Below, in pieces: positions 1-64,000 of a stretch of DNA of 64,000 nucleotides. Under the pieces are notes generated by a model. The model did not search any database. It was not told the DNA's origin and worked only from the letters and a program-made list of their open reading frames with translations. The stretch is from Takakia lepidozioides. Lineage: Eukaryota > Plantae > Bryophyta. The stretch is taken from assembly GCA_030704615.1 (NCBI GenBank), contig CM060732.1, forward strand, positions 4,402,001 through 4,466,000, written 5' to 3'. The position numbers and the translations under genes are program-made. Numbering within the stretch: position 1 is the first letter of the stretch; every line of letters begins with the position of its first letter.

Positions 1-2385
1 ATTATGGTGGTCATTATATTTTAAATATATTAAAAAATCCAGCGACCGCCATACTATGGCAATCGCTTTAATTTTTTTTTTAAAAAAATACAGCGACTCC
101 CATAATATGGCGGTCACTTTATATTTAAAAAATAGTAATTTTTTTAAAAAACAATTCATTTCAGAAAATGCAGCGGCTGCCAGTAATGTCGGTCGTATTT
201 ATTATTTAAAATAGAGCGACCGCAATTATTGGCGGTCGCTTTTGTTTTTGTTTTTTTTAAATACAGAGACTGCCATTACTGGCGGTCGCTTGTATAATTT
301 TAATTAAAAAAAATGCAGCGACCGCCAGTAATGACGATCGCTTTTATTTTTTATTTTTTTAAATAGAGCGACCGCTATTATTGGTGGTCATTTAAAAAAT
401 AATAATAGACCGACCGCCATTATTGGCGGTCGCTTGTATATTTTTAGTTTCTAAGAATACAGTGACCGCCAGTTATGGCGGTCGCATTTTTTTAATAAAA
501 AAATAGATCGACCGCCATTATTGGCGGTCGATTTTATTTTTTAATTATTTTTAAATAGAGCGACGGCCTTTACTGACGGTCGCTTGTATATTTTTAGTCT
601 GTAAAAATGCTGTGACCGCCAGTTATGGCGGTCGTTTTTATTTTTTATTTTAAAAAAATAAAGTGACGGCCATTACTGGTGGTCGCTTGTATATTTTTAA
701 TTTTCTGAAAATGTTGCGACTACCAGTATTGGCGGGGGGTTTTTTTTTTTTAAAATTAAATTATATAATTAAATTATTATTAATTTAAATTATTTATTAA
801 TTTAATTTTTTTAAATAATACGACCGTCGTTACTGGCGGTCGCTTTTTTGTTGTTTTTTAAAAATGTAGTGACCGCCACCATGGCGGTCGCTTTTCTAAA
901 AGGTGTGCCTTACGCGTGGACCAAAGAATGAGAGGGGGGGGAGAGAGAGATAAGCCAAGGGAGACTCATTCTCCCCTCACTTCCTCTCCACACAACTTCT
1001 GTGCGACCGCCATTATTGGCGGTCGCTTTTGTTTATTATTTATTTTTAAATAGAGCGACGGCCATTACTAGCGATCACTTGTATATTTTTAATTTCTGAA
1101 AATGCTGCGACCACCAGTTATGCCGGTTGCTTTTATTTTTTAATTTCTTAAATAGAGCGACCGCCATTACTTGTAGTCGTTTGTATATTTATAATTTCCG
1201 AAAATATGGCGACTGTCAGTAATGGCGGTCGCTTTTGTTTTTTTTTGTTTTTTTTAATAGAGCGGCCGTCGTTACTGGCGGTCGCTTTTATTGTTTAATT
1301 TTTTAAATGTAGCGACCGCCATGAGGGCGGTCGTTTCTAGAAAGTGTGCCTTACGCGTGGACCAAGGAATGAAAAGGGGAGGGGGGGGGGCAGATAAGCC
1401 AAAGGAGGCTCATTCTCCCCTCACTTCCTCTCCACACAACTTATGTGCGACCGCCATTATTAGCGGTCGCTTTTGTTTTTGATTTATTTTTAAATTTAAC
1501 GACGGCCATTACTGACAGTCGCCTGTATATTTTTAATTTATGAAAATGCTGCGATCGCCAGTTATGGCGGTCGTTTTTTATTTTATTTTATTGCGATCGC
1601 CGTTACTGGTGGTCGCTTGTATATTTTTAATTTCTGAAAATGTTGCGACTGCCAGTTATGACGGTCGTTTTTTTTTTTTTTAATAGAGCGACCGTCATTA
1701 CCGGCGGTCGCTTTTATTGTTTAATTTTTTAAATAGAGCGACCGCCATTACTAGCGGTCGTTTTTTTTTTGTTTTTTAAAAATGTATCGACCGCCATGGT
1801 GGCAGTCGCTTCTAGAAGGTGTGTCTTACGTGTGGACCGAGGAATGACAAGTGGGGGTCAGATAAGCCAAGGGAGGCTCATTCTCCCCTCACTTCCTCTC
1901 CACACAACTTACGTGCGACTGCCATTATTGGCGGTCGCTTTTGTTTATTTATTTATTTATAAATAGAGCGACGGCCATTACTGGCGGTCGCTTGTATATT
2001 TGTAATTTCTGAAAATGTTGCAACTGCCAGTTGTGGCGGTCGTTTTTATTTTTCATTGCGACCGCCATTACTGGTGGTCGCTTATATATTTTTAATTTAT
2101 GAAAATGTTGCGACTGCCATTAATGGCGGTCATTTTATTATTATTTAATAGAGTGACCGTCGTTACTGGCGGTCGCTTTTATTGTTTAATTTTTTAAATA
2201 GAGCGACCGCCATTACTGGTAGTCGCTTTTTTGTTTGTTTTTTTAAATGTAGTGACCGCCATGGTGGCGGTTACTTCTAGAAGGTGTGCCTTACGCGTGG
2301 ACCGAGGAATGAGAGGGGGGTGGGGGCAGATATGCCAAGGGAGGCTCATTCTCCCCTCACTTCCTCTCCACACAACTTATGTGTG
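1..2385. repeat. Array of short palindromes (GCGACCGCC-N5-7-GGCGGTCGC) in AT-rich spacers, organised in ~440-480 bp higher-order units
   Basis: Dozens of gcgaccgcc...ggcggtcgc hairpins. A unique block (aggtgtgccttacgcgtggacc...ctcattctcccctcacttcctctccacacaactt) recurs at ~900, ~1343, ~1816 and ~2282. Probably DNA-transposon subterminal or foldback-type repeats; runs off the window start. Confidence 0.85.
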
Positions 2386-4309
2386 CATGACATGTAACTA
2401 TTCCACGACACGTACTCACGTGGAGAAGAAGGCCATTGGTTGGGGGGTTTTTTTTTGCCGCAATTTCTGTGAAGTCGTTGCAGATTGCTCCTATAGCCCG
2501 TCCTCTGGCTTCCGGGAACATTTCATTCTACAAAATTAGTTTTTAATAACTATTATGACACTTATTCAAACTCGTTTCGTCTTAAAGGTTTAGGGTCAAT
2601 TGTAATTTTTCGATCGAGATCGCAGTTCCTTAATTCTTAGTCATTTCTACGTTTGCTTCAGTAGTGTTTAACTTTCCGTTACTTATTAATAAACGTCGTT
2701 TAGGGTTGCTCCGATTGTTACAAAATGGACTGCCTCCTAAGAATGATGACGATGAGCGTCAGGGAAGAGATGACCCCTATGAACATGGACTGCCTCCTAA
2801 GAAAATCAAATGGTCAAGGCGTGACTTGAATTGGAAAGTATATGATGACCCTAGCATACTAGCAGAAGAGGGATGGGAGGATTTCCCGGAAGAGTTCAGG
2901 TGGCCGAGCACGAGATGCAAAAAATTCGTGAAATGGTGTCACATCAATCAATTGTGACCTAGACCTAGGCATGTGATGCAAACCAGAAACAATTGCGCGG
3001 ACTCCAGGTCTTGCATGAACTTGCATTTTCAGCATAGAGCGACTGAGGTGCATTGTACGTTGTGGGGTGAACCACTCTTAAAGGGCTAAATCTCGTACAC
3101 CTTGGCAGCCATGTTGTACGTGGAGGTAATACTGTTGCGTCCAGTGAATTGGCAACTACTAGTATGAGGAACGCAACGATGCAATACCATTTCGTCGACA
3201 TCCCGAACATGTTTGGAACACCCCCCAGTACGGATACTGGGCAAAAGGAGTGTAGGGGGTCCGCATCGGGCTAGTGCGCGAGGCCCCAGTACTCCAGGCT
3301 ATGATACTAGTGCGTGCAAACCATTATTTCGTCGACATCCCGAACATGTTTGGAACACCCCCAGCTACGATACTGGGCGTGCGCGAGGCCCCAGTACTCC
3401 AGGCTATGATACTAGGCGTGCCCGAGGCACCGGTGCAACAAGTATCTGGAACGTTAGAGGATGAACTGGTGGAAACAAAACAGCGAGTCCGAACCCTGCA
3501 GGACCTTGTGGTATAACAGACTGCGCATAGCCGAGTTGGAGGGTACATTGCAAAAAACGCCTCGAAACAATGAAGGTACTGTCCACAATAACGTTCGAAC
3601 GAACGACGTGGACATGTCCGCGGAGTTTATAATGCCAGATCGCAATATTGACCGCTTCATTGCCGGAATTACGGACGACTTTTGACCCTCGTCACGTCGT
3701 GAGATTCTGCAAGAAAGTCATCTTTCGCCGCAAAGTAAGCGGATGCTGGTCAGAATTGATCACATGTCATTGGGCCCATCATTGACCACGAGATCACGGT
3801 CCCAGGCTCTCCGTATTGGTAGTGCAAATCAGACCACAACATCACATCCCTTGTCCCCGGACAGTGACGACGAGGATTCGAATGAGTAGCAACGTAATAC
3901 ATAGACAATGTGGATTTTTGTTGTACCTTGAATTTCTGGAACACACTGATAGCACTCCGCCAATTTTGTATATGCACCAATTTTGTTAATACACATGTGC
4001 GGCACCTACAAATTTCAATTGCATGAACAACGTAACGGGTTTTCTTCCGGTTTTGCACTCATGTGATGTGGAAGAAGTGGTTCACCCTCAAATTTACAAT
4101 GGTATAATATTTGGTCATGACGTGTATGTGGGTATCTGCAATGAACTCCGAAAGATGGGCAACAAGGAAAATGGATGTTAACCAATAATGTATAACGAGT
4201 TACGAACGCTCGTCTTCCTGACAAATTTCGCCTAGTCTCGTATTTCATAATCATGTCGAAAATTCGATCTACGTATGAAGAACATACCCACAAAGTTAAC
4301 GAAACACAA

Positions 4310-7300
4310 TATAATTTTGATTGATCTCATATTACTCTGGGACCTGTCAGATGGTACATTGAACATACTGGCCAAGTCTCGAAGCGAACGAAATCATTTG
4401 GATAGGCAACCATCCGTTGGCCCATTGGACGAATTTCGTTTCATCTCATATTACTCTGGGACCTCTTAGATGGTACATCGAGCACACTAGCAAAGTCTGA
4501 AAACGAACCAAAATCGTTCAGATGGGCAACCATCCGTTCAGCCATCGAATGAATTTTGGATTGATTTCATATTAGTCCAGGACCTATGAGAAGGTGTACC
4601 AAACGTACTGGCAAAGTTTTTTTTTTTTTTAAATGATTTGGATGGGCAACCATCCGTTCAACCGTTGGATGAATTCCGTTTGATGTGCTATTACTCTCGG
4701 ACCTGTTGGACGGCATTTCGGGTGCACATGATTTTTTTTTCATTCCATTTTTTAGCCATATGTCTAATGACAGCATATGCGATGTGCATGCCAAATTTCA
4801 TAACGAACAAAAGTCATTAGGACCCAAAATCACAGTTTCTTCCCTAATTTGCACTCCGAACTTTGATTTGTTTTATAGTTCATGCACTCTTTATAGAGAG
4901 TTTTGCAATAGTGACCAAAGTGAACACTTAAAAAAAAAAAAACATTTTTGTTTGGTCCAAAATTTTGCAAGGATGTAGCAGTGGGAAGGTAGAAGCAAGA
5001 GAACAAGATTGAGCAAAAAATAAAATTGTTACAGAGCAGAAAACCCCAATCAAAGACAATGTAAACCTATTTATTTGCTTGAAATTCATTTAAATTCAAT
5101 TTAATTGAAAATTGGTGGAAGGGCGAGGGCGTAGTTTGGGAGGCAAATGTTTGTTTCTTCTATTGGTTCTCCGCACATGTGTTGCACACATATTCAAGCA
5201 CTTGCGGGCAAAAGATGCGCCTCAACATCATCCGTTCAATGGGTGCATTGGATGTCCACCCATGACATGATTTCTTTTTCGCAATGAAACAAAATGGATG
5301 ACACATGAATGCCGCATTGGCCCATTGAATGAATTTTGATTGATTTCATATTACTATGGGACCTATCAGATGGTACATTGGACATACTGGCCAAGTCTCG
5401 AAGCGAACGAAAATCATTTGGATGGGCAACGATCTGTTGGGCCATTTGACGAATTTCGTTTCATCTCATATTACTCTTGGACCTTTTACATGGTACATTG
5501 AGCACACTGGCAAAGTCTGAAAGCGAACCAAAATTATTCGGATGGGCAACCATCCGTTCAGGCATCGAATGAATTTTGATTGATCTCATATTAGTCCGAG
5601 ACCTGTGAGAGGGTGTACCGAACGTACTGACAAAGTATGAAAGCAAACAAAAATGATTTGGATGGGCAACCATCCGTTCAACCGTTGGATGAATTTCGTT
5701 TGATGTGCTATTACTCTGGGACCTGTTGGACGGCTTTTTGGGTGCACATGATTGTTTTTCATTCCGTTTTTTCAGCCATGTCTAATGACGGCATATGCAA
5801 CATGCGTGCCAAATTTCATAGCGAACAAAGTTATTAAGACCCAAAACCACAGTTGCTTCCCTAATTTGCACTCCAAACTTGATTTGACTTCTACCTCATG
5901 CACTCTTCATAGAGAGTTCTGCAATAGTGAACGAAGATGACATTTTTAGAAATTTTCATTTTTGTTTGGTCCAAAGTTTTGCAAGGATGTAGCGGTGGGA
6001 GGGTTGAATCCAAAGAACAAGATTGAGCCAAAAATAAATTGTTACGTAGCAGGAAACCCCAATCAAAGACAACGTAGACCTATTTATTTGCTTGAAATTT
6101 ATTTAAACTCAATTTAATTGCAAATTGGTGGAATGGCGAGGGCGTGGTTGGGGAGGCAAATCGTCAGTGACGTCACGTCACGTCGGACCTGACGCTGACG
6201 CGACCAACGTCACGTCAATTTTGCCGAAAAATCAGTAAAACATGAGTTAGGTGAAAAATATGTCACGTAGGTGGACACGATGTATTCCAAGCGACACCTT
6301 GGCAAGTGAATGAATTGTTTTATAAATTACTCCATCCGCCAATAGTTGAGGCCATTTTCAAATGATTATTCTTAAATTGGTGCGACCTCCAAATGGTGGT
6401 GGTCGCAGAATTTATCTTATTTTTTCATCGTTACGAAAATAGAAAATTTCTGCGACCACCACCATGCTGGTGGTCGCACACCTATTAAAAAAAATAAAAT
6501 GTTGGGACCACCCCCATGTTCGTGGACACAGAGATTTATTTTATTTTATTTTATTTTTTATTTTTTAAAAATAATTCTTCGACCATTCCCTTGTTGGTGG
6601 TCGCACCTATTAAAAAAACAGAAAAATGCTGCGACCACCCCCATGCTGGTGGTCGCAGATATTAAAAAATAGAAAAATGTTGCGACCACCCCCTTGATGG
6701 TGGTCGCACCTACAAAATAAAATAAAAATTGTGCGACCACGAGTAGCGGTGGTCGCAACTGTTTAAGAAAAGAAAAAAATGCGACCACCCCTGCTGGTGG
6801 TCGCATCTGTTTTTAAAAAACAAAAAATGATGCGACAACCCCTCTGCTAGTGTTGCTTCTATTGTTTCTCCGCACATATGTTGCACACATATTCCAGTTT
6901 ATGCGGGCAAAAGATGGGCCTCAACCTCATCCGTTCAATGGGTGTATTGGCCGTTCATCCATGACATGATTGTTTTTTCGCAATGAACAAAATTGGATGA
7001 CATGTGAACGCCTCATTGGGCTATTGAGCAAATTTAGATTGATTTCATATTACACTGGGACCTGTCAGATGGTACATTGAACATACTGGCCAAGTCTCGA
7101 AGCGAACAAAAATCATTTGGATAGGCAACCATCCGTTGGTCCATTGGACGAATTTCATTTCATCTCATATTACTCTAGGACCTCTTAGATAGTACATTGA
7201 GCACACTGGCAAAGTCTGAAAGCGAACCAAAATTGTTCGGATGTGCAACCATCTGTTCAGCCATCGAATGAATTTCGATTGATCTCATATTAGTCCGGGA

Positions 7301-9625
7301 CCTGTGAGAGGGTGTACCGAACGTACTGACAAAGTTTGAAAGCAAACAAAAATGATTTGGATGGGCAACCATCCGTTCAACCGTTGGATGAATTTCATTT
7401 GATGTGCTATTACTCTCGGACCTGATGGACGGCGCACATGATTTTTTTTCATTCCATTTTTCCAGCCATGTCTAATGACGACATATGCAAGGTGCGTGCC
7501 AAATTTCATAGCGAACAAAAATCATTAAGACCCAAAACCACAGTTTCTTCCCTAATTTGCACTCCAAACTTGATTTGTCTTCTATTTCATACACTCTTCA
7601 TAGAGAGTTGTGTAAGAGAGAGCGAAGAGAACACTTTTAGAAAATTTTCATTTTTGGTGGTCCAAATTTTGTAGGGATGTAGCGGTGGGAGGGTTGAAGC
7701 CGGAAAACAAGATTAAGCCAAAAATAAAACCGTTACGGAGCAGAAAATCCCAATCAAAGACAATGTAAACCTATTTATTTGCTTGAAATTCACTTAAACG
7801 TAATTTAGTTGTAAATTGGTGGAAAGGCTAGGGCATGGTTGGGGAGGCAAATGTTTGTTGTTTCTCTTGTTGCTCCGCATATGTGTTGCACACATATTCA
7901 AGCACATGCGGGCAAAAGATGGGCCTCAACCTCTTCCGTTCAATGGGTGTATTGGCCGTTCACTCATGACAGGATTTTTTTTTCGCAATGAACAAAATTG
8001 GATGACACATGAACGCCTCATTGGCCCATTGAATGAATTTCGATTGATCTCATATTACTCTGGGACGTGCCAGATGGTACATTGGACATATTGGCCAAGT
8101 CTCGAAGCGAACGAAAATCATTTGGATGGGCAACGATCTGTTGGCCCATTTGACAAATTTAATTTCATCTCATATTACTCTGGGACCTCTTATATGGTAC
8201 ATTGAGCACACTGGCAAAGTCTGAAAGCGAACCAAAATTGTTCGGATGGGCAACCATCCGTTCAACCATCGAAAAATGATTGGATGGATAACCATCCGTT
8301 CAACCGTTGGATGAATTTCGTTTGATGTGCTATTACTCTAGGACCTGTTGGACGGCGTTTCGGGTGCACATGATTTTTTTTTCATTCCATTTTTCTAGCC
8401 ATATGTCTAATGACGGCATATGCAACGTGCGTGCCAAATTTCATAGCGAACAAATGTCACTAGGACCCAAAACCACAATTTATTCCCTAATTTGCACTCC
8501 AAACTTGATTTAACTTCTACTTCATGCACTCTTCATAGAGAGTTTAGCAATAGTGAGCGAAGAGGACACTTTTAGAAATTGTCATTTTTGTTTGGTCCAA
8601 AGTTTTGCAAGGATGTAACAGTGGGAGAGTTGTCAGAGAACAAGATTGAGCCAAAAATAAAATTGTTACGTAGCAGGAAACCCCAATCAAAGACAGTGTA
8701 AACCTATTTATTTGCTTGAAATATATTTAAACTCAATTTAATTGTAAATTGGTGGAAGGGCGAGGGCGTGGTTGGGGAGGCAAATGTTTGTTGCTTCTCT
8801 TGTTTCTCCGCACAAGCATATGTGGGCAAAAGATGGGCCTCAACCTCATCCGTTCAATGGGTGCATAACCCGTTCACCCACGACAGGATTTCTTTATCGC
8901 AATGAACAAAATTGAATGACACGTGAACGCCTCATTGGCCCATTGAACGAATTTCGATTGATCTCATATTACTCTGGAACCTCTTGAACACACTTGCAAA
9001 GTCTGAAAGCGAACCAGAATCATTTGGATGGGCAACCATCTGTTCAGCCATCTAATGAATTTTGTTTTATCTCATATTAGTCCGGGACCTGATACATGGT
9101 ATGTTGAACATAGTGGCAAAGTTTGAAAGCAAACAAAAATCATTTGGATGGTCAACCATTCGACTGCCATTCTTTTTCGCAATGAGCCAAACTTCATGAT
9201 AGGTGAACGCGTCGTTGGCCCATTGAACGAATTTCGTTTCATCTTATATTACGCATGGACCTGTGAGACGTTAAACTGAATACGTTGCGGAAGTTTCGAA
9301 GTGAACAAAAATCATTTGGATGGGCATCTATCCGTTGGCCCATCAAACAAATTTCGTTTCATCTCATATTACATTGGGACCCGTCTTATGGTATATTGAA
9401 CATACTGGCAAAGTTTGAAAGCAAACCAAACTCATCTGGATGGGCAACCGTCCGTTGGGCTATTGAACGAATTTCGATTGATGTCATACTCCTACGGGAC
9501 CTGTGAGACGGCGTACTGAACATACCGGCAAAATTTGAAAGGAAACAAAAATCATTCAGATGGCCAACCATCTGTTGTCCAATCGAATGAATTTCGTTTC
9601 ATCTCGTATGACTCCTGGACCTGTT
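4310..9625. repeat. Higher-order satellite: ~1.0-kb units, each with several ~120-bp subrepeats plus a unique block; about 5 copies
   Basis: Unit start (ttgatctcatattactctgggacctgtcagatggtacattg) recurs at ~4321, ~5340, ~7040, ~8044 and ~8957. The ~120-bp subunit contains ggatgggcaaccatccgtt. Confidence 0.9.
6162..6850. mobile_element. ~690-bp insertion in one satellite unit; transposon-end-like fragment with ACGT-rich tip and GCGACCACC..GGTGGTCGC palindromes
   Basis: The satellite reads gggaggcaaatgtttgttgcttct in other units. Here it breaks after gggaggcaaat (6161) and resumes at tgttgcttct (~6851). Confidence 0.7.
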
Positions 9626-9975
9626 GGGATAAGCCACACGGTGGCAATGACAATTGGAGATCGAAGGGAGGGCCTTCGCACGCCAGGGCGGCACCCGGTG
9701 CTCCGAAAGGAAAAATAGGTGCGACGGCACACGACTGGCAGAAGGCGACCTTTGATGGGGTGTACTTTAATTGCGGAGAGACTAGGCCCATTGTTCCGTT
9801 TTCCTAAGGCAAGGATGGAATGGGCTCAGAAAATTGTAACGAAACCCCGACAGTTGAACATGACAACGGTGACCACGGAGCTTTCTGAAGACTCCATCAA
9901 CCGCTTGGTGGAGGCAGTGGTCGCCAAGATTTTGCAAGGTAGACGACTACATGTGTGAGCTGTTCCAAGAGGCTG
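9625..9975 (+). pseudogene. Possible degenerate retrotransposon gag fragment (zinc-knuckle remnant)
   Basis: GVYFNCGETRP..P resembles a decayed CFNCGxxGHxxxxCP knuckle, preceded by a Gly/Arg-rich stretch. Confidence 0.35.
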
Positions 9976-9980
9976 GAGCA

Positions 9981-10160
9981 TCACGTAGCGGAAGCCGCTT
10001 CATGTTCATAAGTAGCAAAATTTTCGAAACTATCGTATCGTTGTCGTATAGGCGGTCGATTCATTTTAAATCACGTAGCGGAAGCCGCTTCATGTTCATA
10101 AGTAGCAAAATTTTCGAAACTATCGTATCGTTGTCGTATAGGCGGTCGATTCATTTTAAA
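9981..10160. repeat. Exact 90-bp tandem duplication
   Basis: 9981-10070 is identical to 10071-10160 (tcacgtagcggaagcc...tcattttaaa). Confidence 0.95.
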
Positions 10161-10164
10161 AAAA

Positions 10165-11550
10165 GACAAAAAGAGGCGATCATTATTGGGCGGTCGCATC
10201 ATCTTTTATAAATACCAAAAAGAGCGACCACCATATGGTGGTCGTTTCATTTAAAACAAATTCCTAAAAGAGCGACCGCCGTATTGGCGGTCGCTTCAGT
10301 TTTTTTAAAAGCGAGAAAGAGCGACCGCCATCGGGCGGTCGCTTCATTTTTTTAAGAAATTAAAAATAATTTTTTTTAAATTTAAAAAAAAAAGGAGCAA
10401 CGATGGCGGTCGCTTCATTTTTTTAAGAAATTAAAAATATTTTTTTTTTAAATTTAAAAAAAAAAGGAGCAACCGCTGTATTGGCGGTCGCTTCACTTTC
10501 TTAAAAAGCGAAGAAGAGCGACCGCCGTATGGCGATCGCTTCATTTTTTTATTATTAAAAAACTTATTTAATTTATTAATTTATTTAAAAAAAACCTTAA
10601 ATGAGCGACCGTCGTACTGGCGGTCGCTTCAGTTTTTTAAAAAGCGAAAAAGAGCGACCCCCATATGGCGGTCGCTTCATTTTTAAAATAAATAAACGAA
10701 ATGAGCGACCACCGTAGTGGCGGTCGCTTCATTTTTTATAAAAAAAGAAAAGAGCGACCGCCGCATTGGCGGTCCCTTCATTATTTAAAAAAACAAAAAA
10801 GAGCGACCGCCGTATTGGCGGTTGTTTCATATATATATTTTTAAAAAGAGCGATTACCGTAGTTGCAGTCGCTTCATTTAAATTTCTTAAAAAAAAGAGC
10901 CACTGCCGCTAAATTTAAAAAAACAAAACTAGCGACCGCCATTTGGCGATCCGCTGCATTTTTAAAAAAAAATTAAAGAAGCGACGGTTTGGCGGTCGTT
11001 TCATTTTAGAATAAAAATAAAAATATGCGACGGCCGGCGAATGGCGGTCGCTGTTTTTTTTTAAATATTTTTTAAACTGCGAACGACTTCCAATCCGGGC
11101 GGTCGCTTAATTTTGAAAACTAATAATTTTCAAGCGACCGCCAATATAGGCCGTTGCTTAATTTAAACTATAATAAATTGCAAGTGACCGCCAATATTGG
11201 CGGTCGCTCCATTTAAAACTTCATAAATTACCGGCAACCGCCAATATAGACCGTCGCTTAATTTAATAAAATATTAAATTATAAGCGACCGCCAATATGG
11301 GTGGCCGCTTGATTTAAAAAATAATAACTTGTAAGCGTCCGTATTTTTGGGCGGAGGTATGTTTTAAAATAAATTTTAATAATTGGCCACGTCTATTTCA
11401 CACCGTGGCTGCCATGTCATTACAAGAGGTAGAAGTAAATCGTAAAAGTCAAATATTAAAAAACAAATACTTGGATAAACGTCTGGATTCGACGTGATGT
11501 GACGCACGTCCGACGTGACGTCTGACGTGTCCGGGCCACGTTATGTCAGG
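10165..11550. repeat. Second GCGACCGCC/GGCGGTCGC palindrome array ending in an ACGT-rich tip
   Basis: Same palindrome core as 1-2385. The tip at 11490-11530 (gtccgacgtgacgt) is the reverse complement of acgtcacgtcggac at ~6175-6188. Confidence 0.85.
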
Positions 11551-12844
11551 AATGATAACTAGGGCAGATGTTACACATTAAATCTTATGGACTGAAAAAA
11601 CATCATGTACACTCATACACTGGCACAAACGAAAACACACTAGGGGTTCCATTTTTAAATCCAACCCAAATCCATTTTTATATGGACTAGTTATCTTAGG
11701 AATTGAGAGCTATGGACTATTTTGCACACAAAAACATGTTGATTTGCTCTAGTCCATAGCATCTTATGTTTTGGGTTTTTGAGGTGTCGTCTTTTTAAAG
11801 ATTAAAAACAATCCTGCAACTGCCCTCAAAGAAGAACTTCGCTTCAGAGGAAGCCATCTTGCCTCCTCTCGTACGAAGATGCCTTGCTATCGCAGCTCTT
11901 CAGTGAAATCTGTTGACTGAGGTTTCCAAAACACTGTTGAAGAATGAGCAGAGAATATCGCGGAGAAAGTATACACGATGATTGTGCACATTCTGTTAGT
12001 CCTTGCCTCTGGCAAGTTCTTCCAGACATGCAACCGTCTATTTTAATTACTTTTTTTATGGGCCTTGTAGACAGAGTACCCTAGGAGCAATTTCGGTAGC
12101 TGTTAAAACTTTATTCAGAACCTCATCAATTAACATAATAACCAGCCGACTTCTCAGAAGTGTGCCAAAGGATCTGAGGGTGGGATAGCAAATGAAGTAA
12201 ATGCATCTTTATAACAGTATCATTGATCACGCGCACCTGGAAAGTCCAAATTGTGAAACGAACGTGGGGTGGGCTTACAAGGATGAATGTGTATGATATC
12301 CAGAAATTTGTCATCAAACACTCGTTCATTTACATTTATTTGTCTGAGATTGTGCGCCAGATGGCCCCATATTTTTTATTCCATAGTGTCATGGTTCTGA
12401 TGGCATAGGCATTGTCTGAGGCTGAGCAGTCAAACTAGCTAATTTTTTTTATATGCAATGTTATATTCAACTATAATATCTGTCGCTGTTATATTCAATT
12501 ATTGAAACCGTTCAAATAAACGTCACGCCGTTCATTTTGGGCGACACACGTCAGACATCGATAACTACATTGCAGACGAACAGCTGTCCACTAATGGCTG
12601 GCAGGTGCACTAATAAGGGAATGACATTTGTGTAACGGTCACGCAAGAGGGAATCCGATGCTTCTAGAGACAATCCCCAATGCACGCAACTCTGTAAGAA
12701 ATCGAGAATCACTTTGTCTTTCTTGTTTCCGTACTTAGAGGGAGAGAGGTAGTCAAGCTGGAGAGGGTTCCTTCTACGATACGAAAAAAAAGGAAGTCAC
12801 TTTATTTTACTTCCCTTAGAGAGAGACTCAGAGCAAGAGAGCAA

Positions 12845-15800
12845 ATGACGAGGCGTCGTTTGATGGAGAACACAGGGCCACGGCAGCAGGTGAACGCGGA
12901 GACTGCAACACAAGAGCGGACCGAGAATGAGGCTGCAGCTGTCACACAGTCAGAGGGAGCAGTGAGCGTTGGAAACCAGACTGTGGAAGCAGAGATGATT
13001 CGCAAGGAAACTGAAGGAGGTGGAAGTCCGGGGAACGCAGAAACGGGAGAAGGTCTATAAACCCTAGAGCAGACAGAAATTCCGACCGATGTGAGGGGGA
13101 AGAGGAAAGCTGCAGAAGGGGATCCAAACTCAAAATTGAAAAAGGCGCCAGTAAGTGTTCTCTACCTTCCATTGCCTGTTTACAGATCTACGAAGTGAGT
13201 GAGTGAAATGTCCTAGAAAACGATGGTCGGTACCGACCATCACTATGAAGTCATGTTGATTTGTTTTGTACTTCTCTGTTTATGGTTTTCCATACCAGCA
13301 GTTTGTGACTGGCGGTACCGCCATTCACTGTTCTTCAGATCATAGAGTCAGTCTGATTGCCTTTCCAACACTCTTTCTCTTTCATTCTGTAGCAGGAACC
13401 TGTGATTGTTGGTAACGTCATTTTCTTTCTTTTCAAAACTCTCATTCTGATACAACAGAAAGTGAGTGTCGGTGCCAACAGTAACTATGATCCAGTATAG
13501 ACTTACACCAAATATAATGCTTTCCATTCTAGTGTAGTGTGAGTGTCGTTAACGCCATTTGATTCTCCTCATGAGCTTCATGTACCTGTATGCGTGGAGA
13601 GAGAGTGATGGTCGGCATATTCAGTCATATTGTCTTGCATTGCATTTTCTCTGTTTCAGGTTGAACAGATTAGGGAAGAGGAATGGCGGTACCGCCAATC
13701 ACTTTTCTTGAGACCATACTGTAGCTTCATGTCTAAAAACGATTGCAAAGTACATTCCAAACAGACAAGAAATAGTGATTGTTTGTAACGATCATCACAA
13801 TGGAGTCTCTCTGACTTATGTGCACTCACTTTCTGCCCTAAACTAAAATGAGTGTCAGTGCCGCCAATCACTATGAGATATATTTCCTTGCACCAAACCA
13901 ATCTTGTAGGTCCTTCAAATGTAATGTTTTTTTATTGTCGTTAACGCCGTTCGCTGATGCTCAGAACCTCTCTGTACCTGCTTGCCCAGAAACATAGTGA
14001 TTGTCGGTACCGACCATCACTATGTAGTCATAGTGTTCTGGTTTGCATTCGTCTGTATCAGCTTTGTTTGTGTAGATGGTTGTGAATGTCGGTGCCGCCA
14101 TTCACTGTGATTTGAGACAAGACAGACTGATGGTCGGTACCGACATTCACTATTTGCACATAACTCAGTGTCTGATTGGCATGGCATCGTGCAGAAAACT
14201 GTGAAGTCCAAGCAGATAGGAACAGAGGAAAAATGTTCTGGAGATGGGGACAAGTCTGCCAAGAGCTCGGAGAATAGCGATGAAGCAGATGAACCTGAAG
14301 TGCACTACCTTGACAAGGTGAAAGAACTCATGTCATTCCAGAAGGTAAACTCTCAGGAGGTTATTAGGGACATGCTCGTCTCTGGAGGGCATCTGGACAT
14401 CCCACTATGTCGGATGATATCTATGTCTGTTGTGCGTCCTCCTCTTTCCCATGACATTACAAAATTGGAAACTGATTTCGTGCATGGATACAAACTTGGT
14501 GCACAAGTTCTTTATGTGTCACTGACGGATACAAATGGGAAAAGCACATTAGTGTCTCTTGAGATCACATATACCTGGGATGAGTGCTGGAAGGATGTTA
14601 ATGAGGAGTTCGAGCTGGGCCTCATGATGGGGAGAAACACCCAACAATTCTGCAACCACATGTTCTACGTCTGGGACGGCAACCACCGATTGCTGGCATG
14701 GATGGGATACATTCATAAACATCATTCAAAAGATAAAGACAAGCATGTTGCTGTAGAGGCAATGGTTCTGGATCCTGGAAACGACATCGCTAGGCTTCTT
14801 ACAGCTATGCACGACGTGAACAAGTAAGTCATCCTAGAGACTCCATTGCCTCTCCAATGTCTTGTTGATCCCACCAAAAACCGATGTTTACCAATGCATT
14901 GTTTCCAATCTTTTTGCAGATCGACAGAGAAATCGCATGTGACAACAAGCTTGGTCCACACACTGTTCTGAATTCAGAGGACTGGTCTGATGAAGTTGGA
15001 TGATTTTTGCACAATACTCCACCCCGATATAATCAAGAAGTGCGAAACAGGAAGAGCTGTAGGCACTTGATATTCTTTGATTCGAGAGGCGTTTCTGGAG
15101 TACATATATGCGGTAAGGCCGAGCCTGTACTCACTTGCCTTTTTGAATACATGTTTGTAATTCGTTTTTACTCATCCCTACTTTGATCAATGCAGCAAGA
15201 ACTAGCAGAGGCAGCTGAGAAGGGGAAATCCGAATACTACCGCACTACAACAGAGGAACTTAGGACATCAAAGGGTGTGGAGGCAGCAATGAAGAAGAAG
15301 TATGAAATTCGGAGAACCAAACTGATGTCCGCCTTCTCTGGGCAGTACCCAGACAATCCTTATGTACTTCCACTCCTATTGGTGCTAACTTCTCAGTTCA
15401 AAACACAGCTGAATCGATCAGAGATAGAAAGAAAGATGCCTCATACCTGCAACTCGTCTAGGCATTGGGTGCGTGGTGGAGAGGATTGAGAACTTGGCTT
15501 ACGCCCTAAACAGAAGTAGGAGAAAGGGGATAGCGACGTGACAATAAGGATCAGCTCTGCCACAAGCTTAGAATAGTAGATCCTAGCCTTGGAGAGGAGT
15601 TCCTTCTGCAGATCAAATCTCACTATGACAAGCACGTGCACCCGGAGATGCAACAAGAGAAATTGCACAGGCTGGCCATCTCCATGGTTGACCCCCAAAT
15701 CAAAATTAGATGGCTGGAGATTTGGAACTCAGATCAGACAGTGAAGGACTTGAATCAGTTCCCTAATAGCACTATACAGCCTGGCACAAAGGTGGAGGGA

Positions 15801-18650
15801 ATCAGTGACATTGTGTTTGACAACTGGCTTCACAAGGCCACATTTTGGAGTCAGGTGTGTATTCATTGAAGTTTCATCTTTGTTGACTTCATGAATGTAA
15901 TGACTACCTTATTTGCAAAACTAACAAATGTACCTTTTGCAGCTGGAGAAGCGCGCCATCCTTGTCCTCGAGCAGAATTTGAAGGACTTGAATATTTCTA
16001 TTGTTTCCCCACCTCAAATGACTTCACTGATATGAAGTGAATGTCGGTGCCGACATTCACTTCCATGACTGTGAGCTCTTATGGACAAAGATTTCATTCA
16101 CTTGGATTAGGGAACTTAGGGTGTGTTGGCAGTGTTCTTGAATGGAATTTTGTGACTGTCGTTGACGACCATCGCATCCAAAGCTAGTATGAGCTTCTAT
16201 ACCGAGAGATTTCTTGTACATTTTCTAGGGTGCCCAATAGTTCTATGTAGTGTTTCTCTCATGAATTTTTGAATGTCGGTACCGACATTCACTTTGAGTT
16301 GATTTCCAGTTTGTCTCGTGGTTCACAGGTACACAAAATATGTGCTAATGGATGGAAATCACCTCAGTGGTGTCCCAAATTATCTTGACATGTGGTCGGA
16401 CCCGGGAAACGATCCAACCATGTATACTGCAGGGATATCAAAGGACTGGAGTCCTGCACACTTCAGGGACTGTGGTTGGTACCTGGACTGCCCTCCTGAG
16501 CACACGACTTTCCAAGAGCAGCAAATGAAATATTTGAACAATCATGCTGAGATGCTGGCACCTTTGAATGATGAGGAGTACCAAAGAAACATAGCAGCAC
16601 TGGTTGCCAAGGAGCCTGACGCTCAGGAAATAGCCCAAAAGGGCAAGAAGGGTGGGCGCAAACCCAAAGACAAGGCTGCAGATGGCACAGCCAAGTCACC
16701 AGCAAAGACAAAGGACAAAGACAAGTCGAAGGAGAAGGAGAAGGAAAAGGAGAAGGGGAAGGAGAAAGAAAAGGAGAAGGAGAAAGAGCAGGAGAGTGAG
16801 AAGGACTTCACCGCCGAAAGGTATACCCGCACAATTGAGTGCGTGTTCGATGCCAGGCCACACCCTTCCCGTGCTGATTCTGCAAGGGAGATTAAGATTG
16901 TCAATGAGGGATGTCTGGCGATGATGGAGAGTCGGAAGAAAGGATACACCGGGGGTGCCTTCGCCTGTTGGGACAACATGATCCCATTCCTCAATCTGGT
17001 GGGAATTTAACTTTCTTTCCTTTGCATTCGTAGGTGACATTGGCAGTATTGGTATTTGTTTCTTTGCAGTCATTATTCTCTTCGTTCTCAAATTGAACAT
17101 ATCTGTCGCAGGTGAGCACTGGTCCCTCCTTCGTGTGCGGTGTGCAGAAAACGTTTGCTGCAGACATGGTCATTCTTGACATCCCGGACGGCCAGGCTAT
17201 GCCAGACGTTCTTCCGAAGGGCAAGACGCCAAGCTGGAACAAATACGATGACAACTACTAGAGTTGGGTGTTCGGGTTCTGCAACTATTTCCTTTATGAT
17301 GCAGGGACATTTCTACTCTTTTAGTCATGTGACAAGGATAGTCGTCAGGCATTGGCATCGTACCTGAAGTCCTCTGGGTTTGAAATTCTGCGCACATGGA
17401 ATTGTGTGAACATCCTCTACCTTGTGAAAGGGGGTTGTCCTGGTCAGCTGGTATGATGCCTCCCTCTTAGGTGTGCTTTGTTGCTTTATTTCAATGTATT
17501 CTACAGTGTAACTCTACAATAATCTGTGATGATCGGCACCGATCATCAGACTTGACTGATCAGTTTGTTGCATGCCTATGTTTTGAAGTGCCAATCTACA
17601 AAATTCCACTGTTGTTTATGTTTTGCACCCTAACCTCCTGTCTTTCGCAGACGAGGATGTTCGAGGCGATCTGCCTACGGAGGATTCGCACCTCAAAGAC
17701 ACCATCCTCCGTTCGCAGCTTCGAGATTTCTGACCAAGGGAGTTTCATCAATCCCCCGTATGAGCCGCATGTCGATGACATTTTGTACAACTTCATGCAG
17801 CCAACTCAGACTCTCAAAAAACCAGATGGCACTCCCTGGAGAGGTGCAAAGGAAAAAACCCCAACGTTTATGCAGACACTGCTAGAGTCATGCAACCACC
17901 ATTCTGCACGGGTGGTCGACCTCTCGGTATCCACAAGTTCATTTTCTCACTTCAGATTTTGTTTTCTTTCACCATTTTCATCTTCGTTAATCCCCCCCCT
18001 ACAAGCTGTTCATGTCCTCCTGCCTATTGCAGGAGGAACTTACCATGCGTGCAAGGCAGGCGGCAGATCCTTTTTTGGCATGGAGGGTGACTCTGACCTA
18101 TACAAGACTGTGCTCCTCCCCCTTTTGTCTGGCTCTACATCAGGCACACAAACTGAAACGATTCAAATCCGAAATGGGATAAGCAGGTCCACAACGATTT
18201 TTCATGTGAGTAAGTTTGCAATGGAATTATCATTCCACTTTGGCTGCCCTTTTCAATCGCAGACATCAAATTTGCAGTAATAACGTATTTCTTGCTGTGA
18301 CTTGCAGGAAAAACAGCGGTGGATCTTCAGGAGACACACCCATTTGTGGCGAGACTGTTTTCGACAGCCCCTTTCCACTTTTGTGCTTCATGTGTATGCC
18401 GAAGCAATAACACCTCAAATGGCCGAGGCTCTCTCCCCTGACTTTTTATTGCCCGACCGCAGGTGTAGCCATCGTAGATCCGGAGTTCTAAAATACTTGG
18501 ACTTGGATGCAGAGGACGCGGGGATAGATTGTACTGACTCTGAGTCAGACTGAACTACGCATTTTTAATGTTCATTTCTCATCATCTTTGTAAAATATTG
18601 AATTCCCCTACTTTATTGCAGATGTTCCGGCAGAAAGAAAAAGGAACAAA
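12845..18650 (+). pseudogene. Multi-exon gene encoding a ParB/Srx-like N-terminal domain, a KE-rich linker and a beta-class N6A/N4C DNA methyltransferase-like C-terminal domain; disrupted by stops
   Basis: Exon ~14195-14823 has FYVWDGNHRLLAW (ParB/Srx DGxHR motif). Exon ~17112-17450 has ADMVILDIPDG (motif IV position), FLYDAGTFLLF and GFEILRTWNCVN. Exons ~17651-17936 and 18033+ give PWRGAKEKTPTFMQTLLE..RVVDLSVST/GTYHACKAGGRSFFGMEGD (motifs X-I-II). GT-AG splice sites at 13151, 14824, 15112 and 17451. In-frame stops at ~13058, ~17259 and ~17321. Confidence 0.7.
13221..17550. repeat. Dispersed ~24-bp palindrome GTGA(A/T)TG(T/G)CGGTACCG(A/C)CATTCAC, ~17 copies, all in predicted introns
   Basis: Copies near 13221, 13304, 13461, 13539, 13680, 13775, 13849, 13997, 14082, 14127, 16037, 16152, 16270 and 17527. 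Confidence 0.8.
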
Positions 18651-19229
18651 TAATCCACTCAGAATGAAATGACAATCTTCATGAATCCATCCCACAACCA
18701 CCACAACCTCATGTCAAAGCCATTGTGCATTCATCTACACTGTATTCATGCATCCTCCATTCATAAATATTTTCCATTATTCAACATCCATTGTACATTC
18801 ATCCACTGCACTCTCGAATCCATCTTACAAACCCTCACACTCATGTCATATACATTGTGCATTCATGTACTGTGTATGAATGCATCCTCCATTCATGAAT
18901 GTTTTCCATTGTTCAACATCCATTGTACATTCATCAATTATACATTCATCCGTTGAAATCTCATCCATCTATATTTCATCCATTTGCTTGCATTGTTCGC
19001 ACCCATCCATCAATGTTTCATCCACGCTACATTCATCCATACCGCATTCATCTTTTGCTTTCATGTGGGAATGACCACATCCTTTTATCATGTCGTCCAA
19101 CTTGTTACCGCGGTTAAGGGTGCTCTTCCGCGGAAATACACTCCGCTTCTTCCTTGGCGCGTGATGACGTGGAGTGAGATTGGTGATGTGGCGTGGGCGC
19201 AGCTGCGCTCACGCGACTAGGCTCACGCC

Positions 19230-21172
19230 GAGGCATCCCTGCTGTGAGTTTACAGGATGAAGTAGTGGCTGGATGGACAATCATAGTTGAAGAGCAGGTG
19301 AGAGAAGTGAATGTGGGAACTGAGGAGGAACCAAGAATGGTGAAAGTAGGGGCTGACTTGGAGCCAGAATTCTTTGAGGAAGCTAAGAGCCTGTTTATCA
19401 AATACAAAGATGTATTTGCTTGGAGCTATGAAGATCTGAAAGGGATACCACCTGAGATCTGCCAGCATAAGATTAAACTGGAACCAGGTTTAGTACCAAT
19501 CAAACAGGCAAGGTACGAGATGAATCCCAACTATGCACAGAAGGTTGGGGAAGAGATCAAGAAGTTGGCTGGGGCTAAGTTCATATACCCGATAGAGTAT
19601 ATAATTTGGCTATCACCCATTGTGATAGTTCCCAAGAAGAATGGCAAACTGAGAGTTTGTGTGAACTATAAAAAGTTGAATGATTGTACAAAGAAATATC
19701 CCTTTCCATTGCCATTCACAAAAGCTGTACTAGACATTGTGGCAGGCCATGAGATGTACTCATTCATGGATGGTTTTAGTGGGTATAACCAAGTACAAGT
19801 AGCGGAAGAAGACCAGGGAAAGACAGCTTTCATCATAGACTGGGGTGCTTATGCATACAAAGTCATGTCTTTTGGACTTTGTAATGCACCAGGAACTTTC
19901 CAGAGAGTGATAAGTGAATCTTTCCATGAGTATCGGGATGATTTCATGCAAGTGTTCTTAGATGACTTCAGTGTGTACAGCTCTAAGAATGAGCACTTGC
20001 AGAAGTTGGAGTTATGTTTAGCCAGATGCAGGATGAAAGGTCTTGGTCTGAATCTAGAAAAATGTATTTTCTGTGTGAACTCAGGGATACTCCTGGGACA
20101 CATTGTGTGTAAGAAGGGACGGCTTGTGGATCCTAGAAAGACTGAGGCCATTAAAATATCCCCACCACCAGTAAATGTTAAGGCTCTAAGGAGATTCCTT
20201 GGACAAACTAGCTACTACAGAAGGTTTGTCAGGTGGTATGCACAGATGGCAGCACCATTGAGCAAGCTTTTGAAGAAGGATGCAGTGTTTGCATGGATAG
20301 CTGAATGCCAACAGGCATTTGAGACACTTACAATGTCAGTAACAACTACACCTGTGTTGATTAATCCTCACTGGCATGTGGTATTTCATGTACACTGTGA
20401 TGCCTCGGGAGAAGCATTGGGGCTGAGTTAGCCCAAAATGTCACAAGAAACATAGATTCACCTGTGTACTATGCTAACAGATTGTTGAACAGTGTTGAGA
20501 GGAACTATAGCACTACTGAAAGAGAAGCTTTGGCAATGATTTATGCAGTCAAGAGATTCAGGCATTACCTATTTGGAAGGAAGTTTATGTTTTATGTGGA
20601 TCATCAGGCTTTGATTTATCTGGTGAACAAGCCTTTGATAAGTGACAGGATAGCAAGATGGTTGATAATCTTGCACGAATTTGAATTCGAAGTTGTTTAT
20701 AAGCCCTGGCCGTTTGCATCTTGTGGCAGATCACTTGTCACGCTATCAACAGGAGAGCCCGCCACAGGAGTAGACGATCAACTGCCTGATGCGAGTTTAT
20801 TTGCAGTGGATGTGTAGGGAAGTGCAGATGATTGGTTAGATTGGCAGTGGCCAATCAGATACTACCTTACTCATGGACAGTGCCCACCCAGTTATGGGAA
20901 GGAGCAGAGGAAAAGAATAGCTTTCAAGGCATTACCATACAATATGATAGGTGGAAGATTGTATAAGCTAGGACCTGATGGAGTTCTTAAACGGTGCTTG
21001 TACCACCATGAAGTAAATAAAGTTTTGGAAGAAGTTCATAAAGGAGTGGCTGGAGGTCATTTTGGAGAAGAGACTACCAGTAGGAAAATACTACTTGCAG
21101 GTTACTGGTGGCCTACTTTATTCAAGGATGTACACAAGTTTTGCAAGAATTGTGATGAGTGTCAGAGGCTAG
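19230..21172 (+). mobile_element. pol: Ty3/Gypsy (Tat/Athila-like) pol fragment: RT, RNase H and integrase HHCC
   Basis: ORF 19193-20431: LRVCVNYKKLN, MDGFSGYNQV, MSFGLCNAPGTFQR, VFLDDF, VHCDASG. ORF 20464-20817: NYSTTEREALA, YVDHQAL. ORF 20944-21231: H..GGHFG...YWWPTLFKD...CKNCDECQR. Contains frameshifts and stops. Confidence 0.92.
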
Positions 21173-21372
21173 TGTCGAGCGGCTTTTACTCACCCATCCC
21201 TTTGCTATCCGAGGTGGAAACTCCAAGATAGAAGAGTTGGATATCTCTAAGCACTCAGCCCGCTCAGAACAATCAGTCATGACCTACAGCTAGTGAATCA
21301 TGGTTGTGCTTCCTATTTGTATTTCTTCTTGCCTTCATGTTAGCAATTTACCTTACTGTGTATACTGAAGCA

Positions 21373-23112
21373 TCAATTTGCTTCAGTAACTACCAGGTTC
21401 CATTCACTCATCCATTCATTCCACAGGTAGGGCAGATTGGAGACACCAAGGCATTGGCTTGATACCTGATAAATCATAATCTGATACTTATTCAATACAA
21501 TCACACTGTGTAGAGAGACATGAGTGAAATGTGCTTCATGCAATTTCCCCTGCTCCAGACCCGCTTCAATCAAATTCCCCTTTGCTAGCTGCAGGGCAGC
21601 CTTGGTGTCCTCCAATTCTTTCTGCAACTTGAGGTTGGCCTCCACATCCACCTTGTTTGCACACTCAGTGGCAATTCTAGCCTCAAACTCCTGCTTGAGT
21701 TCCTCCCTCAAAGCTGCCAATTGTGTAGATGGAACATGGGATTTCACATAAGTGCCCAACAAATTGAGTGTCATGCTTATAGAACTCATAAGCATGGCCT
21801 GCTGTGGATCTTCCTGGCAAACTTGTTGCTGTTCTCCCCGATCCTCCACAGTGTGATTTTCACCAACCATTCAGGCCATGTTCCCACAAGATCCTCTTCC
21901 TGAACAACCTCATTCTCCACAGGCGCTGTAGTGCCATTACATTCTACCTCTGGAACCTCCGCCAAAGGTTTGGGTATTACATGCACAACAGGGATTTCCT
22001 TGGACAAACTATGCACCTCTGGTACCACTGGTTCCCTGACCAAGCCAGAGTTTTCATAGAGAAGGTCACCCTTCTCAATATCTGTCACGACATGCTCTGT
22101 AGTGGGAATGTCCAACCCTTCTCCTTCCAGAGCAATAGGCTCTGGTGCAACAACATGTACTAACTGAGGGACCTCTGAGACAACTGAGTCAACTGGCTGT
22201 GATGCTGTGGTACCAAAGTGACTTATTCTTCCCTCTCCAAAGGTCGTGCTTCCAGTAATAACAGCCCTCGGTGCTGCTGTTCTCCATCTTGCACAAGAGC
22301 TATGGAAACATCATCATTTCGCGGTTTCCTTGAAGCTAGTGGATCTGCCACTATAGTTGTGTCCCTCTTTTGTCTCTTGGACTGGTGCCGCCCCTCCAAT
22401 CCACCTTCACCATATGAAGAGCCCTGCTCCTCAATTGCAGTAGTTGCTGCCTCAAACACTTCCATCTCCTTATGTTCTCGCGCATCAAGTATGCAAGAAT
22501 CAAGAATAATTTGCGCAATCACTGGGCCAGACACAACGATTGGAGACTTAGCAGCAGTGCCTTGTAACCGCTTCATCTCTTCTACCAAACCATTGTACAT
22601 TAAGTCCGCCCAAGCCACATCTTCCCCCCTCAAGGCTTTCAGTATCTCCTCCGTGAATGATCTGCTAAGGTATTGTTGGTTTTGTTTCATGGCAAACAGA
22701 ACGTTCAGAACCTAACCAACTTCTTTTAACCCTGGGTACTCGGCCTTGGTGCAAGTGTATCCCTGAGTCTTAAAGAAACTCCCTTCTTGGAACAAATTGC
22801 CTATCTGCAATCTTGCCCTGTGCTCATCGACATTTACACGGCTTGACGACAATTCAAACAATTGCTGCAAGTATTGGGGAGTAATCTCTATATCTACTCC
22901 CCTCACTTGTGTAACTCCCATCTGAGGTTCAAAGTTCTGAATGAATTGTATCATGAACGCCCTATGATGCAAGGACCATTCCTTGCATAGCAGTCTCTCC
23001 AATCGCAACTTCTTCCACAGCTGCACTGCCTGAGGTGTAGCAATTGTCTGCTTCTGCAGAATCGTGGTGCTCTTCACCCTGACATCCTCCATTCCCCGAA
23101 TTCTCTTCATTC
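21373..23112 (-). pseudogene. Extra 3' ORF of the Tat/Athila-like element (Athila ORF/Transposase_32-like domain plus coiled coil)
   Basis: FMIQFIQNF...VRGVDIEITPQYLQQLFEL and EILKALRGEDVAWADLMY...VSGPVIAQI fit the pattern of plant non-chromovirus additional ORFs. Coiled coil at 21373-21870. Lies downstream of IN on the same strand. Confidence 0.55.
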
Positions 23113-24149
23113 TAGACAAACGAGATGGCCTTGTTTGAAATAGCTCTAAGAAAGCTTGCAAGGCATAGAGCATAAAAGTATGGTTGGCACAAAATGGAAC
23201 GGGTAAGTGCGTGTAAGCCTGTGGGGCTTGCAAGTATCGAGTGAGAGAGAATGTACTCTCAACCCGTCCGTCCTTACGCCACTGCGTAAGAAGTAAAGTG
23301 AGCGTATAATCTGTAATATCCGCCATAGCTACAAAGCTATAGCTTTGATTGCCGCTCCCGTCGAGACACTGGTTATTCGGAGTCACCCCGACTCTTCCGC
23401 TCATAACTCTTCTAATTTCTTGTTCTTGTTTCTTGGAGGGAACCACCTGCATGAAATTCTCGCTCCTGATTGGCTGTTGTCTCCTTGGGTAACTTCTTAA
23501 CTTTACCCTCCTCAGTGGACATTCCCACTTGGAATGTCCACTAGGACAACACATGTGGCAAAAGTCCCCCTTTTTTGTACTCGTAAAGGGTTCCGTTATT
23601 TTTGCCCTGAATGCATTAATGGGCCCACAAATAGTTTTGGCTGATGTACCGGTTAGGTACTTTGACGGCCCAGTTTGTCCTCTTGCATGATGACACCCAC
23701 TTTTGCAATATATGCACCGCGGTGTGCTTCGCCCTAGTGGCCACGTGTTCGTTTTTAGACATGCATCCGTCTTCCCCTGTCCGCGTGGCACATTCTCCGA
23801 GTTTGACTTCCAAGCTGTCTTTTTACCCGCCTGCCACTTTTCTGACGTTAACCCGCATCCACCTGTCACTAACCCTATGGACTGTGCAACCCGCGTGGGC
23901 TGTGTTAGGCTGTGACAGGCTGTGTCAGACTGTGACGAGGTGTGATAGGCTATGTGATGGTGTGATGGGCTGTGATAGACTGTGTGACACTGTGGTGGGC
24001 TGTGATAGACTGTGTCACACTGTGGTAGGCTATGATAGCTATGTGAACACCTGTACCTTCCGCCCTGGCCATACACACTCGACTTAATGACAAGTGCTCC
24101 ATACTCCGTTGGTATCACCGGTGCAGCCCGTGACTGTTTCTGTGTTTCA

Positions 24150-25080
24150 ACATGCAAATCGTGCCGCAATGGTTTGTCATGGATACCACTGTATCCCTTC
24201 AACTTATTGACATTGACTCTTCCCAACATCTCTTTGTTAATGGTTTGTAACATGGCTGTGTTGTTATCATACATCTTTTGTATGACATAAGGTCATTTCC
24301 ATGGTGATTTAAGCTTAGAAGCTTTAATCTTTCCCTTCTTCTGCAACCACAGTACCAAATCTCCCGTCTTAAAAGTCTTTAATTTACCGTCATCAAACTG
24401 ATCCTTCCTCCTCATCTGAATTCTGGTCATGTTATCTGCTGCATCAGCACGTACTTCTTCCACATGGTATAATTCATGTTTCCTGACCTTAATTGAATCT
24501 TCCAATTCCATTGTCCTCCCCATTCAGTTCTCATGGTAGGTAACAAGAACTCCACTGGAAGTAAAGCTTTCATACCATAAACTAATTGGAATGGTGTATA
24601 CTTAGTGGTGACTTTATATGAAGTCCTGTATGACCACAAAGCTGTCAGCATTTTTGTCTCCCAAGCTGTTCTGTTTGCATTGACTATCTTAGCCAAGATA
24701 GTACATAGTATTTTGTTGGTAGCCTCTGCCTGCGTATTACCCTATGGGTAATAGGTTGTACTCTTCCTATGCACAATCATGAACTCTTTAGTCAATAGTT
24801 CTATGGTCTCATTAATGAAGTGACTTCCCTGGTCACTGATAAATTCCAAGGGACAACCAAATCTTGTAAGTGTGTTCTCATACAAGAACCTTGCAGTAGA
24901 CTTAGCTGTGTTGTCCCTCAGAGCTTTAGCTTCCACCCACTTTGTAGTATAATCAATGGCTGTGATTATATACTTGTTCTGTGTATTTCTAGCTGGTGGG
25001 TTAATTGGTCCAACAAAATCTAGTCCCCATTTCTGAAATGGTTCAGTAGGCATCGTAGGATGCAAAGCCATCTTGTCTCA
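24150..25080 (-). mobile_element. Ty3/Gypsy integrase core and C-terminus, inverted relative to the upstream pol
   Basis: EPFQKWGLDFVGP, TRFGCPLEFISDQGSHF, ALWSYRTSYKVTTKYTPFQLVYG, FKTGDLVL..KLKSPWK*PY. Contains stops and frameshifts. Confidence 0.9.
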
Positions 25081-27421
25081 CATTCTTTTGCACATGCAAG
25101 TGCATCTTCCGCACCTTCGATGGTGGCTCCTCGAATTCATCATCACCGCTATCAGCCAGCTCCACCACCTTATCCACGCCTACCTTATGCGGACGCGAGT
25201 TTTTGCGCGGCAGGAGTCCGTGCTTGGCGAGAACACCCTCGTACATCGCGGAAAGAGAACACAAGGGGGACAACAGGAGAACAAATAGTTACAGTGGTGA
25301 CACCAACCTGTGAAATCCCTTCGATGGAGGGAACGTTTGAGTTCTTTCTCGATATTCTCCTCTACAGACTGTGGGCGAGGTCGATATGAAGAGGACTGCA
25401 CCGTTCAAGCGACATGAATAGTGCAGCAAAACGTCTTCACGTCAATACTGAAGGGTGAATCAAAACGTCTTGCATGCGAAGCGTCCCTTCCGCCTCTGTG
25501 TACGCACCTGTCAAGCACATGGGAAAATCCCAGGCTTTCTATATGGGTAATTTCAAGCCGTTGAAGAGGAGAAAAGAAAGGGCAGGCGCAAATGGCTCCG
25601 AGGCTGAACTTTGAGCATAAATATAAATATAAACAGTTTAAACAGTTTACATAGCAAGAGATAGAATTTTTGTAGAAAAGACCGTCAGATGTCAGACTCT
25701 CTACAAACTCAGTTGCACTCACCAGCAAGCCCAAGCCAAATGATACAATCCCCAAAGAACAACCTTAATCTAATAAAGGACGTCGTAGCGAGCCGTCATG
25801 ACAACTATAGCTGAAGCACAACCCCCATTTTTGATCTACTTACACTATGCACCTTCAAGCACAGAAGGATTGATTGAACCACATATCTAAAAAGGGTGCT
25901 CGCTACGACGTCCTGGAGCAGCCGCTACCCTAGTCGTCCTGGAGCAGTCGTTGTCCTAGAGCAGCCTCAACCCACTGGGTCGCCACCACCCTCCTGCCAC
26001 CACTCCTGTCGTCGTTCTTCAAAGCTCCAAAAGTTTCCAGATCGTAGGTTGTTCCAGACCCCACCGCCCCGTCGTTTTTTCTAGAACTTTCCCCTATTTC
26101 TACGCAGGGACCTACACCTGCCCTCATTATTCGCACGTTCCAATGGCCCAGCCCGCCGCCCTCCCCATTGGCTGGGCCATTCACCTTCGTCTTTATGACC
26201 TTTCCGATTAACGCCTTGGGATCCTTAATTTTCGGACCCTTCATTTCGTTAATTAATACAGGTGGCCTTATTACATTGGCCCCCTCTTTTAACTCCTGGA
26301 CCACGCTAATTCCTCGACCACTCTAGAATTAACCGGGCCCAAATGAAACTGCTTTGCATATTGTGCCGCAATCAAACTTTTGAAAAGTTCCCAACTCCAC
26401 AATGATAGTGGCACAAACATTATGAGGTACAATCCTTGCAATTAATACTTTCATGAGAATTATGCAGGGCCTCCATTTTCAGCACAGCACTCCTTAGAAT
26501 GGTTAAGGCAGTCTGCCCATAAGCTTGACTTTCTAATGAGCCAATGGGGTTTGACGCCCCTCAATAAATGCAGTTGGCAATACCACATGCATGGTTTGAT
26601 GCTCCAACAGTACAATTAATTCTGAATGACAACCTCATGTTGAAACTGTTACAGTGATTCTATAGACTAGCTAGTCACAAAGTTAGAAATGATGGAGAAT
26701 CCAATGGGCCCACTGAAAACTCCATTACAACCCCCATTAGCACCAACTTCTGGCTTCCGACCTCTAAAGAGACCCATATACATTGCAATAATTTGCCTCG
26801 ATAATTCACGACAGTGGTAGATACAACTAAAGCTCTGGATCTTAGTCACAAAGGAAGTTTTCTGAAGCAACAACATGACTATGTCCTCAAGGCAACATCA
26901 ACATCAACAAAAGCATGATTTGTTGATGTCCATCAGGGCAACATCAACAAAAGCACGAGGGGATTTACATCCACATCCCCATTCAACTTCACATTGATCT
27001 CACAACTACTTCTGCTTGTCCCCCTCAGCAAGCTTTACCACTTTCCACAAGGGAGTACAAGACCTTAAGATCAGGTCTAGCAGAAGAGTGTCCTGTTTGG
27101 AAAATGAACCTTTCATGTGCCAAGATATGCTTGTTGCTGTTACCTGACAGAAATGTATAGCTCTGGCTGAGGAACTAGTCAATTTGACCACTTGGGCCCT
27201 GATGCCTCTTTGAAGCACAAAGGAGCTTGCCCTCGGTGGTTCCTTAGGTCACATACTAGACTGCCGGTAGATCCAAATCTAAACTTACCATTTTACAGCA
27301 CCTCTCATTGGGGGGCAGATGGGATTGTAGATCAAATTCTTCCCAAGGACCAGTTACAGAAATTTATAGCAGAAAAAGCATCAACCCTTACGAAGCAACC
27401 TCGTCCAATGCTCTACGTCCT

Positions 27422-28615
27422 CTAGGACCTCTGTCTCACTCGCCTGCCACTGGCATCCGTCCCATCACAGAGCTGGCCCCATACACTTCTATTCCGAATA
27501 GATCCTCCTCCAGCATCCTCATAGACTCCAGCAACTGTTTTCAGCAACTCAGACTGCAAAGAGGGACAGCTTTCTCGGAGGTACTCAAACCCATCTGAGT
27601 GCATGACTGCTGCAAGATTCGATGCAGCAAACTTCAGACACACTGCCTTGAGTTCTGACGCATGATGCTGCTCTGCAAGAGCAAGTGTGGTAGCCACTGT
27701 ATCAGTGCTCACATTCTCGCATAACTTCGACTCACAAAGAAGGCGTAGCCGGTCGAGACCATACCGATCTGCTGCTGCCAGTAGATGTTGAGCCAGAAGA
27801 GTGGACGAACATGATCCTGCCAAATCGTTGGTGTCAGGAAGGGCATCTGTATATACGAAATGCAGCAGCGCCTTGAATACGGGTGCCTCAATGTCTTCAA
27901 TTTGAAGGTTGCCGCTATTACGGTCACGCATGGGCCCAAACAATTGGGCTTTAAAGACAGGCGACCGTGCAGCCAACACCAGCTTGTGTGCATGAAATAC
28001 GTCCCCATCTACCTCAAATGTCACATCAGTGTCCTCTCCGCTTTCCAACAACGCCCCAAAATGCTGACCAAGGTCCGGTTCGGGGACTGGAATTGTGTAG
28101 AGTTTCGGACCTTGTGTGGACGACACAACCACACCCACTGTGCAAGTAATCGCGAGGCTATCATTCTTTAAGAAATCTGAAGTTTCCAGAACAGCGCGCC
28201 TAAAAAACCGCTTGTAGCCCCACATGCTGCCCCTATACTTGAGGGTATAAGGACCACTTTCAAGCGACCGATCAAAGTGACTGTGCACCTTATGCTTGGC
28301 CTTCCCACTCTGATCCAACAGCGTTAACTCAAACAACGCTCGGACATCTGTGCCCTCACTTGCTAAAGCTATGAAAACCGACACATACAGAGAATTGTCC
28401 TCTGCGTTCTTCCCATCAGGGTAAAAATAGATGGCCCACTGGTATCCCCCAACAGTAAAGCTCTCACTGGCGATGTACTTCCCAACCCCCATGCCCTTTG
28501 CAAGAGAATAGCCATTGATGGTGAAATGATGCGAACCGTTCACAGTTTCTGTCACACACCGTGACCGCGAATTTGTACTACCGCTGCCTGTGCAGGCCAT
28601 GGGCGTCCGGGCCAT
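27422..28615 (-). CDS. BPM: BTB/POZ-MATH domain protein (CUL3 substrate adaptor), intronless
   Basis: Intact 397-aa ORF. MATH domain ([29 protein letters not shown]...[11 protein letters not shown]...[10 protein letters not shown]), BTB domain ([25 protein letters not shown]), BACK-like region and C-terminal GRRVRQR NLS typical of plant BPMs. Confidence 0.97.
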
Positions 28616-29159
28616 CAGAAGCTCTCTGCTTCATCCCCTGCTTCCCTTCCTGCCCACTCTTCAATCTTCTCCCAGATTCCGCACCCTGATCGCTGCAACC
28701 CACTGATGCAGAAAACCCTTGTGGGCAAGTCTGCAGCACTGCTCTCCCCGTAAAGCATCTCTGACGGAGCTGGAGCCTCCCTTCCTCCCCTCACCTGCCT
28801 CTCACCGTCCTTCTTACTAGTATCTTCTTACCACCTACTAATAATCCCAACCACTATACTTAATTAGGTCCCGGCTGCAATGGACGATTTAGCCATGGCT
28901 AAGTCAGGTTTAGCCATGGCTCAGTTTATGTAGCTGCCGCAGTGGACGATTTAGCCACTGTTAAAGTTAGTCAGCACTAATCGTCGCTAACTACCCCCCA
29001 GTATTTGTCCTACGAGATAACCCCTACCCACCCCCCACGTACTAACTAACCAGGGGGGCAGCATATGGAAAATTCCAACACTCCCCGTTCTACGTCCTTC
29101 CTCGCGCCTGGCTTCTCTCATATTGTAAGCCACAAAAGAACCGCTAGCCCAACAGTCTT

Positions 29160-29990
29160 CAACAATTGTCAAGCTGAACTTGCAGGCATTGTTGCGGTCA
29201 CCACACACGGGGAGGTTGTTGATGAGACGGCCAGGTGTTCTTTTGGTTGAAAGTCGTGCAAAGCACATAGCCCAAGCCAGGCATACATCCAGTGGCGAGG
29301 ACAGTCTCTTGAGCTCAGCATGGATTTTCTCAATATGTGGAATTTTTCTTGTATCACCAAGGTAAGCGAACAATTGTCGACCTCAACATATCTGTAACAT
29401 GCCTCCTTTATGAAACCTGTGTCCTCAATCATTTTCTCACCTTTAATTGTCTTCTAATCTGCTAGCCCAAGCATAAATGATCGGTTCTGATGATGCTTTT
29501 TGCAGCACACTCTGCTACCTCCCGAGCTACCTCCACATTGCCATGCATTCTGCAGGCACCAAGCAAGGCCATCCACACCCGAACATCTGGTTTGGTATGC
29601 ATTTTGTAAATATTATGTCCTCAGCAAAATCAAATTGCCTTGCACGACCAAGGAGGTCCACCATACAGCCAAAATGCTCTAGTGTGGGAGTCAGGCCATA
29701 CTTCTGACCCATGGAATCAAAGTAGTGGCAACCTTCATCCACTAGACCAACATGGCTACATGCCGAGAGAACAGAGATAAATGTGACATCATCTGGATTC
29801 AATTGCTCCCATTGCATATTTTCAAATAGCTGCAGGGCCTCCCTTCCGGACCCATGCTGAGAGTATCCTGCCAGCATGGCATTCCATGCGACTACATCTC
29901 ATTTGTTAATATTGTCAAAGACTTTACGTGCATCCTTCATGCTCCCACATTTAGCATACATGTCAACAAGGGCAGTCTCCAAATTTATGT
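29160..29990 (-). pseudogene. PLS-class PPR protein C-terminus with E/E+/DYW remnants (organellar RNA-editing factor), decayed
   Basis: ETALVDMYAKCGSMKDARKVFD..*DVVAWNAM, PDDVTFISVLSACSHVGLVDEG, HFGCMVDLLGRA, KIHAELKRL and RLINNLPVCGDRNNACKF (DYW NLRVCxDCH-like). Contains frameshifts and stops. Confidence 0.88.
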
Positions 29991-30267
29991 GGGAATAATC
30001 AGCTGCTGCTGCTGCATCACTTCTGGCCAAGACACTCTAACGTCTTGCTGTAATGGTGATGATGGTAGCCTGTGTTTGTCTAAGAGCCAAGCCCTATGGC
30101 ACACACAATGGGCTAAGGCGCTCAAAATTGACATATCGCCGACCGAAAGTGCTCCTTACAGGGGGCAGTGATTAGCTGCTCACTGCTCTGTGACCTCGTC
30201 ACTAAGGGGGGCCTTCCATGCAGAACCTTGGACTGCATATCTGATACAACTCTTTCGCTTTCCAGAC

Positions 30268-30813
30268 TGTGACAGGAATCAATTCCGACCAGTACCTTTA
30301 CAACTTTTCTCTTAATGAAACCACATTCACATGAAAACAGTCCACTTTCAGATCATGACAAAGTCTAGTTCAGATCCACACCAGTGTGACTCGTTCAATA
30401 GAACTCTATTCACAACATTTACAATTCTCTTTGTAGAGATGGCATCAGTGTTTCTGATTCCTGACAACAACCAAAGACCATCTCTTGTCTTTCTGCCACC
30501 TAGTTCAAACAGCACAGTTCCGGACCACCCTACCTCCACACCGTGCTATGTATTCATAATCTCTATACATTTCAGTGCTCATCATCTTTTCTGCAGACCT
30601 CCTGAAATCCCTAAGTTCTCCTCTTGGTTGATCTTCGTCTTCTTTTCTTCTCGGACATGTGACCTCTTCTACTGGTAACCAATACTTGAACCTATTGGTT
30701 TCCAATCCCTAGCCATCACATGGCATCTGCGCCAGTTTCCCTACCTATCATTCAACCCACCCCATGGCCTTTCCACCCATAACCCAGTTCTGGTTACGCA
30801 GAGTGCCATAACA
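30268..30813 (-). repeat. 3' LTR (~546 bp) of the chromovirus
   Basis: On the minus strand the PPT AGTGGGGGAG (~30816-30825) is followed by TGTTATGG (30813). A matching end ...CCTGTCACA lies at 30268. No second LTR is present to confirm the boundary. Confidence 0.65.
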
Positions 30814-33235
30814 AACTCCCCCACTAAAAAGATTGATCATTGTCTGCAATGATAGTGAAATGGGGAAAATCCAATTGTAGGTCACTCTCCTTTTCCCAAG
30901 TAGCTTCAGATTTTGGATAGTGATACCACAAGTTTAACAAGATGTTCACGATATGAACGGTTTCGAAGGTGTTTCATTCTTGTCTCCAGAATACATTCAG
31001 GTTCAGCCAACAACTGACCTTCTTCTATAACCTTGGGTAGTTCAGGTAGAATGTGACTGGGGTCTGCCATGTATTTCCTTAGGAGGCTGACATGAAAGAC
31101 GTCATGGATTTTCCAAGTAGCTGGCAGATCTAGCTGATATGCCCCAGATCCATAACGCTTTAAGATCACAAAAGGTCTAGAGAACTTTGGGGACAACTTA
31201 GGACACTTGCCCAATTTCAACTGGCTTCTTTTGGGAGCAACTTTCAAGAAGACCTTGTCGCCTATCTCAAATTCACAGAAGCTTTTGTACTTGTCAGTAT
31301 AGAACTTGGCTCTTCCCTAACACTTCTCATGCTTCTCTTTACCAAATCCAACACTGAGTGCATTTCATGGACCATGTCATTGACAGACTGCACCTTAGAC
31401 AATGGTGTGGAAAGAGAAGTTGGGATCAAACAGTCACGTCCATAGAGTGCCTGAAACGGGATCATTCCAATAGTACTATGGAAATTCTTGTTATAGGCGA
31501 ATTCTATCAAATATAGGTACTGCTCCCAGGAAGCTTGTCTCTGACCAATATACATTCTTAGCATATCCTCAATGGTTTGGTTGGTCCGTTCTGTTCGGGC
31601 ATCCGTTTCAAGATGATATGCAATACTGAGTCTCAACTTGGTTCCCAAAAGCTTGAACAAAGCAGTCCAAAAATGACTTGTGAACTTTGTGTCCTTGTCA
31701 CAAATGATCTCACGAGGTAACCCGTGGATCCGAAAGATTTCTTTCATAAACAGTGATGCCACATCAGGAGCAGTGGCTGTCATCTTTGTGGGAATCAAGT
31801 GTGCTATCTTAGACAGTCTATCAGCAACCACCATGATGCTATTATGTCCATTTCTGGTCCGTGGCAACGCCACTATAAAATCCATGCTTATCGATTCCCA
31901 ATTTCCACTGGGAATACTTAATGGTTGTAATAATCCAGGAGGACGTATCCTTTCTGACTTTGAGACTTGACATGGAAAGCATCTATCCACATACTCTTTG
32001 ATCTGTCTCTTCATTCCTGGCCAGAAATATTGTTTTCTAACGGCCACATAGGTTCTCTGAAAGCCCAGGTGACCAGCTATGGGAATATTATGACAGTCAT
32101 AAATAATACGCACAAATCATGTAAACAGGGAATGCACATACCCATATGATAATATAATATCCCATCACGCAGCAAGTATGGACGATACTTGTCAATCTCA
32201 TCAGAGGTCCGACGGTCATGCGAGAGGCTTTCATAGGGTGCTTTGAAAAACACATCATCAACATAGTGATCCTTCACATCATCAATCATGGAGCTTCTCA
32301 CAATCGACACAGCATGGACCATCGGCCTTCTAGAGAGTGCATCTGCCAATACATTCTCTTTTCCCTTCACATATCGCAGATCATAATGAAACTGCTGAAG
32401 GAATTCAGCCCATCGAATCTGATGATGACTCAAATTGGGTTGTGTATTGAGATACTTTAAACTCTCATGATCCGTCTCAATTGTAAAGTCCATAGGAAGT
32501 AAGTAATGCCTCCAAATCTTCAGTGCGTGGAGTATAGCCAGAAGTTCTTTTTCATGAATAGGATAATTATGTTCAGCTGGACTGAGCTTTATGGACTCAT
32601 AGGCAATAACCTGACCACTTTACATTAATACTGGTCCAATAGCGAGATCACTCGCGTTAGTGCAAATCACAATCTCATTCATGGTAGGATCAATCAGTTT
32701 CAAGATGGAGCATGTGCCAATTTAGCTTTTCAAAGCTAACATCACAATCTGGAGTCCAAGCTTCATTCCAATCTTTAGAAGTAGAGTTCTTTAGCAGATC
32801 AATCATTGGGGCTGCAATGCGAGAGAATAACTTAACAAACTTTCGCAGAAAGCTGGCAAACCCAACAAAGCTTCTGACTTCTGTCTTATCTTTGGGTTTG
32901 GGCCATTCAGCTACAGCTTGAATGTTCTTTGAATCAATGGACACTCCATCCTTTGAGATATGAAATCCCAAATAGTCCATATGATCTACAAAGAACTCAC
33001 ACTTACTCTTCTTTGCAAACAAGTGATTCTGCCTTAAAATATCCAAGACCATTCTCAAATGTTGTTCATGCTCTTCTTCTATTTTAGAAAATACGAGGAT
33101 GTCATCCATGAAGACAAGAACCATCTTGCCAAGGTATTTTTAAAACAGAGAGTTCATCAAGTGCATGAACGTAGCCGGAGCATTGGTAAGTCCGAAGGGC
33201 ATTACCGTGTATTCATAATGTGCCTGGTGGTTCTC
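30268..33235 (-). mobile_element. 5'-truncated Ty3/Gypsy chromovirus: RT, RNase H, integrase, chromodomain, PPT and LTR
   Basis: [93 protein letters not shown]...YREHLVK (chromodomain). Confidence 0.92.
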
Positions 33236-33239
33236 GTCT

Positions 33240-34829
33240 GGGGCTGCATCCCTGGATAGTATGAGAGCACTGGAAGACTGGCTTGCGTTTTGGCACTTCC
33301 GGTACAGGCAGTGGGGAGCATGCATGACAACGGTACGTTGCTTTTGTTGCATGCAAATTTTGGATGCTTTGTCTCCCTTTTTTCCATCATTGTTGTGGAA
33401 GGGTCTACTCGTCCTCCTTTCTGAAGTGTGTTTTCCCATTCTGCATCACATGTCCTTTGAGGAAATGGCGGACATGCCATCTTGCAATCTGGCGGAGATA
33501 GTGCACAATGCATGATTGCAACAATCTGGAAAACGGGGAAGAGATTTGTATGTGGCGACGACCGACGACCTGACGCGTGCTCTACAGCAACAAACCAGGT
33601 ACCGGGAGTTTTTGCGGGGTGAGGTTGGTAGCAAGGGTCCAAACAAAAATGAGTTGATGTTGCGAGCTGCAAGAAGATCAGGGGATCCGAGCAAGATTGC
33701 CAGGGCGGTGAGCCTGTATGCCGATGGAACCCCTCTCTTGTCTATAGTTCCACATCTGGAAGGCGATGAGAGATTCGGCTCTTGCAAGCAAAAATTGAAC
33801 ACTCCACCTGGTTCGGATGCGGATTTGCACAGGGCAGACCGAGACAACTTCTCCACACCACGTATTCCCTTGCATCATAGATCCGTATCCGGAACCACCA
33901 CTGCGGAGGAATCTTCGTCACGACGCCAAGCCCCTACATCTCCCTCTGTCAATGCAATGGTGCAGGAAAATAACATGCTCCCCGATGTGGTGGAGTCCGT
34001 GTGCCCCGACGACGTTTGGTACATGGAACGCACCGGTGCTGGGTCTCGAGTGCAATGTACGGCGATCAGGGCCACCACTTTCGAGAAGTGCACGTCCTTC
34101 ATATCGAGAGGCGGTGCCCGGACTCCGGCTCCAACTTTCACTGGTTTGTTCCACCCATACGGGCAACCAGAGGCCAAGAACCACAAATTCTGGTTCTGCG
34201 CTGACGACTGTGGTAGATGCGTGCGCGGAACAGTGCGACCATCGGTGGTCTTGAAGCCTGCTCCACTAAGCGTTTGGCCTGTGAAGGTGGGGACAAGTCT
34301 CTCAGCTCAAGAGATTGCAATGCTGGAGGATGAATGCTTCTCCCTTGAAAAGCAACCCACTGTGCGTGCAGGTGCTTCGAGTTCTGCAAGTTCTCGAGTG
34401 CCTCCAGCAGATACTCATTTGTGGCCAACTAGACGGAATGGAAAGCTGGTTCGGGGTTTCCCTCCAACTGTTGAACACTTCGGCAAGGTGGAATCAGCAA
34501 GAATGCTTCAAGCTCGTGTTGCAGGCACTACAGAAGTTCCTGATCCGGGGTATGGTCAGGTCTACACAATGATGACATCGACATCTGCTCTGCAGGACAA
34601 ATCTTATGACATCACTATCTCAAATTTCCCCGATTGCACCTGTCCAGACTTTGTTGGCATGCTTTCAACAAGTTTGGGAAAGAGAAGAAAATTCATTCCG
34701 TGCAAATATCTATATTTCATCTTTTTGAAAATGATGGTTTGTGATCCCAAGCGGGACATCTTCATCCACCAGGCCACTATGAGTTTCAACGAGGTGAATA
34801 CACTCTTGCAGCGGGATACAAGCACATAG
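33240..34829 (+). pseudogene. C-terminal half of a Mutator-like DDE transposase with SWIM zinc finger
   Basis: [13 protein letters not shown], then an intron, then PSCNLAEIVHNA (catalytic-E motif TNxxExxH). C-terminal PDCTCPDF...IPCKYLYFIF is a SWIM finger (CxC..CxH, with H replaced by Y). Homologous to 44620-46000 (-). Confidence 0.7.
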
Positions 34830-35772
34830 GTAGCATCCACTTCCGCTGTCCATGAATCTGGAATTTCCAAGCCAGGTTTCCATATGCAACACATCGTCAA
34901 GTACTATGTCCCTCGGTTTATGTCCTCCCAGTGGGGTCATCAATCATGTTGTGTAGAGTCTGCAATTTGTTGCATGTATTCATCCAGCAATAAAATGTAT
35001 TGGATGCAAATGGTTTGTCACTTCATTTGTACTGGTAGTTGTTGAAGAGTCTTCCAAACACTTAAGCTGAGAAGCCAACTCTCATTTTGAAGGTGTGCAA
35101 GAATAAAGTCCTCACACATCCGCCACTCCTAGCTATGAAGGCAAAGCTGACGCGTACGAGTGGTGGCACTTTAAGACTCCCTCTCAAATCCTTTAACCCT
35201 GTAGTGCAAGATGTGAATATGAAAGGCCAGGTGTCCAGCCATTTGTCATTTGTGGTTCTCAGGTTCAATGTGTTCATGAACGAATCCCGCGGTTATAGGA
35301 CCCTCGGTTATGGGCGCCCTATGTTTCTGCTGATGTGGCGATGGTTGTCCTAGTGCCATGTCAGCATACCCAGACCACCTCAACATGCTCACGCCACCTG
35401 GCATGACCGTACGCTCACGCCATATCACCTGGCGTGAGCGTAGGCTCAAGCCACATCACCATTGTGTGAGCGTACGCTCACACGCTTACGCGCGGCGCTC
35501 ACGCCGTTGCGTCATTGGCCAGTCATGTAGAGGCGTATTCTTATATTATTTCCAACAGTCGAGAATTTACACATAAGCGATTGAAACAGACAGTACAACT
35601 TTCCGTTTATGTAAAGAGGCATTTTTAACTCGACCTGATAGCTATGATCGCCAATATCGCTTTTTTGTTGATTGATGTGGAGAGAGACATTGGACAATTG
35701 ACATCACAAATTCTCCAGTGTGGGCCAGAAATGACCAGTGTATAAAATACAATCAAACTCAGGATGCACATT

Positions 35773-37363
35773 CACTACAACATTGGGGGGGGGGGGGGGG
35801 GGGTTTGCGACGGTCTTGCGACGGCCAGGCCGTCGCAAATGGGGTCCAGGGAACCCCAGCCACGGGTCCAAACTGCGACGGCCCTACTGTCGCACAGCCA
35901 TCGCACCCAAAACGTCGCAGATCTGCGAAGGCAAGGGGGTCGCAGACCCCAAGCCAGCATGGCTTGGTTTAGTCCAGTTCTGCAACCCCCAGGCGTCGCA
36001 AATTGCGACCTCTGGGCGTAGCAGGGGGAATATATATATATATAATTATTATCTAACCAAGCTGATCTGATCCCAAGACTGACACGTGGCACCATCCACC
36101 ATCCACCAAGTGGCATCATCTAACTTGTGATAACTAATTGACTAATAGTCCATACTGCCACTCTAAGTATTTGAACTCAAGACCTCTGCGCTACCGCACA
36201 GTTAAGTCACTGCGCATAAATCAGTAAACCCATTAGTACTTCATGCACATTAAGGTGGTTTAAATGTATATAAATGATATCTGTAAGATTTTATATCTCG
36301 TTTTGATCGCTGTTTTCATTGTCGTTTTTCACACTCATGTATTTAAACATCACGTTATCAATAATAAATCATATATTCAATATATTGTAACAAAAAAGAA
36401 ATACATATATTAAATATACATAAATTAAATACATATATTCACAATACAATAAATTTGACCTAAAATCTATCTATGTATATAAATATATATATGTTACTTA
36501 AACAATGTACTGCAACTATAACTCGACGTTGTAACCAATGTTGGGCAGTAATTTGATTTCATTCATAACCTCCTGTTCCGGTTTTATCAAAAACTTATAA
36601 TCAAAGAACCTCCGGTTCTAGGTTTTTCATATATATTTTTTATGGAAAGAACCTTTGGTTTCGGTTGAAAATAAGAATCTCAAAGAACCGGCGGTTTTTA
36701 TCTAATAACCGACGGATCTTTCTTGGTTTTCATACAAGTTATTTCAAAACTATGTAGTCGGCGGTCATGAGCCATTGCCGGTTCTTTGTTTTTATGAGAT
36801 ATGCGGTTATATATCCACATAATATTCTTGATAATCTCTGGGGTTTTGTAATTGAATCAAAGAACCTCCCAACATTAGTGGCTCATATAAATTAGTGGCT
36901 CATAGAAATTTTAGATACATGCATTATACAACATGTCAATGAGCATCTGCGACCCAAAGGGAGTCGCAAAATAATTGTGACGTTTTGGAGCATCTGCGAC
37001 ACCTAGGGGGTCACAAGGAGTCGCAAAAAAAGTCGCAAGGGGTCGCATATATATATATATGTATTATTTTTTATTTTTTATTTTTTTCTTCTACCTGTTG
37101 CGATGCATGGGGGGTTGCAAGGAGTCGCAAGGGTCGCAAAACGTCGCCATACCGACCCTTAAGCGTCGCAAAAAAAATAAGTTTTTTTTTCAAATTAAAG
37201 TGTTTCATCTTGCAACAAAGAAACGTCGCAGATTGGTCCTCGGTGGTTTAGTCGCAATCTGCGACACTCGGGGCGTCGCAGATGGGCCCCCGACGGTTTC
37301 GTCGCAGACTTTGCGGTCTCCGGGGCGTTGGGCATCGCAGACCCCCCCCCAAATGTAGTAGTG
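35773..37363. mobile_element. Non-autonomous CACTA (EnSpm) element, 1591 bp
   Basis: Left end CACTACAACATTGGGG, right end CCCCAAATGTAGTAGTG. 3-bp TSD ATT on both sides. Subterminal TGCGAC/GTCGCA repeats and an AT-rich non-coding core. Confidence 0.93.
36536..36877. mobile_element. Possible hAT-like MITE nested in the CACTA
   Basis: Ends caatgttggg...cccaacatta, with internal gaacc/ggttc repeats. No TSD found. Confidence 0.4.
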
Positions 37364-38279
37364 ATTACACAGAAATGAGGGCACGATGGGTATTTTTATT
37401 GATCGATCACAGCGTCTAACATTAAGCACGTCTACACCAAATGTCATCCATACAAATCTAAACCCTTATGCCCCCTGAATGGAAGTCACCAGGTAGACGG
37501 AACTTTGATAGACTTGAAGATGAGGTCATGAGTGACGCGGCTCCTCCAGGTAAAAAAAAAAGTATGACGCCTCCCGAAGGGAGCGTAACTTATGGTGTCA
37601 CTTCACCACAAGGGCTACTGCCTTCCAGCTGAAAGGTGGACACCTTCATGACACACCTGACCGTGGTTTGAACCCACAACCACATCCAACGTGGTATGTG
37701 CCCATTACCACTGGGCTACATGCTGGTTGTCCCTCCAGGTAAACTGCATAGCGGTCGTGCTGGTGCCCTTGGTGGAGCTGACAACAATGTCATGCCCATC
37801 GATGCTACCACCATCAAACATGGAGATTGTCACTGTGGGCCTCATGTGCCCCTGCGATTTGTCCTCAAAACGAAGGCGAATATCCCCATACAGTGGATAT
37901 TCGGAGCGGACTCATTCACGAGTATAGTTCTCCCCGATGCAATCCTCCCAGGTCCACTGGTAGCAGTTCCAGCGCTAAAGCATGGCCGTGTGTGATCTGT
38001 CCGGTTGCCCACCGTAGCTTGGTATATTGAGGTCAACGATGTGCAGGACCCACAGTACTGAGTTAGTATCTGAGGACAACCCCATAGGCCTGTCACCCTA
38101 CCTTGATGCTTCCGCTGCAACAACGACATACCTTGGCATATGCAATTGTTTCTCTCGTCTACGTAAGGCGACCCGGGCCTATTTCATTTTCTCTTCCGCT
38201 GCAGGGCAGCAGGTGATGGGGTATGAATGTGGGATGGTAAGAAGGTTAGTAACTAGGGCTTTTGTGTAGGCCCGTCTTT

Positions 38280-38291
38280 TGGTATCAGAGC
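38280..38291 (+). promoter_or_regulatory. tRNA-iMet primer-binding site of a decayed LTR retrotransposon
   Basis: Exact TGGTATCAGAGC, the canonical plant PBS. The adjacent LTR end is not a clean CA. Confidence 0.55.
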
Positions 38292-38319
38292 AGTTCGATT
38301 CTTGTGGTTTGCATGCTGT

Positions 38320-41300
38320 CACTAGAAGAGAAACCGGCTTTTTCCACGGCTTTTTCCACACTTTTTGCTGTGGAATCAGCCGCAGTCCACCCCTGCCATG
38401 GGTATAAGAAACGACTAGTGCTTTCGGACACCCCGTGGACGGCCTGGCTCTCGGGTGGCCCTGTGGAAAAGTCCACGGGTGGCTTTTTCCACGGGAGGCT
38501 TTTTTCACAGGGTGCATGGTGACATGGCCGCTGACATGGCCGATGGCATAGCTGACATGGCAGAGTGTGAAAAAGGCCAGTGTGACATGTTTCACGGCGG
38601 ATTTCACACCTTGAACAAGACATTATGCAACACGTGTCATATTTCACACCTTCGACAAGTCACTATGCAACACGTGTTCGCTCCTGTGTGGTGGTACGCA
38701 TAAATAAATAAATAATTGATTTCCAATATTAAGTTTGAATATTAATGGATTTAATTTATTGCTATTATTATGATGATGATGATTATTATTATAGGGAAAA
38801 TGGACAGTGGCCTTGATGAGAACATTATTAAATAACAAAATATTGAAATTATGTTTTTAGAAAATTATATTTATCCGCAGATACCAAAACCACCCTTTGC
38901 AAGGAAGGAGGTTTGCCTTAGTGTCTATGCTGAGTGCGTCGCTACTCTCTGTAATCTAATATACATTCATCTTTTTCCTCGGTGGCCCTCCTTGACTGGG
39001 GTCAGAAAAGATTCATTCCACAGCTTATCTCATCTCTTTACATGTTTCTGGATACTTTCCTATTGCACTTGGCAGTATCAGGTCAAATCACTCCAAACTA
39101 TGTACCATCTAACCATGCAGGTTTCTTGTAGCTATCCTTCCACAAGGAATCAAAGTAATCTGGAGCTTGAAATACGGTCCTATTGGATGACACTCTATGC
39201 CCTGCTCCTTGCAGCTATCCCATGCCTCTGCACAGATCATGCAACATCCTTGCATTGTTGTTAGCAGCTAATAATGGCAGCCTAGATTTGTTCTAGCAAA
39301 CACCCAACTCAACTTACCACACCAGTCATATTCTCAATTGCATCTACCACTACTGTAATCCAAGGCATTTACCTTCCAAGACGATTGTCCCACCATTGAC
39401 TGGGGTCAGAAAAGTATTCATTCCACAGCTTCTCCTCTCTGTTACCTATTTTTGGATACTTTCCTATTGTCACTTTGGCAGTATCATGTCAAGTCACTCC
39501 AAACTATCAAAGGATCACTCAACCAGCTAACTTGCAGAATTCTTGAAACATGAAATTTAGGGTGATTCTGATAAGAGAGGAAAACAGATGAAATGTGTTG
39601 AAGAAGGTGCCTTGATTAGCATTGCTTGATTTTATCAATTGGCCGCTGCTGCGGCTTCAGTTGACCATCTAACCATGCATGTTTCTTGGAGCTATTTTCC
39701 ACCGGGGAATCACCCCTTCCCGCATCATTGCTCATAGGTCTCCAAAGCCTCCATCCGCGCCCTTGTTGGTATATCCTGCAATCATCAAACTCCATGACAC
39801 CACATCTCGTTCAGACCATACTGTCAAAAACTTCCTTTGCATCCTCGATGCACCCACATTTGGCATACCAGCCAGTCCACCAGGGCAGTGTTCAGAATGA
39901 CATCGGTTACAATTCCAGATTTGACGATGTCACCATGGACCTCTTTGCCCTTTCCAGAGCTCCAAGCTTGCACATGCATTACAACAAATGTGATGTGGTG
40001 GGGCTTCACCCCTTCGCCACCGCAACAGTGTGCTCATAAGTCTCCAAAGCATCCTACCACACCCCATGCTTGGTAACTCCTGCCAACATTATTTCCACGT
40101 GATCAAAGATCGTTGAGGCATTCTGTTGAACACTTGGTGAGCATCCATGATGCTCCCGCACTTAATATACATGGAGGACAAGGGGGTTGAGTAGAAAAAC
40201 ATTTGGCGTGAATCCACTTTGAATTATGTGAGTGTGCACCTGCTTGCTAGTTTCCAGACCTTCCATCTGATGCATTAAGCAAGAGACAGACCTACGTACC
40301 TGAATCTGCTGAAATACCTCATTGGTTTAAAGTTTGTAGAGCCTCTGTTAGTCTGTCTGCCGCAAAGCATCTTCACATGCATTGTGGACTCCCTCTCTGA
40401 TCCTCTTTAAGAAGTTGTGCGTATGGATGGAAAACGGGATGAAATCATGGCCACCGACACAATGAAGAGATAGACACAAATAGCGTGCCGGAAACATCAG
40501 CAACCACAATTACTCAAGCCCGGTCAGTGGCCCACAACAAAACCAAGGTCACTTGGGCATACACAGCTTCTTTTTATGAACATGGCAAATATTCATAAGT
40601 TGAAACTCCTGGAGGGATTTTATAAACCCTGACTTCATCTTTTGACAACGAATGAACATGAAAAGCTGAAAGCCACGTCACATCACTTCTCAGATAAACC
40701 ACATTGCCTAACCTGCCAATGGCTTGTTGTACAAGCCCATATCCTCAAGGTTATGCAGGAAGATACTTGTACCACACCCTTTCCACATCCTACCAACTCG
40801 CTACCAGAGCATTTAAAAGCGATGCAACTAACCTCACTGACAATAGTTGTTCTGCCCCGTGCAGTAGCTACTACAGACATGCCAAGGTGGCCATGTTCAA
40901 AACAGTGTTTCAGAAATGCCAAGCCATTATCAAAGCATCAGCCAATAGAACAACATGAGATTGACACTTAGCAATAACACACAACACCTTTTAGTCATAC
41001 AACACAAAGATCATGGTGTACGGTGGGTTCAAGATATCCACCGCTCGCTACTACCTTTCAGACAATCAGGTGTGTTCTTTAAGCAGATCCAAGTACTAAA
41101 CATATGTCTTAATGTAGATATATATGCTTTATCAAGGTAGAAAATAACTTTTTTCCCTTGTAGACCAATACAATATTACAAATCTAACTGACCCTTCGGT
41201 GGCTAACCTACAGTCATGTCAAAACATAACACAATCTCCATGAGAGACCTGATAATGTTCATGTAAGCTGCCGGTTAACTTGACAATGCAGTTTCGTAAA

Positions 41301-43667
41301 AAGAAAGTGAGAGATATCCAAGCCACAACCAGAAAGCAGGTTGTGCTCTAAATGTGCCAGACAAAAAAGTAAGGAAATACGGCAAACCCCTCTTGCTAGC
41401 ACAATGCACAAGTTCCCACCTCTGCCCGTATGAGCATGTCAGTGCATGCTACTCTTATTTAGCACGCAACATGCAATCTTCAGCATATATAAGAATGGTC
41501 CATCTCTTCCCAAAATTCTTCCTATACCTCTTGGACTCATTTTCATTCCTTTTATCAGAGATAACTAGTGTATATAACCCATGAACAAAAGTTGACTGCG
41601 GAGTTCAGTTTGAAGTTAACTCCTAAGCTTAAATTTACCTCCTCATTAATCTCCTACAAATGATTAACCTCAAAGATAGTAACAGACCTGTTCTAATTCA
41701 GATGAAGCAGAGAGAACAGTAGCACATTCACAATTCAACTTGATAGCCTCAGCATGTGCTGCTAAGGCTGTTGCCTCTAGTTCCTCCTTCCCTTTAAGTG
41801 CTGCCGCCAACTTCTCTCTTGTTGCATCCTCCTCTTCCGTGGTTCTCTGCACTCATGAACAACATTTGTGGGAGCTAAAAGCTGTGCTTTCCAAGTTTTA
41901 GCAACAATTCAATGGAAGAGGATTTGAGACGCTACCCTGTTGGCTTCTCCATGGCATGTCCTCGGTCCTTATATCTTGCTGGTCTCCAGAGGAGGGTGTT
42001 GTGCCATTTGCTGAAGGTGATGGTGCAACTAAAGATCATGGCAAAGAAAATGCAGCTGTTGCTGTTGGAGACTCACAGAAGACTACACAGAGGACTACAC
42101 AGAAGATGAAAGGATGTGGAAGGGATTAAATGCAAACCGCATTGCTGTAGTGACCATTGTATCCCCGAAAGAAAACTACTGTATGGACATTTCAATCAGA
42201 GTATCTCATAGATATGCCGGAAAATACATGGGAGTCAGTATTTCCGAAATTATCAACAAGGATTTGCGGTATGAGCACAGTATCTGGCCTGAAACTGAAA
42301 TGAAGGGCGGCGTGACCTCTTTGTGAGTTGTGTCCACGTACAAAGTGTAGTTCATACAAGACAAGTAGTATGAGTCAGTAGCAAAGTGACCTGCGAGAGT
42401 GCCCTCACATTTTGGCAGCCATTTCGTCGAACACACCCTTCGCATCCTTGGAAAACTCACGGCTGGTGTCCCACCATCGTGAAGGGTAAAATCCATGCCA
42501 GCTCTGCTCTGTGTTGCAAATTCAGGGCCGAGTCTGATGAGAGGGCAAAACAGACTGAAATAGGTCGAAGAAGAAGGGCCCTCACCAACATGGCCTCGAG
42601 TTCCTGTATCACGAGGCTGGCACTAAGAAGACCGGACCCCACAAAATGCTAAGTCCCAGCCCGCACACCGGCAGCCCTAAATTCGAGCCAACTTTTTAAG
42701 TTTTTGAATGTTTGCCACCCTAACATTATATAAAATAATTATATGGTCCACGTAATTATGTGAGGTATTTTTAGCTTATATATAGTTAGGGTGCAAAATG
42801 TTTATATATAACAGGTACAAAGGCCCCAGTTAATGTATTTATTGGGTAAGGTTCATAGTTATGAAATGAGTAGTTAAAACAATTATTTCTATCTAATACT
42901 GATTTATATATTTCAATTTGCATGAATTTAAAATATAATTGTGGAATTGCTAATGAAGTGTTGAAACCACTTACAATTTAAAATAAATCACCTGTATAGA
43001 GACTCACATGCTACCCACTTAGACCTGGGTTTCCTTATTGGTCTCTTGTTAAAATTCTATGGATTTTTTCGAAATATTCTGGTTTTTCTTTGATGTGTGA
43101 GATGACAAAGTCCAAGCATGTCACATAGACAAGGAGTTCAAGTAGGATGATGCAAGTGATTTGTGTAAATCCATGCCTATGCCTGTTTGTCCTAGTTGTG
43201 TCATAGGTTGCAACGGAACGGGGCCACCTTTGAATGCGATCCCCAGGCTCATTTCACCAAGGGCTCATAGACTTCATAATGTAGAGATTGAAAATGGGGT
43301 GTAGCAGGGGTGAGTTTCATTTGCTACTAGACCATCGTGCCAGATTTCTAAACATGAACATGAAGCTTATGATCATTTTTCCAAGGGCATCATCTCAAAC
43401 TCCCCATACACCACAATGTGGAAATTCTATGGTCCCATTTCACACATGTGTGTAACATGCCATGTAAAACTAAGCCAAATCCCGCCACGCTCATGGCTGT
43501 TTTAACACCGTTCTTGCCTCGGGTGTGGATCACATGTGAGACACCCCACAGTTAGGGCATATTTTGACCCACACCTTGGCTCACTCTACAGACCCGTGAT
43601 AAAAGCCGTGGAATGTGCTAGGTGTGAGATGACATACCGCTGGAAAAAGCCGGTTTCTCTTCTAGTA
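38320..43667. mobile_element. Pack-type CACTA element (5.3 kb) carrying host gene fragments
   Basis: TIR CACTAGAAGAGAAACCGGCTTTTTCCA at 38320, with its reverse complement ending at 43667 (terminal G>A). 3-bp TSD TGT on both sides. No transposase inside. Confidence 0.92.
39680..40400 (-). pseudogene. PLS-class PPR gene fragment inside the CACTA
   Basis: MYIKCGSIMDAHQVFNRMP, GKGKEVHGDIVKSGIVTDVILNTALVD, YAKCGCIEDAKEVFDSM. Many frameshifts. Confidence 0.8.
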
Positions 43668-43899
43668 TGTGTGTTTTGATGTTTCATTGTGTTCATGATC
43701 TGTTTTTATGGCTGGAAGGGAGGTTAGCTATTTCATGAGCATGAGCGGCATGAGCAGAGTAGTAAGACAATCGGTTTTCATGAGCAGAAATCCAAAACTT
43801 GGAATTAATTTTTTTAAATAATTTTTTAATAGAATGTGTCAGAAAATCAATGATATAATATTCATTTTGGGAAACTGAAAATGAAGTTTTAGGAGCCGT

Positions 43900-44290
43900 G
43901 TCATGAAATTTTCTCTTGCGCTCATGGCAAATGCAGTCGAGATGTGGAAAAATGGCGCCGAATTTCGCGGTAATAGGTTCCGGAACTTTGGAAAATGGCT
44001 ATGCATTTCGCAGTTATAGGTGCCTCCCCCGAAAAATGGTGCCAAATTTCGCGGCAATAGGTCCCTGCCATGCAAGTAGTTTGGCCTGAAAATTGGAAAT
44101 GCGGCGCCAAATTTCTGGAGATGGTGCCTACAACTGCACCGATCTTGGGCACTTTTTGGCCATATAACTGGAAAATTTGCGCCGAATTTGCAGACATGGC
44201 TCCCAGACATGTGGGACTTAGCCAGTTTTTGGCCCAAAATCTGGAAATTCGGCGCCATATTTCCAGAATTGGCCCCCACAACTGTTAGTA
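43900..44290. repeat. Subterminal-type repeats with GGCGCCGAATTT core
   Basis: About 7 copies of (aaat)ggcgcc(g/a)aattt. The same core occurs in the 61560-63150 array. Confidence 0.7.
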
Positions 44291-44619
44291 TTTGAACTCA
44301 ATTTTTTGGGAAAATCTGTGATTCATTCTGTCACATCTTGTTATGGATTCTGTTTCGACATTGAACTGCCCGTGGACCTCAATCGCCGGACTTTTTAAGC
44401 TATATAGTCCATAAGTGCTGCATAACAAATTGCACAATGGATATCCAGAAGACCATAATGTATTTGAGTGAGACATTACTTTTATTTTGCAGGTCTCATT
44501 CCATGAGTATTGACGTGGATTTCATTAGACTGCAAAACAAAGTCTACTGCATAAAAATGCATTTGAAAATATCCAAATGGGGGATTCTCTTTGCCCCATC
44601 AATGATTTGTCGAATCCTT

Positions 44620-46000
44620 GCGAGGAGTTGTGCAGTTCGTTGACGCTCAACGTTGGTGCATGAACAAAGTCATCAATACTCAAGTTCATCCTCAGCCTCT
44701 TCAGGTAAATGTAATACAGATGCTTGCACGGATATTACTTCGTCCCCGTCTTTGCTACCATCAACGAAAAGTCCTTACAATTGCAAGCCGGCTCCACTCC
44801 GATTGTAATTGGGTATACGTCGTCGCGTACAACTGAGCCGGCCGTTGCCATCCATTAAAAACACCCAAACCGGGTGCGGGTACGTCCCGGGAGCTTTGAA
44901 TAGTACATGCGATCCCAAGAACATTGACAATCCGAGTCTCATTCAACTTGTTGGGAGGGTGTCGTCTCTTCATTTTTTCAAAGCGCATGGTGGGATATGC
45001 GGAATTGTCCAATCAAGCACTGGATCTCACAGTCTGCAATGGCTGGGTCTGAGGGACTGGAAATGGATGGGCCGGGACATCTGTGCGTTGCACCATTCGA
45101 TATCTCGTGTTTGAAGAAAAGATTCGCCTCATTCTGAGAGAGGTTGCAACCCTGTGCAACAGCTAGACGCCCGGAGGCTCTGGCATTCCCTGAATCCCGT
45201 ACTTGGGATTGCCAAATACACAAGTCATTATGTCGTGCCTACAGAACCAAAACGTCTGCGTCACCGCTGCAAAAAATCTGGCAGTCATAAATTGCCCGAT
45301 GAAACCAAGGTGAAGGTACAACACCGTGGGTTCTCCGAATCATCTCACCCCAGCGTGCTCTCATATCCACCCGGATGGCGCGACACTTCCCTCGAAATGC
45401 GGGCATTGTCCTTGCAATTCTCCACTGTGACTCTGACACTCTTGTCTCGACAATGGGTGTGTTGTACTGCGTGACGACAGATGGCTCGGAATGTTCCTCA
45501 GGCACGTGCCATGTGCTCAAAGAATAGGACGATCTTGAACGTGCAGGGCTTGCGGTGCTGGACGAGACGTCCTGAGGCAACATTACGGGACCACGAGGAA
45601 ACGTGCGAATATTCTTGTCAGCTCACAAGGAATCCTCTTCTCCGCCAGGTGACTCGTCAAGTCGTCGTCTCACTGGACGGGTGTGAACATCTCCTTCCAA
45701 GTGCTCGCCTCTTCGAAGTAATGGCGTGTCCCGAAGGCCATCTCCGCAAGGATGCTGCCCACTTTCAAGGATTCTTGGATCTGGAGGCACTCCGCATCAG
45801 CATTTCCTACCTGTCGGCCCAAAGCCCCACTGTTTCCTTTCAAGAACTCGTTGTATCTGGATTGCTGCATAAATTGACTCACAATGTCTTTCGTTGTGGC
45901 AGGATGATGTCCACCAGATGCCGCCGCAGAGGAGCAAGCCATGAAGAATGCACTGATTCGGCCATGTTTGTTGTCGGATGTCGGTGTTCAGAGTCCAGAC
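44620..46000 (-). pseudogene. Mutator-like transposase C-terminal part (catalytic-E motif and SWIM finger), degenerate
   Basis: PTTNMAESVHSSWL at ~45935-45977; QQSRYNEFLKG; PACNCKDF...YPCKHLYYIYLKRL...DDFVHAPTLSVNE at ~44635-44790. Confidence 0.75.
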
Positions 46001-46528
46001 ACATTCCTGCCGATGCCACATTCCAGGTTAGAAGCAAGTTACAAATCATGACTACCACAATATTGTAGGGGACGTGAAATTGTTCAACTCACCTGACGTA
46101 TATAGTCGCCGAACTAGAGGAAACGATAATGCCACCATGCAAGCCAACTAACCATTGCTCCCCGTCTGATTTCTAAACAACTAACATTGTCCACCAAGCC
46201 CGTATACGTGCAAACTCTGTCTCTGCATCATCCAAAGTGGGAGCAGTCTTCCACGCAAGACACATGGAACTTTTCATAGATGTTGGACAACCATGTTTGG
46301 ATGCCGCACCCTCCCTCGCCTCCCCTCCTACCCCCCCCCCCCATACATTAGCTCCTCAATCACCATCACCAAGTACTAAACACACTACTTGTGGTGCGAA
46401 AAGAACCCTGTATGCTATACCTAAGATTAACTCATTAAGAGTTTGAGTCAAAAATAGAGCTTCTATTAAAGTATGATGCTTAATATCAACAATTTGTGGA
46501 ATAGCTTATAGCCAACATTGGTACAAGT

Positions 46529-46968
46529 AGTCGTGCGCATACATATCGCTACACAACTACATCGCTGCCCAAAACCACACAACACATGTGCACAGCACAA
46601 GCTCATGCGAGCTCACAAAGCTGAAGCATAAACTCATGCATATATAACCTCATCACTCAAATACAAGTCAAGCCAAGTGCACCCCACGCCATGGGGAATC
46701 CACACTACGGCGCCATAGCTAGGCGCGGTGAGGCTCAACTCGAGAAAGATGAGCCTCCCGCGCTTGCCGTGAAGATAACCACTCCAGGGCCTAAATCTGC
46801 CTTGACCCCTGGATTGACACTTGGGCCAATCCCAAATGTCAATATGTAAAAGCTAGCTATTTCCTAGCTAGTTTCACACTAGTGGTAAAATAACTTGACA
46901 GCTGTCGTGCGCATACATATCGCTACACAACTACATCGCTGTCCAAAACCACACAACACATGTGCACA
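46529..46968 (-). repeat. Repeat Y, two copies (46529-46594 and 46903-46968) flanking the 3' copy of X
   Basis: gtcgtgcgcatacatatcgctacacaactacatcgctg(c/t)ccaaaaccacacaacacatgtgcaca occurs twice. It is absent next to the 5' X copy. Confidence 0.93.
46594..46900 (-). repeat. Terminal repeat X, 3' copy
   Basis: Identical by inspection to 57883-58189. Starts TGTCAAG in element sense. Confidence 0.95.
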
Positions 46969-46969
46969 C

Positions 46970-47085
46970 CACACACTAGTATACCACTAGTCTACCACTA
47001 GTCCAGCCACTAGTCCAACCACTAGGCTACAACTAGTCAGTCACTAGGCTGCCACTACGCTGCCCACTATGGCAGTCACTAGTCC
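46970..47085. repeat. Short tandem CACTAG(T) repeats in the element 3' region
   Basis: About 10 units of 10-12 bp (ccactagt-). Confidence 0.8.
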
Positions 47086-47350
47086 ACACAATCGCCCCCC
47101 TAGCTGGTGCTTAGGTCCCTCTAAGTCCAGGTAGCCACAAGATGTGATAGTGACCATAGCCTCACTAAGTCCTCCACCACTATCCCTACTACACTCAAAC
47201 TCGATAGATCAAGAGGCCGGGTGCAAGAGTTGCCCCATCGTTAGTCGCCGTCTTGCAACCTGTGAACTTGAGCTTGGGATCTCATGTATTGACTCCTATG
47301 AGCTTGGCCTCCCATGTCTTGTTAGCTGCCTCCAGTCATGTCCACTGCCA

Positions 47351-47977
47351 CTATCCCAAGCAGTGTGGACACAACCAATCTCCGTCAGGAACCTTCTCAA
47401 GAGGTGGTGTCAAGCATCCCATATGCCAACCCCTTGAGCATCGATCACACACCAGCATGGTGGCTGCCCCTTTGGCAGACCCACAGAGCATGCACCTCAA
47501 ACCTGCAGGTACCACTGCCAAGTTTGGGTCAACTCTGCCATCGACATTGGGAAGGTGACATGGCGCACAATTACGCACATGGTCCTTCCAAGTCATGCCA
47601 TCCCGACCCTCCAAGATCAGGACCCCTGAGGGCAACACCTCTCGAACCCTCAGAATAACACGCCCTGCAGTAACATCCAGAGTCGTAGGAGCAGTCTGCT
47701 GCAAATAAACATAGTCACCAGGGCTAAACCTCCGAACCCCAGGACGATATCCTCCACCACGTATAGTGGCATACCTCAACGTATCACGGTGCTGTGCAAT
47801 GGCAAGGTTCTCAAAAGCCATGGGCATGACTTTCTTGAACAACTCTGCACGCTGATCACATGCACGTACCCACACGTCCGGATCGTCAAGGTTAAGGACT
47901 TGAGCAGTGTCCCTACGAATGGCTGCAGGCAAATCCGGCTCTCGGCCAAGAGAAGAAATATGGTGAGAAGGAGGCAA
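47351..47977 (-). CDS. Integrase C-terminal extension with PHD finger
   Basis: FSPGDYVYL, then CMLCGSAKGAATMLVCDRCSRGWHMGCLTPPLEKVPDGDWLCPHC (C4HC3 PHD). Continues pol after a frameshift at SPYF/LGREP. Confidence 0.92.
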   Translation of the reverse strand: MPPSHHISSLGREPDLPAAIRRDTAQVLNLDDPDVWVRACDQRAELFKKVMPMAFENLAIAQHRDTLRYATIRGGGYRPGVRRFSPGDYVYLQQTAPTTLDVTAGRVILRVREVLPSGVLILEGRDGMTWKDHVRNCAPCHLPNVDGRVDPNLAVVPAGLRCMLCGSAKGAATMLVCDRCSRGWHMGCLTPPLEKVPDGDWLCPHCLG

Positions 47978-50324
47978 GTGATGCTTGTTTGCTGAACCTG
48001 TAGCCCATGGCTAACCAAGGAACCTGAAGATCCCAATCTCCTAGGTGTCCCTTCTGCAAGCCATACTTGCGCAAACCCCTCTTCACCGTCTGAACAACTC
48101 TCTCTGCTAAGCCATCGGCCTCAGGATGATCCCGAGAAGTGGTGCGGTGGTCTATCAAGGCTTTATCACACAAAGCCTGAAACTCCCCCAAGAACTCTCT
48201 CCCTTGGTCCGTGAGTACCTCAGCTGGAGCACCAAATCGGCTAAGCACACGATCCAAGAATGCATACGCAGCCCCCTCACTAGCCTTGTCAGGCAATGGA
48301 ACCAACTCAATCCACTTGGAGAAGTGCTCCACCATCACCAACACATATCTGTGGTGGCGCATAGTCAGTGGCAACGGTCCTGCGAAGTCAAGACTCCACC
48401 TGTAGCCCAATCCCATGATTGGTAAAGGATGCAACTGTGGTGTAGGGGCGTTGAATGAAGCACGCACCCTGTCACACACCATGCACCTAGCCACAAACTG
48501 TTGCACCTCTGTATGCATACCACGCCACCAATACTGCCCCTGCAGTAAACTGTGAGTGCGTCGCACTCCAAAATGCCCCAACTCCTCATGGGCATGCCGC
48601 ACTAACCGTGCACGCTGTGTGGGGTGAGGCACAATCCTCACCCGACCATCCTCCCACACTCGAAGTAGGTGTATCCCCTCCCACTTGAACCTCTTGGCTC
48701 GTTGCAGGATCCGATCCCTCTCCCTGGCAGTCACAATGGCTGCCGTGTCTCCCGTGCGGAGGTAGTCCAACACAGCCGAATCCTCATGTATATCTCTGGC
48801 ACCACCTAGCTCATCACTAGCCTCAGGGTCCTCAGACACTCCGTCTACAGTCATCCCTGTTGTAGGTCCAATCTGACCTCCCGATGCCAAGATACACAAA
48901 AATGCAGATGCGTGCCATCCCGGCACCATCTCCTCGTCCGTCTCACCATGCCACCGAGCTCCAGTGTCATCCTGCTGGCTCATGCATGGATTGCGACTCA
49001 ATCCATCCGCATCCCGATTGACCAAACCCGGTCGATGCACAACCTGAAAGTCATACTCCTGGAGTATAAGTGCCCACCGTGCAAGCTTCCCCGTAAGCTT
49101 GTCTGACTCCATCAACCACTTGAGTGGCTGGTGATCCGTGACAAGGGTGAAAAGATTGCCGTATAGATAGCACCTGAAGTGTGCCACGGCCCACACTGCA
49201 GCTAAGCACTCTCCCTCATATGAGCTGTACTTAGCCTCTGCAGCGTTGTTCGAGCGGCTAGCGTAAGCCACTACGAACTCTCTTCCCTCATCATCCACCT
49301 GTGTGAGCACCGCTCCAAGCCCCAGCATGCTCCAATCCGTATGCAGCTGAAAGGGACGCCCCCTGATAGGTCGTCTCAAGATAGGCGCCGAGGTCAACCT
49401 CGCCTTGAGCTCTTGAAAAGCTCGTTCCTGCTCATCTTCCCACTGCCACTCCTGGTCCACCTTGGTCAGCTTGGTTAGAGCCTTTGCAATGGTACTAAAT
49501 CCCTTGACAAACCGTCTATAATAGTTTGCCAACCCCATGAAAGCTCGAACTCGGCTCACATCCGTGGGGCGTGGAATTTGTGCAATGGCCTCTACCTTAG
49601 TCTGCTGTACCCCCAATCCTCCAGGATATATCATGTGACCCAGATACTCAATCTGGTTGTGGAAAAACTTGCACTTCCCCGGATGCAACTTCAATCCGTG
49701 CGCTCTCAAGCGCTCCAATACCACCTGAAGGTGTCTCTCATGCTCCTCCATCGTAACACTAAAGATGATGATGTCATCTATGTAGCACCGAGCAAAGTCC
49801 ACCCCTGCTAGAATCCTATCCATGACTCTCTGAAACTCTGCAGGAGCATTCTTAAGCCCAAATGGTAAGAACCGCCACTGATATAGGCAATCCTTGCCGT
49901 GCTCATTGATCCCCCAGAATGCCGTCTTCTGCTTGTCCGCCTCCTTGATTGGCAACTGGTGATATCCGGATCGTAAATCCAAAGTGCTAAAGGCCTTAGC
50001 ATGCCCGATGGCATCAAAGATCTCCTCTGGTGTTGGCATGGCATACTTATCGGACTTGGTCTGACGATTTACAGGCCGGTAATCACCGCACATACGTCTC
50101 TCCGTCCAATTGCCATAGACATCCTTCTTGGCTGGCATCACTGTGGCTGAAGCATACTCTCCACCAGAGAGCTCCACCAAACCTGCCTCCCAGAGATCTT
50201 GAGTCCTCATCTGAATCAAAGACCTCTCCATGTCACTGTATCTATAGGGTCTCCGAAAGATTGGCGTGTCAGTGGCCAACTCAATACGGATCTCTTGACC
50301 CTTCAGTGCTCCCAAGTCCTTCAA
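47913..50324 (-). CDS. pol: Reverse transcriptase, RNase H and DDE integrase
   Basis: RMCGDYRPVN, LDLRSGYHQL, LPFGLKNAPAEFQR, YIDDII; LHTDWS..YSSYEGE..TDHQPL; H..GHFG..C..C; WSLDFAGP, VLTDQGREF, DGLAERVV (D,D35E). Confidence 0.96.
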   Translation of the reverse strand: MKDLGALKGQEIRIELATDTPIFRRPYRYSDMERSLIQMRTQDLWEAGLVELSGGEYASATVMPAKKDVYGNWTERRMCGDYRPVNRQTKSDKYAMPTPEEIFDAIGHAKAFSTLDLRSGYHQLPIKEADKQKTAFWGINEHGKDCLYQWRFLPFGLKNAPAEFQRVMDRILAGVDFARCYIDDIIIFSVTMEEHERHLQVVLERLRAHGLKLHPGKCKFFHNQIEYLGHMIYPGGLGVQQTKVEAIAQIPRPTDVSRVRAFMGLANYYRRFVKGFSTIAKALTKLTKVDQEWQWEDEQERAFQELKARLTSAPILRRPIRGRPFQLHTDWSMLGLGAVLTQVDDEGREFVVAYASRSNNAAEAKYSSYEGECLAAVWAVAHFRCYLYGNLFTLVTDHQPLKWLMESDKLTGKLARWALILQEYDFQVVHRPGLVNRDADGLSRNPCMSQQDDTGARWHGETDEEMVPGWHASAFLCILASGGQIGPTTGMTVDGVSEDPEASDELGGARDIHEDSAVLDYLRTGDTAAIVTARERDRILQRAKRFKWEGIHLLRVWEDGRVRIVPHPTQRARLVRHAHEELGHFGVRRTHSLLQGQYWWRGMHTEVQQFVARCMVCDRVRASFNAPTPQLHPLPIMGLGYRWSLDFAGPLPLTMRHHRYVLVMVEHFSKWIELVPLPDKASEGAAYAFLDRVLSRFGAPAEVLTDQGREFLGEFQALCDKALIDHRTTSRDHPEADGLAERVVQTVKRGLRKYGLQKGHLGDWDLQVPWLAMGYRFSKQASLASFSPYFFSWPRAGFACSHS

Positions 50325-50482
50325 ACTGAAGGCAAAGCAATTCCTGTAAGCCCTCAGGAACCGCCGTATACGTCGTCTCTCTCCTCCGGTGACAATGGGT
50401 CCAATGTCAGGCTCCCAATTGTCCTCCGTAACTGCAACCTTAAGTCCAGTGGGCTTAGAGGTAGAGGACGCGTCCGTGGTTG

Positions 50483-53400
50483 CTATGCTGCAACCTCTTG
50501 AGCAGTACTCCCTACCTGCTCAGTCAATGACAAGGCCTCATCCTGCCCCATCATCTCATCCTTGAGGACCTCCTCAACCCGAGAAGAATCCCCAACCTCA
50601 TCCATCACAGCCGCCTTGGCTGCCAACTCCCTCTGAACCTCGAGCACCTCCCACGTGTGCCATGGATGCATGCACCCCGTGGTCCTCATATGCTCGCCCC
50701 CACTCACTGCCTGTACCGTCTCGGTAGGCAGAGAGACCATTGAGGGAAGTGTACTCCGCACTCTGCGTTGCTCAGCCAGAGCCAAGCTGATAATCCAGGT
50801 CAAGCAATTGAGATCCATTGCTTGCCCCAACACTTGACGACGTGATGCCTCAGAAAGAGACGACACCGCCGTGGTACCAGTGGTAAAACCCATTGCCCGC
50901 TCACGCTCGTCAGCATTAGGCTCCACTAACTGCTGCAACTGAGCATCCCACAGGAGGCCAGGTCCACTATCCCGGAAAGCATGCGATCCTGGGAAGCTGA
51001 GCAGTGTAGGTAATGCTGCTCGTGGTTGACCCACCTTGTTGACCACTGCCAAAGGCGAACGGTCATCGTGTCTCACACGTTGAGACTGCCTCCCTGTGTC
51101 CAGAATGTTATCCACTGTGAGATGTGCTGGCCGCTGCACCCCATCAAATGCACGCTTGAGCAGTGCGGGTGGCATCATGTTAGTCCACCATAGCCGTGGA
51201 CGATGAGCCCGTGACCCCACTGTAGCTGCATCTAGCAACACTGCTGACCCAAGCCACGACCGGACTTGATGCACACTGGCCATCACCCTGGCCCGAGAAT
51301 CGCCCATCAGTGGCACATTCTCCAAGATGTATGCTGGAGATACAGCTTGATGAAGCTGCAAGTGGCGCAAAACCCGCACCATCTCCCAAAACAGACCCGA
51401 CCTCGAGTCTCGCAATCCATTGCCATGCCCGGCTGATGAATGCCCTTGGCAGGGCCAACCTGCCACTACCAGATCAATGGAGCCAACCCGCTCCAAATCC
51501 TGCGCCCCCAGCAACGAAATGTCTGCTGGCAAGGCCTGCTGATATCCACGAATTGCAGACACCGACAACAACTCAGGGTACCGCTGCACCAACTGAGCAA
51601 CATGGCGAAGTGAAACGCGTCGTGCAGTCTCATCCCTCTCCACATACAGGTAACGCCGAACTCGTACACCTGCCTGTAACACAGCAGCCAATCCGGTGCT
51701 GATCCCGCCAAACAAGTCCAGAAGACAAATGCCTTCATCCGGAGACTGCCACACAATAGGTGTGGTGTCCAATGGAGACAATTGAGGTGGTCCTGGTGCA
51801 ATCCCCACACTCTCCTCCTCTCCTGACGGTACAAAAGCCTCCACCCAGGCTTGTTGCACCCGTCGATCAGCATCCCGCTGCAAATCCTTGCTCGTGCCCC
51901 ACAATGGAGTCTGAGCAACCATGGTAGGCAACTCCGCCATACCATACATGTCATCCTGCTCTCCCGGAGGTGGTACATCCTCTGAATGAGCATTGCCCTC
52001 AAGCAACTCTCTAGGCCAACTCACTGCCGCTGTGAATGCTGCTAGTGTCGGCATCTTGCCTCGCTGGGCAACCGCAACTCCTCCTATGAACGTCACAGGG
52101 AGCACACGCCGGCCCTCCCCTGACTGCCATGCAGGCCTATAGGAAGCTGACTCCTCCCAAAAATCCAGGGTGAAGCCCATGGGGTACAACACTGCCCCAC
52201 CAACCAGGACATCGTATGAGACTGCGTCTGTCACAATGGCCTTGGCTCGCATCACTGAGCCATCTGTAGGGTGATCCGGCCGTAGTCTGATAGCCAACTC
52301 ATGCCGTGTCATGCCCCGAGCCTGCTCCGATCCTCCCAGAGACGTCTGTATCTGGAAAGGACAAGGCTCCATATCCGCCTCCGTGAGGCCCAAGCCTGCA
52401 ATAGCAGCTCTGCCCAGCATCAGTGGCTGAGCTCCCGAGTCCAACAAGACTCGCAGTGGCCGGTACCTCTTGCCTGCCGGTCCACTCAAACAGAAAATGC
52501 CATCCTGGTTGTCTAACATGACAACTCCAGGTGTCACCATGGCGCGCTCAATGGCTGGCCTAGCTGGCAGCTCCATCAACCTGGCAGCTGCAGCTTGCCA
52601 TGGCGCCGCCGTGGCAGTCTTGACCCTCAAATCCGAGGATCCCTCCGGCACTACACCTCCCACTATCTCCGCAGAAGATGAAGTAACCTCCCCACTCTCA
52701 CAGAGTGTAGCTGCCAGCCTGAACACCTCAGCTGGTCTTACCCCCGGCGTCGCAATCATGGTAGCCGAGAACAATGGAGCCTGGCACACAGATGTGGCCG
52801 CTCCTAACAGCACACTAGCTGCCGTAGCCTTGGCAACACTAGGTAGTGGTGCTGCCCGTGTAGCTCTCCCCAATGGCATAGTAACCTCCGCCTCGGTAAC
52901 AGTCGGGCGAGAACTAGGTGCCATGGATGGCGTCGACACTGTCTCCGCCAATGTGAATGACTGAGGAAGCCTAGCCTGACGGCTTGCCTCCCCACGCTGT
53001 GGATCCAACTCCACCTCTGCACCTCGTGGCTCAGGAACTCGTGCTGCTCCTCGAGTCACGGCTGCAGCAGACTCCACCTGCACTAGTGGTAGTGCTGCTC
53101 CACACATGAATCCCATGCCTCCCATATCTCCTCCCTCAGGAGCAGGAGGTGGACCATCCGGCCTTAGAGCCGGTACCACCTGAGCTGTAGCCATGGCAGC
53201 GAGCCTCTGCTCTAGCTGCTGAAGCCGGTTGGCCATGCCTTGGTCAACACCCTGACCTCCGCGTCCTTGGCCACGTTGAGCTTGCCCTTGGCCTGCACCT
53301 CGTGGCTGGCCACCTCGTCCTCTCTGGGCTGCTCCACCTCGCCCCCGGCCACCATTGTTCCCTTGGAACTGGCCTGGGCGCAACTCAGGATGCAAACTAT

Positions 53401-53581
53401 AACACTGGGCCTCTCCATGCCCGTGCTTGCCACAATGCCCACACTGCAACTGTGCAGGCTGTGCATGTGCCGACCCTTTGCCTCCCTCTGGGCAATCCTT
53501 CTTGACATGGGGTCCTCCACATGTCCAGCACACCACATCCGCCCGTTGTTGGCCAGCAAATGAAGGGAGAGACCCCTGCAT
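50483..53581 (-). CDS. Zinc knuckles, aspartic protease and C5-cytosine DNA methyltransferase
   Basis: CWTCGGPHVKKDC and CGHCGKHGHGEAQC knuckles; protease VLLDSGAQ. DNMT motifs in canonical order: I LLDLFGGISTG, II YLYVERD, IV VAGWPCQGHS, VI ILENVP, VIII AHRPRLWW, IX ERERAMGF, X QVLGQAMDL (~50760-51735). Confidence 0.93.
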   Translation of the reverse strand: MQGSLPSFAGQQRADVVCWTCGGPHVKKDCPEGGKGSAHAQPAQLQCGHCGKHGHGEAQCYSLHPELRPGQFQGNNGGRGRGGAAQRGRGGQPRGAGQGQAQRGQGRGGQGVDQGMANRLQQLEQRLAAMATAQVVPALRPDGPPPAPEGGDMGGMGFMCGAALPLVQVESAAAVTRGAARVPEPRGAEVELDPQRGEASRQARLPQSFTLAETVSTPSMAPSSRPTVTEAEVTMPLGRATRAAPLPSVAKATAASVLLGAATSVCQAPLFSATMIATPGVRPAEVFRLAATLCESGEVTSSSAEIVGGVVPEGSSDLRVKTATAAPWQAAAARLMELPARPAIERAMVTPGVVMLDNQDGIFCLSGPAGKRYRPLRVLLDSGAQPLMLGRAAIAGLGLTEADMEPCPFQIQTSLGGSEQARGMTRHELAIRLRPDHPTDGSVMRAKAIVTDAVSYDVLVGGAVLYPMGFTLDFWEESASYRPAWQSGEGRRVLPVTFIGGVAVAQRGKMPTLAAFTAAVSWPRELLEGNAHSEDVPPPGEQDDMYGMAELPTMVAQTPLWGTSKDLQRDADRRVQQAWVEAFVPSGEEESVGIAPGPPQLSPLDTTPIVWQSPDEGICLLDLFGGISTGLAAVLQAGVRVRRYLYVERDETARRVSLRHVAQLVQRYPELLSVSAIRGYQQALPADISLLGAQDLERVGSIDLVVAGWPCQGHSSAGHGNGLRDSRSGLFWEMVRVLRHLQLHQAVSPAYILENVPLMGDSRARVMASVHQVRSWLGSAVLLDAATVGSRAHRPRLWWTNMMPPALLKRAFDGVQRPAHLTVDNILDTGRQSQRVRHDDRSPLAVVNKVGQPRAALPTLLSFPGSHAFRDSGPGLLWDAQLQQLVEPNADERERAMGFTTGTTAVSSLSEASRRQVLGQAMDLNCLTWIISLALAEQRRVRSTLPSMVSLPTETVQAVSGGEHMRTTGCMHPWHTWEVLEVQRELAAKAAVMDEVGDSSRVEEVLKDEMMGQDEALSLTEQVGSTAQEVAA

Positions 53582-54651
53582 TGAGGTCCTCTCTGCCCTT
53601 CCCTGAGCTTCACCTGAGCCCCCTTGTTGCCTTGAGCACGTTGAGGTAGTGGTTGGCTAGGAGCACCACTACCCCGTGGTGTCTCCTTAGCAAATCCCAC
53701 CATGACCACTCGTTCCTCCACCATGTTGAGCTCTATCCGCTCTGCCAGCAAAAACACATTTGCTAAGGTGGGTTGGGCCGCTTGTAGGAGAGTTGCATCC
53801 CGCACCCTTCTCCTCAGCTCCTTGTCCAATATCCCATACCAGAATTGGACTGCCTGAGCTTCCGTAACCCCTTGGGTTACATTTATCAAGCGCCTCATGC
53901 GAGTGAAAGCCTCCCTCAAGCTCTCGGTCGGCTTCCGTTGGAACTCTTGCAAGCTCCGCAACTTCTCTGTCCTCACCCCTTGGTAGTTCCCTCTCAACTC
54001 TTCGAAGAACTCCACAACATGGTTGAAGGCAGGCACGGGTGCTAGTGCTGGTGTGGTAGTGGCTTGGGTGGACGTCGTAGCTACTGTACCACCAGTCCCA
54101 CTGCTGCTTGCTGAAGCTGCCGGTGCAGCGGTAGGTGTAGCCACTGCCCTCGTGGCTCTAGTGCCCCTAGTGATGGAGACATAGTCGGGTGACCAGTACA
54201 TCCTCCACTCCTCAATCTCAACCTCATGCCCCCGCCTGAACTCATGGTAATCATCCATAGGCGGCCCCTCAAGGTGCTGAAACAGCCCTTTCCATGCCAT
54301 GAACGGCGTAAATAGTTGTGGATTGCGCATTTGCTGCAAATCACACCAACTATCAAACTCTTGGATAAAATCATCCAACTCAATGGTGCCCACCACCCCA
54401 GAGTACCTTCGTGGCCCCTTGGTAGCTCCATACATCTCCTCCATTGTGTCCCACAATAATGGCAAAGAAACAACTTGCACCGCCGGTATGAGCCCTCCTG
54501 ATTCACAATCCGAATCAGAACCTTCCGTGGAAGACACAGGAGGTGAAGGTGGCCTAAACCGCACACCTCGTCTCGTGTACCCACTAGTATCGCTAGTGCT
54601 CGAACCGGCACTGTCCCCAGCAACTAGTGGCACCTCCGTGTTGACACTCAA
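53212..54651 (-). CDS. gag: Gag (capsid-like) of the DNMT retroelement
   Basis: ELDDFIQEFDSWC, LQEFQRKPTESLREAFTRMRRL..AVQFWYGILDKELRRRV (Retrotrans_gag-like). The true frame probably shifts into the next ORF at a G-run near 53620. Confidence 0.85.
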   Translation of the reverse strand: MSVNTEVPLVAGDSAGSSTSDTSGYTRRGVRFRPPSPPVSSTEGSDSDCESGGLIPAVQVVSLPLLWDTMEEMYGATKGPRRYSGVVGTIELDDFIQEFDSWCDLQQMRNPQLFTPFMAWKGLFQHLEGPPMDDYHEFRRGHEVEIEEWRMYWSPDYVSITRGTRATRAVATPTAAPAASASSSGTGGTVATTSTQATTTPALAPVPAFNHVVEFFEELRGNYQGVRTEKLRSLQEFQRKPTESLREAFTRMRRLINVTQGVTEAQAVQFWYGILDKELRRRVRDATLLQAAQPTLANVFLLAERIELNMVEERVVMVGFAKETPRGSGAPSQPLPQRAQGNKGAQVKLREGQRGPQCRGLSLHLLANNGRMWCAGHVEDPMSRRIAQREAKGRHMHSLHSCSVGIVASTGMERPSVIVCILSCAQASSKGTMVAGGEVEQPREDEVASHEVQAKGKLNVAKDAEVRVLTKAWPTGFSS

Positions 54652-54929
54652 CCGGTCATGAACATGTCCCTAACCCCCTCTCCACAAGGTAACCGGGTAG
54701 AGAACCTGTTGCGGCTTATGGTTTGGAATACTAAGTTCCTAACATAGCCTACACCTGAACTTGCATGACCATGGGAATATCATGAAGATACTCCTCAAAC
54801 CGCCCTCCATGAGCTTCAAAATTCGGCCTTCCAGACCACTGCCAGTCCTTAGTCCACCAGTGCCTCCACGAGTCAGCACAAGCCATCCACAGGTCAACAC
54901 GGGCCACCACAGACCAGCACAGGCCCACA

Positions 54930-56330
54930 CAGCTCACTGGTCACAGCCATCACAGTCCCACAGGCCACTGGCACAGCCTGTCACAGCCCTCACAGCTCGT
55001 CACAGCCTCAAAGGCCTCAGGCACAGCCTATCACAGCCCCTCACAGCCCGTCACAGCCCCAAAGGCCTCAGGCGCGGCCTGTCACAGCCCCTCACAGCCC
55101 CTCACAGCCCAAGGCCATGGGCACGGCCTGTCACAGCCCCTCACAGCCCGTCACAGCCTCAAAGGCCTCAGGCACGGCCTGTCACAGCCCATCACAGCCC
55201 CAAAGGCCTCAGGCACGGCCTGTCACAGCCCCTCACAGCCCGTCACAGCCCCAAAGGCCTCAGGCGCGGCCTGTCACAGCCCCTCACAGCCCTCACAGCC
55301 CCAAAGGCCATGGGCACGGCCTGTCACAGCCCCTCACAGCCCGTCACAGCCTCAAAGGCCTCAGGCACGGCCTGTCACAGCCCCTCACAGCCCGTCACAG
55401 CCCCAAAGGCCATGGGCAGGGCCTGTCACAGCCCCTCACAGCCCGTCACAGCCTCAAAGGCCTCAGGCACGGCCTGTCACAGCCCCTCACAGCCCGTCAC
55501 AGCCCCAAAGGCCTCAGGCAGGGCCTGTCACAGCCCCTCACAGCCCATCACAGCCCCAAAGGCCTCAGGCACGGCCTGTCACAGCCCCTCACAGCCCGTC
55601 ACAGCCTCAAAGGCCTCAGGCACGGCCTGTCACAGCCCCTCACAGCCCGCCACAGCCTCAAAGGCCTCAGGCACGGCCTGTCACAGCCCCTCACAGCCCG
55701 TCACAGCCCCAAAGGCCTCAGGCACGGCCTGTCACAGCCCCTCTCAGCCCGTCACAGCCCCAAAGGCCTCGGGCACGGCCTGTCACAGCCCCAAAGGCCA
55801 TGGCACGGCCTGTCACAGCCCCTCACAGCCCGTCACAGCCGCAAAGGCCTCAGGCACGGCCTGTCACAGCCCCTCACAGCCCATCACAGCCCCAAAGGCC
55901 ATGGGCACAGCCTGTCACAGCCCGTCACAGCCCCACAGGCCTCAGGGCACAGCCTGTCACAGCCCCGCACAGCCCCACAGGGCACAGGGCACAGCCTGTC
56001 ACAGCCCATCACAGCCCATCACAGCCTCAAAGGCCTCAGGCACGGCCTGTCACAGCCCCTCACAGCCCATCACAGCCCCAAAGGCCATGGGCACAGCCTG
56101 TCACAGCCCGTCACAGCCCCACAGGCCTTAGGGCACAGCCTATCACAGCCCCAAAAGGCCACTGGGCACAGCCTGTCACAGCCTGACACAGCCCATCACA
56201 GCCCCACAAGGCACAGGGCACAGCCTGTCACAGCCCATCACAGCCTGTCACAGCTTGCCACAGCCCGTCACAGCTCGCCACAGCCTGACACAGCCCGTCA
56301 CAGCTTGCCACAGCCTGTCACAGCCCCACA
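54930..56330. repeat. Minisatellite (~51-bp unit built from 10-bp TCACAGCCC subunits) in the element 5' leader
   Basis: aaaggcctcaggcacggcctgtcacagcccctcacagcccgtcacagcccc repeated more than 20 times with variants. Confidence 0.95.
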
Positions 56331-57882
56331 CATGGCCGCTCTGGCAGTTTAGCCATTTCTCCAAGGGGTTTAGCCACGCCAAGCTAGGGTTTGTGTCTCT
56401 TGGACTCTAGGCTTCTTTCCACCGAGCTATGGTGGCTGTGAGGAAATCAGCAAGGTATCCTTGCTCTTTCGGCTCCCACACACCACCATAGTAGCCCTAA
56501 GCCATGAGGTGGTTGCCACAAACCAAGCCTTCTTTCTCACTTAGCCTACCCAAACACGCCACTAAACTCAATGGCAAACAACCAAGCCCTGCTGGTTCCC
56601 AGCCCTTGTGAGCACTCATTCAAGCACTCTCCTTGGCCATAGCATCTGTCTTAGAGCCTCTTCCAGCCCCCTACACCTGCTGCTTCAAGAGTTGCGCTCC
56701 CTTCAAGCTTGAAGTTGAAACCCCAACTCACATAGGCCCTACAAGTGCTTTTCTTTCACTCCAAGTGGAAACCAGCCCTAGACCTTCCGTTCTAGCTCTC
56801 TAAAGCTTGAAAACAAGAGCCTCAATGGGCTGAAGGCATGCTCCACACATGCCCCACTCTCACCATAAAAGAATCAGCTCATTTGCTTCATTTCTTGCAC
56901 CCACAAACCTGAAAATACAAGCTTCAGCATGCTGAAAGCATGCTCCACATGCCCTACAGGGAAACCAGCCCCTTCCTTCCTTTCTTGCACTCCCACACCT
57001 GAAAGTGCAAGCCTTCACCAGGCTAATAGCATGCTCCATACATGCATTGCCCTCACATAAGGGAAGTCAGCCCTTCCCTCTTCCTTGCTTGCCCTCCAAG
57101 CTTGAAGATGGAAGCTTCAATGAGCTGAATACATGCTCCACACATGCAACCTCTTCACACAAGAGATATCAGCCCCCTATCTTGGCTCCTTGGCTCCTTG
57201 ATGCTCTCTAAGACAAGACTAAGCACTCCATAGCCTTTGCCAAGCTCCTGAAACCCTAAGGCTTACATTTCCAGCCACAAGACACTTCTCTTGTGGTGCA
57301 AGAGCTCTTCTTCCAAGCTCTGTAACCCTAGGTGCACATTCCATGGCCTTGCCGCACCTCTTAGCTCCTGTTCCAGCCCTGCTCTCGCCATGACAAGAGC
57401 CCTCTCAATGCTGAAGCTCGAGATTGAAACCCAATCTCACCATACTCCACAAAGTGCACTGATTTGCCCCAAGCCAAATCAGCCCTTTCGCTTGGTCTTG
57501 CAATCCTTCACACAATGACAGCTCGCATTCCCAAGTCCAGTTCTCAGCTTTGCCACCAAAGCCACTATAACCTGCTCTTGACTGGTCCTCTTCCCAATCG
57601 TGCTTGCTCATGCATGTACACAATCTGAAACCATCAAGGTGCTCTGGAATTACCTACAGTATGGTGCTTTCATCTCTGAAGCTGAAGATCGAATGCCAAG
57701 GTTTACCACCTCGTAACCCACATCGCCTCCGCTTCTAACAACCAAGAGCTCCACGGTGCTCCTTGCATAACAACTTGGTTTCTCTCATTCTCAAGCAAAA
57801 ACCACAAGTGCTACAACTAACTCGTATCTAGCACTCATAGATACGAGCTCATCTTTCTCGAGTGATAAAGAGGAAGAATACA

Positions 57883-58189
57883 AGCACAAGCTCATGCGAG
57901 CTCACAAAGCTGAAGCATAAACTCATGCATATATAACCTCATCACTCAAATACAAGTCAAGCCAAGTGCACCCCACGCCATGGGGAATCCACACTACGGC
58001 GCCATAGCTAGGCGCGGTGAGGCTCAACTCGAGAAAGATGAGCCTCCCGCGCTTGCCGTGAAGATAACCACTCCAGGGCCTAAATCTGCCTTGACCCCTG
58101 GATTGACACTTGGGCCAATCCCAAATGTCAATATGTAAAAGCTAGCTATTTCCTAGCTAGTTTCACACTAGTGGTAAAATAACTTGACA
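57883..58189 (-). repeat. Terminal repeat X, 5' copy
   Basis: Identical to 46594-46900. Contains a TATATA box-like sequence (~57929-57934) and several stem-loops. Confidence 0.95.
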
Positions 58190-58249
58190 AGGTTAAATAG
58201 AGTAGCCTCTAAGTAATATGTGCAACTGTGAAACTGAAAAGAAGCTAAA

Positions 58250-60228
58250 CTACATGCCTTCCAACTCGACCATTATGAAATCTGGTGCCACGAGCCTGGT
58301 TGTGTATTGCGACAAGCTCTGCAGAAAATGGAACCCACAAGATCTCTCATTGGCTTCCATTGGAACATTTGGGTCTTCCCCGTACACCCTTCGGACTGCA
58401 GCCCAATTTGCTTGTGCGTTGTCCGCCATGAAACCACAGAAATTTGGCGGGCCAATCCCGCCCTGGCCATCTGTTCGTTTATTCCCTGCCAAAGAAGCAT
58501 CTCCAATTGTGTGTCCTCCCCTTTCATCTCACAAATAGCAATTGTCATTAGTATCCTGCAGTGGGGATCGTAGACATGTGCACAATCGTCACCCATTGGT
58601 GATTTGCAATTCGCTTGATATGGTCGAACATGACCCAACTGTTTGACAAGTCTCCACTCGTCATCCGGTGGACCAGATCCACGCCGCCGCCAGGCCCACA
58701 CGATGACATTTTGAATATGAAACAATGATCTGCCTCACTCCCTTGTCCTGGAAACCGACTTCCATGAATGAAGTCATATCCACATCGTCGCTTCACCTCC
58801 AAAATGGACTGCATATCCGAGCCGAGCCCAATTTTCTGTTTGCAGTCCAGACAATGTGGTTTCGGACATTCGGTGAACAGACGTGGGACACCGACTCCAG
58901 CAATGCCTCCATTTCCTTCTCATCGAGAGGAACTCTGTCGGAGCCATCTTCTGACATTATTCTGCCCAATGCCATCTTATGGGCGGCCTGCAGCTGTATC
59001 TGTTTCGGTTTGGTACCAGGTCTCAACTTCACCTCCTCCTGAATGAGCTGCTCTGCCTCCTGGGCAGCCTCCCGCGAGTTCCCCCTCGCCAATTTGTGAC
59101 AGTGCACACCAATGTGTATGCAAGCTTGTGTGAGGTGTGGCAAAAGGTGGCACACATAGTACTGCTTGGCATTACAAATAGACATGCAATGCAGTGGTTC
59201 TTTGTAATGCGCGCACTCAAATGTGGAGTTTGGAACCTTTTTCTAAGCTCGAAATGGTTGAGGAGTTGTGCCTGTCCAATCCGTCTCGTTCCTATGACCT
59301 TTGGATTTATAGTGGAAGCAGGTTGGGGAGAAACACCGCAGTGTGCCCGCACACCATCGAGCATCTTTATGCTGGTGGTTCTGGTGACGCACCAAGGGTG
59401 ACCGTCATGTTTTCTATCCATATCTGTCAACATTCCGGACGCTCTGGAATTGTCCGTTCAAGGAGGGAACTCAAAAAAAAAATTGTTGTCGACGTCTGGG
59501 GGAAGATGTGTCACAGATTTGATTTTGAACTTGTTGTAGTCCAGCGCAGTCAACTCGGAATGGTGTCCCTCCGTGTGCAACCCTTGCAGAATATCAAGAA
59601 TGGATCGAGTTGCTGAGCTCGTATTGGGAATATGAATCCTTCCTCCGCTGATGTCCATTGAGGACTTGCCTGATCTCCAGGATGATCTTGGAACTTCCAT
59701 GACCTCATCTGAGTCCGACAGGTTGTGAACAACCTGGTTCTCGCTCATCTTCATTGATGGCGGAGACTTCGTATTAACTTCGTTGCGGAATTCTGTCTTT
59801 GAGGTACCAACTTTCAGATTCGCAGATTCTTTCGTGGAAGGCGGTAGGAAAGAAGGCGCATTTGGTGGGAAAATGAAGTCCCAAACAGCCTTGTATATGA
59901 CGTTGTCCAATGGTGGAACTCGCCATTCCCTACCGTTGCCAAAATCATCGTGGAGCACAACAATACTTTTGACTACAACTCCATTTGAATCCTTCCTTTC
60001 CTCCTCCAGGAATACTGACCCCGGTTTCAGCTGGTATCGGACGCAGAGATATTTCTCCATAACCCGACAGATTCCCCCTGTGAACCGAAATGTAGCTCTA
60101 TGCTCGTGAGGAGGGCAGTACACTATTGCGCTCGAGTTTTCAGCCATGGGAGATGTGCATAGAAGACTGCGAGCACGGCGTTCGGGCAAGCGCCCTGGGA
60201 GAAGCGGGGATGCAGCGAGGCAAAGCAA
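58250..60228 (-). pseudogene. Mutator-like transposase N-terminal and catalytic part (WRKY/GCM-like Zn finger, DD motifs, CxxH)
   Basis: DGHPWCVTRTT...CNAKQYY..CIHIGVHCH; WVMFDHIKR; HVYDPHCRILMTIAICEMKGED; GFMADNAQANWAAVRRVY; ERSCGFHF. Frameshifted. Continues at ~46000 on the other side of the retroelement. Confidence 0.72.
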
Positions 60229-61559
60229 TGTAGGGCCGATATTTCCGAGCGACGAAGCCTATTCATGAATTCGGCGAGACCACACTCCCAAAAATCCACT
60301 GTCAAAGTTTTCATGAACCTGGTCTCCGAAATGCGGCCCCTGGCCTTTCCGCAATAACTGCCAACGGTATGCAGTCAGAAGATTGCAGACTTGTGCAGGT
60401 GCCCTGCGCAAACCAATAATTGCGGCGTCTGATGAGAAGCGTGGGGGGGGGGCGAGTGTGCAAGCACCTTCCCGATGGATAGAGGGAATTGAAAGAGATG
60501 TGGCATTCCCCAGGGTCTGAGTACAAGATTGAGTGCTGGACCCTCTCAGGCAAAATTCAACATTGCACAAAAAGTGGAACTTTGGTTCAAAGGAAGATTT
60601 TTATTCATATAATGAGCTGTGACAAGTATGCATGCCCTCACAAGCCGAGGTAAGCCAAAGGTATGCATGCAATCCATGTTGAGGTAGGTTGGGAATTTGC
60701 TGTCGTGTTGCACTGTTGTCACCAAGAAGCTCGAACCTCGATTGGCCTCTCAACAAGCTCATGACTGACAGGGTGTCGGTAGGCGAAGACAATGGATGCA
60801 GCCCGCTCCCCTTTGGTGTAGTGGATAACAGTGTCATGTCCTCCGATATATGCACCATCGTAAATGGAGATCTTTGTTGTGGAGACTCTATGTCCATAAG
60901 ACTCATCCTCGTAGCTTATGAGAATTTCCCCATAGACTGTTTGCGAGGGAATCCTCGGAGGCCTATACGTACACCCGATGCAATCGTCGTAGGTCCACTG
61001 GCATTACCTCCAATGATACAAGAAGGTCGTGCGGCTTTTGGGGATGTCCTATGTAGACGGATATTCCAGATCGACGATTCGCAGGCACCAGAGCCGCGCA
61101 AGCCCGTCCCTACGAGGCTGATCGTGGAAGCCAGGCTGGTACTCAAGAGCGGACAGGCTCACCTGCCTCTGCTGAGACTGGTCTATCCAATCCTGCAGGA
61201 GTATAAAAATGTCCCCTGACTTGGGGCGAGAAGTTCCACGGGGTGAGACCGCCGTTGGGGCAATTGCCAGGATCCCGACACGCCATCGCCAAATAGTGAA
61301 AGGGCTGCCAGGAAGCAAAGCGGGAGCGCCGGGAAGCAGACCCGGGAGTACTCAGTATAGGAGGAGAGGAAGTGGGAGGAGCGGAGGAGAGGAATTGGTC
61401 TTGCTGGCCAAGTTTGAAACGCAGTGGGTGTAGGGGGAAATTTGGACAACTGGCAAACAAATGCACAACATTTAATATGTCCGTACCCGGGGATGAGGCG
61501 CAACATTTACTTCGTGGTCGGCTCCATAAAACCACGTCTCGCAAGAGAGCTCTCGGGGG

Positions 61560-63150
61560 GAGATAGCGCCAAGTGTCACACCAAGTCTATCCCGCCGAAT
61601 TTTCATCCAGGGGGGTTGGATGAAGTCGTCTCGGGGGGAGAGGGCTCCAAGTGGCTCCCAAATTTCATCCCCCGGATGGAAATACGATGCCGAATTTCCA
61701 TCCAGGGGTGTTTGGATGAAGTTGTCTCGGGGGGAGGGTGCGACAGGTGGCACACTAAGTCCATCCCCTGGATGGAAATACGGCGCCGAATTTCCATCCA
61801 GGGGTGTTTGGATGAAGTTGTCTCGGGGGGAGGGTGCGAAAGGTTGCACACCAAGTCCATCCCCTGGATGGAAAAATGATGCCGAGTTTCCATCCAGGGG
61901 ATGAAGTCTGTGCGCCAGCTGCCCCCCCCCCCCCTCCCCCCGAGACGACTTCATCCTGTGCCCCCTTGAAGAAAAAACGGCGCCGAATTTCCATCCAGGG
62001 GGTGAAGTTTGTGTGCCAGCTGCCCCCCCTTCCCCGAGACGACTTCATCCTGTCCCCCCTAGATGGAAAAACGGCGCCGGATTTCCATCCAGGGGATGAA
62101 GTCTGTGCGCCAGCTTGCCCCCCCTCCCCCGAGACGGCTTCATCCAGAGCCCCCTGGATGGAAATACGGCGCTGAATTTCCATCCGGGGGGGATTGGATG
62201 AAGTCGTCTCGGAAAAGACACAGGGCCTGCTGGCATACCAATTTCATCCCTTGGATGGATATTCGGCGCTGAATTTCCATCCGAGGGGGATTGGGTGAAG
62301 TCGTCTCGGTCGGACATAGGCCTTGTTGGCATACCAATTTCATCCCCTGGATGGAAATTCGGCGTCGTATTTCCATCCAGCGCGGTGCGATGGAACCCTC
62401 ATGTCCCATTTTTAGCCATTTTCCCCCCTGGATGGAAATTCGGCGCCGTATTTCCATCCAGGGGGTGTGGATGAAGTCCTGTCAGGGGGACGGAGGGGCA
62501 CCTGGCGCACGAAGTACACCCCCTTGGATGCAAATTCGGCGCCGAATTTTCATCCAGGGGGTCTGGATTCGTCTCGTGGGGAGGGAGGGGCACCTGGCGC
62601 ACGAAGTCCATCCCCCTGGATGGAAATTTGGCGCCGTATTTCCATCCACGGGGTCTGGATGAAGTCGTCTCGGGGGGAGGGAGGGCCACCTGGCACACGA
62701 AGTCCACCCCCCTGGATGTAAATTCGGCGCCGTTATCCATGGGATCTGGATGAAGTCATCTCGGGGGGAGGGAGGGGCACCTGGCGCACGAAGTCCACCC
62801 CCCTGGATGGAAATTTGGCGTCGTTATCCACGGGGTTTGGATGAAGTCATCTCGGGGGGAGGGAGGGGCACCTGACGCACAAAGTCCATCCCCCTGGATG
62901 GAAATTCGACGTCGTATTTCCATCCAGGGGGTATGGATGAAGTCGTCTCGGGGGGAGGGAGGGGCACCTGACGCACGAAGTCCATCCCCCTGGATGGAAA
63001 CTCCGCGCCGTATTTCCATCCAGGAGGTCTAGATGAAGTCGTCTCGGGCGGAGGGAGGGGGACTTGGCGCACGAAGTTACACCGCCTGGATGGAAATACG
63101 GCTCCGAATTTCCATCCAGGGGGTGTGGATGAAGCCGTCTCGTGGGGAGA
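61560..63150. repeat. Tandem array (~90-100 bp unit) built on a ~40-bp palindrome CCCCTGGATGGAAATACGGCGCCGAATTTCCATCCAGGGG
   Basis: About 16 units with gatgaagtcgtctcgggggga. Unit orientation flips at about 61900-62160. Confidence 0.9.
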
Positions 63151-64000
63151 GTTTTCGAGCTGTCACAATGATGTCCGCCGGCCATGCATTAATGTGCCGC
63201 CGTCGTCTCTTTTGAACCCACATGGTCCTGCACGGATTCCATGGTGGCTTCCCGGCTACGTCTGGAGCCCTTGATGTGACGGGTGGATGAAGTTCCACGC
63301 CCAGGCTGCCACCACGCATTAGCCGCGACATTTCTGTTATTTGGACTTATGCCGCGTCGAGAAGGGCGAGGCTCTGCCGAGAGAAACCCCAGTTCTCGAC
63401 CACGGTGCAAACTAAAACCTTTATACTACGGTCCGAAACCAAAGTCTTGCATGGCCAAACTGAAGCTACAGCAGGAGATCCCCTTGTCTTGCTCACAGCC
63501 CGCGCCAACTGAAGCCGAGCATTCTCAGGTGTGCCCCTGCTTCTTCCACTTTTCAGGGATTTTGCTGCTGCTTTTGCGGGCTTTTGCTTTCAGGGCTTTG
63601 AGGGCTTTTGCTTTTGCTTTTGCTGTTGCGTACTCTGCCTACTCTCACAACTCTGCCTCGTTTTCACTTTGCCTTTCGATTGGATGCCAGGGCCCTCCTG
63701 GTGGGGATGACAGAGTGAAGACGATCGTGACACGGTGGTGGTTTCCTCCACACCTCCAAGTCGTTGCAAGGGAGTTTTCCGCGAGACGTGGCAGGCAGCC
63801 TCTGGCATTCAGATTTTTGGGTCTCCAAAGGGGGGCCGAGGGGGCATCGACGAGGCCCTTCTTCCATTCGCAGGTGGACAAGACGCCCTGGACAAGGCTT
63901 ACTCACAGATAGCAATTTGGCCACAGTCGGGAGGTGGTGCGTAGGCTACAACACTCGAAATGAAAGGTGCAGGGCGATGGAAAGGGCTAGGCCATCCGCC

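Follow-up and report, generated by a model that had tools for sequence, protein, structure and literature searches.

The interval 12845-18553 (+) of the window, that is, the whole 64,000-nt stretch of Takakia lepidozioides DNA analysed here, is one broken, spliced gene of about ten exons in which a ParB fold is fused to a beta-class methylase-like domain. The family to which it belongs comprises many copies in seed-free plants, including moss, liverwort and fern, and the window copy is almost certainly a pseudogene of this real fusion family. For the intact members, we consider it fairly probable that they are accessory proteins of large DNA transposons, which would bind their own element and shield it rather than methylate it.

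Gene structure and decay of the window copy

The domain order of the gene was ParB/sulfiredoxin fold, helical middle, K/E-rich linker and beta-class amino-methyltransferase-like domain (Table 1). The DGNHR, DIPDG and VVDLSVST motifs quoted by the initial annotation were all located in the sequence; VVDLSVST lies at 17912-17935, and beyond a 96-nt phase-1 intron it is followed by GTYHACKAGGRSFFGMEGD. Exon A was not conserved in relatives and was therefore assigned to the gene by its position and phase. The junction of exons B and C was read through without an intron in the relative P0001, and the region 3′ of exon B was helical in a low-confidence model (four sequences, pLDDT 32). Exon E showed 36-43% identity to the genomic loci L003 and L004 and 33% to the intact copy L081. 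Exon H alone scored 12.5 bits on the beta-class profile and was aligned with Riccia, Adiantum, L004 and L081. The 3′ end of the gene is uncertain: the stop was set at 18551-18553, and an acceptor at 18621 could give a short final exon extending to 18650.

Eight premature stops were counted in the gene model, five firm and three frame-dependent, together with one frameshift, in line with the premature stops reported previously; in exon E, three stops fall in the first ~55 codons, where the frame is uncertain. The window copy itself is dead and has no function.

Table 1. Features of the ParB–methylase-like gene and its surroundings (positions in the window)
Feature	Position	Strand	Description
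Exon A	12845..13150	+	Start codon, low-complexity N-terminus, premature stop 13058-13060; GT donor at 13151
Exon B	14195..14823	+	ParB/sulfiredoxin-fold domain, DGNHR at 14675-14689, stop-free; phase-2 intron common to L081
Exon C	14920..15112	+	Helical, 3′ of ParB; premature stops 14969, 15068; collinear in L003 and L004
Exon D	15196..15345	+	Helical, charged; 3′ boundary uncertain, canonical donor absent at 15346
Exon E	15397..15854	+	Conserved middle domain (IVDPSLG ... FWSQ); phase-0 intron common to L081
Exon F	15943..16036	+	Shorter than in relatives, frameshift near 15976 (versus L004, L081)
Exon G	16329..16998	+	Conserved aromatic-rich region, then K/E-rich linker; 34% to L004; aligned to L081
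Exon H	17112..17450	+	Methylase-like, motif IV region, DIPDG at 17178-17192; premature stops 17259, 17322
Exon I	17651..17936	+	Variable region, motif X, start of motif I; phase-1 intron within motif I common to L081
Exon J	18033..18205	+	Rest of motif I; motif II, its acid retained
Exon K	18308..18553	+	C-terminal tail; 30% over 56 aa to last L081 exon, E 0.002
Palindrome, seven copies	13222..14148	.	20-24 bp, centred on GGTACC-like hexamers, intron 1
Palindrome, two copies	16039..16290	.	Intron between exons F and G
Possible second, head-to-head gene remnant	11690..12270	-	Stop-poor reading

A single gene and its relatives

The initial annotation had proposed one intron-containing gene and a hunt for intact paralogues, and both were borne out by L081, an intact copy of 1136 aa spliced from seven exons without internal stop. 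Of its residues aligned with the window model, 290/972 were identical, and three of its six introns occupied the same column and phase. The L081 contig (4.7 kb) comes from a cyanobacterial bin. It was rejected as a bacterial relative because it carries six GT-AG introns, three of them at window positions, and is the sole match in the bin; for the same reasons it is most likely plant DNA. Annotated fusions were also found, since Riccia P0168 (1207 aa) contains the ParB part and PF01555 at E 5e-5 and Adiantum P0112 has both the ParB part and the region of motif IV. Riccia P0188 is a ParB plus methylase-like fusion of 1244 aa, and the exons of L004 stand in the same order as in the window gene. 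The intact L081 with its common introns and the annotated fusions in Riccia and Adiantum indicate that the exons form a single gene, and the possibility that they belong to separate genes was rejected on this evidence.

The ParB part matched 911 clusters at E<=0.001 (clusters at 50% identity), confirming the gene family that had been suggested, which is large and multi-copy. In Riccia, 20 models, many of them partial, were spread over 8 different assembly sequences; in Ceratodon the ParB part was found, with two models on one 110-Mb sequence. Among six genomic loci examined, five were degraded (the window copy and L001-L004, with L001 and L002 near-identical). The 911 clusters, the spread of the Riccia models and the degradation of all of L001-L004 point to transposon-like behaviour. 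The median pairwise identity in the family was 31%. Because 52 of the 87 rows that reach the end of the ParB exon stop <=2 residues from it, the intron 3′ of this exon is judged ancient. In a quick tree, from which 58/126 rows were left out for coverage and to which five Riccia rows were added, the Riccia copies formed one group (10 rows, support 99), and no strongly supported group contained the window sequence.

Searches for prokaryotic and viral kin returned no relative at sequence level across GTDB, viral contigs and phages. The first GTDB search gave 0/38 candidates and the second 2/42, the plant-like L081 among them, and a further match, L082, covered 18 residues; viral contigs gave 0/27 and 0/18 candidate stretches, and phage tblastn gave none apart from one match at E=7. 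Queried with the methylase stretch in unspliced form, a word-based homologue search gave 0/1133 candidates, and PDB sequence searches gave no significant match.

The ParB-fold part

The structure of exon B was predicted with pLDDT 94.1, and the model matched the ParB structure 7bm8_A with a VIA Z of 9.0 (rmsd 2.1 Å, 93 residues aligned). Foldseek matches to this model were weak (best E 5e-3, TM about 0.4) and included some giant-virus ParB proteins; after VIA re-ranking of all 185, the top 13 rows were all ParB/Noc/KorB/PadC. PF02195 was absent among the best 25 of the 32 Pfam families matched by 126 members (E<=0.1), where only weak DndB and DUF1015 appeared. ParB/Srx-named clusters were obtained in the Atlas search at 0.92-0.94. 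A similarity to DUF3723 was also seen in the Atlas search, and a literature search on DUF3723 gave nothing. The Box II phosphate motif GxxR, as defined for ParB (10.1101/2025.10.10.680097), is present in the window copy as GNHR. It is highly represented in the family alignment, with G130 in 100/113 rows, N131 in 110/113, H132 in 102/113 and R133 in 90/111.

The methylase-like part

A beta-class profile was built from 33 viral beta-class methylases. The spliced exons 17112-17450, 17651-17936 and 18033-18205, with X at stops, scored 19.1 bits on it, and motifs IV ... X-I-II were recovered in order in one collinear alignment covering profile positions 28-238 of 270. The maximum was 5.8 bits in 2000 shuffles (1331 scored) and the reversed sequence gave -2.1; when the window was cut into 2112 six-frame tiles, the eight highest-scoring ones all overlapped the methylase exons and the best other tile reached 3.7. 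Chance occurrence of the motifs was rejected on these controls. Moreover, hhalign gave 93.5%, against 0.8% for the best of 30 column-shuffled controls, and 97.4% with the Riccia set, and the ten best matches of the methylase part in the Atlas family search were all PF01555. The methylase parts of L003 and L004 scored below zero on the beta-class profile. In 25 Riccia proteins scanned, 11 matched PF01555 and one passed the gathering score of 26.7. Exon-by-exon Pfam and PHROGs scans detected no PF01555, PF02195 or relevant PHROG in the window exons, and Pfam likewise found none in L081. Thus the ParB fold and beta-class homology of the initial annotation were upheld by structure and profile comparison, while its expected PF01555 and PF02195 matches were not obtained with single exons. 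Neither of the two outcomes that the annotation had named as refuting it, failure of profile and structure searches to show these folds and assignment of the exons to separate genes, occurred.

Motif IV reads DIPD in the window copy, DVPE in L081, D(L/M/I)P(S/T/I) in Riccia and DVPF in a fern. Among 26 family sequences, 24 motifs were readable; the aspartate and second proline were retained in 24/24, and the aromatic was missing in 23/24, the fern DVPF being its sole holder. The aromatic is present in 31/33 viral references, although the search pattern used on these references itself required it. The D-hydrophobic-P form by itself does no harm, since DLPY, DIPY or DVPY occurs in 6/33 viral references. 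The loss in the family concerns the fourth, aromatic residue of motif IV. By general enzymology, this residue would be required for methylase catalysis. At SAM motif I, Riccia has DFAGGWG and the window copy and L081 have D(L/I)(S/T)(V/A)ST, with DLSVST in the window corresponding to DITASTG in L081; the motif II acid is retained. The motif change had been interpreted as erosion of this copy. Since the intact L081 reads DVPE and DITASTG and nearly all readable motifs lack the aromatic, the altered motif is family-wide and does not reflect decay of the window copy. In contrast to the methylase motif IV, the ParB GxxR is kept within the family. Canonical methylase activity has probably been lost in most members, and the methylase part is best filed as a PF01555 homologue, not as a canonical enzyme. 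The fern DVPF and Riccia DFAGGWG suggest that some members may be active.

Palindromes and genomic surroundings

The palindrome gave nine matches in the 64,000-nt window, all in introns of this gene, against 0.81 expected, and 0/100 shuffles reached nine; palindromes of such kind number 69 in the window overall, most of them outside the gene. A diverged copy was found at 17528 in the H-I intron. Scattered palindromes were present in L001 (one), L003 (five) and L004 (two), with no array of the window kind in these loci, and the palindromes of the window and L081 differ in sequence. The intron palindromes are put forward tentatively as candidate binding sites of the protein.

The possible remnant upstream of the gene had no Pfam match and no match in L001, L003, L004 or L081. 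The sequence common to L003 and L004 ends abruptly 1.3 kb beyond the methylase exons. Comparison gave no support for a link between the gene and either the SWIM-like ORF at 33516 or the repeat arrays at 1-11341. Around the window copy and in the L081 contig, neither a transposase nor terminal repeats or target-site duplications were detected, and we therefore only infer carriage by a transposon. Given the transposon-like behaviour of the family and the algal precedents described below, the gene is probably a transposon accessory gene. For the earlier description of the gene as horizontally derived and probably transposon-borne, this means that the gene family stands, whereas no transposase, element ends or prokaryotic or viral sequence relative was found for it.

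Proposed role and alternative explanations

In the proposed mechanism, the ParB domain would bind nucleoside triphosphate at GxxR and act as a switch or clamp, and the protein would load on the palindromes of its own element. The methylase-like domain would still bind SAM and DNA; without the base-stacking aromatic, methylation would be weak or absent. The same domain would shield the element from host silencing or aid its transposase.

The intact members might instead be active non-canonical N6-adenine/N4-cytosine methylases that mark their own transposon, with the ParB switch guiding or licensing them. The invariant motif IV aspartate and second proline, the Riccia SAM loop with its motif II acid and the fern DVPF are consistent with such activity, and the same model is in print for algal proteins, as outlined in two reports (10.1101/2025.02.11.637652; PMC12477816). 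However, the aromatic is missing in 23/24 motifs and the SAM loop of the moss-type clade is divergent, and we regard this explanation as rather unlikely. A broader version, in which an old, very large family of transposon proteins in mosses, liverworts and ferns would work in plant chromatin in a ParB/parS-like manner, as an NTP-gated clamp on its own palindromes that spreads a non-canonical 4mC/6mA writer and provides a self-mark against host silencing, is considered quite unlikely.

Shielding by transposon accessory proteins must also be weighed against two origins of another kind. In the first, the genes would have been domesticated by their seed-free plant hosts and would serve in development, much as the sperm methylases do in Marchantia, with the copy analysed here as a dead paralogue; this would account for the ancient intron 3′ of the ParB exon, for the single Riccia group, as vertical descent predicts, and for the existence of an intact copy. 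The extreme diversity, the many partial models, the degradation of five of six loci and the lack of TSPPY argue against it and make it improbable. Giant-virus ParB proteins among the Foldseek matches, giant-virus insertions reported in a moss and the enrichment of ParB plus N6/N4-methylase fusions in phages, as surveyed in 10.1101/2025.10.10.680097, would fit a gene left over from integrated viral DNA, such as an endogenous giant virus; yet the gene has nine introns, no relative was found in viral contigs or phage records and no viral genes were present among the flanking ORFs scanned, so that this origin is scarcely credible.

Self-marking by ParB/methylase transposon proteins is a proposal in both algal papers, in the parts that treat these proteins (PMC12477816; 10.1101/2025.02.11.637652). 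With the present family, the idea extends to land plants, genetic models among them (Ceratodon, Riccia and ferns), and it is directly testable because an intact 1136-aa copy, annotated full-length Riccia proteins and a candidate binding palindrome are at hand. The conserved ParB site and the altered methylase motif raise the question of whether the role of the proteins is to write a mark, to read one or only to occupy DNA. The family also warns against taking every 4mC/6mA-methylase-like match in a bryophyte genome for a sperm enzyme of the Marchantia type.

Comparison with known systems

Fusions of ParB_N with N6_N4_Mtase are described in phages and prophages, and ParB plus N6/N4-methylase is reported as enriched in phages (10.1101/2025.10.10.680097; PMC4738411). 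The plant family resembles these fusions, as they are described, in domain pair, domain order and the GxxR phosphate motif. It differs from them by ~500 extra residues between the domains, by introns, by the lack of a sequence match and by the absence of the motif IV aromatic.

Bdelloid N4CMT is reportedly another case of beta-class amino-methylase homology in a eukaryote. Marchantia MpDN4MT1a/b, which the initial annotation had offered as a parallel, are active TSPPY enzymes encoded by two tandem host genes in a liverwort, according to the account of these genes (10.1101/2021.02.12.428880). They have beta-class amino-methylase homology in common with the window family and are nevertheless a different thing, since the latter is without TSPPY, multi-copy and mostly broken. 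DIRS1 retrotransposons carry inactive N6A-methylase domains with substituted catalytic residues, proposed in the section on them to be binders and not methylators (PMC4738411). These are likewise transposon-borne amino-methylase domains with changed catalytic residues; unlike the window family, they belong to methylase Group 2 (PCIF1-related), have no ParB domain and reside in a retroelement.

Among the red-algal Plavaka accessory genes, PAG2 combines PF01555 with SET and PAG3 combines a ParB-like domain with a 2OG oxygenase; inverted-repeat arrays lie beside the ParB-like gene, and the passengers are described as switching between transposon classes (10.1101/2025.02.11.637652). Both domain types thus occur there as transposon passengers, mostly in degenerate copies (10.1101/2025.02.11.637652). 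The algal domains are in two genes, each fused to another domain, whereas the window family fuses both and its palindromes are intronic.

The 21.5-kb transposon Sola1-1_Ec32 of Ectocarpus encodes a 1104-aa accessory protein with ParB-like and N4C/N6A-methylase domains; the methylase is predicted to make 4mC or 6mA, and the protein's proposed role is to bind the element that encodes it and to modify that element (PMC12477816). The ParB plus methylase architecture is thus already known in algal transposons, and what is new is its land-plant members: the literature search gave no land-plant report of a ParB-methylase fusion, and the available part of the Sola1-1_Ec32 account makes no mention of land plants. 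In Sola1-1_Ec32 the gene and the transposase occupy opposite strands within a defined element, whereas at the window locus no transposase was identified. Compared by described architecture, the two have in common a single protein of ~1100 aa with both domains (L081 1136, P0168 1207 and P0188 1244).

Structure and state of the ParB-methylase gene

The motifs quoted in the initial annotation were found in the window sequence, and its proposal of a single intron-containing gene was supported by the relatives. The intact relative locus L081, when spliced, encodes 1136 aa in 7 exons without internal stops and is 30% identical (290/972) to the window model; three of its six introns coincide with those of the window in column and phase, one within motif I. 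In the degraded locus L004 the exons for ParB, the middle region and the methylase follow one another as they do in the window gene, and both domains are present in the Riccia proteins P0168, P0188, P0190, P0191 and P0196. Moreover, the related protein P0001 is continuous across the B/C exon junction, and fern P0112 contains the ParB part and the motif IV region. L081 is the only match in its cyanobacterial genome bin, where its seven-exon gene of plant type sits on a contig of 4.7 kb; it is most likely mis-binned plant DNA contaminating that bin.

Candidate exons of the ParB-methylase gene in the window
Exon	Position	Strand	Remark
A	12845-13150	+	candidate GT-AG boundaries
B	14195-14823	+	candidate GT-AG boundaries
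C	14920-15112	+	candidate GT-AG boundaries
D	15196-15345	+	D/E junction without canonical donor
E	15397-15854	+	candidate boundaries
F	15943-16036	+	candidate GT-AG boundaries
G	16329-16998	+	candidate GT-AG boundaries
H	17112-17450	+	candidate GT-AG boundaries
I	17651-17936	+	candidate GT-AG boundaries
J	18033-18205	+	candidate GT-AG boundaries
K	18308-18553	+	candidate GT-AG boundaries

The window copy is dead. Five firm premature stops (13058, 14969, 15068, 17259 and 17322) and a frameshift with sequence loss near 15976 show that it is broken, the initial annotation having already noted premature stops; three further stops lie within a stretch of uncertain frame. The D/E gap, lacking a canonical donor, may not be an intron. 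In the degraded locus L003, a 1.06-kb insertion in the gene (3650-4712) is 96% identical to DNA upstream of the L004 gene and represents a short mobile segment that inserted into its neighbour. The L004 exons are extremely depleted in CpG and CHG, with observed/expected ratios of 0.06 and 0.14, as expected for long methylation-driven decay; the corresponding ratios of the window copy are 0.55 and 1.21.

Assignment of the two domains

Taken singly, the window exons matched no relevant family in Pfam or PHROG, so both domain assignments needed other tests. The ParB profile, searched against 1.84 billion representatives, matched 911 clusters with a cut-off of E<=0.001 and still 408 when this was tightened to 1e-10. 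The ParB exon was modelled from an alignment of 126 sequences (pLDDT 94.1), and structural alignment with VIA matched the model to Caulobacter ParB over 93 residues (Z 9.0, rmsd 2.1 Å). Foldseek ranked Noc, PadC, ParB and sulfiredoxin highest in the PDB, at E-values that were weak throughout (5e-3 for the best), and the viral rows were mostly ParB-like. The GxxR phosphate motif was conserved in the ParB alignment (G in 100/113 rows, R in 90/111), as were an upstream arginine (89/107) and a terminal asparagine (74/86), which may correspond to ParB boxes I and III. Among the Atlas protein clusters, those neighbouring window 14291-14821 include some of fungal DUF3723 proteins (score 0.94; 31% of members carry the family), hinting at a ParB-like part within DUF3723.

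For the methylase domain, a beta-class profile was built from 33 non-redundant proteins, kept out of 75 viral loci with kinship to E. coli YhdJ. The spliced window segment scored 19.1 bits in a single alignment (positions 28-238/270), against a maximum of 5.8 bits among 2000 shuffles; its reversed sequence scored -2.1, and no unrelated tile among 2112 exceeded 3.7. Profile-profile comparison with three sequences gave 93.5%, where 30 column-shuffled controls reached 0.8% at most; with the Riccia set the value was 97.4%. Counting against the assignment, the more decayed methylase parts of L003 and L004 fell below zero alone on the beta-class profile. The ten best Atlas family matches of Riccia domain P0169 were all PF01555, which was matched in Pfam by 3/5 and 8/20 Riccia proteins, one above cut-off. 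Several Riccia members (P0166, P0168, P0169 and others) carry the UniRef name 'Trimethylguanosine synthase', a label at odds with their homology to PF01555.

Range and age of the family

Species-named members came from Riccia sorocarpa, Adiantum nelumboides and Ceratodon purpureus; 20 representatives were looked up, 8 with a species name and the others environmental fragments. Twenty Riccia models spread over 8 assembly sequences. Across the ParB part, pairwise identity had a median of 31%. Of the 87 rows reaching the ParB exon end, 52 terminate no more than 2 residues from it, suggesting an old, shared intron after this exon. In a quick tree Riccia formed a single group, and the window clustered, at weak support, with the Ceratodon row. 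Short-pattern scans, which miss distant kin, found no relatives in viral and phage collections and no true prokaryotic relative.

Palindromes and mobile sequence in the window

One palindrome has 9 copies in the window (0.81 expected), all in introns of the ParB-methylase gene, and a diverged tenth copy lies in a third intron. L081 has four upstream copies of a palindrome differing from that of the window, the intronic-type array was absent from L001, L003 and L004, and other palindrome arrays are common within the window. No terminal repeats linking the gene's flanks were found in the scanned part, and a minus-strand stop-poor reading (11690-12270) points away from the gene and matched no family. 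At 1-2300, 6380-6850 and 10141-11341 lie arrays built of 50-bp units that contain a GCGACCGCC...GGCGGTCGC palindrome; the outer two are mutually inverted with 120-bp repeats between, and these arrays are probably nested non-autonomous DNA elements. A half-site of the array palindrome is similar to a half-site of the gene's intronic palindrome.

The window is plant DNA with abundant mobile sequence, including Gypsy-type ORFs, a BTB-MATH ORF and a PPR fragment. A Gypsy-type retroelement (50483-53656, minus strand, together with 47913-50519 and 53212-54669) has a 1057-aa ORF with a protease-like region followed by a C5 cytosine methylase domain (PF00145, E 2e-12), and an adjoining ORF ends in a Cys/His pattern (47351-48010), presumably PHD-finger-like. 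An open intronless 402-aa MATH-BTB-BACK frame flanked by retroelements (27422-28630, minus strand) is possibly a BPM gene retrocopy. A 437-aa ORF (33516-34829, plus strand) without a Pfam match has a CxCxxF...C pattern that we assume to be SWIM-like; it adjoins palindromic repeats (35395-35481), which resemble a GC-rich palindrome found at 19188-19217. Several Cys/His-rich ORF pieces (58273-60600, minus strand), none reaching Pfam significance, are possibly a degraded transposase-related gene.

Catalytic motifs and possible function

A changed motif IV and an eroded FxGxG had initially been taken to suggest altered or lost catalysis. The 24 motif IV readings among 26 family sequences showed the altered motifs to be a family feature: the 21 from Riccia read D(L/M/I)P(S/T/I)G, and the window, L081 and fern read DIPD, DVPE and DVPF. 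Six of the 33 viral references also have a hydrophobic second residue, so what sets the family apart is the missing aromatic alone. Such an aromatic stacks against the flipped base, and catalysis depends on it. The SAM loop DFAGGWG is retained in Riccia, whereas the window and L081 have a divergent loop in common. The methylase site has thus been remodelled in lineage-specific ways, while the ParB site is conserved.

The intact protein is most likely a transposon accessory factor. Its ParB domain would bind NTP, and the protein would then load onto palindromes of its own element, where the methylase-like domain would bind DNA, and perhaps SAM, but seldom methylate, shielding the element or aiding transposition. 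The main rival reading is that the non-canonical site performs true self-methylation of the element.

Among the matches listed from Iyer et al. 2016 (PMC4738411), which cover few of its 390 ParB places, there is no land-plant ParB fusion, and the word 'plant' is absent from a ParB-fold preprint (bioRxiv 10.1101/2025.10.10.680097). No published report of the family in bryophytes or ferns was found by a search with subscription journals mostly outside its coverage. The 21.5-kb Ectocarpus transposon Sola1-1_Ec32 has an accessory gene, on the strand opposite its transposase, for a protein of about 1100 aa that combines a ParB-like domain with a methylase domain predicted to produce 4mC or 6mA, and this protein is proposed to bind and modify the element that carries it (PMC12477816). 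The ParB-methylase gene of the window is a real feature; its kind is already known yet untested, and its occurrence in land plants is probably new. In the Bostrychia preprint, PAG2 and PAG3 are described with inverted-repeat arrays (bioRxiv 10.1101/2025.02.11.637652).

Follow-up and report, generated by a model that had tools for sequence, protein, structure and literature searches.

A Gypsy retrotransposon from a bryophyte with a DNMT3-like methyltransferase ahead of a conserved, probably leaky stop codon and with split terminal repeats

The window analysed here (the whole 64-kb stretch of Takakia lepidozioides DNA given above) contains on its minus strand a Gypsy element of 11.7 kb (58189-46530; Table 1). 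It encodes Gag, protease, a DNMT3-like methyltransferase (DNMT), reverse transcriptase (RT), RNase H, integrase and a PHD finger. By its enzymes the element belongs to Gypsy; by its ends it is non-canonical. The methyltransferase lies between protease and RT, ahead of the stop that closes ORF1. The sequence context of this stop makes readthrough the likely route to RT-integrase, with the DNMT produced at the Gag level. We propose, with slightly better than even confidence in the scheme as a whole, that the Gag-level DNMT methylates the element's cDNA, that pol is expressed by readthrough, that integration proceeds from a circle and that the PHD finger steers insertion.

Table 1. Features of the element in the window, listed in its direction of transcription.
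Feature	Position	Strand	Remarks
A1, the 5' repeat (307 bp, beginning with TGTC); likely the promoter/R portion of the LTR	57883..58189	-	100% identical to A2 over 307 bp
Putative self-primer binding site	57847..57863	-	17-nt perfect complement of A positions 58043-58027
Leader tandem array, 51-bp/10-bp units	54941..56326	.	Within 3.2-kb leader
gag, N-terminal part of ORF1	53212..54669	-	Retrotrans_gag match under the cut-off (E 0.0017); bryophyte homologues 53-66% identical
Remaining ORF1: two zinc knuckles (53530, 53443), aspartic protease (LDSGA 52444-52430), DNMT, stop	50483..53656	-	
DNMT3-like C5 cytosine methyltransferase domain	50776..51781	-	Pfam E 2e-12; motifs I-X in canonical order
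DNMT motifs	LDLFGG 51721-51704; YVERD 51646; WPCQ 51457-51446; LENV 51325-51314; AHRPR 51208; ERERAMG 50908; GQAMD 50827	-	
TAG stop + CAACCA (CARYYA readthrough context), then predicted long stem	50477..50485	-	
RT (YIDD 49784), RNase H, integrase HHCC finger, DDE core	47913..50519	-	Pfam and motif reading
Integrase C-terminal region and PHD finger	47351..48010	-	Frame break near 47950
C4HC3 PHD finger	47494-47360	-	Pfam E 2.8e-11
Polypurine-tract-like G run	47092..47103	-	Upstream of B1 rather than A2
B1, ends GACA	46903..47091	-	Last 64-70 bp recur as B2
Palindromic head-to-tail junction GACA-GC-TGTC between B1 and A2	46897..46906	-	
Repeat A2	46594..46900	-	100% identity with A1
Terminal repeat B2, right end	46530..46593	-	Last base and target duplication imperfect in window copy

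A sequence-only reading of this DNA had described a single Gypsy polyprotein at 47351..54651. The domains are indeed found there, but the element reaches 46530 and 58189, and the span is made up of four overlapping ORFs. At one of the ORF boundaries, a conserved stop lies in frame behind the DNMT. In addition, the window copy loses its frame three times, near 53580, 50475 and 47950. Bryophyte homologues of the gag region continue in one frame where the window copy breaks near 53580, and at all three breaks other copies in public runs differ by one base in length. The window copy as assembled is therefore defective, via decay or assembly error; it is recently inserted yet frame-broken. The broken frames, the readthrough layout and the split terminal repeats had all escaped the sequence-only reading.

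Pfam matches comprise DNA_methylase (PF00145), RVT_1, RNase H, the integrase zinc finger and core, and PHD. The gag-protease-RT-RNase H-integrase order with a DDE integrase is that of Ty3/Gypsy, as are the TG...CA ends and the short target duplication (4 bp in relatives, imperfect in the window). What is missing is a pair of complete terminal LTRs with a purine tract right before the 3' LTR, also typical of Ty3/Gypsy; the layout here is A-coding-PPT-B-A-B.

The DNMT domain is complete, as had been noticed from the sequence. Its closest solved relative is DNMT3A (E 1.7e-11), with which the catalytic Cys, the ENV Glu and the motif VIII Arg pair align, and its predicted structure (pLDDT 93.5) finds its best Foldseek match in DNA-bound DNMT3A (6f57, E 6.4e-19). 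An ESM Atlas search returned DNA_methylase clusters only. By sequence and predicted fold, we assign it as a DNMT3-like cytosine methyltransferase with predicted activity. Host plant DNMT3 is described in PMC6453930 as a multi-exon gene with a C-terminal DUF3444; the element's domain has no introns and no DUF3444 match.

That the DNMT is a neutral one-off passenger of this copy is already refuted. The window copy is broken in three places, but hundreds of relatives carry the DNMT, the named hosts being Marchantia, Riccia, Calypogeia, Sphagnum and Closterium. The domain is common to relatives across liverworts, mosses and algae, and the closest named relatives of the element come from liverworts and peat mosses. 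In relatives the DNMT is under purifying selection: dN/dS is 0.14 for L027/L029 (dS 0.25) and 0.13 for L027/L035, the least saturated pairs, about 0.1-0.2 between lineages, and 0.07-0.09 for the window copy at dS 2.3-2.8. The DNMT tree (a quick tree lacking two thirds of the RH-DNMT-INT rows, all DNMT-only rows and a host DNMT3 outgroup) and the RT tree (FastTree, lacking two thirds of the RH-DNMT-INT rows and with L048 as a garbled long branch) contain the same main groups. Contigs of sibling copies in public runs cover the DNMT like RT; their depth over 12 kb (110,577 contigs in run X1, 139,544 in X2) shows many variants, not copy number.

The Gag-protease-DNMT frame terminates at TAG followed by CAACCA. 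This is the stop context of TMV-type UAG-CARYYA readthrough, for which the text of PMC2754532 gives 6-10% in stable lines of Arabidopsis. Of 41 related loci, 35 (24 of 29 distinct contexts) have TAG or TAA followed by CARYYN as their first in-frame stop upstream of RT, which makes it likely that RT-integrase arises by readthrough. The large moss-like group has CAACCC/T with the sixth base off the strict CARYYA (19 of the 24 matching contexts), and this counts against readthrough. Homologous ORF1 proteins terminate soon after the DNMT, and locus L027 runs through 2339 codons from gag to PHD with the same TAG as its sole internal stop. Support for the stem downstream of the stop is uneven (z -0.6 to -6.5, with some control windows equally low). 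Alternatively, pol could be produced by splicing out the segment that contains the stop, or by internal initiation. Some Marchantia gene models (P0006, P0009, P0011) join the DNMT end to RT with the stop region missing, but these are automatic models of decayed copies. The one long contig over the stop (X12, RNA only by guess, 48686-50857) shows no joint; the reading frame carries on across the stop, and the CARYY context persists between lineages with saturated synonymous sites. We thus consider this alternative very unlikely.

If readthrough lies between a few and some tens of percent, many DNMT copies would be made per RT/integrase. Since pol lies behind a likely read-through stop, we predict that bulk amounts of the DNMT enter the particle. 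There it would methylate the element's own cDNA, and this extrachromosomal DNA would enter the genome already marked. Such a packaged self-methyltransferase is plausible, and gains support from the position of the DNMT on the Gag side of the putatively leaky stop. Among 232 related proteins, 124 place the DNMT between RNase H and integrase and 21 unite it with RT in one ORF, which means that Gag-level dosage is not needed lineage-wide.

The DNMT may instead be active on chromatin, be it at the target site, on the new insertion or at host loci in trans. In line with this, PMC6453930 describes plant DNMT3 as acting de novo on CG/CHH in genomic DNA, and in the larger sister lineage the DNMT adjoins the integrase. 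The window holds two other Gypsy fragments, whose CpG observed/expected ratios are 0.22 and 0.44, against 0.51 in the element. The element thus has no extra CpG loss, which counts against self-methylation of the cDNA and for an action on chromatin. In the window lineage, however, the DNMT is separated from integrase and PHD finger by the stop, and we regard chromatin as an unlikely site of action. We judge it less likely still that the domain is kept for RNA methylation, or for nucleic-acid binding in packaging or end joining. The Klebsormidium domain showed no methylation in yeast, a result its authors call inconclusive (PMC5890265), 85 of 215 related domains have ECQ in place of PCQ, and a Gag-level amount would fit a structural role. 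The alignment of the catalytic residues with DNMT3A and the best fold match to its DNA-bound form argue for DNA methylation.

As the sequence-only reading stated, the integrase is followed by a C4HC3 PHD finger instead of a chromodomain; the Pfam search gave no chromodomain match there, which sets the element apart from chromoviruses. The nearest solved fingers are those of CHD4, KDM5B/A PHD1, ATXR5 and BAZ2. In PHD fingers that read H3K4me3, the second residue ahead of the His is a Trp of the aromatic cage. Among the 84 fingers compared, this residue is Gly in 75 and Trp in only one, unlike H3K4me3 readers. The PHD finger would likely bind H3 tails unmethylated at K4 and may steer insertion away from active promoters. 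The idea that Selgy elements carry a PHD finger was dropped, as the word PHD is absent from PMC6317226.

The A-coding-B-A-B arrangement of the ends recurs in L038 and L048. Other copies terminate in B and have varied flanking sequence, and 4-bp target duplications are found in L038 (AAGG), L048 (CATA), L019 (TACA) and L023 (CACA). The window shares the junction palindrome with 8 of the 17 loci that were examined for it, among them the distant L051, and the purine tract stands at the same place in L001, L027, L035, L038 and L048. Behind A1 there is no TGG-type primer site, and the 64-kb window holds no tRNA gene. The 17-nt complement at the putative self-primer site of the window exceeds anything in 1000 shuffles, which reached 10 nt at most; among 12 moss-like loci the complement measures 16 nt in 2 and 9-11 nt in 5, and is absent in 5. 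At the A2|B2 seam of L018, L038, L048 and L061, the end of A is directly followed by the base that comes first behind the purine tract. The seam retains a primer-site remnant in L023/L026 and has a bilateral deletion in the window.

In the cycle we propose, the element RNA would self-prime just behind A1 and the plus strand would start at the purine tract before B, resulting in a linear cDNA B-A...B-A. Its two ends would then be joined, so that the A2|B2 seam is made anew each round. If the integrase cuts one GACA-GC-TGTC palindrome, insertion of the opened circle would yield A-coding-B-A-B. If both palindromes are cut, shorter A-coding-B copies would result; copies of this form exist among relatives. 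LTR elements are not known to require such an opened circle for their integration. The split ends could also form without a covalent circle, through template switches or head-to-tail cDNA dimers, while recombination between B1 and B2, or collapse during assembly, could account for short A-coding-B copies. As short direct repeats, B1 and B2 stand 340 bp apart in short-read contigs, and their recombination would preserve the target duplication. Moreover, the permuted A-B-A-coding-B copy predicted from cutting the other junction was seen in none of the 12 loci whose 5' end begins with A. A seam that has a primer-site remnant or a bilateral deletion nevertheless resembles end joining, and a perfectly kept internal palindrome needs a use; we find formation without a circle rather doubtful. 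Going further, we suggest, with somewhat less than even confidence, that the elements form an ancient green-lineage clade, still active in a land plant, in which the integrase attachment sites have moved inside the element as an abutted palindrome. An obligate end-joined cDNA circle would then be opened by the DDE integrase and methylated by a capsid-level DNMT3.

The closest known system, likened here by its published description (PMC5890265), is KnitGypsy-Dnmt3 of Klebsormidium nitens, the direct precedent. Both elements carry an intronless, non-rearranged DNMT3-like domain with its key residues kept in a Gypsy coding region, with purifying selection, and both combine Gypsy domains with DIRS-like A-coding-B-A-B repeats. 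The window element differs by its land-plant relatives, by the DNMT on the Gag side of a conserved putative leaky stop, and by its PHD finger, a word absent from the text and three supplements of PMC5890265. Nor does that text describe a junction palindrome, target duplications or priming sites. The proposed readthrough and terminal mechanism are new here. No protein named Klebsormidium was among the relatives retrieved.

SymbioDIRS-Dnmt3 of Symbiodinium, which methylates CG de novo in yeast, likewise combines a DNMT3 with split repeats but, as described in PMC5890265, has a tyrosine recombinase instead of a DDE integrase, and its DNMT shares the RT ORF. The rve integrase and target duplications set the window element apart from DIRS/PAT elements, which have a tyrosine recombinase and make no target duplication. 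EpiLTRs/DAM-LTRs are LTR elements with a methyltransferase and a chromatin reader, but carry DAM, a DNMT4-related enzyme and a chromodomain; the preprint text describes them as distinct from streptophyte Gypsy-DNMT3 (bioRxiv 10.64898/2026.05.21.726589). PHD fingers also occur in Gypsy polyproteins of Chlamydomonas, where they are linked to intergenic insertion bias; for one of these, Gypsy-7a_cRei, the legend lists no DNMT and two LTRs are described (PMC9940879). Foamy virus integrase is reported to cut a palindromic LTR-LTR junction (PMC1180852). In contrast to this 2-LTR junction, that of the window element is encoded inside the element, whose integrated form would itself be a permuted circle. 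On land-plant Gypsy-DNMT3, Gypsy PHD, CARYYA in retrotransposons and split Gypsy repeats, the literature covered yielded no precedents beyond those cited; bryophyte copies may be mentioned in subscription papers, in figures or in supplements on bioRxiv, which lay outside this scope.

The function of retrotransposon DNMTs was left open in the text of the 2018 paper (de Mendoza et al. 2018, PMC5890265). Close relatives in the model plant Marchantia polymorpha, for which methylation mutants exist, make this question testable. The terminal anatomy offers a concrete model for why a Gypsy element has DIRS-like repeats, namely integration from an opened circle. In bryophyte annotations, DNMT-Gypsy copies inflate DNMT gene counts. 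A BPM protein is also encoded in the window.

The sequence-only reading had described the coding span as one Gypsy polyprotein carrying an embedded C5 DNA methyltransferase (DNMT) and a C-terminal PHD finger. The domains were recovered, but the single polyprotein was not: the span is filled by four overlapping ORFs on the minus strand. Pfam matches occur in Gypsy order, namely gag (weak), DNA_methylase (E 2e-12), reverse transcriptase (RT), RNase H, integrase and PHD (E 2.8e-11), which bears out both accessory domains at the profile level. DNMT motifs I, II, IV, VI, VIII, IX and X are all present in canonical order, as that reading had it. Among solved proteins, human DNMT3A/B/C come closest (best E 1.7e-11), before DRM2 and M.HhaI, and the alignment matches up the SAM-binding residues, the catalytic Cys, ENV and RxR. 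In line with this, an AlphaFold model of the domain (pLDDT 93.5) matches DNA-bound DNMT3A best (E 6.4e-19).

Features of the window discussed in the text
Feature	Position	Strand
Element	58189-46530	minus
Coding span	47351-54651	minus
Repeat A copies	57883-58189; 46594-46900	
Leader 51-bp array	54941-56326	
Inverted relative of leader array	23897-24034	
Gag start region lacking in-frame ATG	54444-54669	
Stop TAG CAACCA, window copy	50485-50477	minus
Frame breaks (near)	53580; 50475; 47950	
Gypsy fragment without DNMT	19187-20431	plus
Gypsy fragment without DNMT	31262-32619	minus
MATH-BTB-BACK (BPM-like) gene	27425-28615	minus
437-aa ORF	33516-34829	plus
Multi-copy sequence around element	44800-46500; 58200-61500	
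Three further tandem families	1-2300; 4313-9624; 10245-11330; 61600-63200	

The element is real, and the capture of a DNMT by a Gypsy already has precedent. In the available parts of its description, the closest known element, KnitGypsy-Dnmt3 (PMC5890265), has the same kind of DNMT and the same repeat layout; excerpts of later work give it as the streptophyte example (PMC12344493; 2026 preprint). We take the window element to work like KnitGypsy-Dnmt3, and the two are probably of the same lineage. Literature searches, together with the accessible portions of bioRxiv 363937, PMC11982613 and PMC6453930, turned up no description of copies in bryophytes, of readthrough or of the terminal junction. 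New to a specialist would be the land-plant range, the recent activity, the leaky-stop layout and the circle-like terminal anatomy, all of which Marchantia makes testable.

Named hosts are Marchantia polymorpha, M. paleacea, Riccia sorocarpa, Calypogeia fissa, two Sphagnum species and Closterium; no vascular plant is named among the matches listed (67; 37; best 120 of 209). A profile search with E values up to 1e-30 returned 631 cluster representatives, a number owed in part to the integrase columns that the profile contains. The DNMT lies between RNase H and integrase in 124 of 232 related proteins, while 43 end after protease-DNMT, 41 are DNMT-only fragments, 21 combine DNMT with RT in a single ORF and 3 are other. 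In DNMT and RT trees, built from subsampled rows by quick methods without a host outgroup, the RNase H-DNMT-integrase group splits off and the window element groups with Marchantia and Sphagnum-like rows (support 99). This large sister lineage (proteins P0042-P0232 and locus L051) also carries the PHD, and its motif IV reads ECQ in 85 of 215 domains. One 52%-identical copy, P0251, is labelled as coming from a bacterial MAG and groups by identity with plant-type elements; it is probably binning contamination.

DNMT dN/dS (Nei-Gojobori) is 0.14 between related loci L027 and L029 (dS 0.25), 0.13 between L027 and L035, and 0.07-0.09 between the window element and the moss-like group, where dS is close to saturation. 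Among decayed copies within that group it is 0.7-1.1. No extra CpG depletion was found in the element (0.51, vs 0.22 and 0.44 for other Gypsy fragments that the window contains), which counts against strong self-directed CG decay.

The solved fingers nearest to the element PHD are CHD4, KDM5B/A PHD1, PHF12 and ATXR5. PHD fingers that read H3K4me3 carry a cage Trp at a position that is Gly in 75 of 84 fingers of this family. From its sequence, the element PHD is predicted to read unmethylated H3K4. Retrotransposon PHD fingers as such are already known, as the available parts of three sources describe (PMC6673714; PMC9940879; bioRxiv 2021.11.30.470311).

In Marchantia, Calypogeia, Sphagnum and further homologues, Gag-protease-DNMT forms one ORF that ends soon after the DNMT. 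Among 80 loci fetched, 41 take in the end of the DNMT as well as the start of RT. Reading upstream from RT in frame, the first stop met is TAG or TAA with CARYYN directly after it in 35 of the 41 loci, and it lies 16-23 codons ahead of the RT start (exceptions: L025, L032, L037, L044, L058, L059). The motif is matched by 24 of 29 distinct stop contexts, five as strict CARYYA and 19 as CAACCC/T. L027 stays in frame for 2339 codons, gag through PHD, and the TAG before RT is its sole internal stop. The readthrough signal of TMV is described, in the portion of the source available, as UAG followed by CAR YYA (PMC2754532). Just 3' of the window stop, a long stem is predicted (z -3.35), and relatives support it unevenly. 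We infer that the RT side is made by stop-codon readthrough, in which case the DNMT would be about as abundant as Gag. The window copy has three frame breaks, at which other copies show one-base length differences (sequencing runs X1, X2, X5, X12); decay, a trans-mobilised defect or assembly error may account for them. An in-frame ATG is missing where relatives start gag (MVxTRS-like), as it is in L001 and L004, so a non-AUG start is possible.

The two 307-bp copies of repeat A are 100% identical, which indicates a very recent insertion. Repeat B lies on both sides of the second A, giving the layout A-coding-B-A-B across 11,660 bp, also seen in L038 and L048. Where B1 meets A2, the window and 8 of 17 loci examined read the palindrome GACA-GC-TGTC, among them L051 from the distant sister lineage. 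A G-rich tract precedes B1, not A2. Right after A1 sits a 17-nt complement to a site within A (shuffles, ≤10 nt); in 12 moss-like loci, the complement directly after A is 16 nt in two, 9-11 nt in five and absent in five. This fits self-priming, as predicted for Tcn1 elements in the available part of PMC6317226. Exact 4-bp target duplications flank L038 and L048, the two long-form loci having both ends, as well as the short L019 and the rearranged L023; that of L032 carries one mismatch and that of the window copy is imperfect.

At the A2|B2 seam, the A end is joined to the first base past the purine tract in L018, L038, L048 and L061. The seam of L023/L026 (one insertion) retains a primer-site remnant, and in the window copy about 19 bases are missing on one side of the seam and about 125 on the other. 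The two sides of the seam are the ends expected of a linear cDNA B-A...B-A. Such cDNA, joined end to end and then opened at one palindrome, would yield A-coding-B-A-B, and the integrated form can be read in this way. Foamy virus integrase is reported, in the part of PMC1180852 available, to cut palindromic junctions of this kind. No permuted copy was seen among the loci examined. Five loci (L005, L012, L019, L024, L044) end at B1, and further copies in run X2 stop after B with diverse flanks. Copies ending at B1 could come from cutting of both palindromes; B1/B2 recombination or assembly collapse could also produce them.

The element is embedded in a second multi-copy sequence, whose ORFs are broken and give no Pfam match; the left flank is covered by contigs of many variants. 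The RT tree puts the 19187-20431 Gypsy fragment at a large distance from the DNMT lineage. The BPM-like gene, intronless and with an open frame among repeats, is possibly a retrocopy. The 437-aa ORF has no Pfam match and a C-terminal Cys-x-Cys...Cys-x-Tyr motif, which we take to resemble a SWIM finger; it is perhaps a piece of a MULE-like transposase. The inverted relative of the leader array (70-76%) lies inside an unrelated ORF, and the further tandem families have units of about 52 bp (AT-rich, in inverted blocks), 120 bp and 96 bp.
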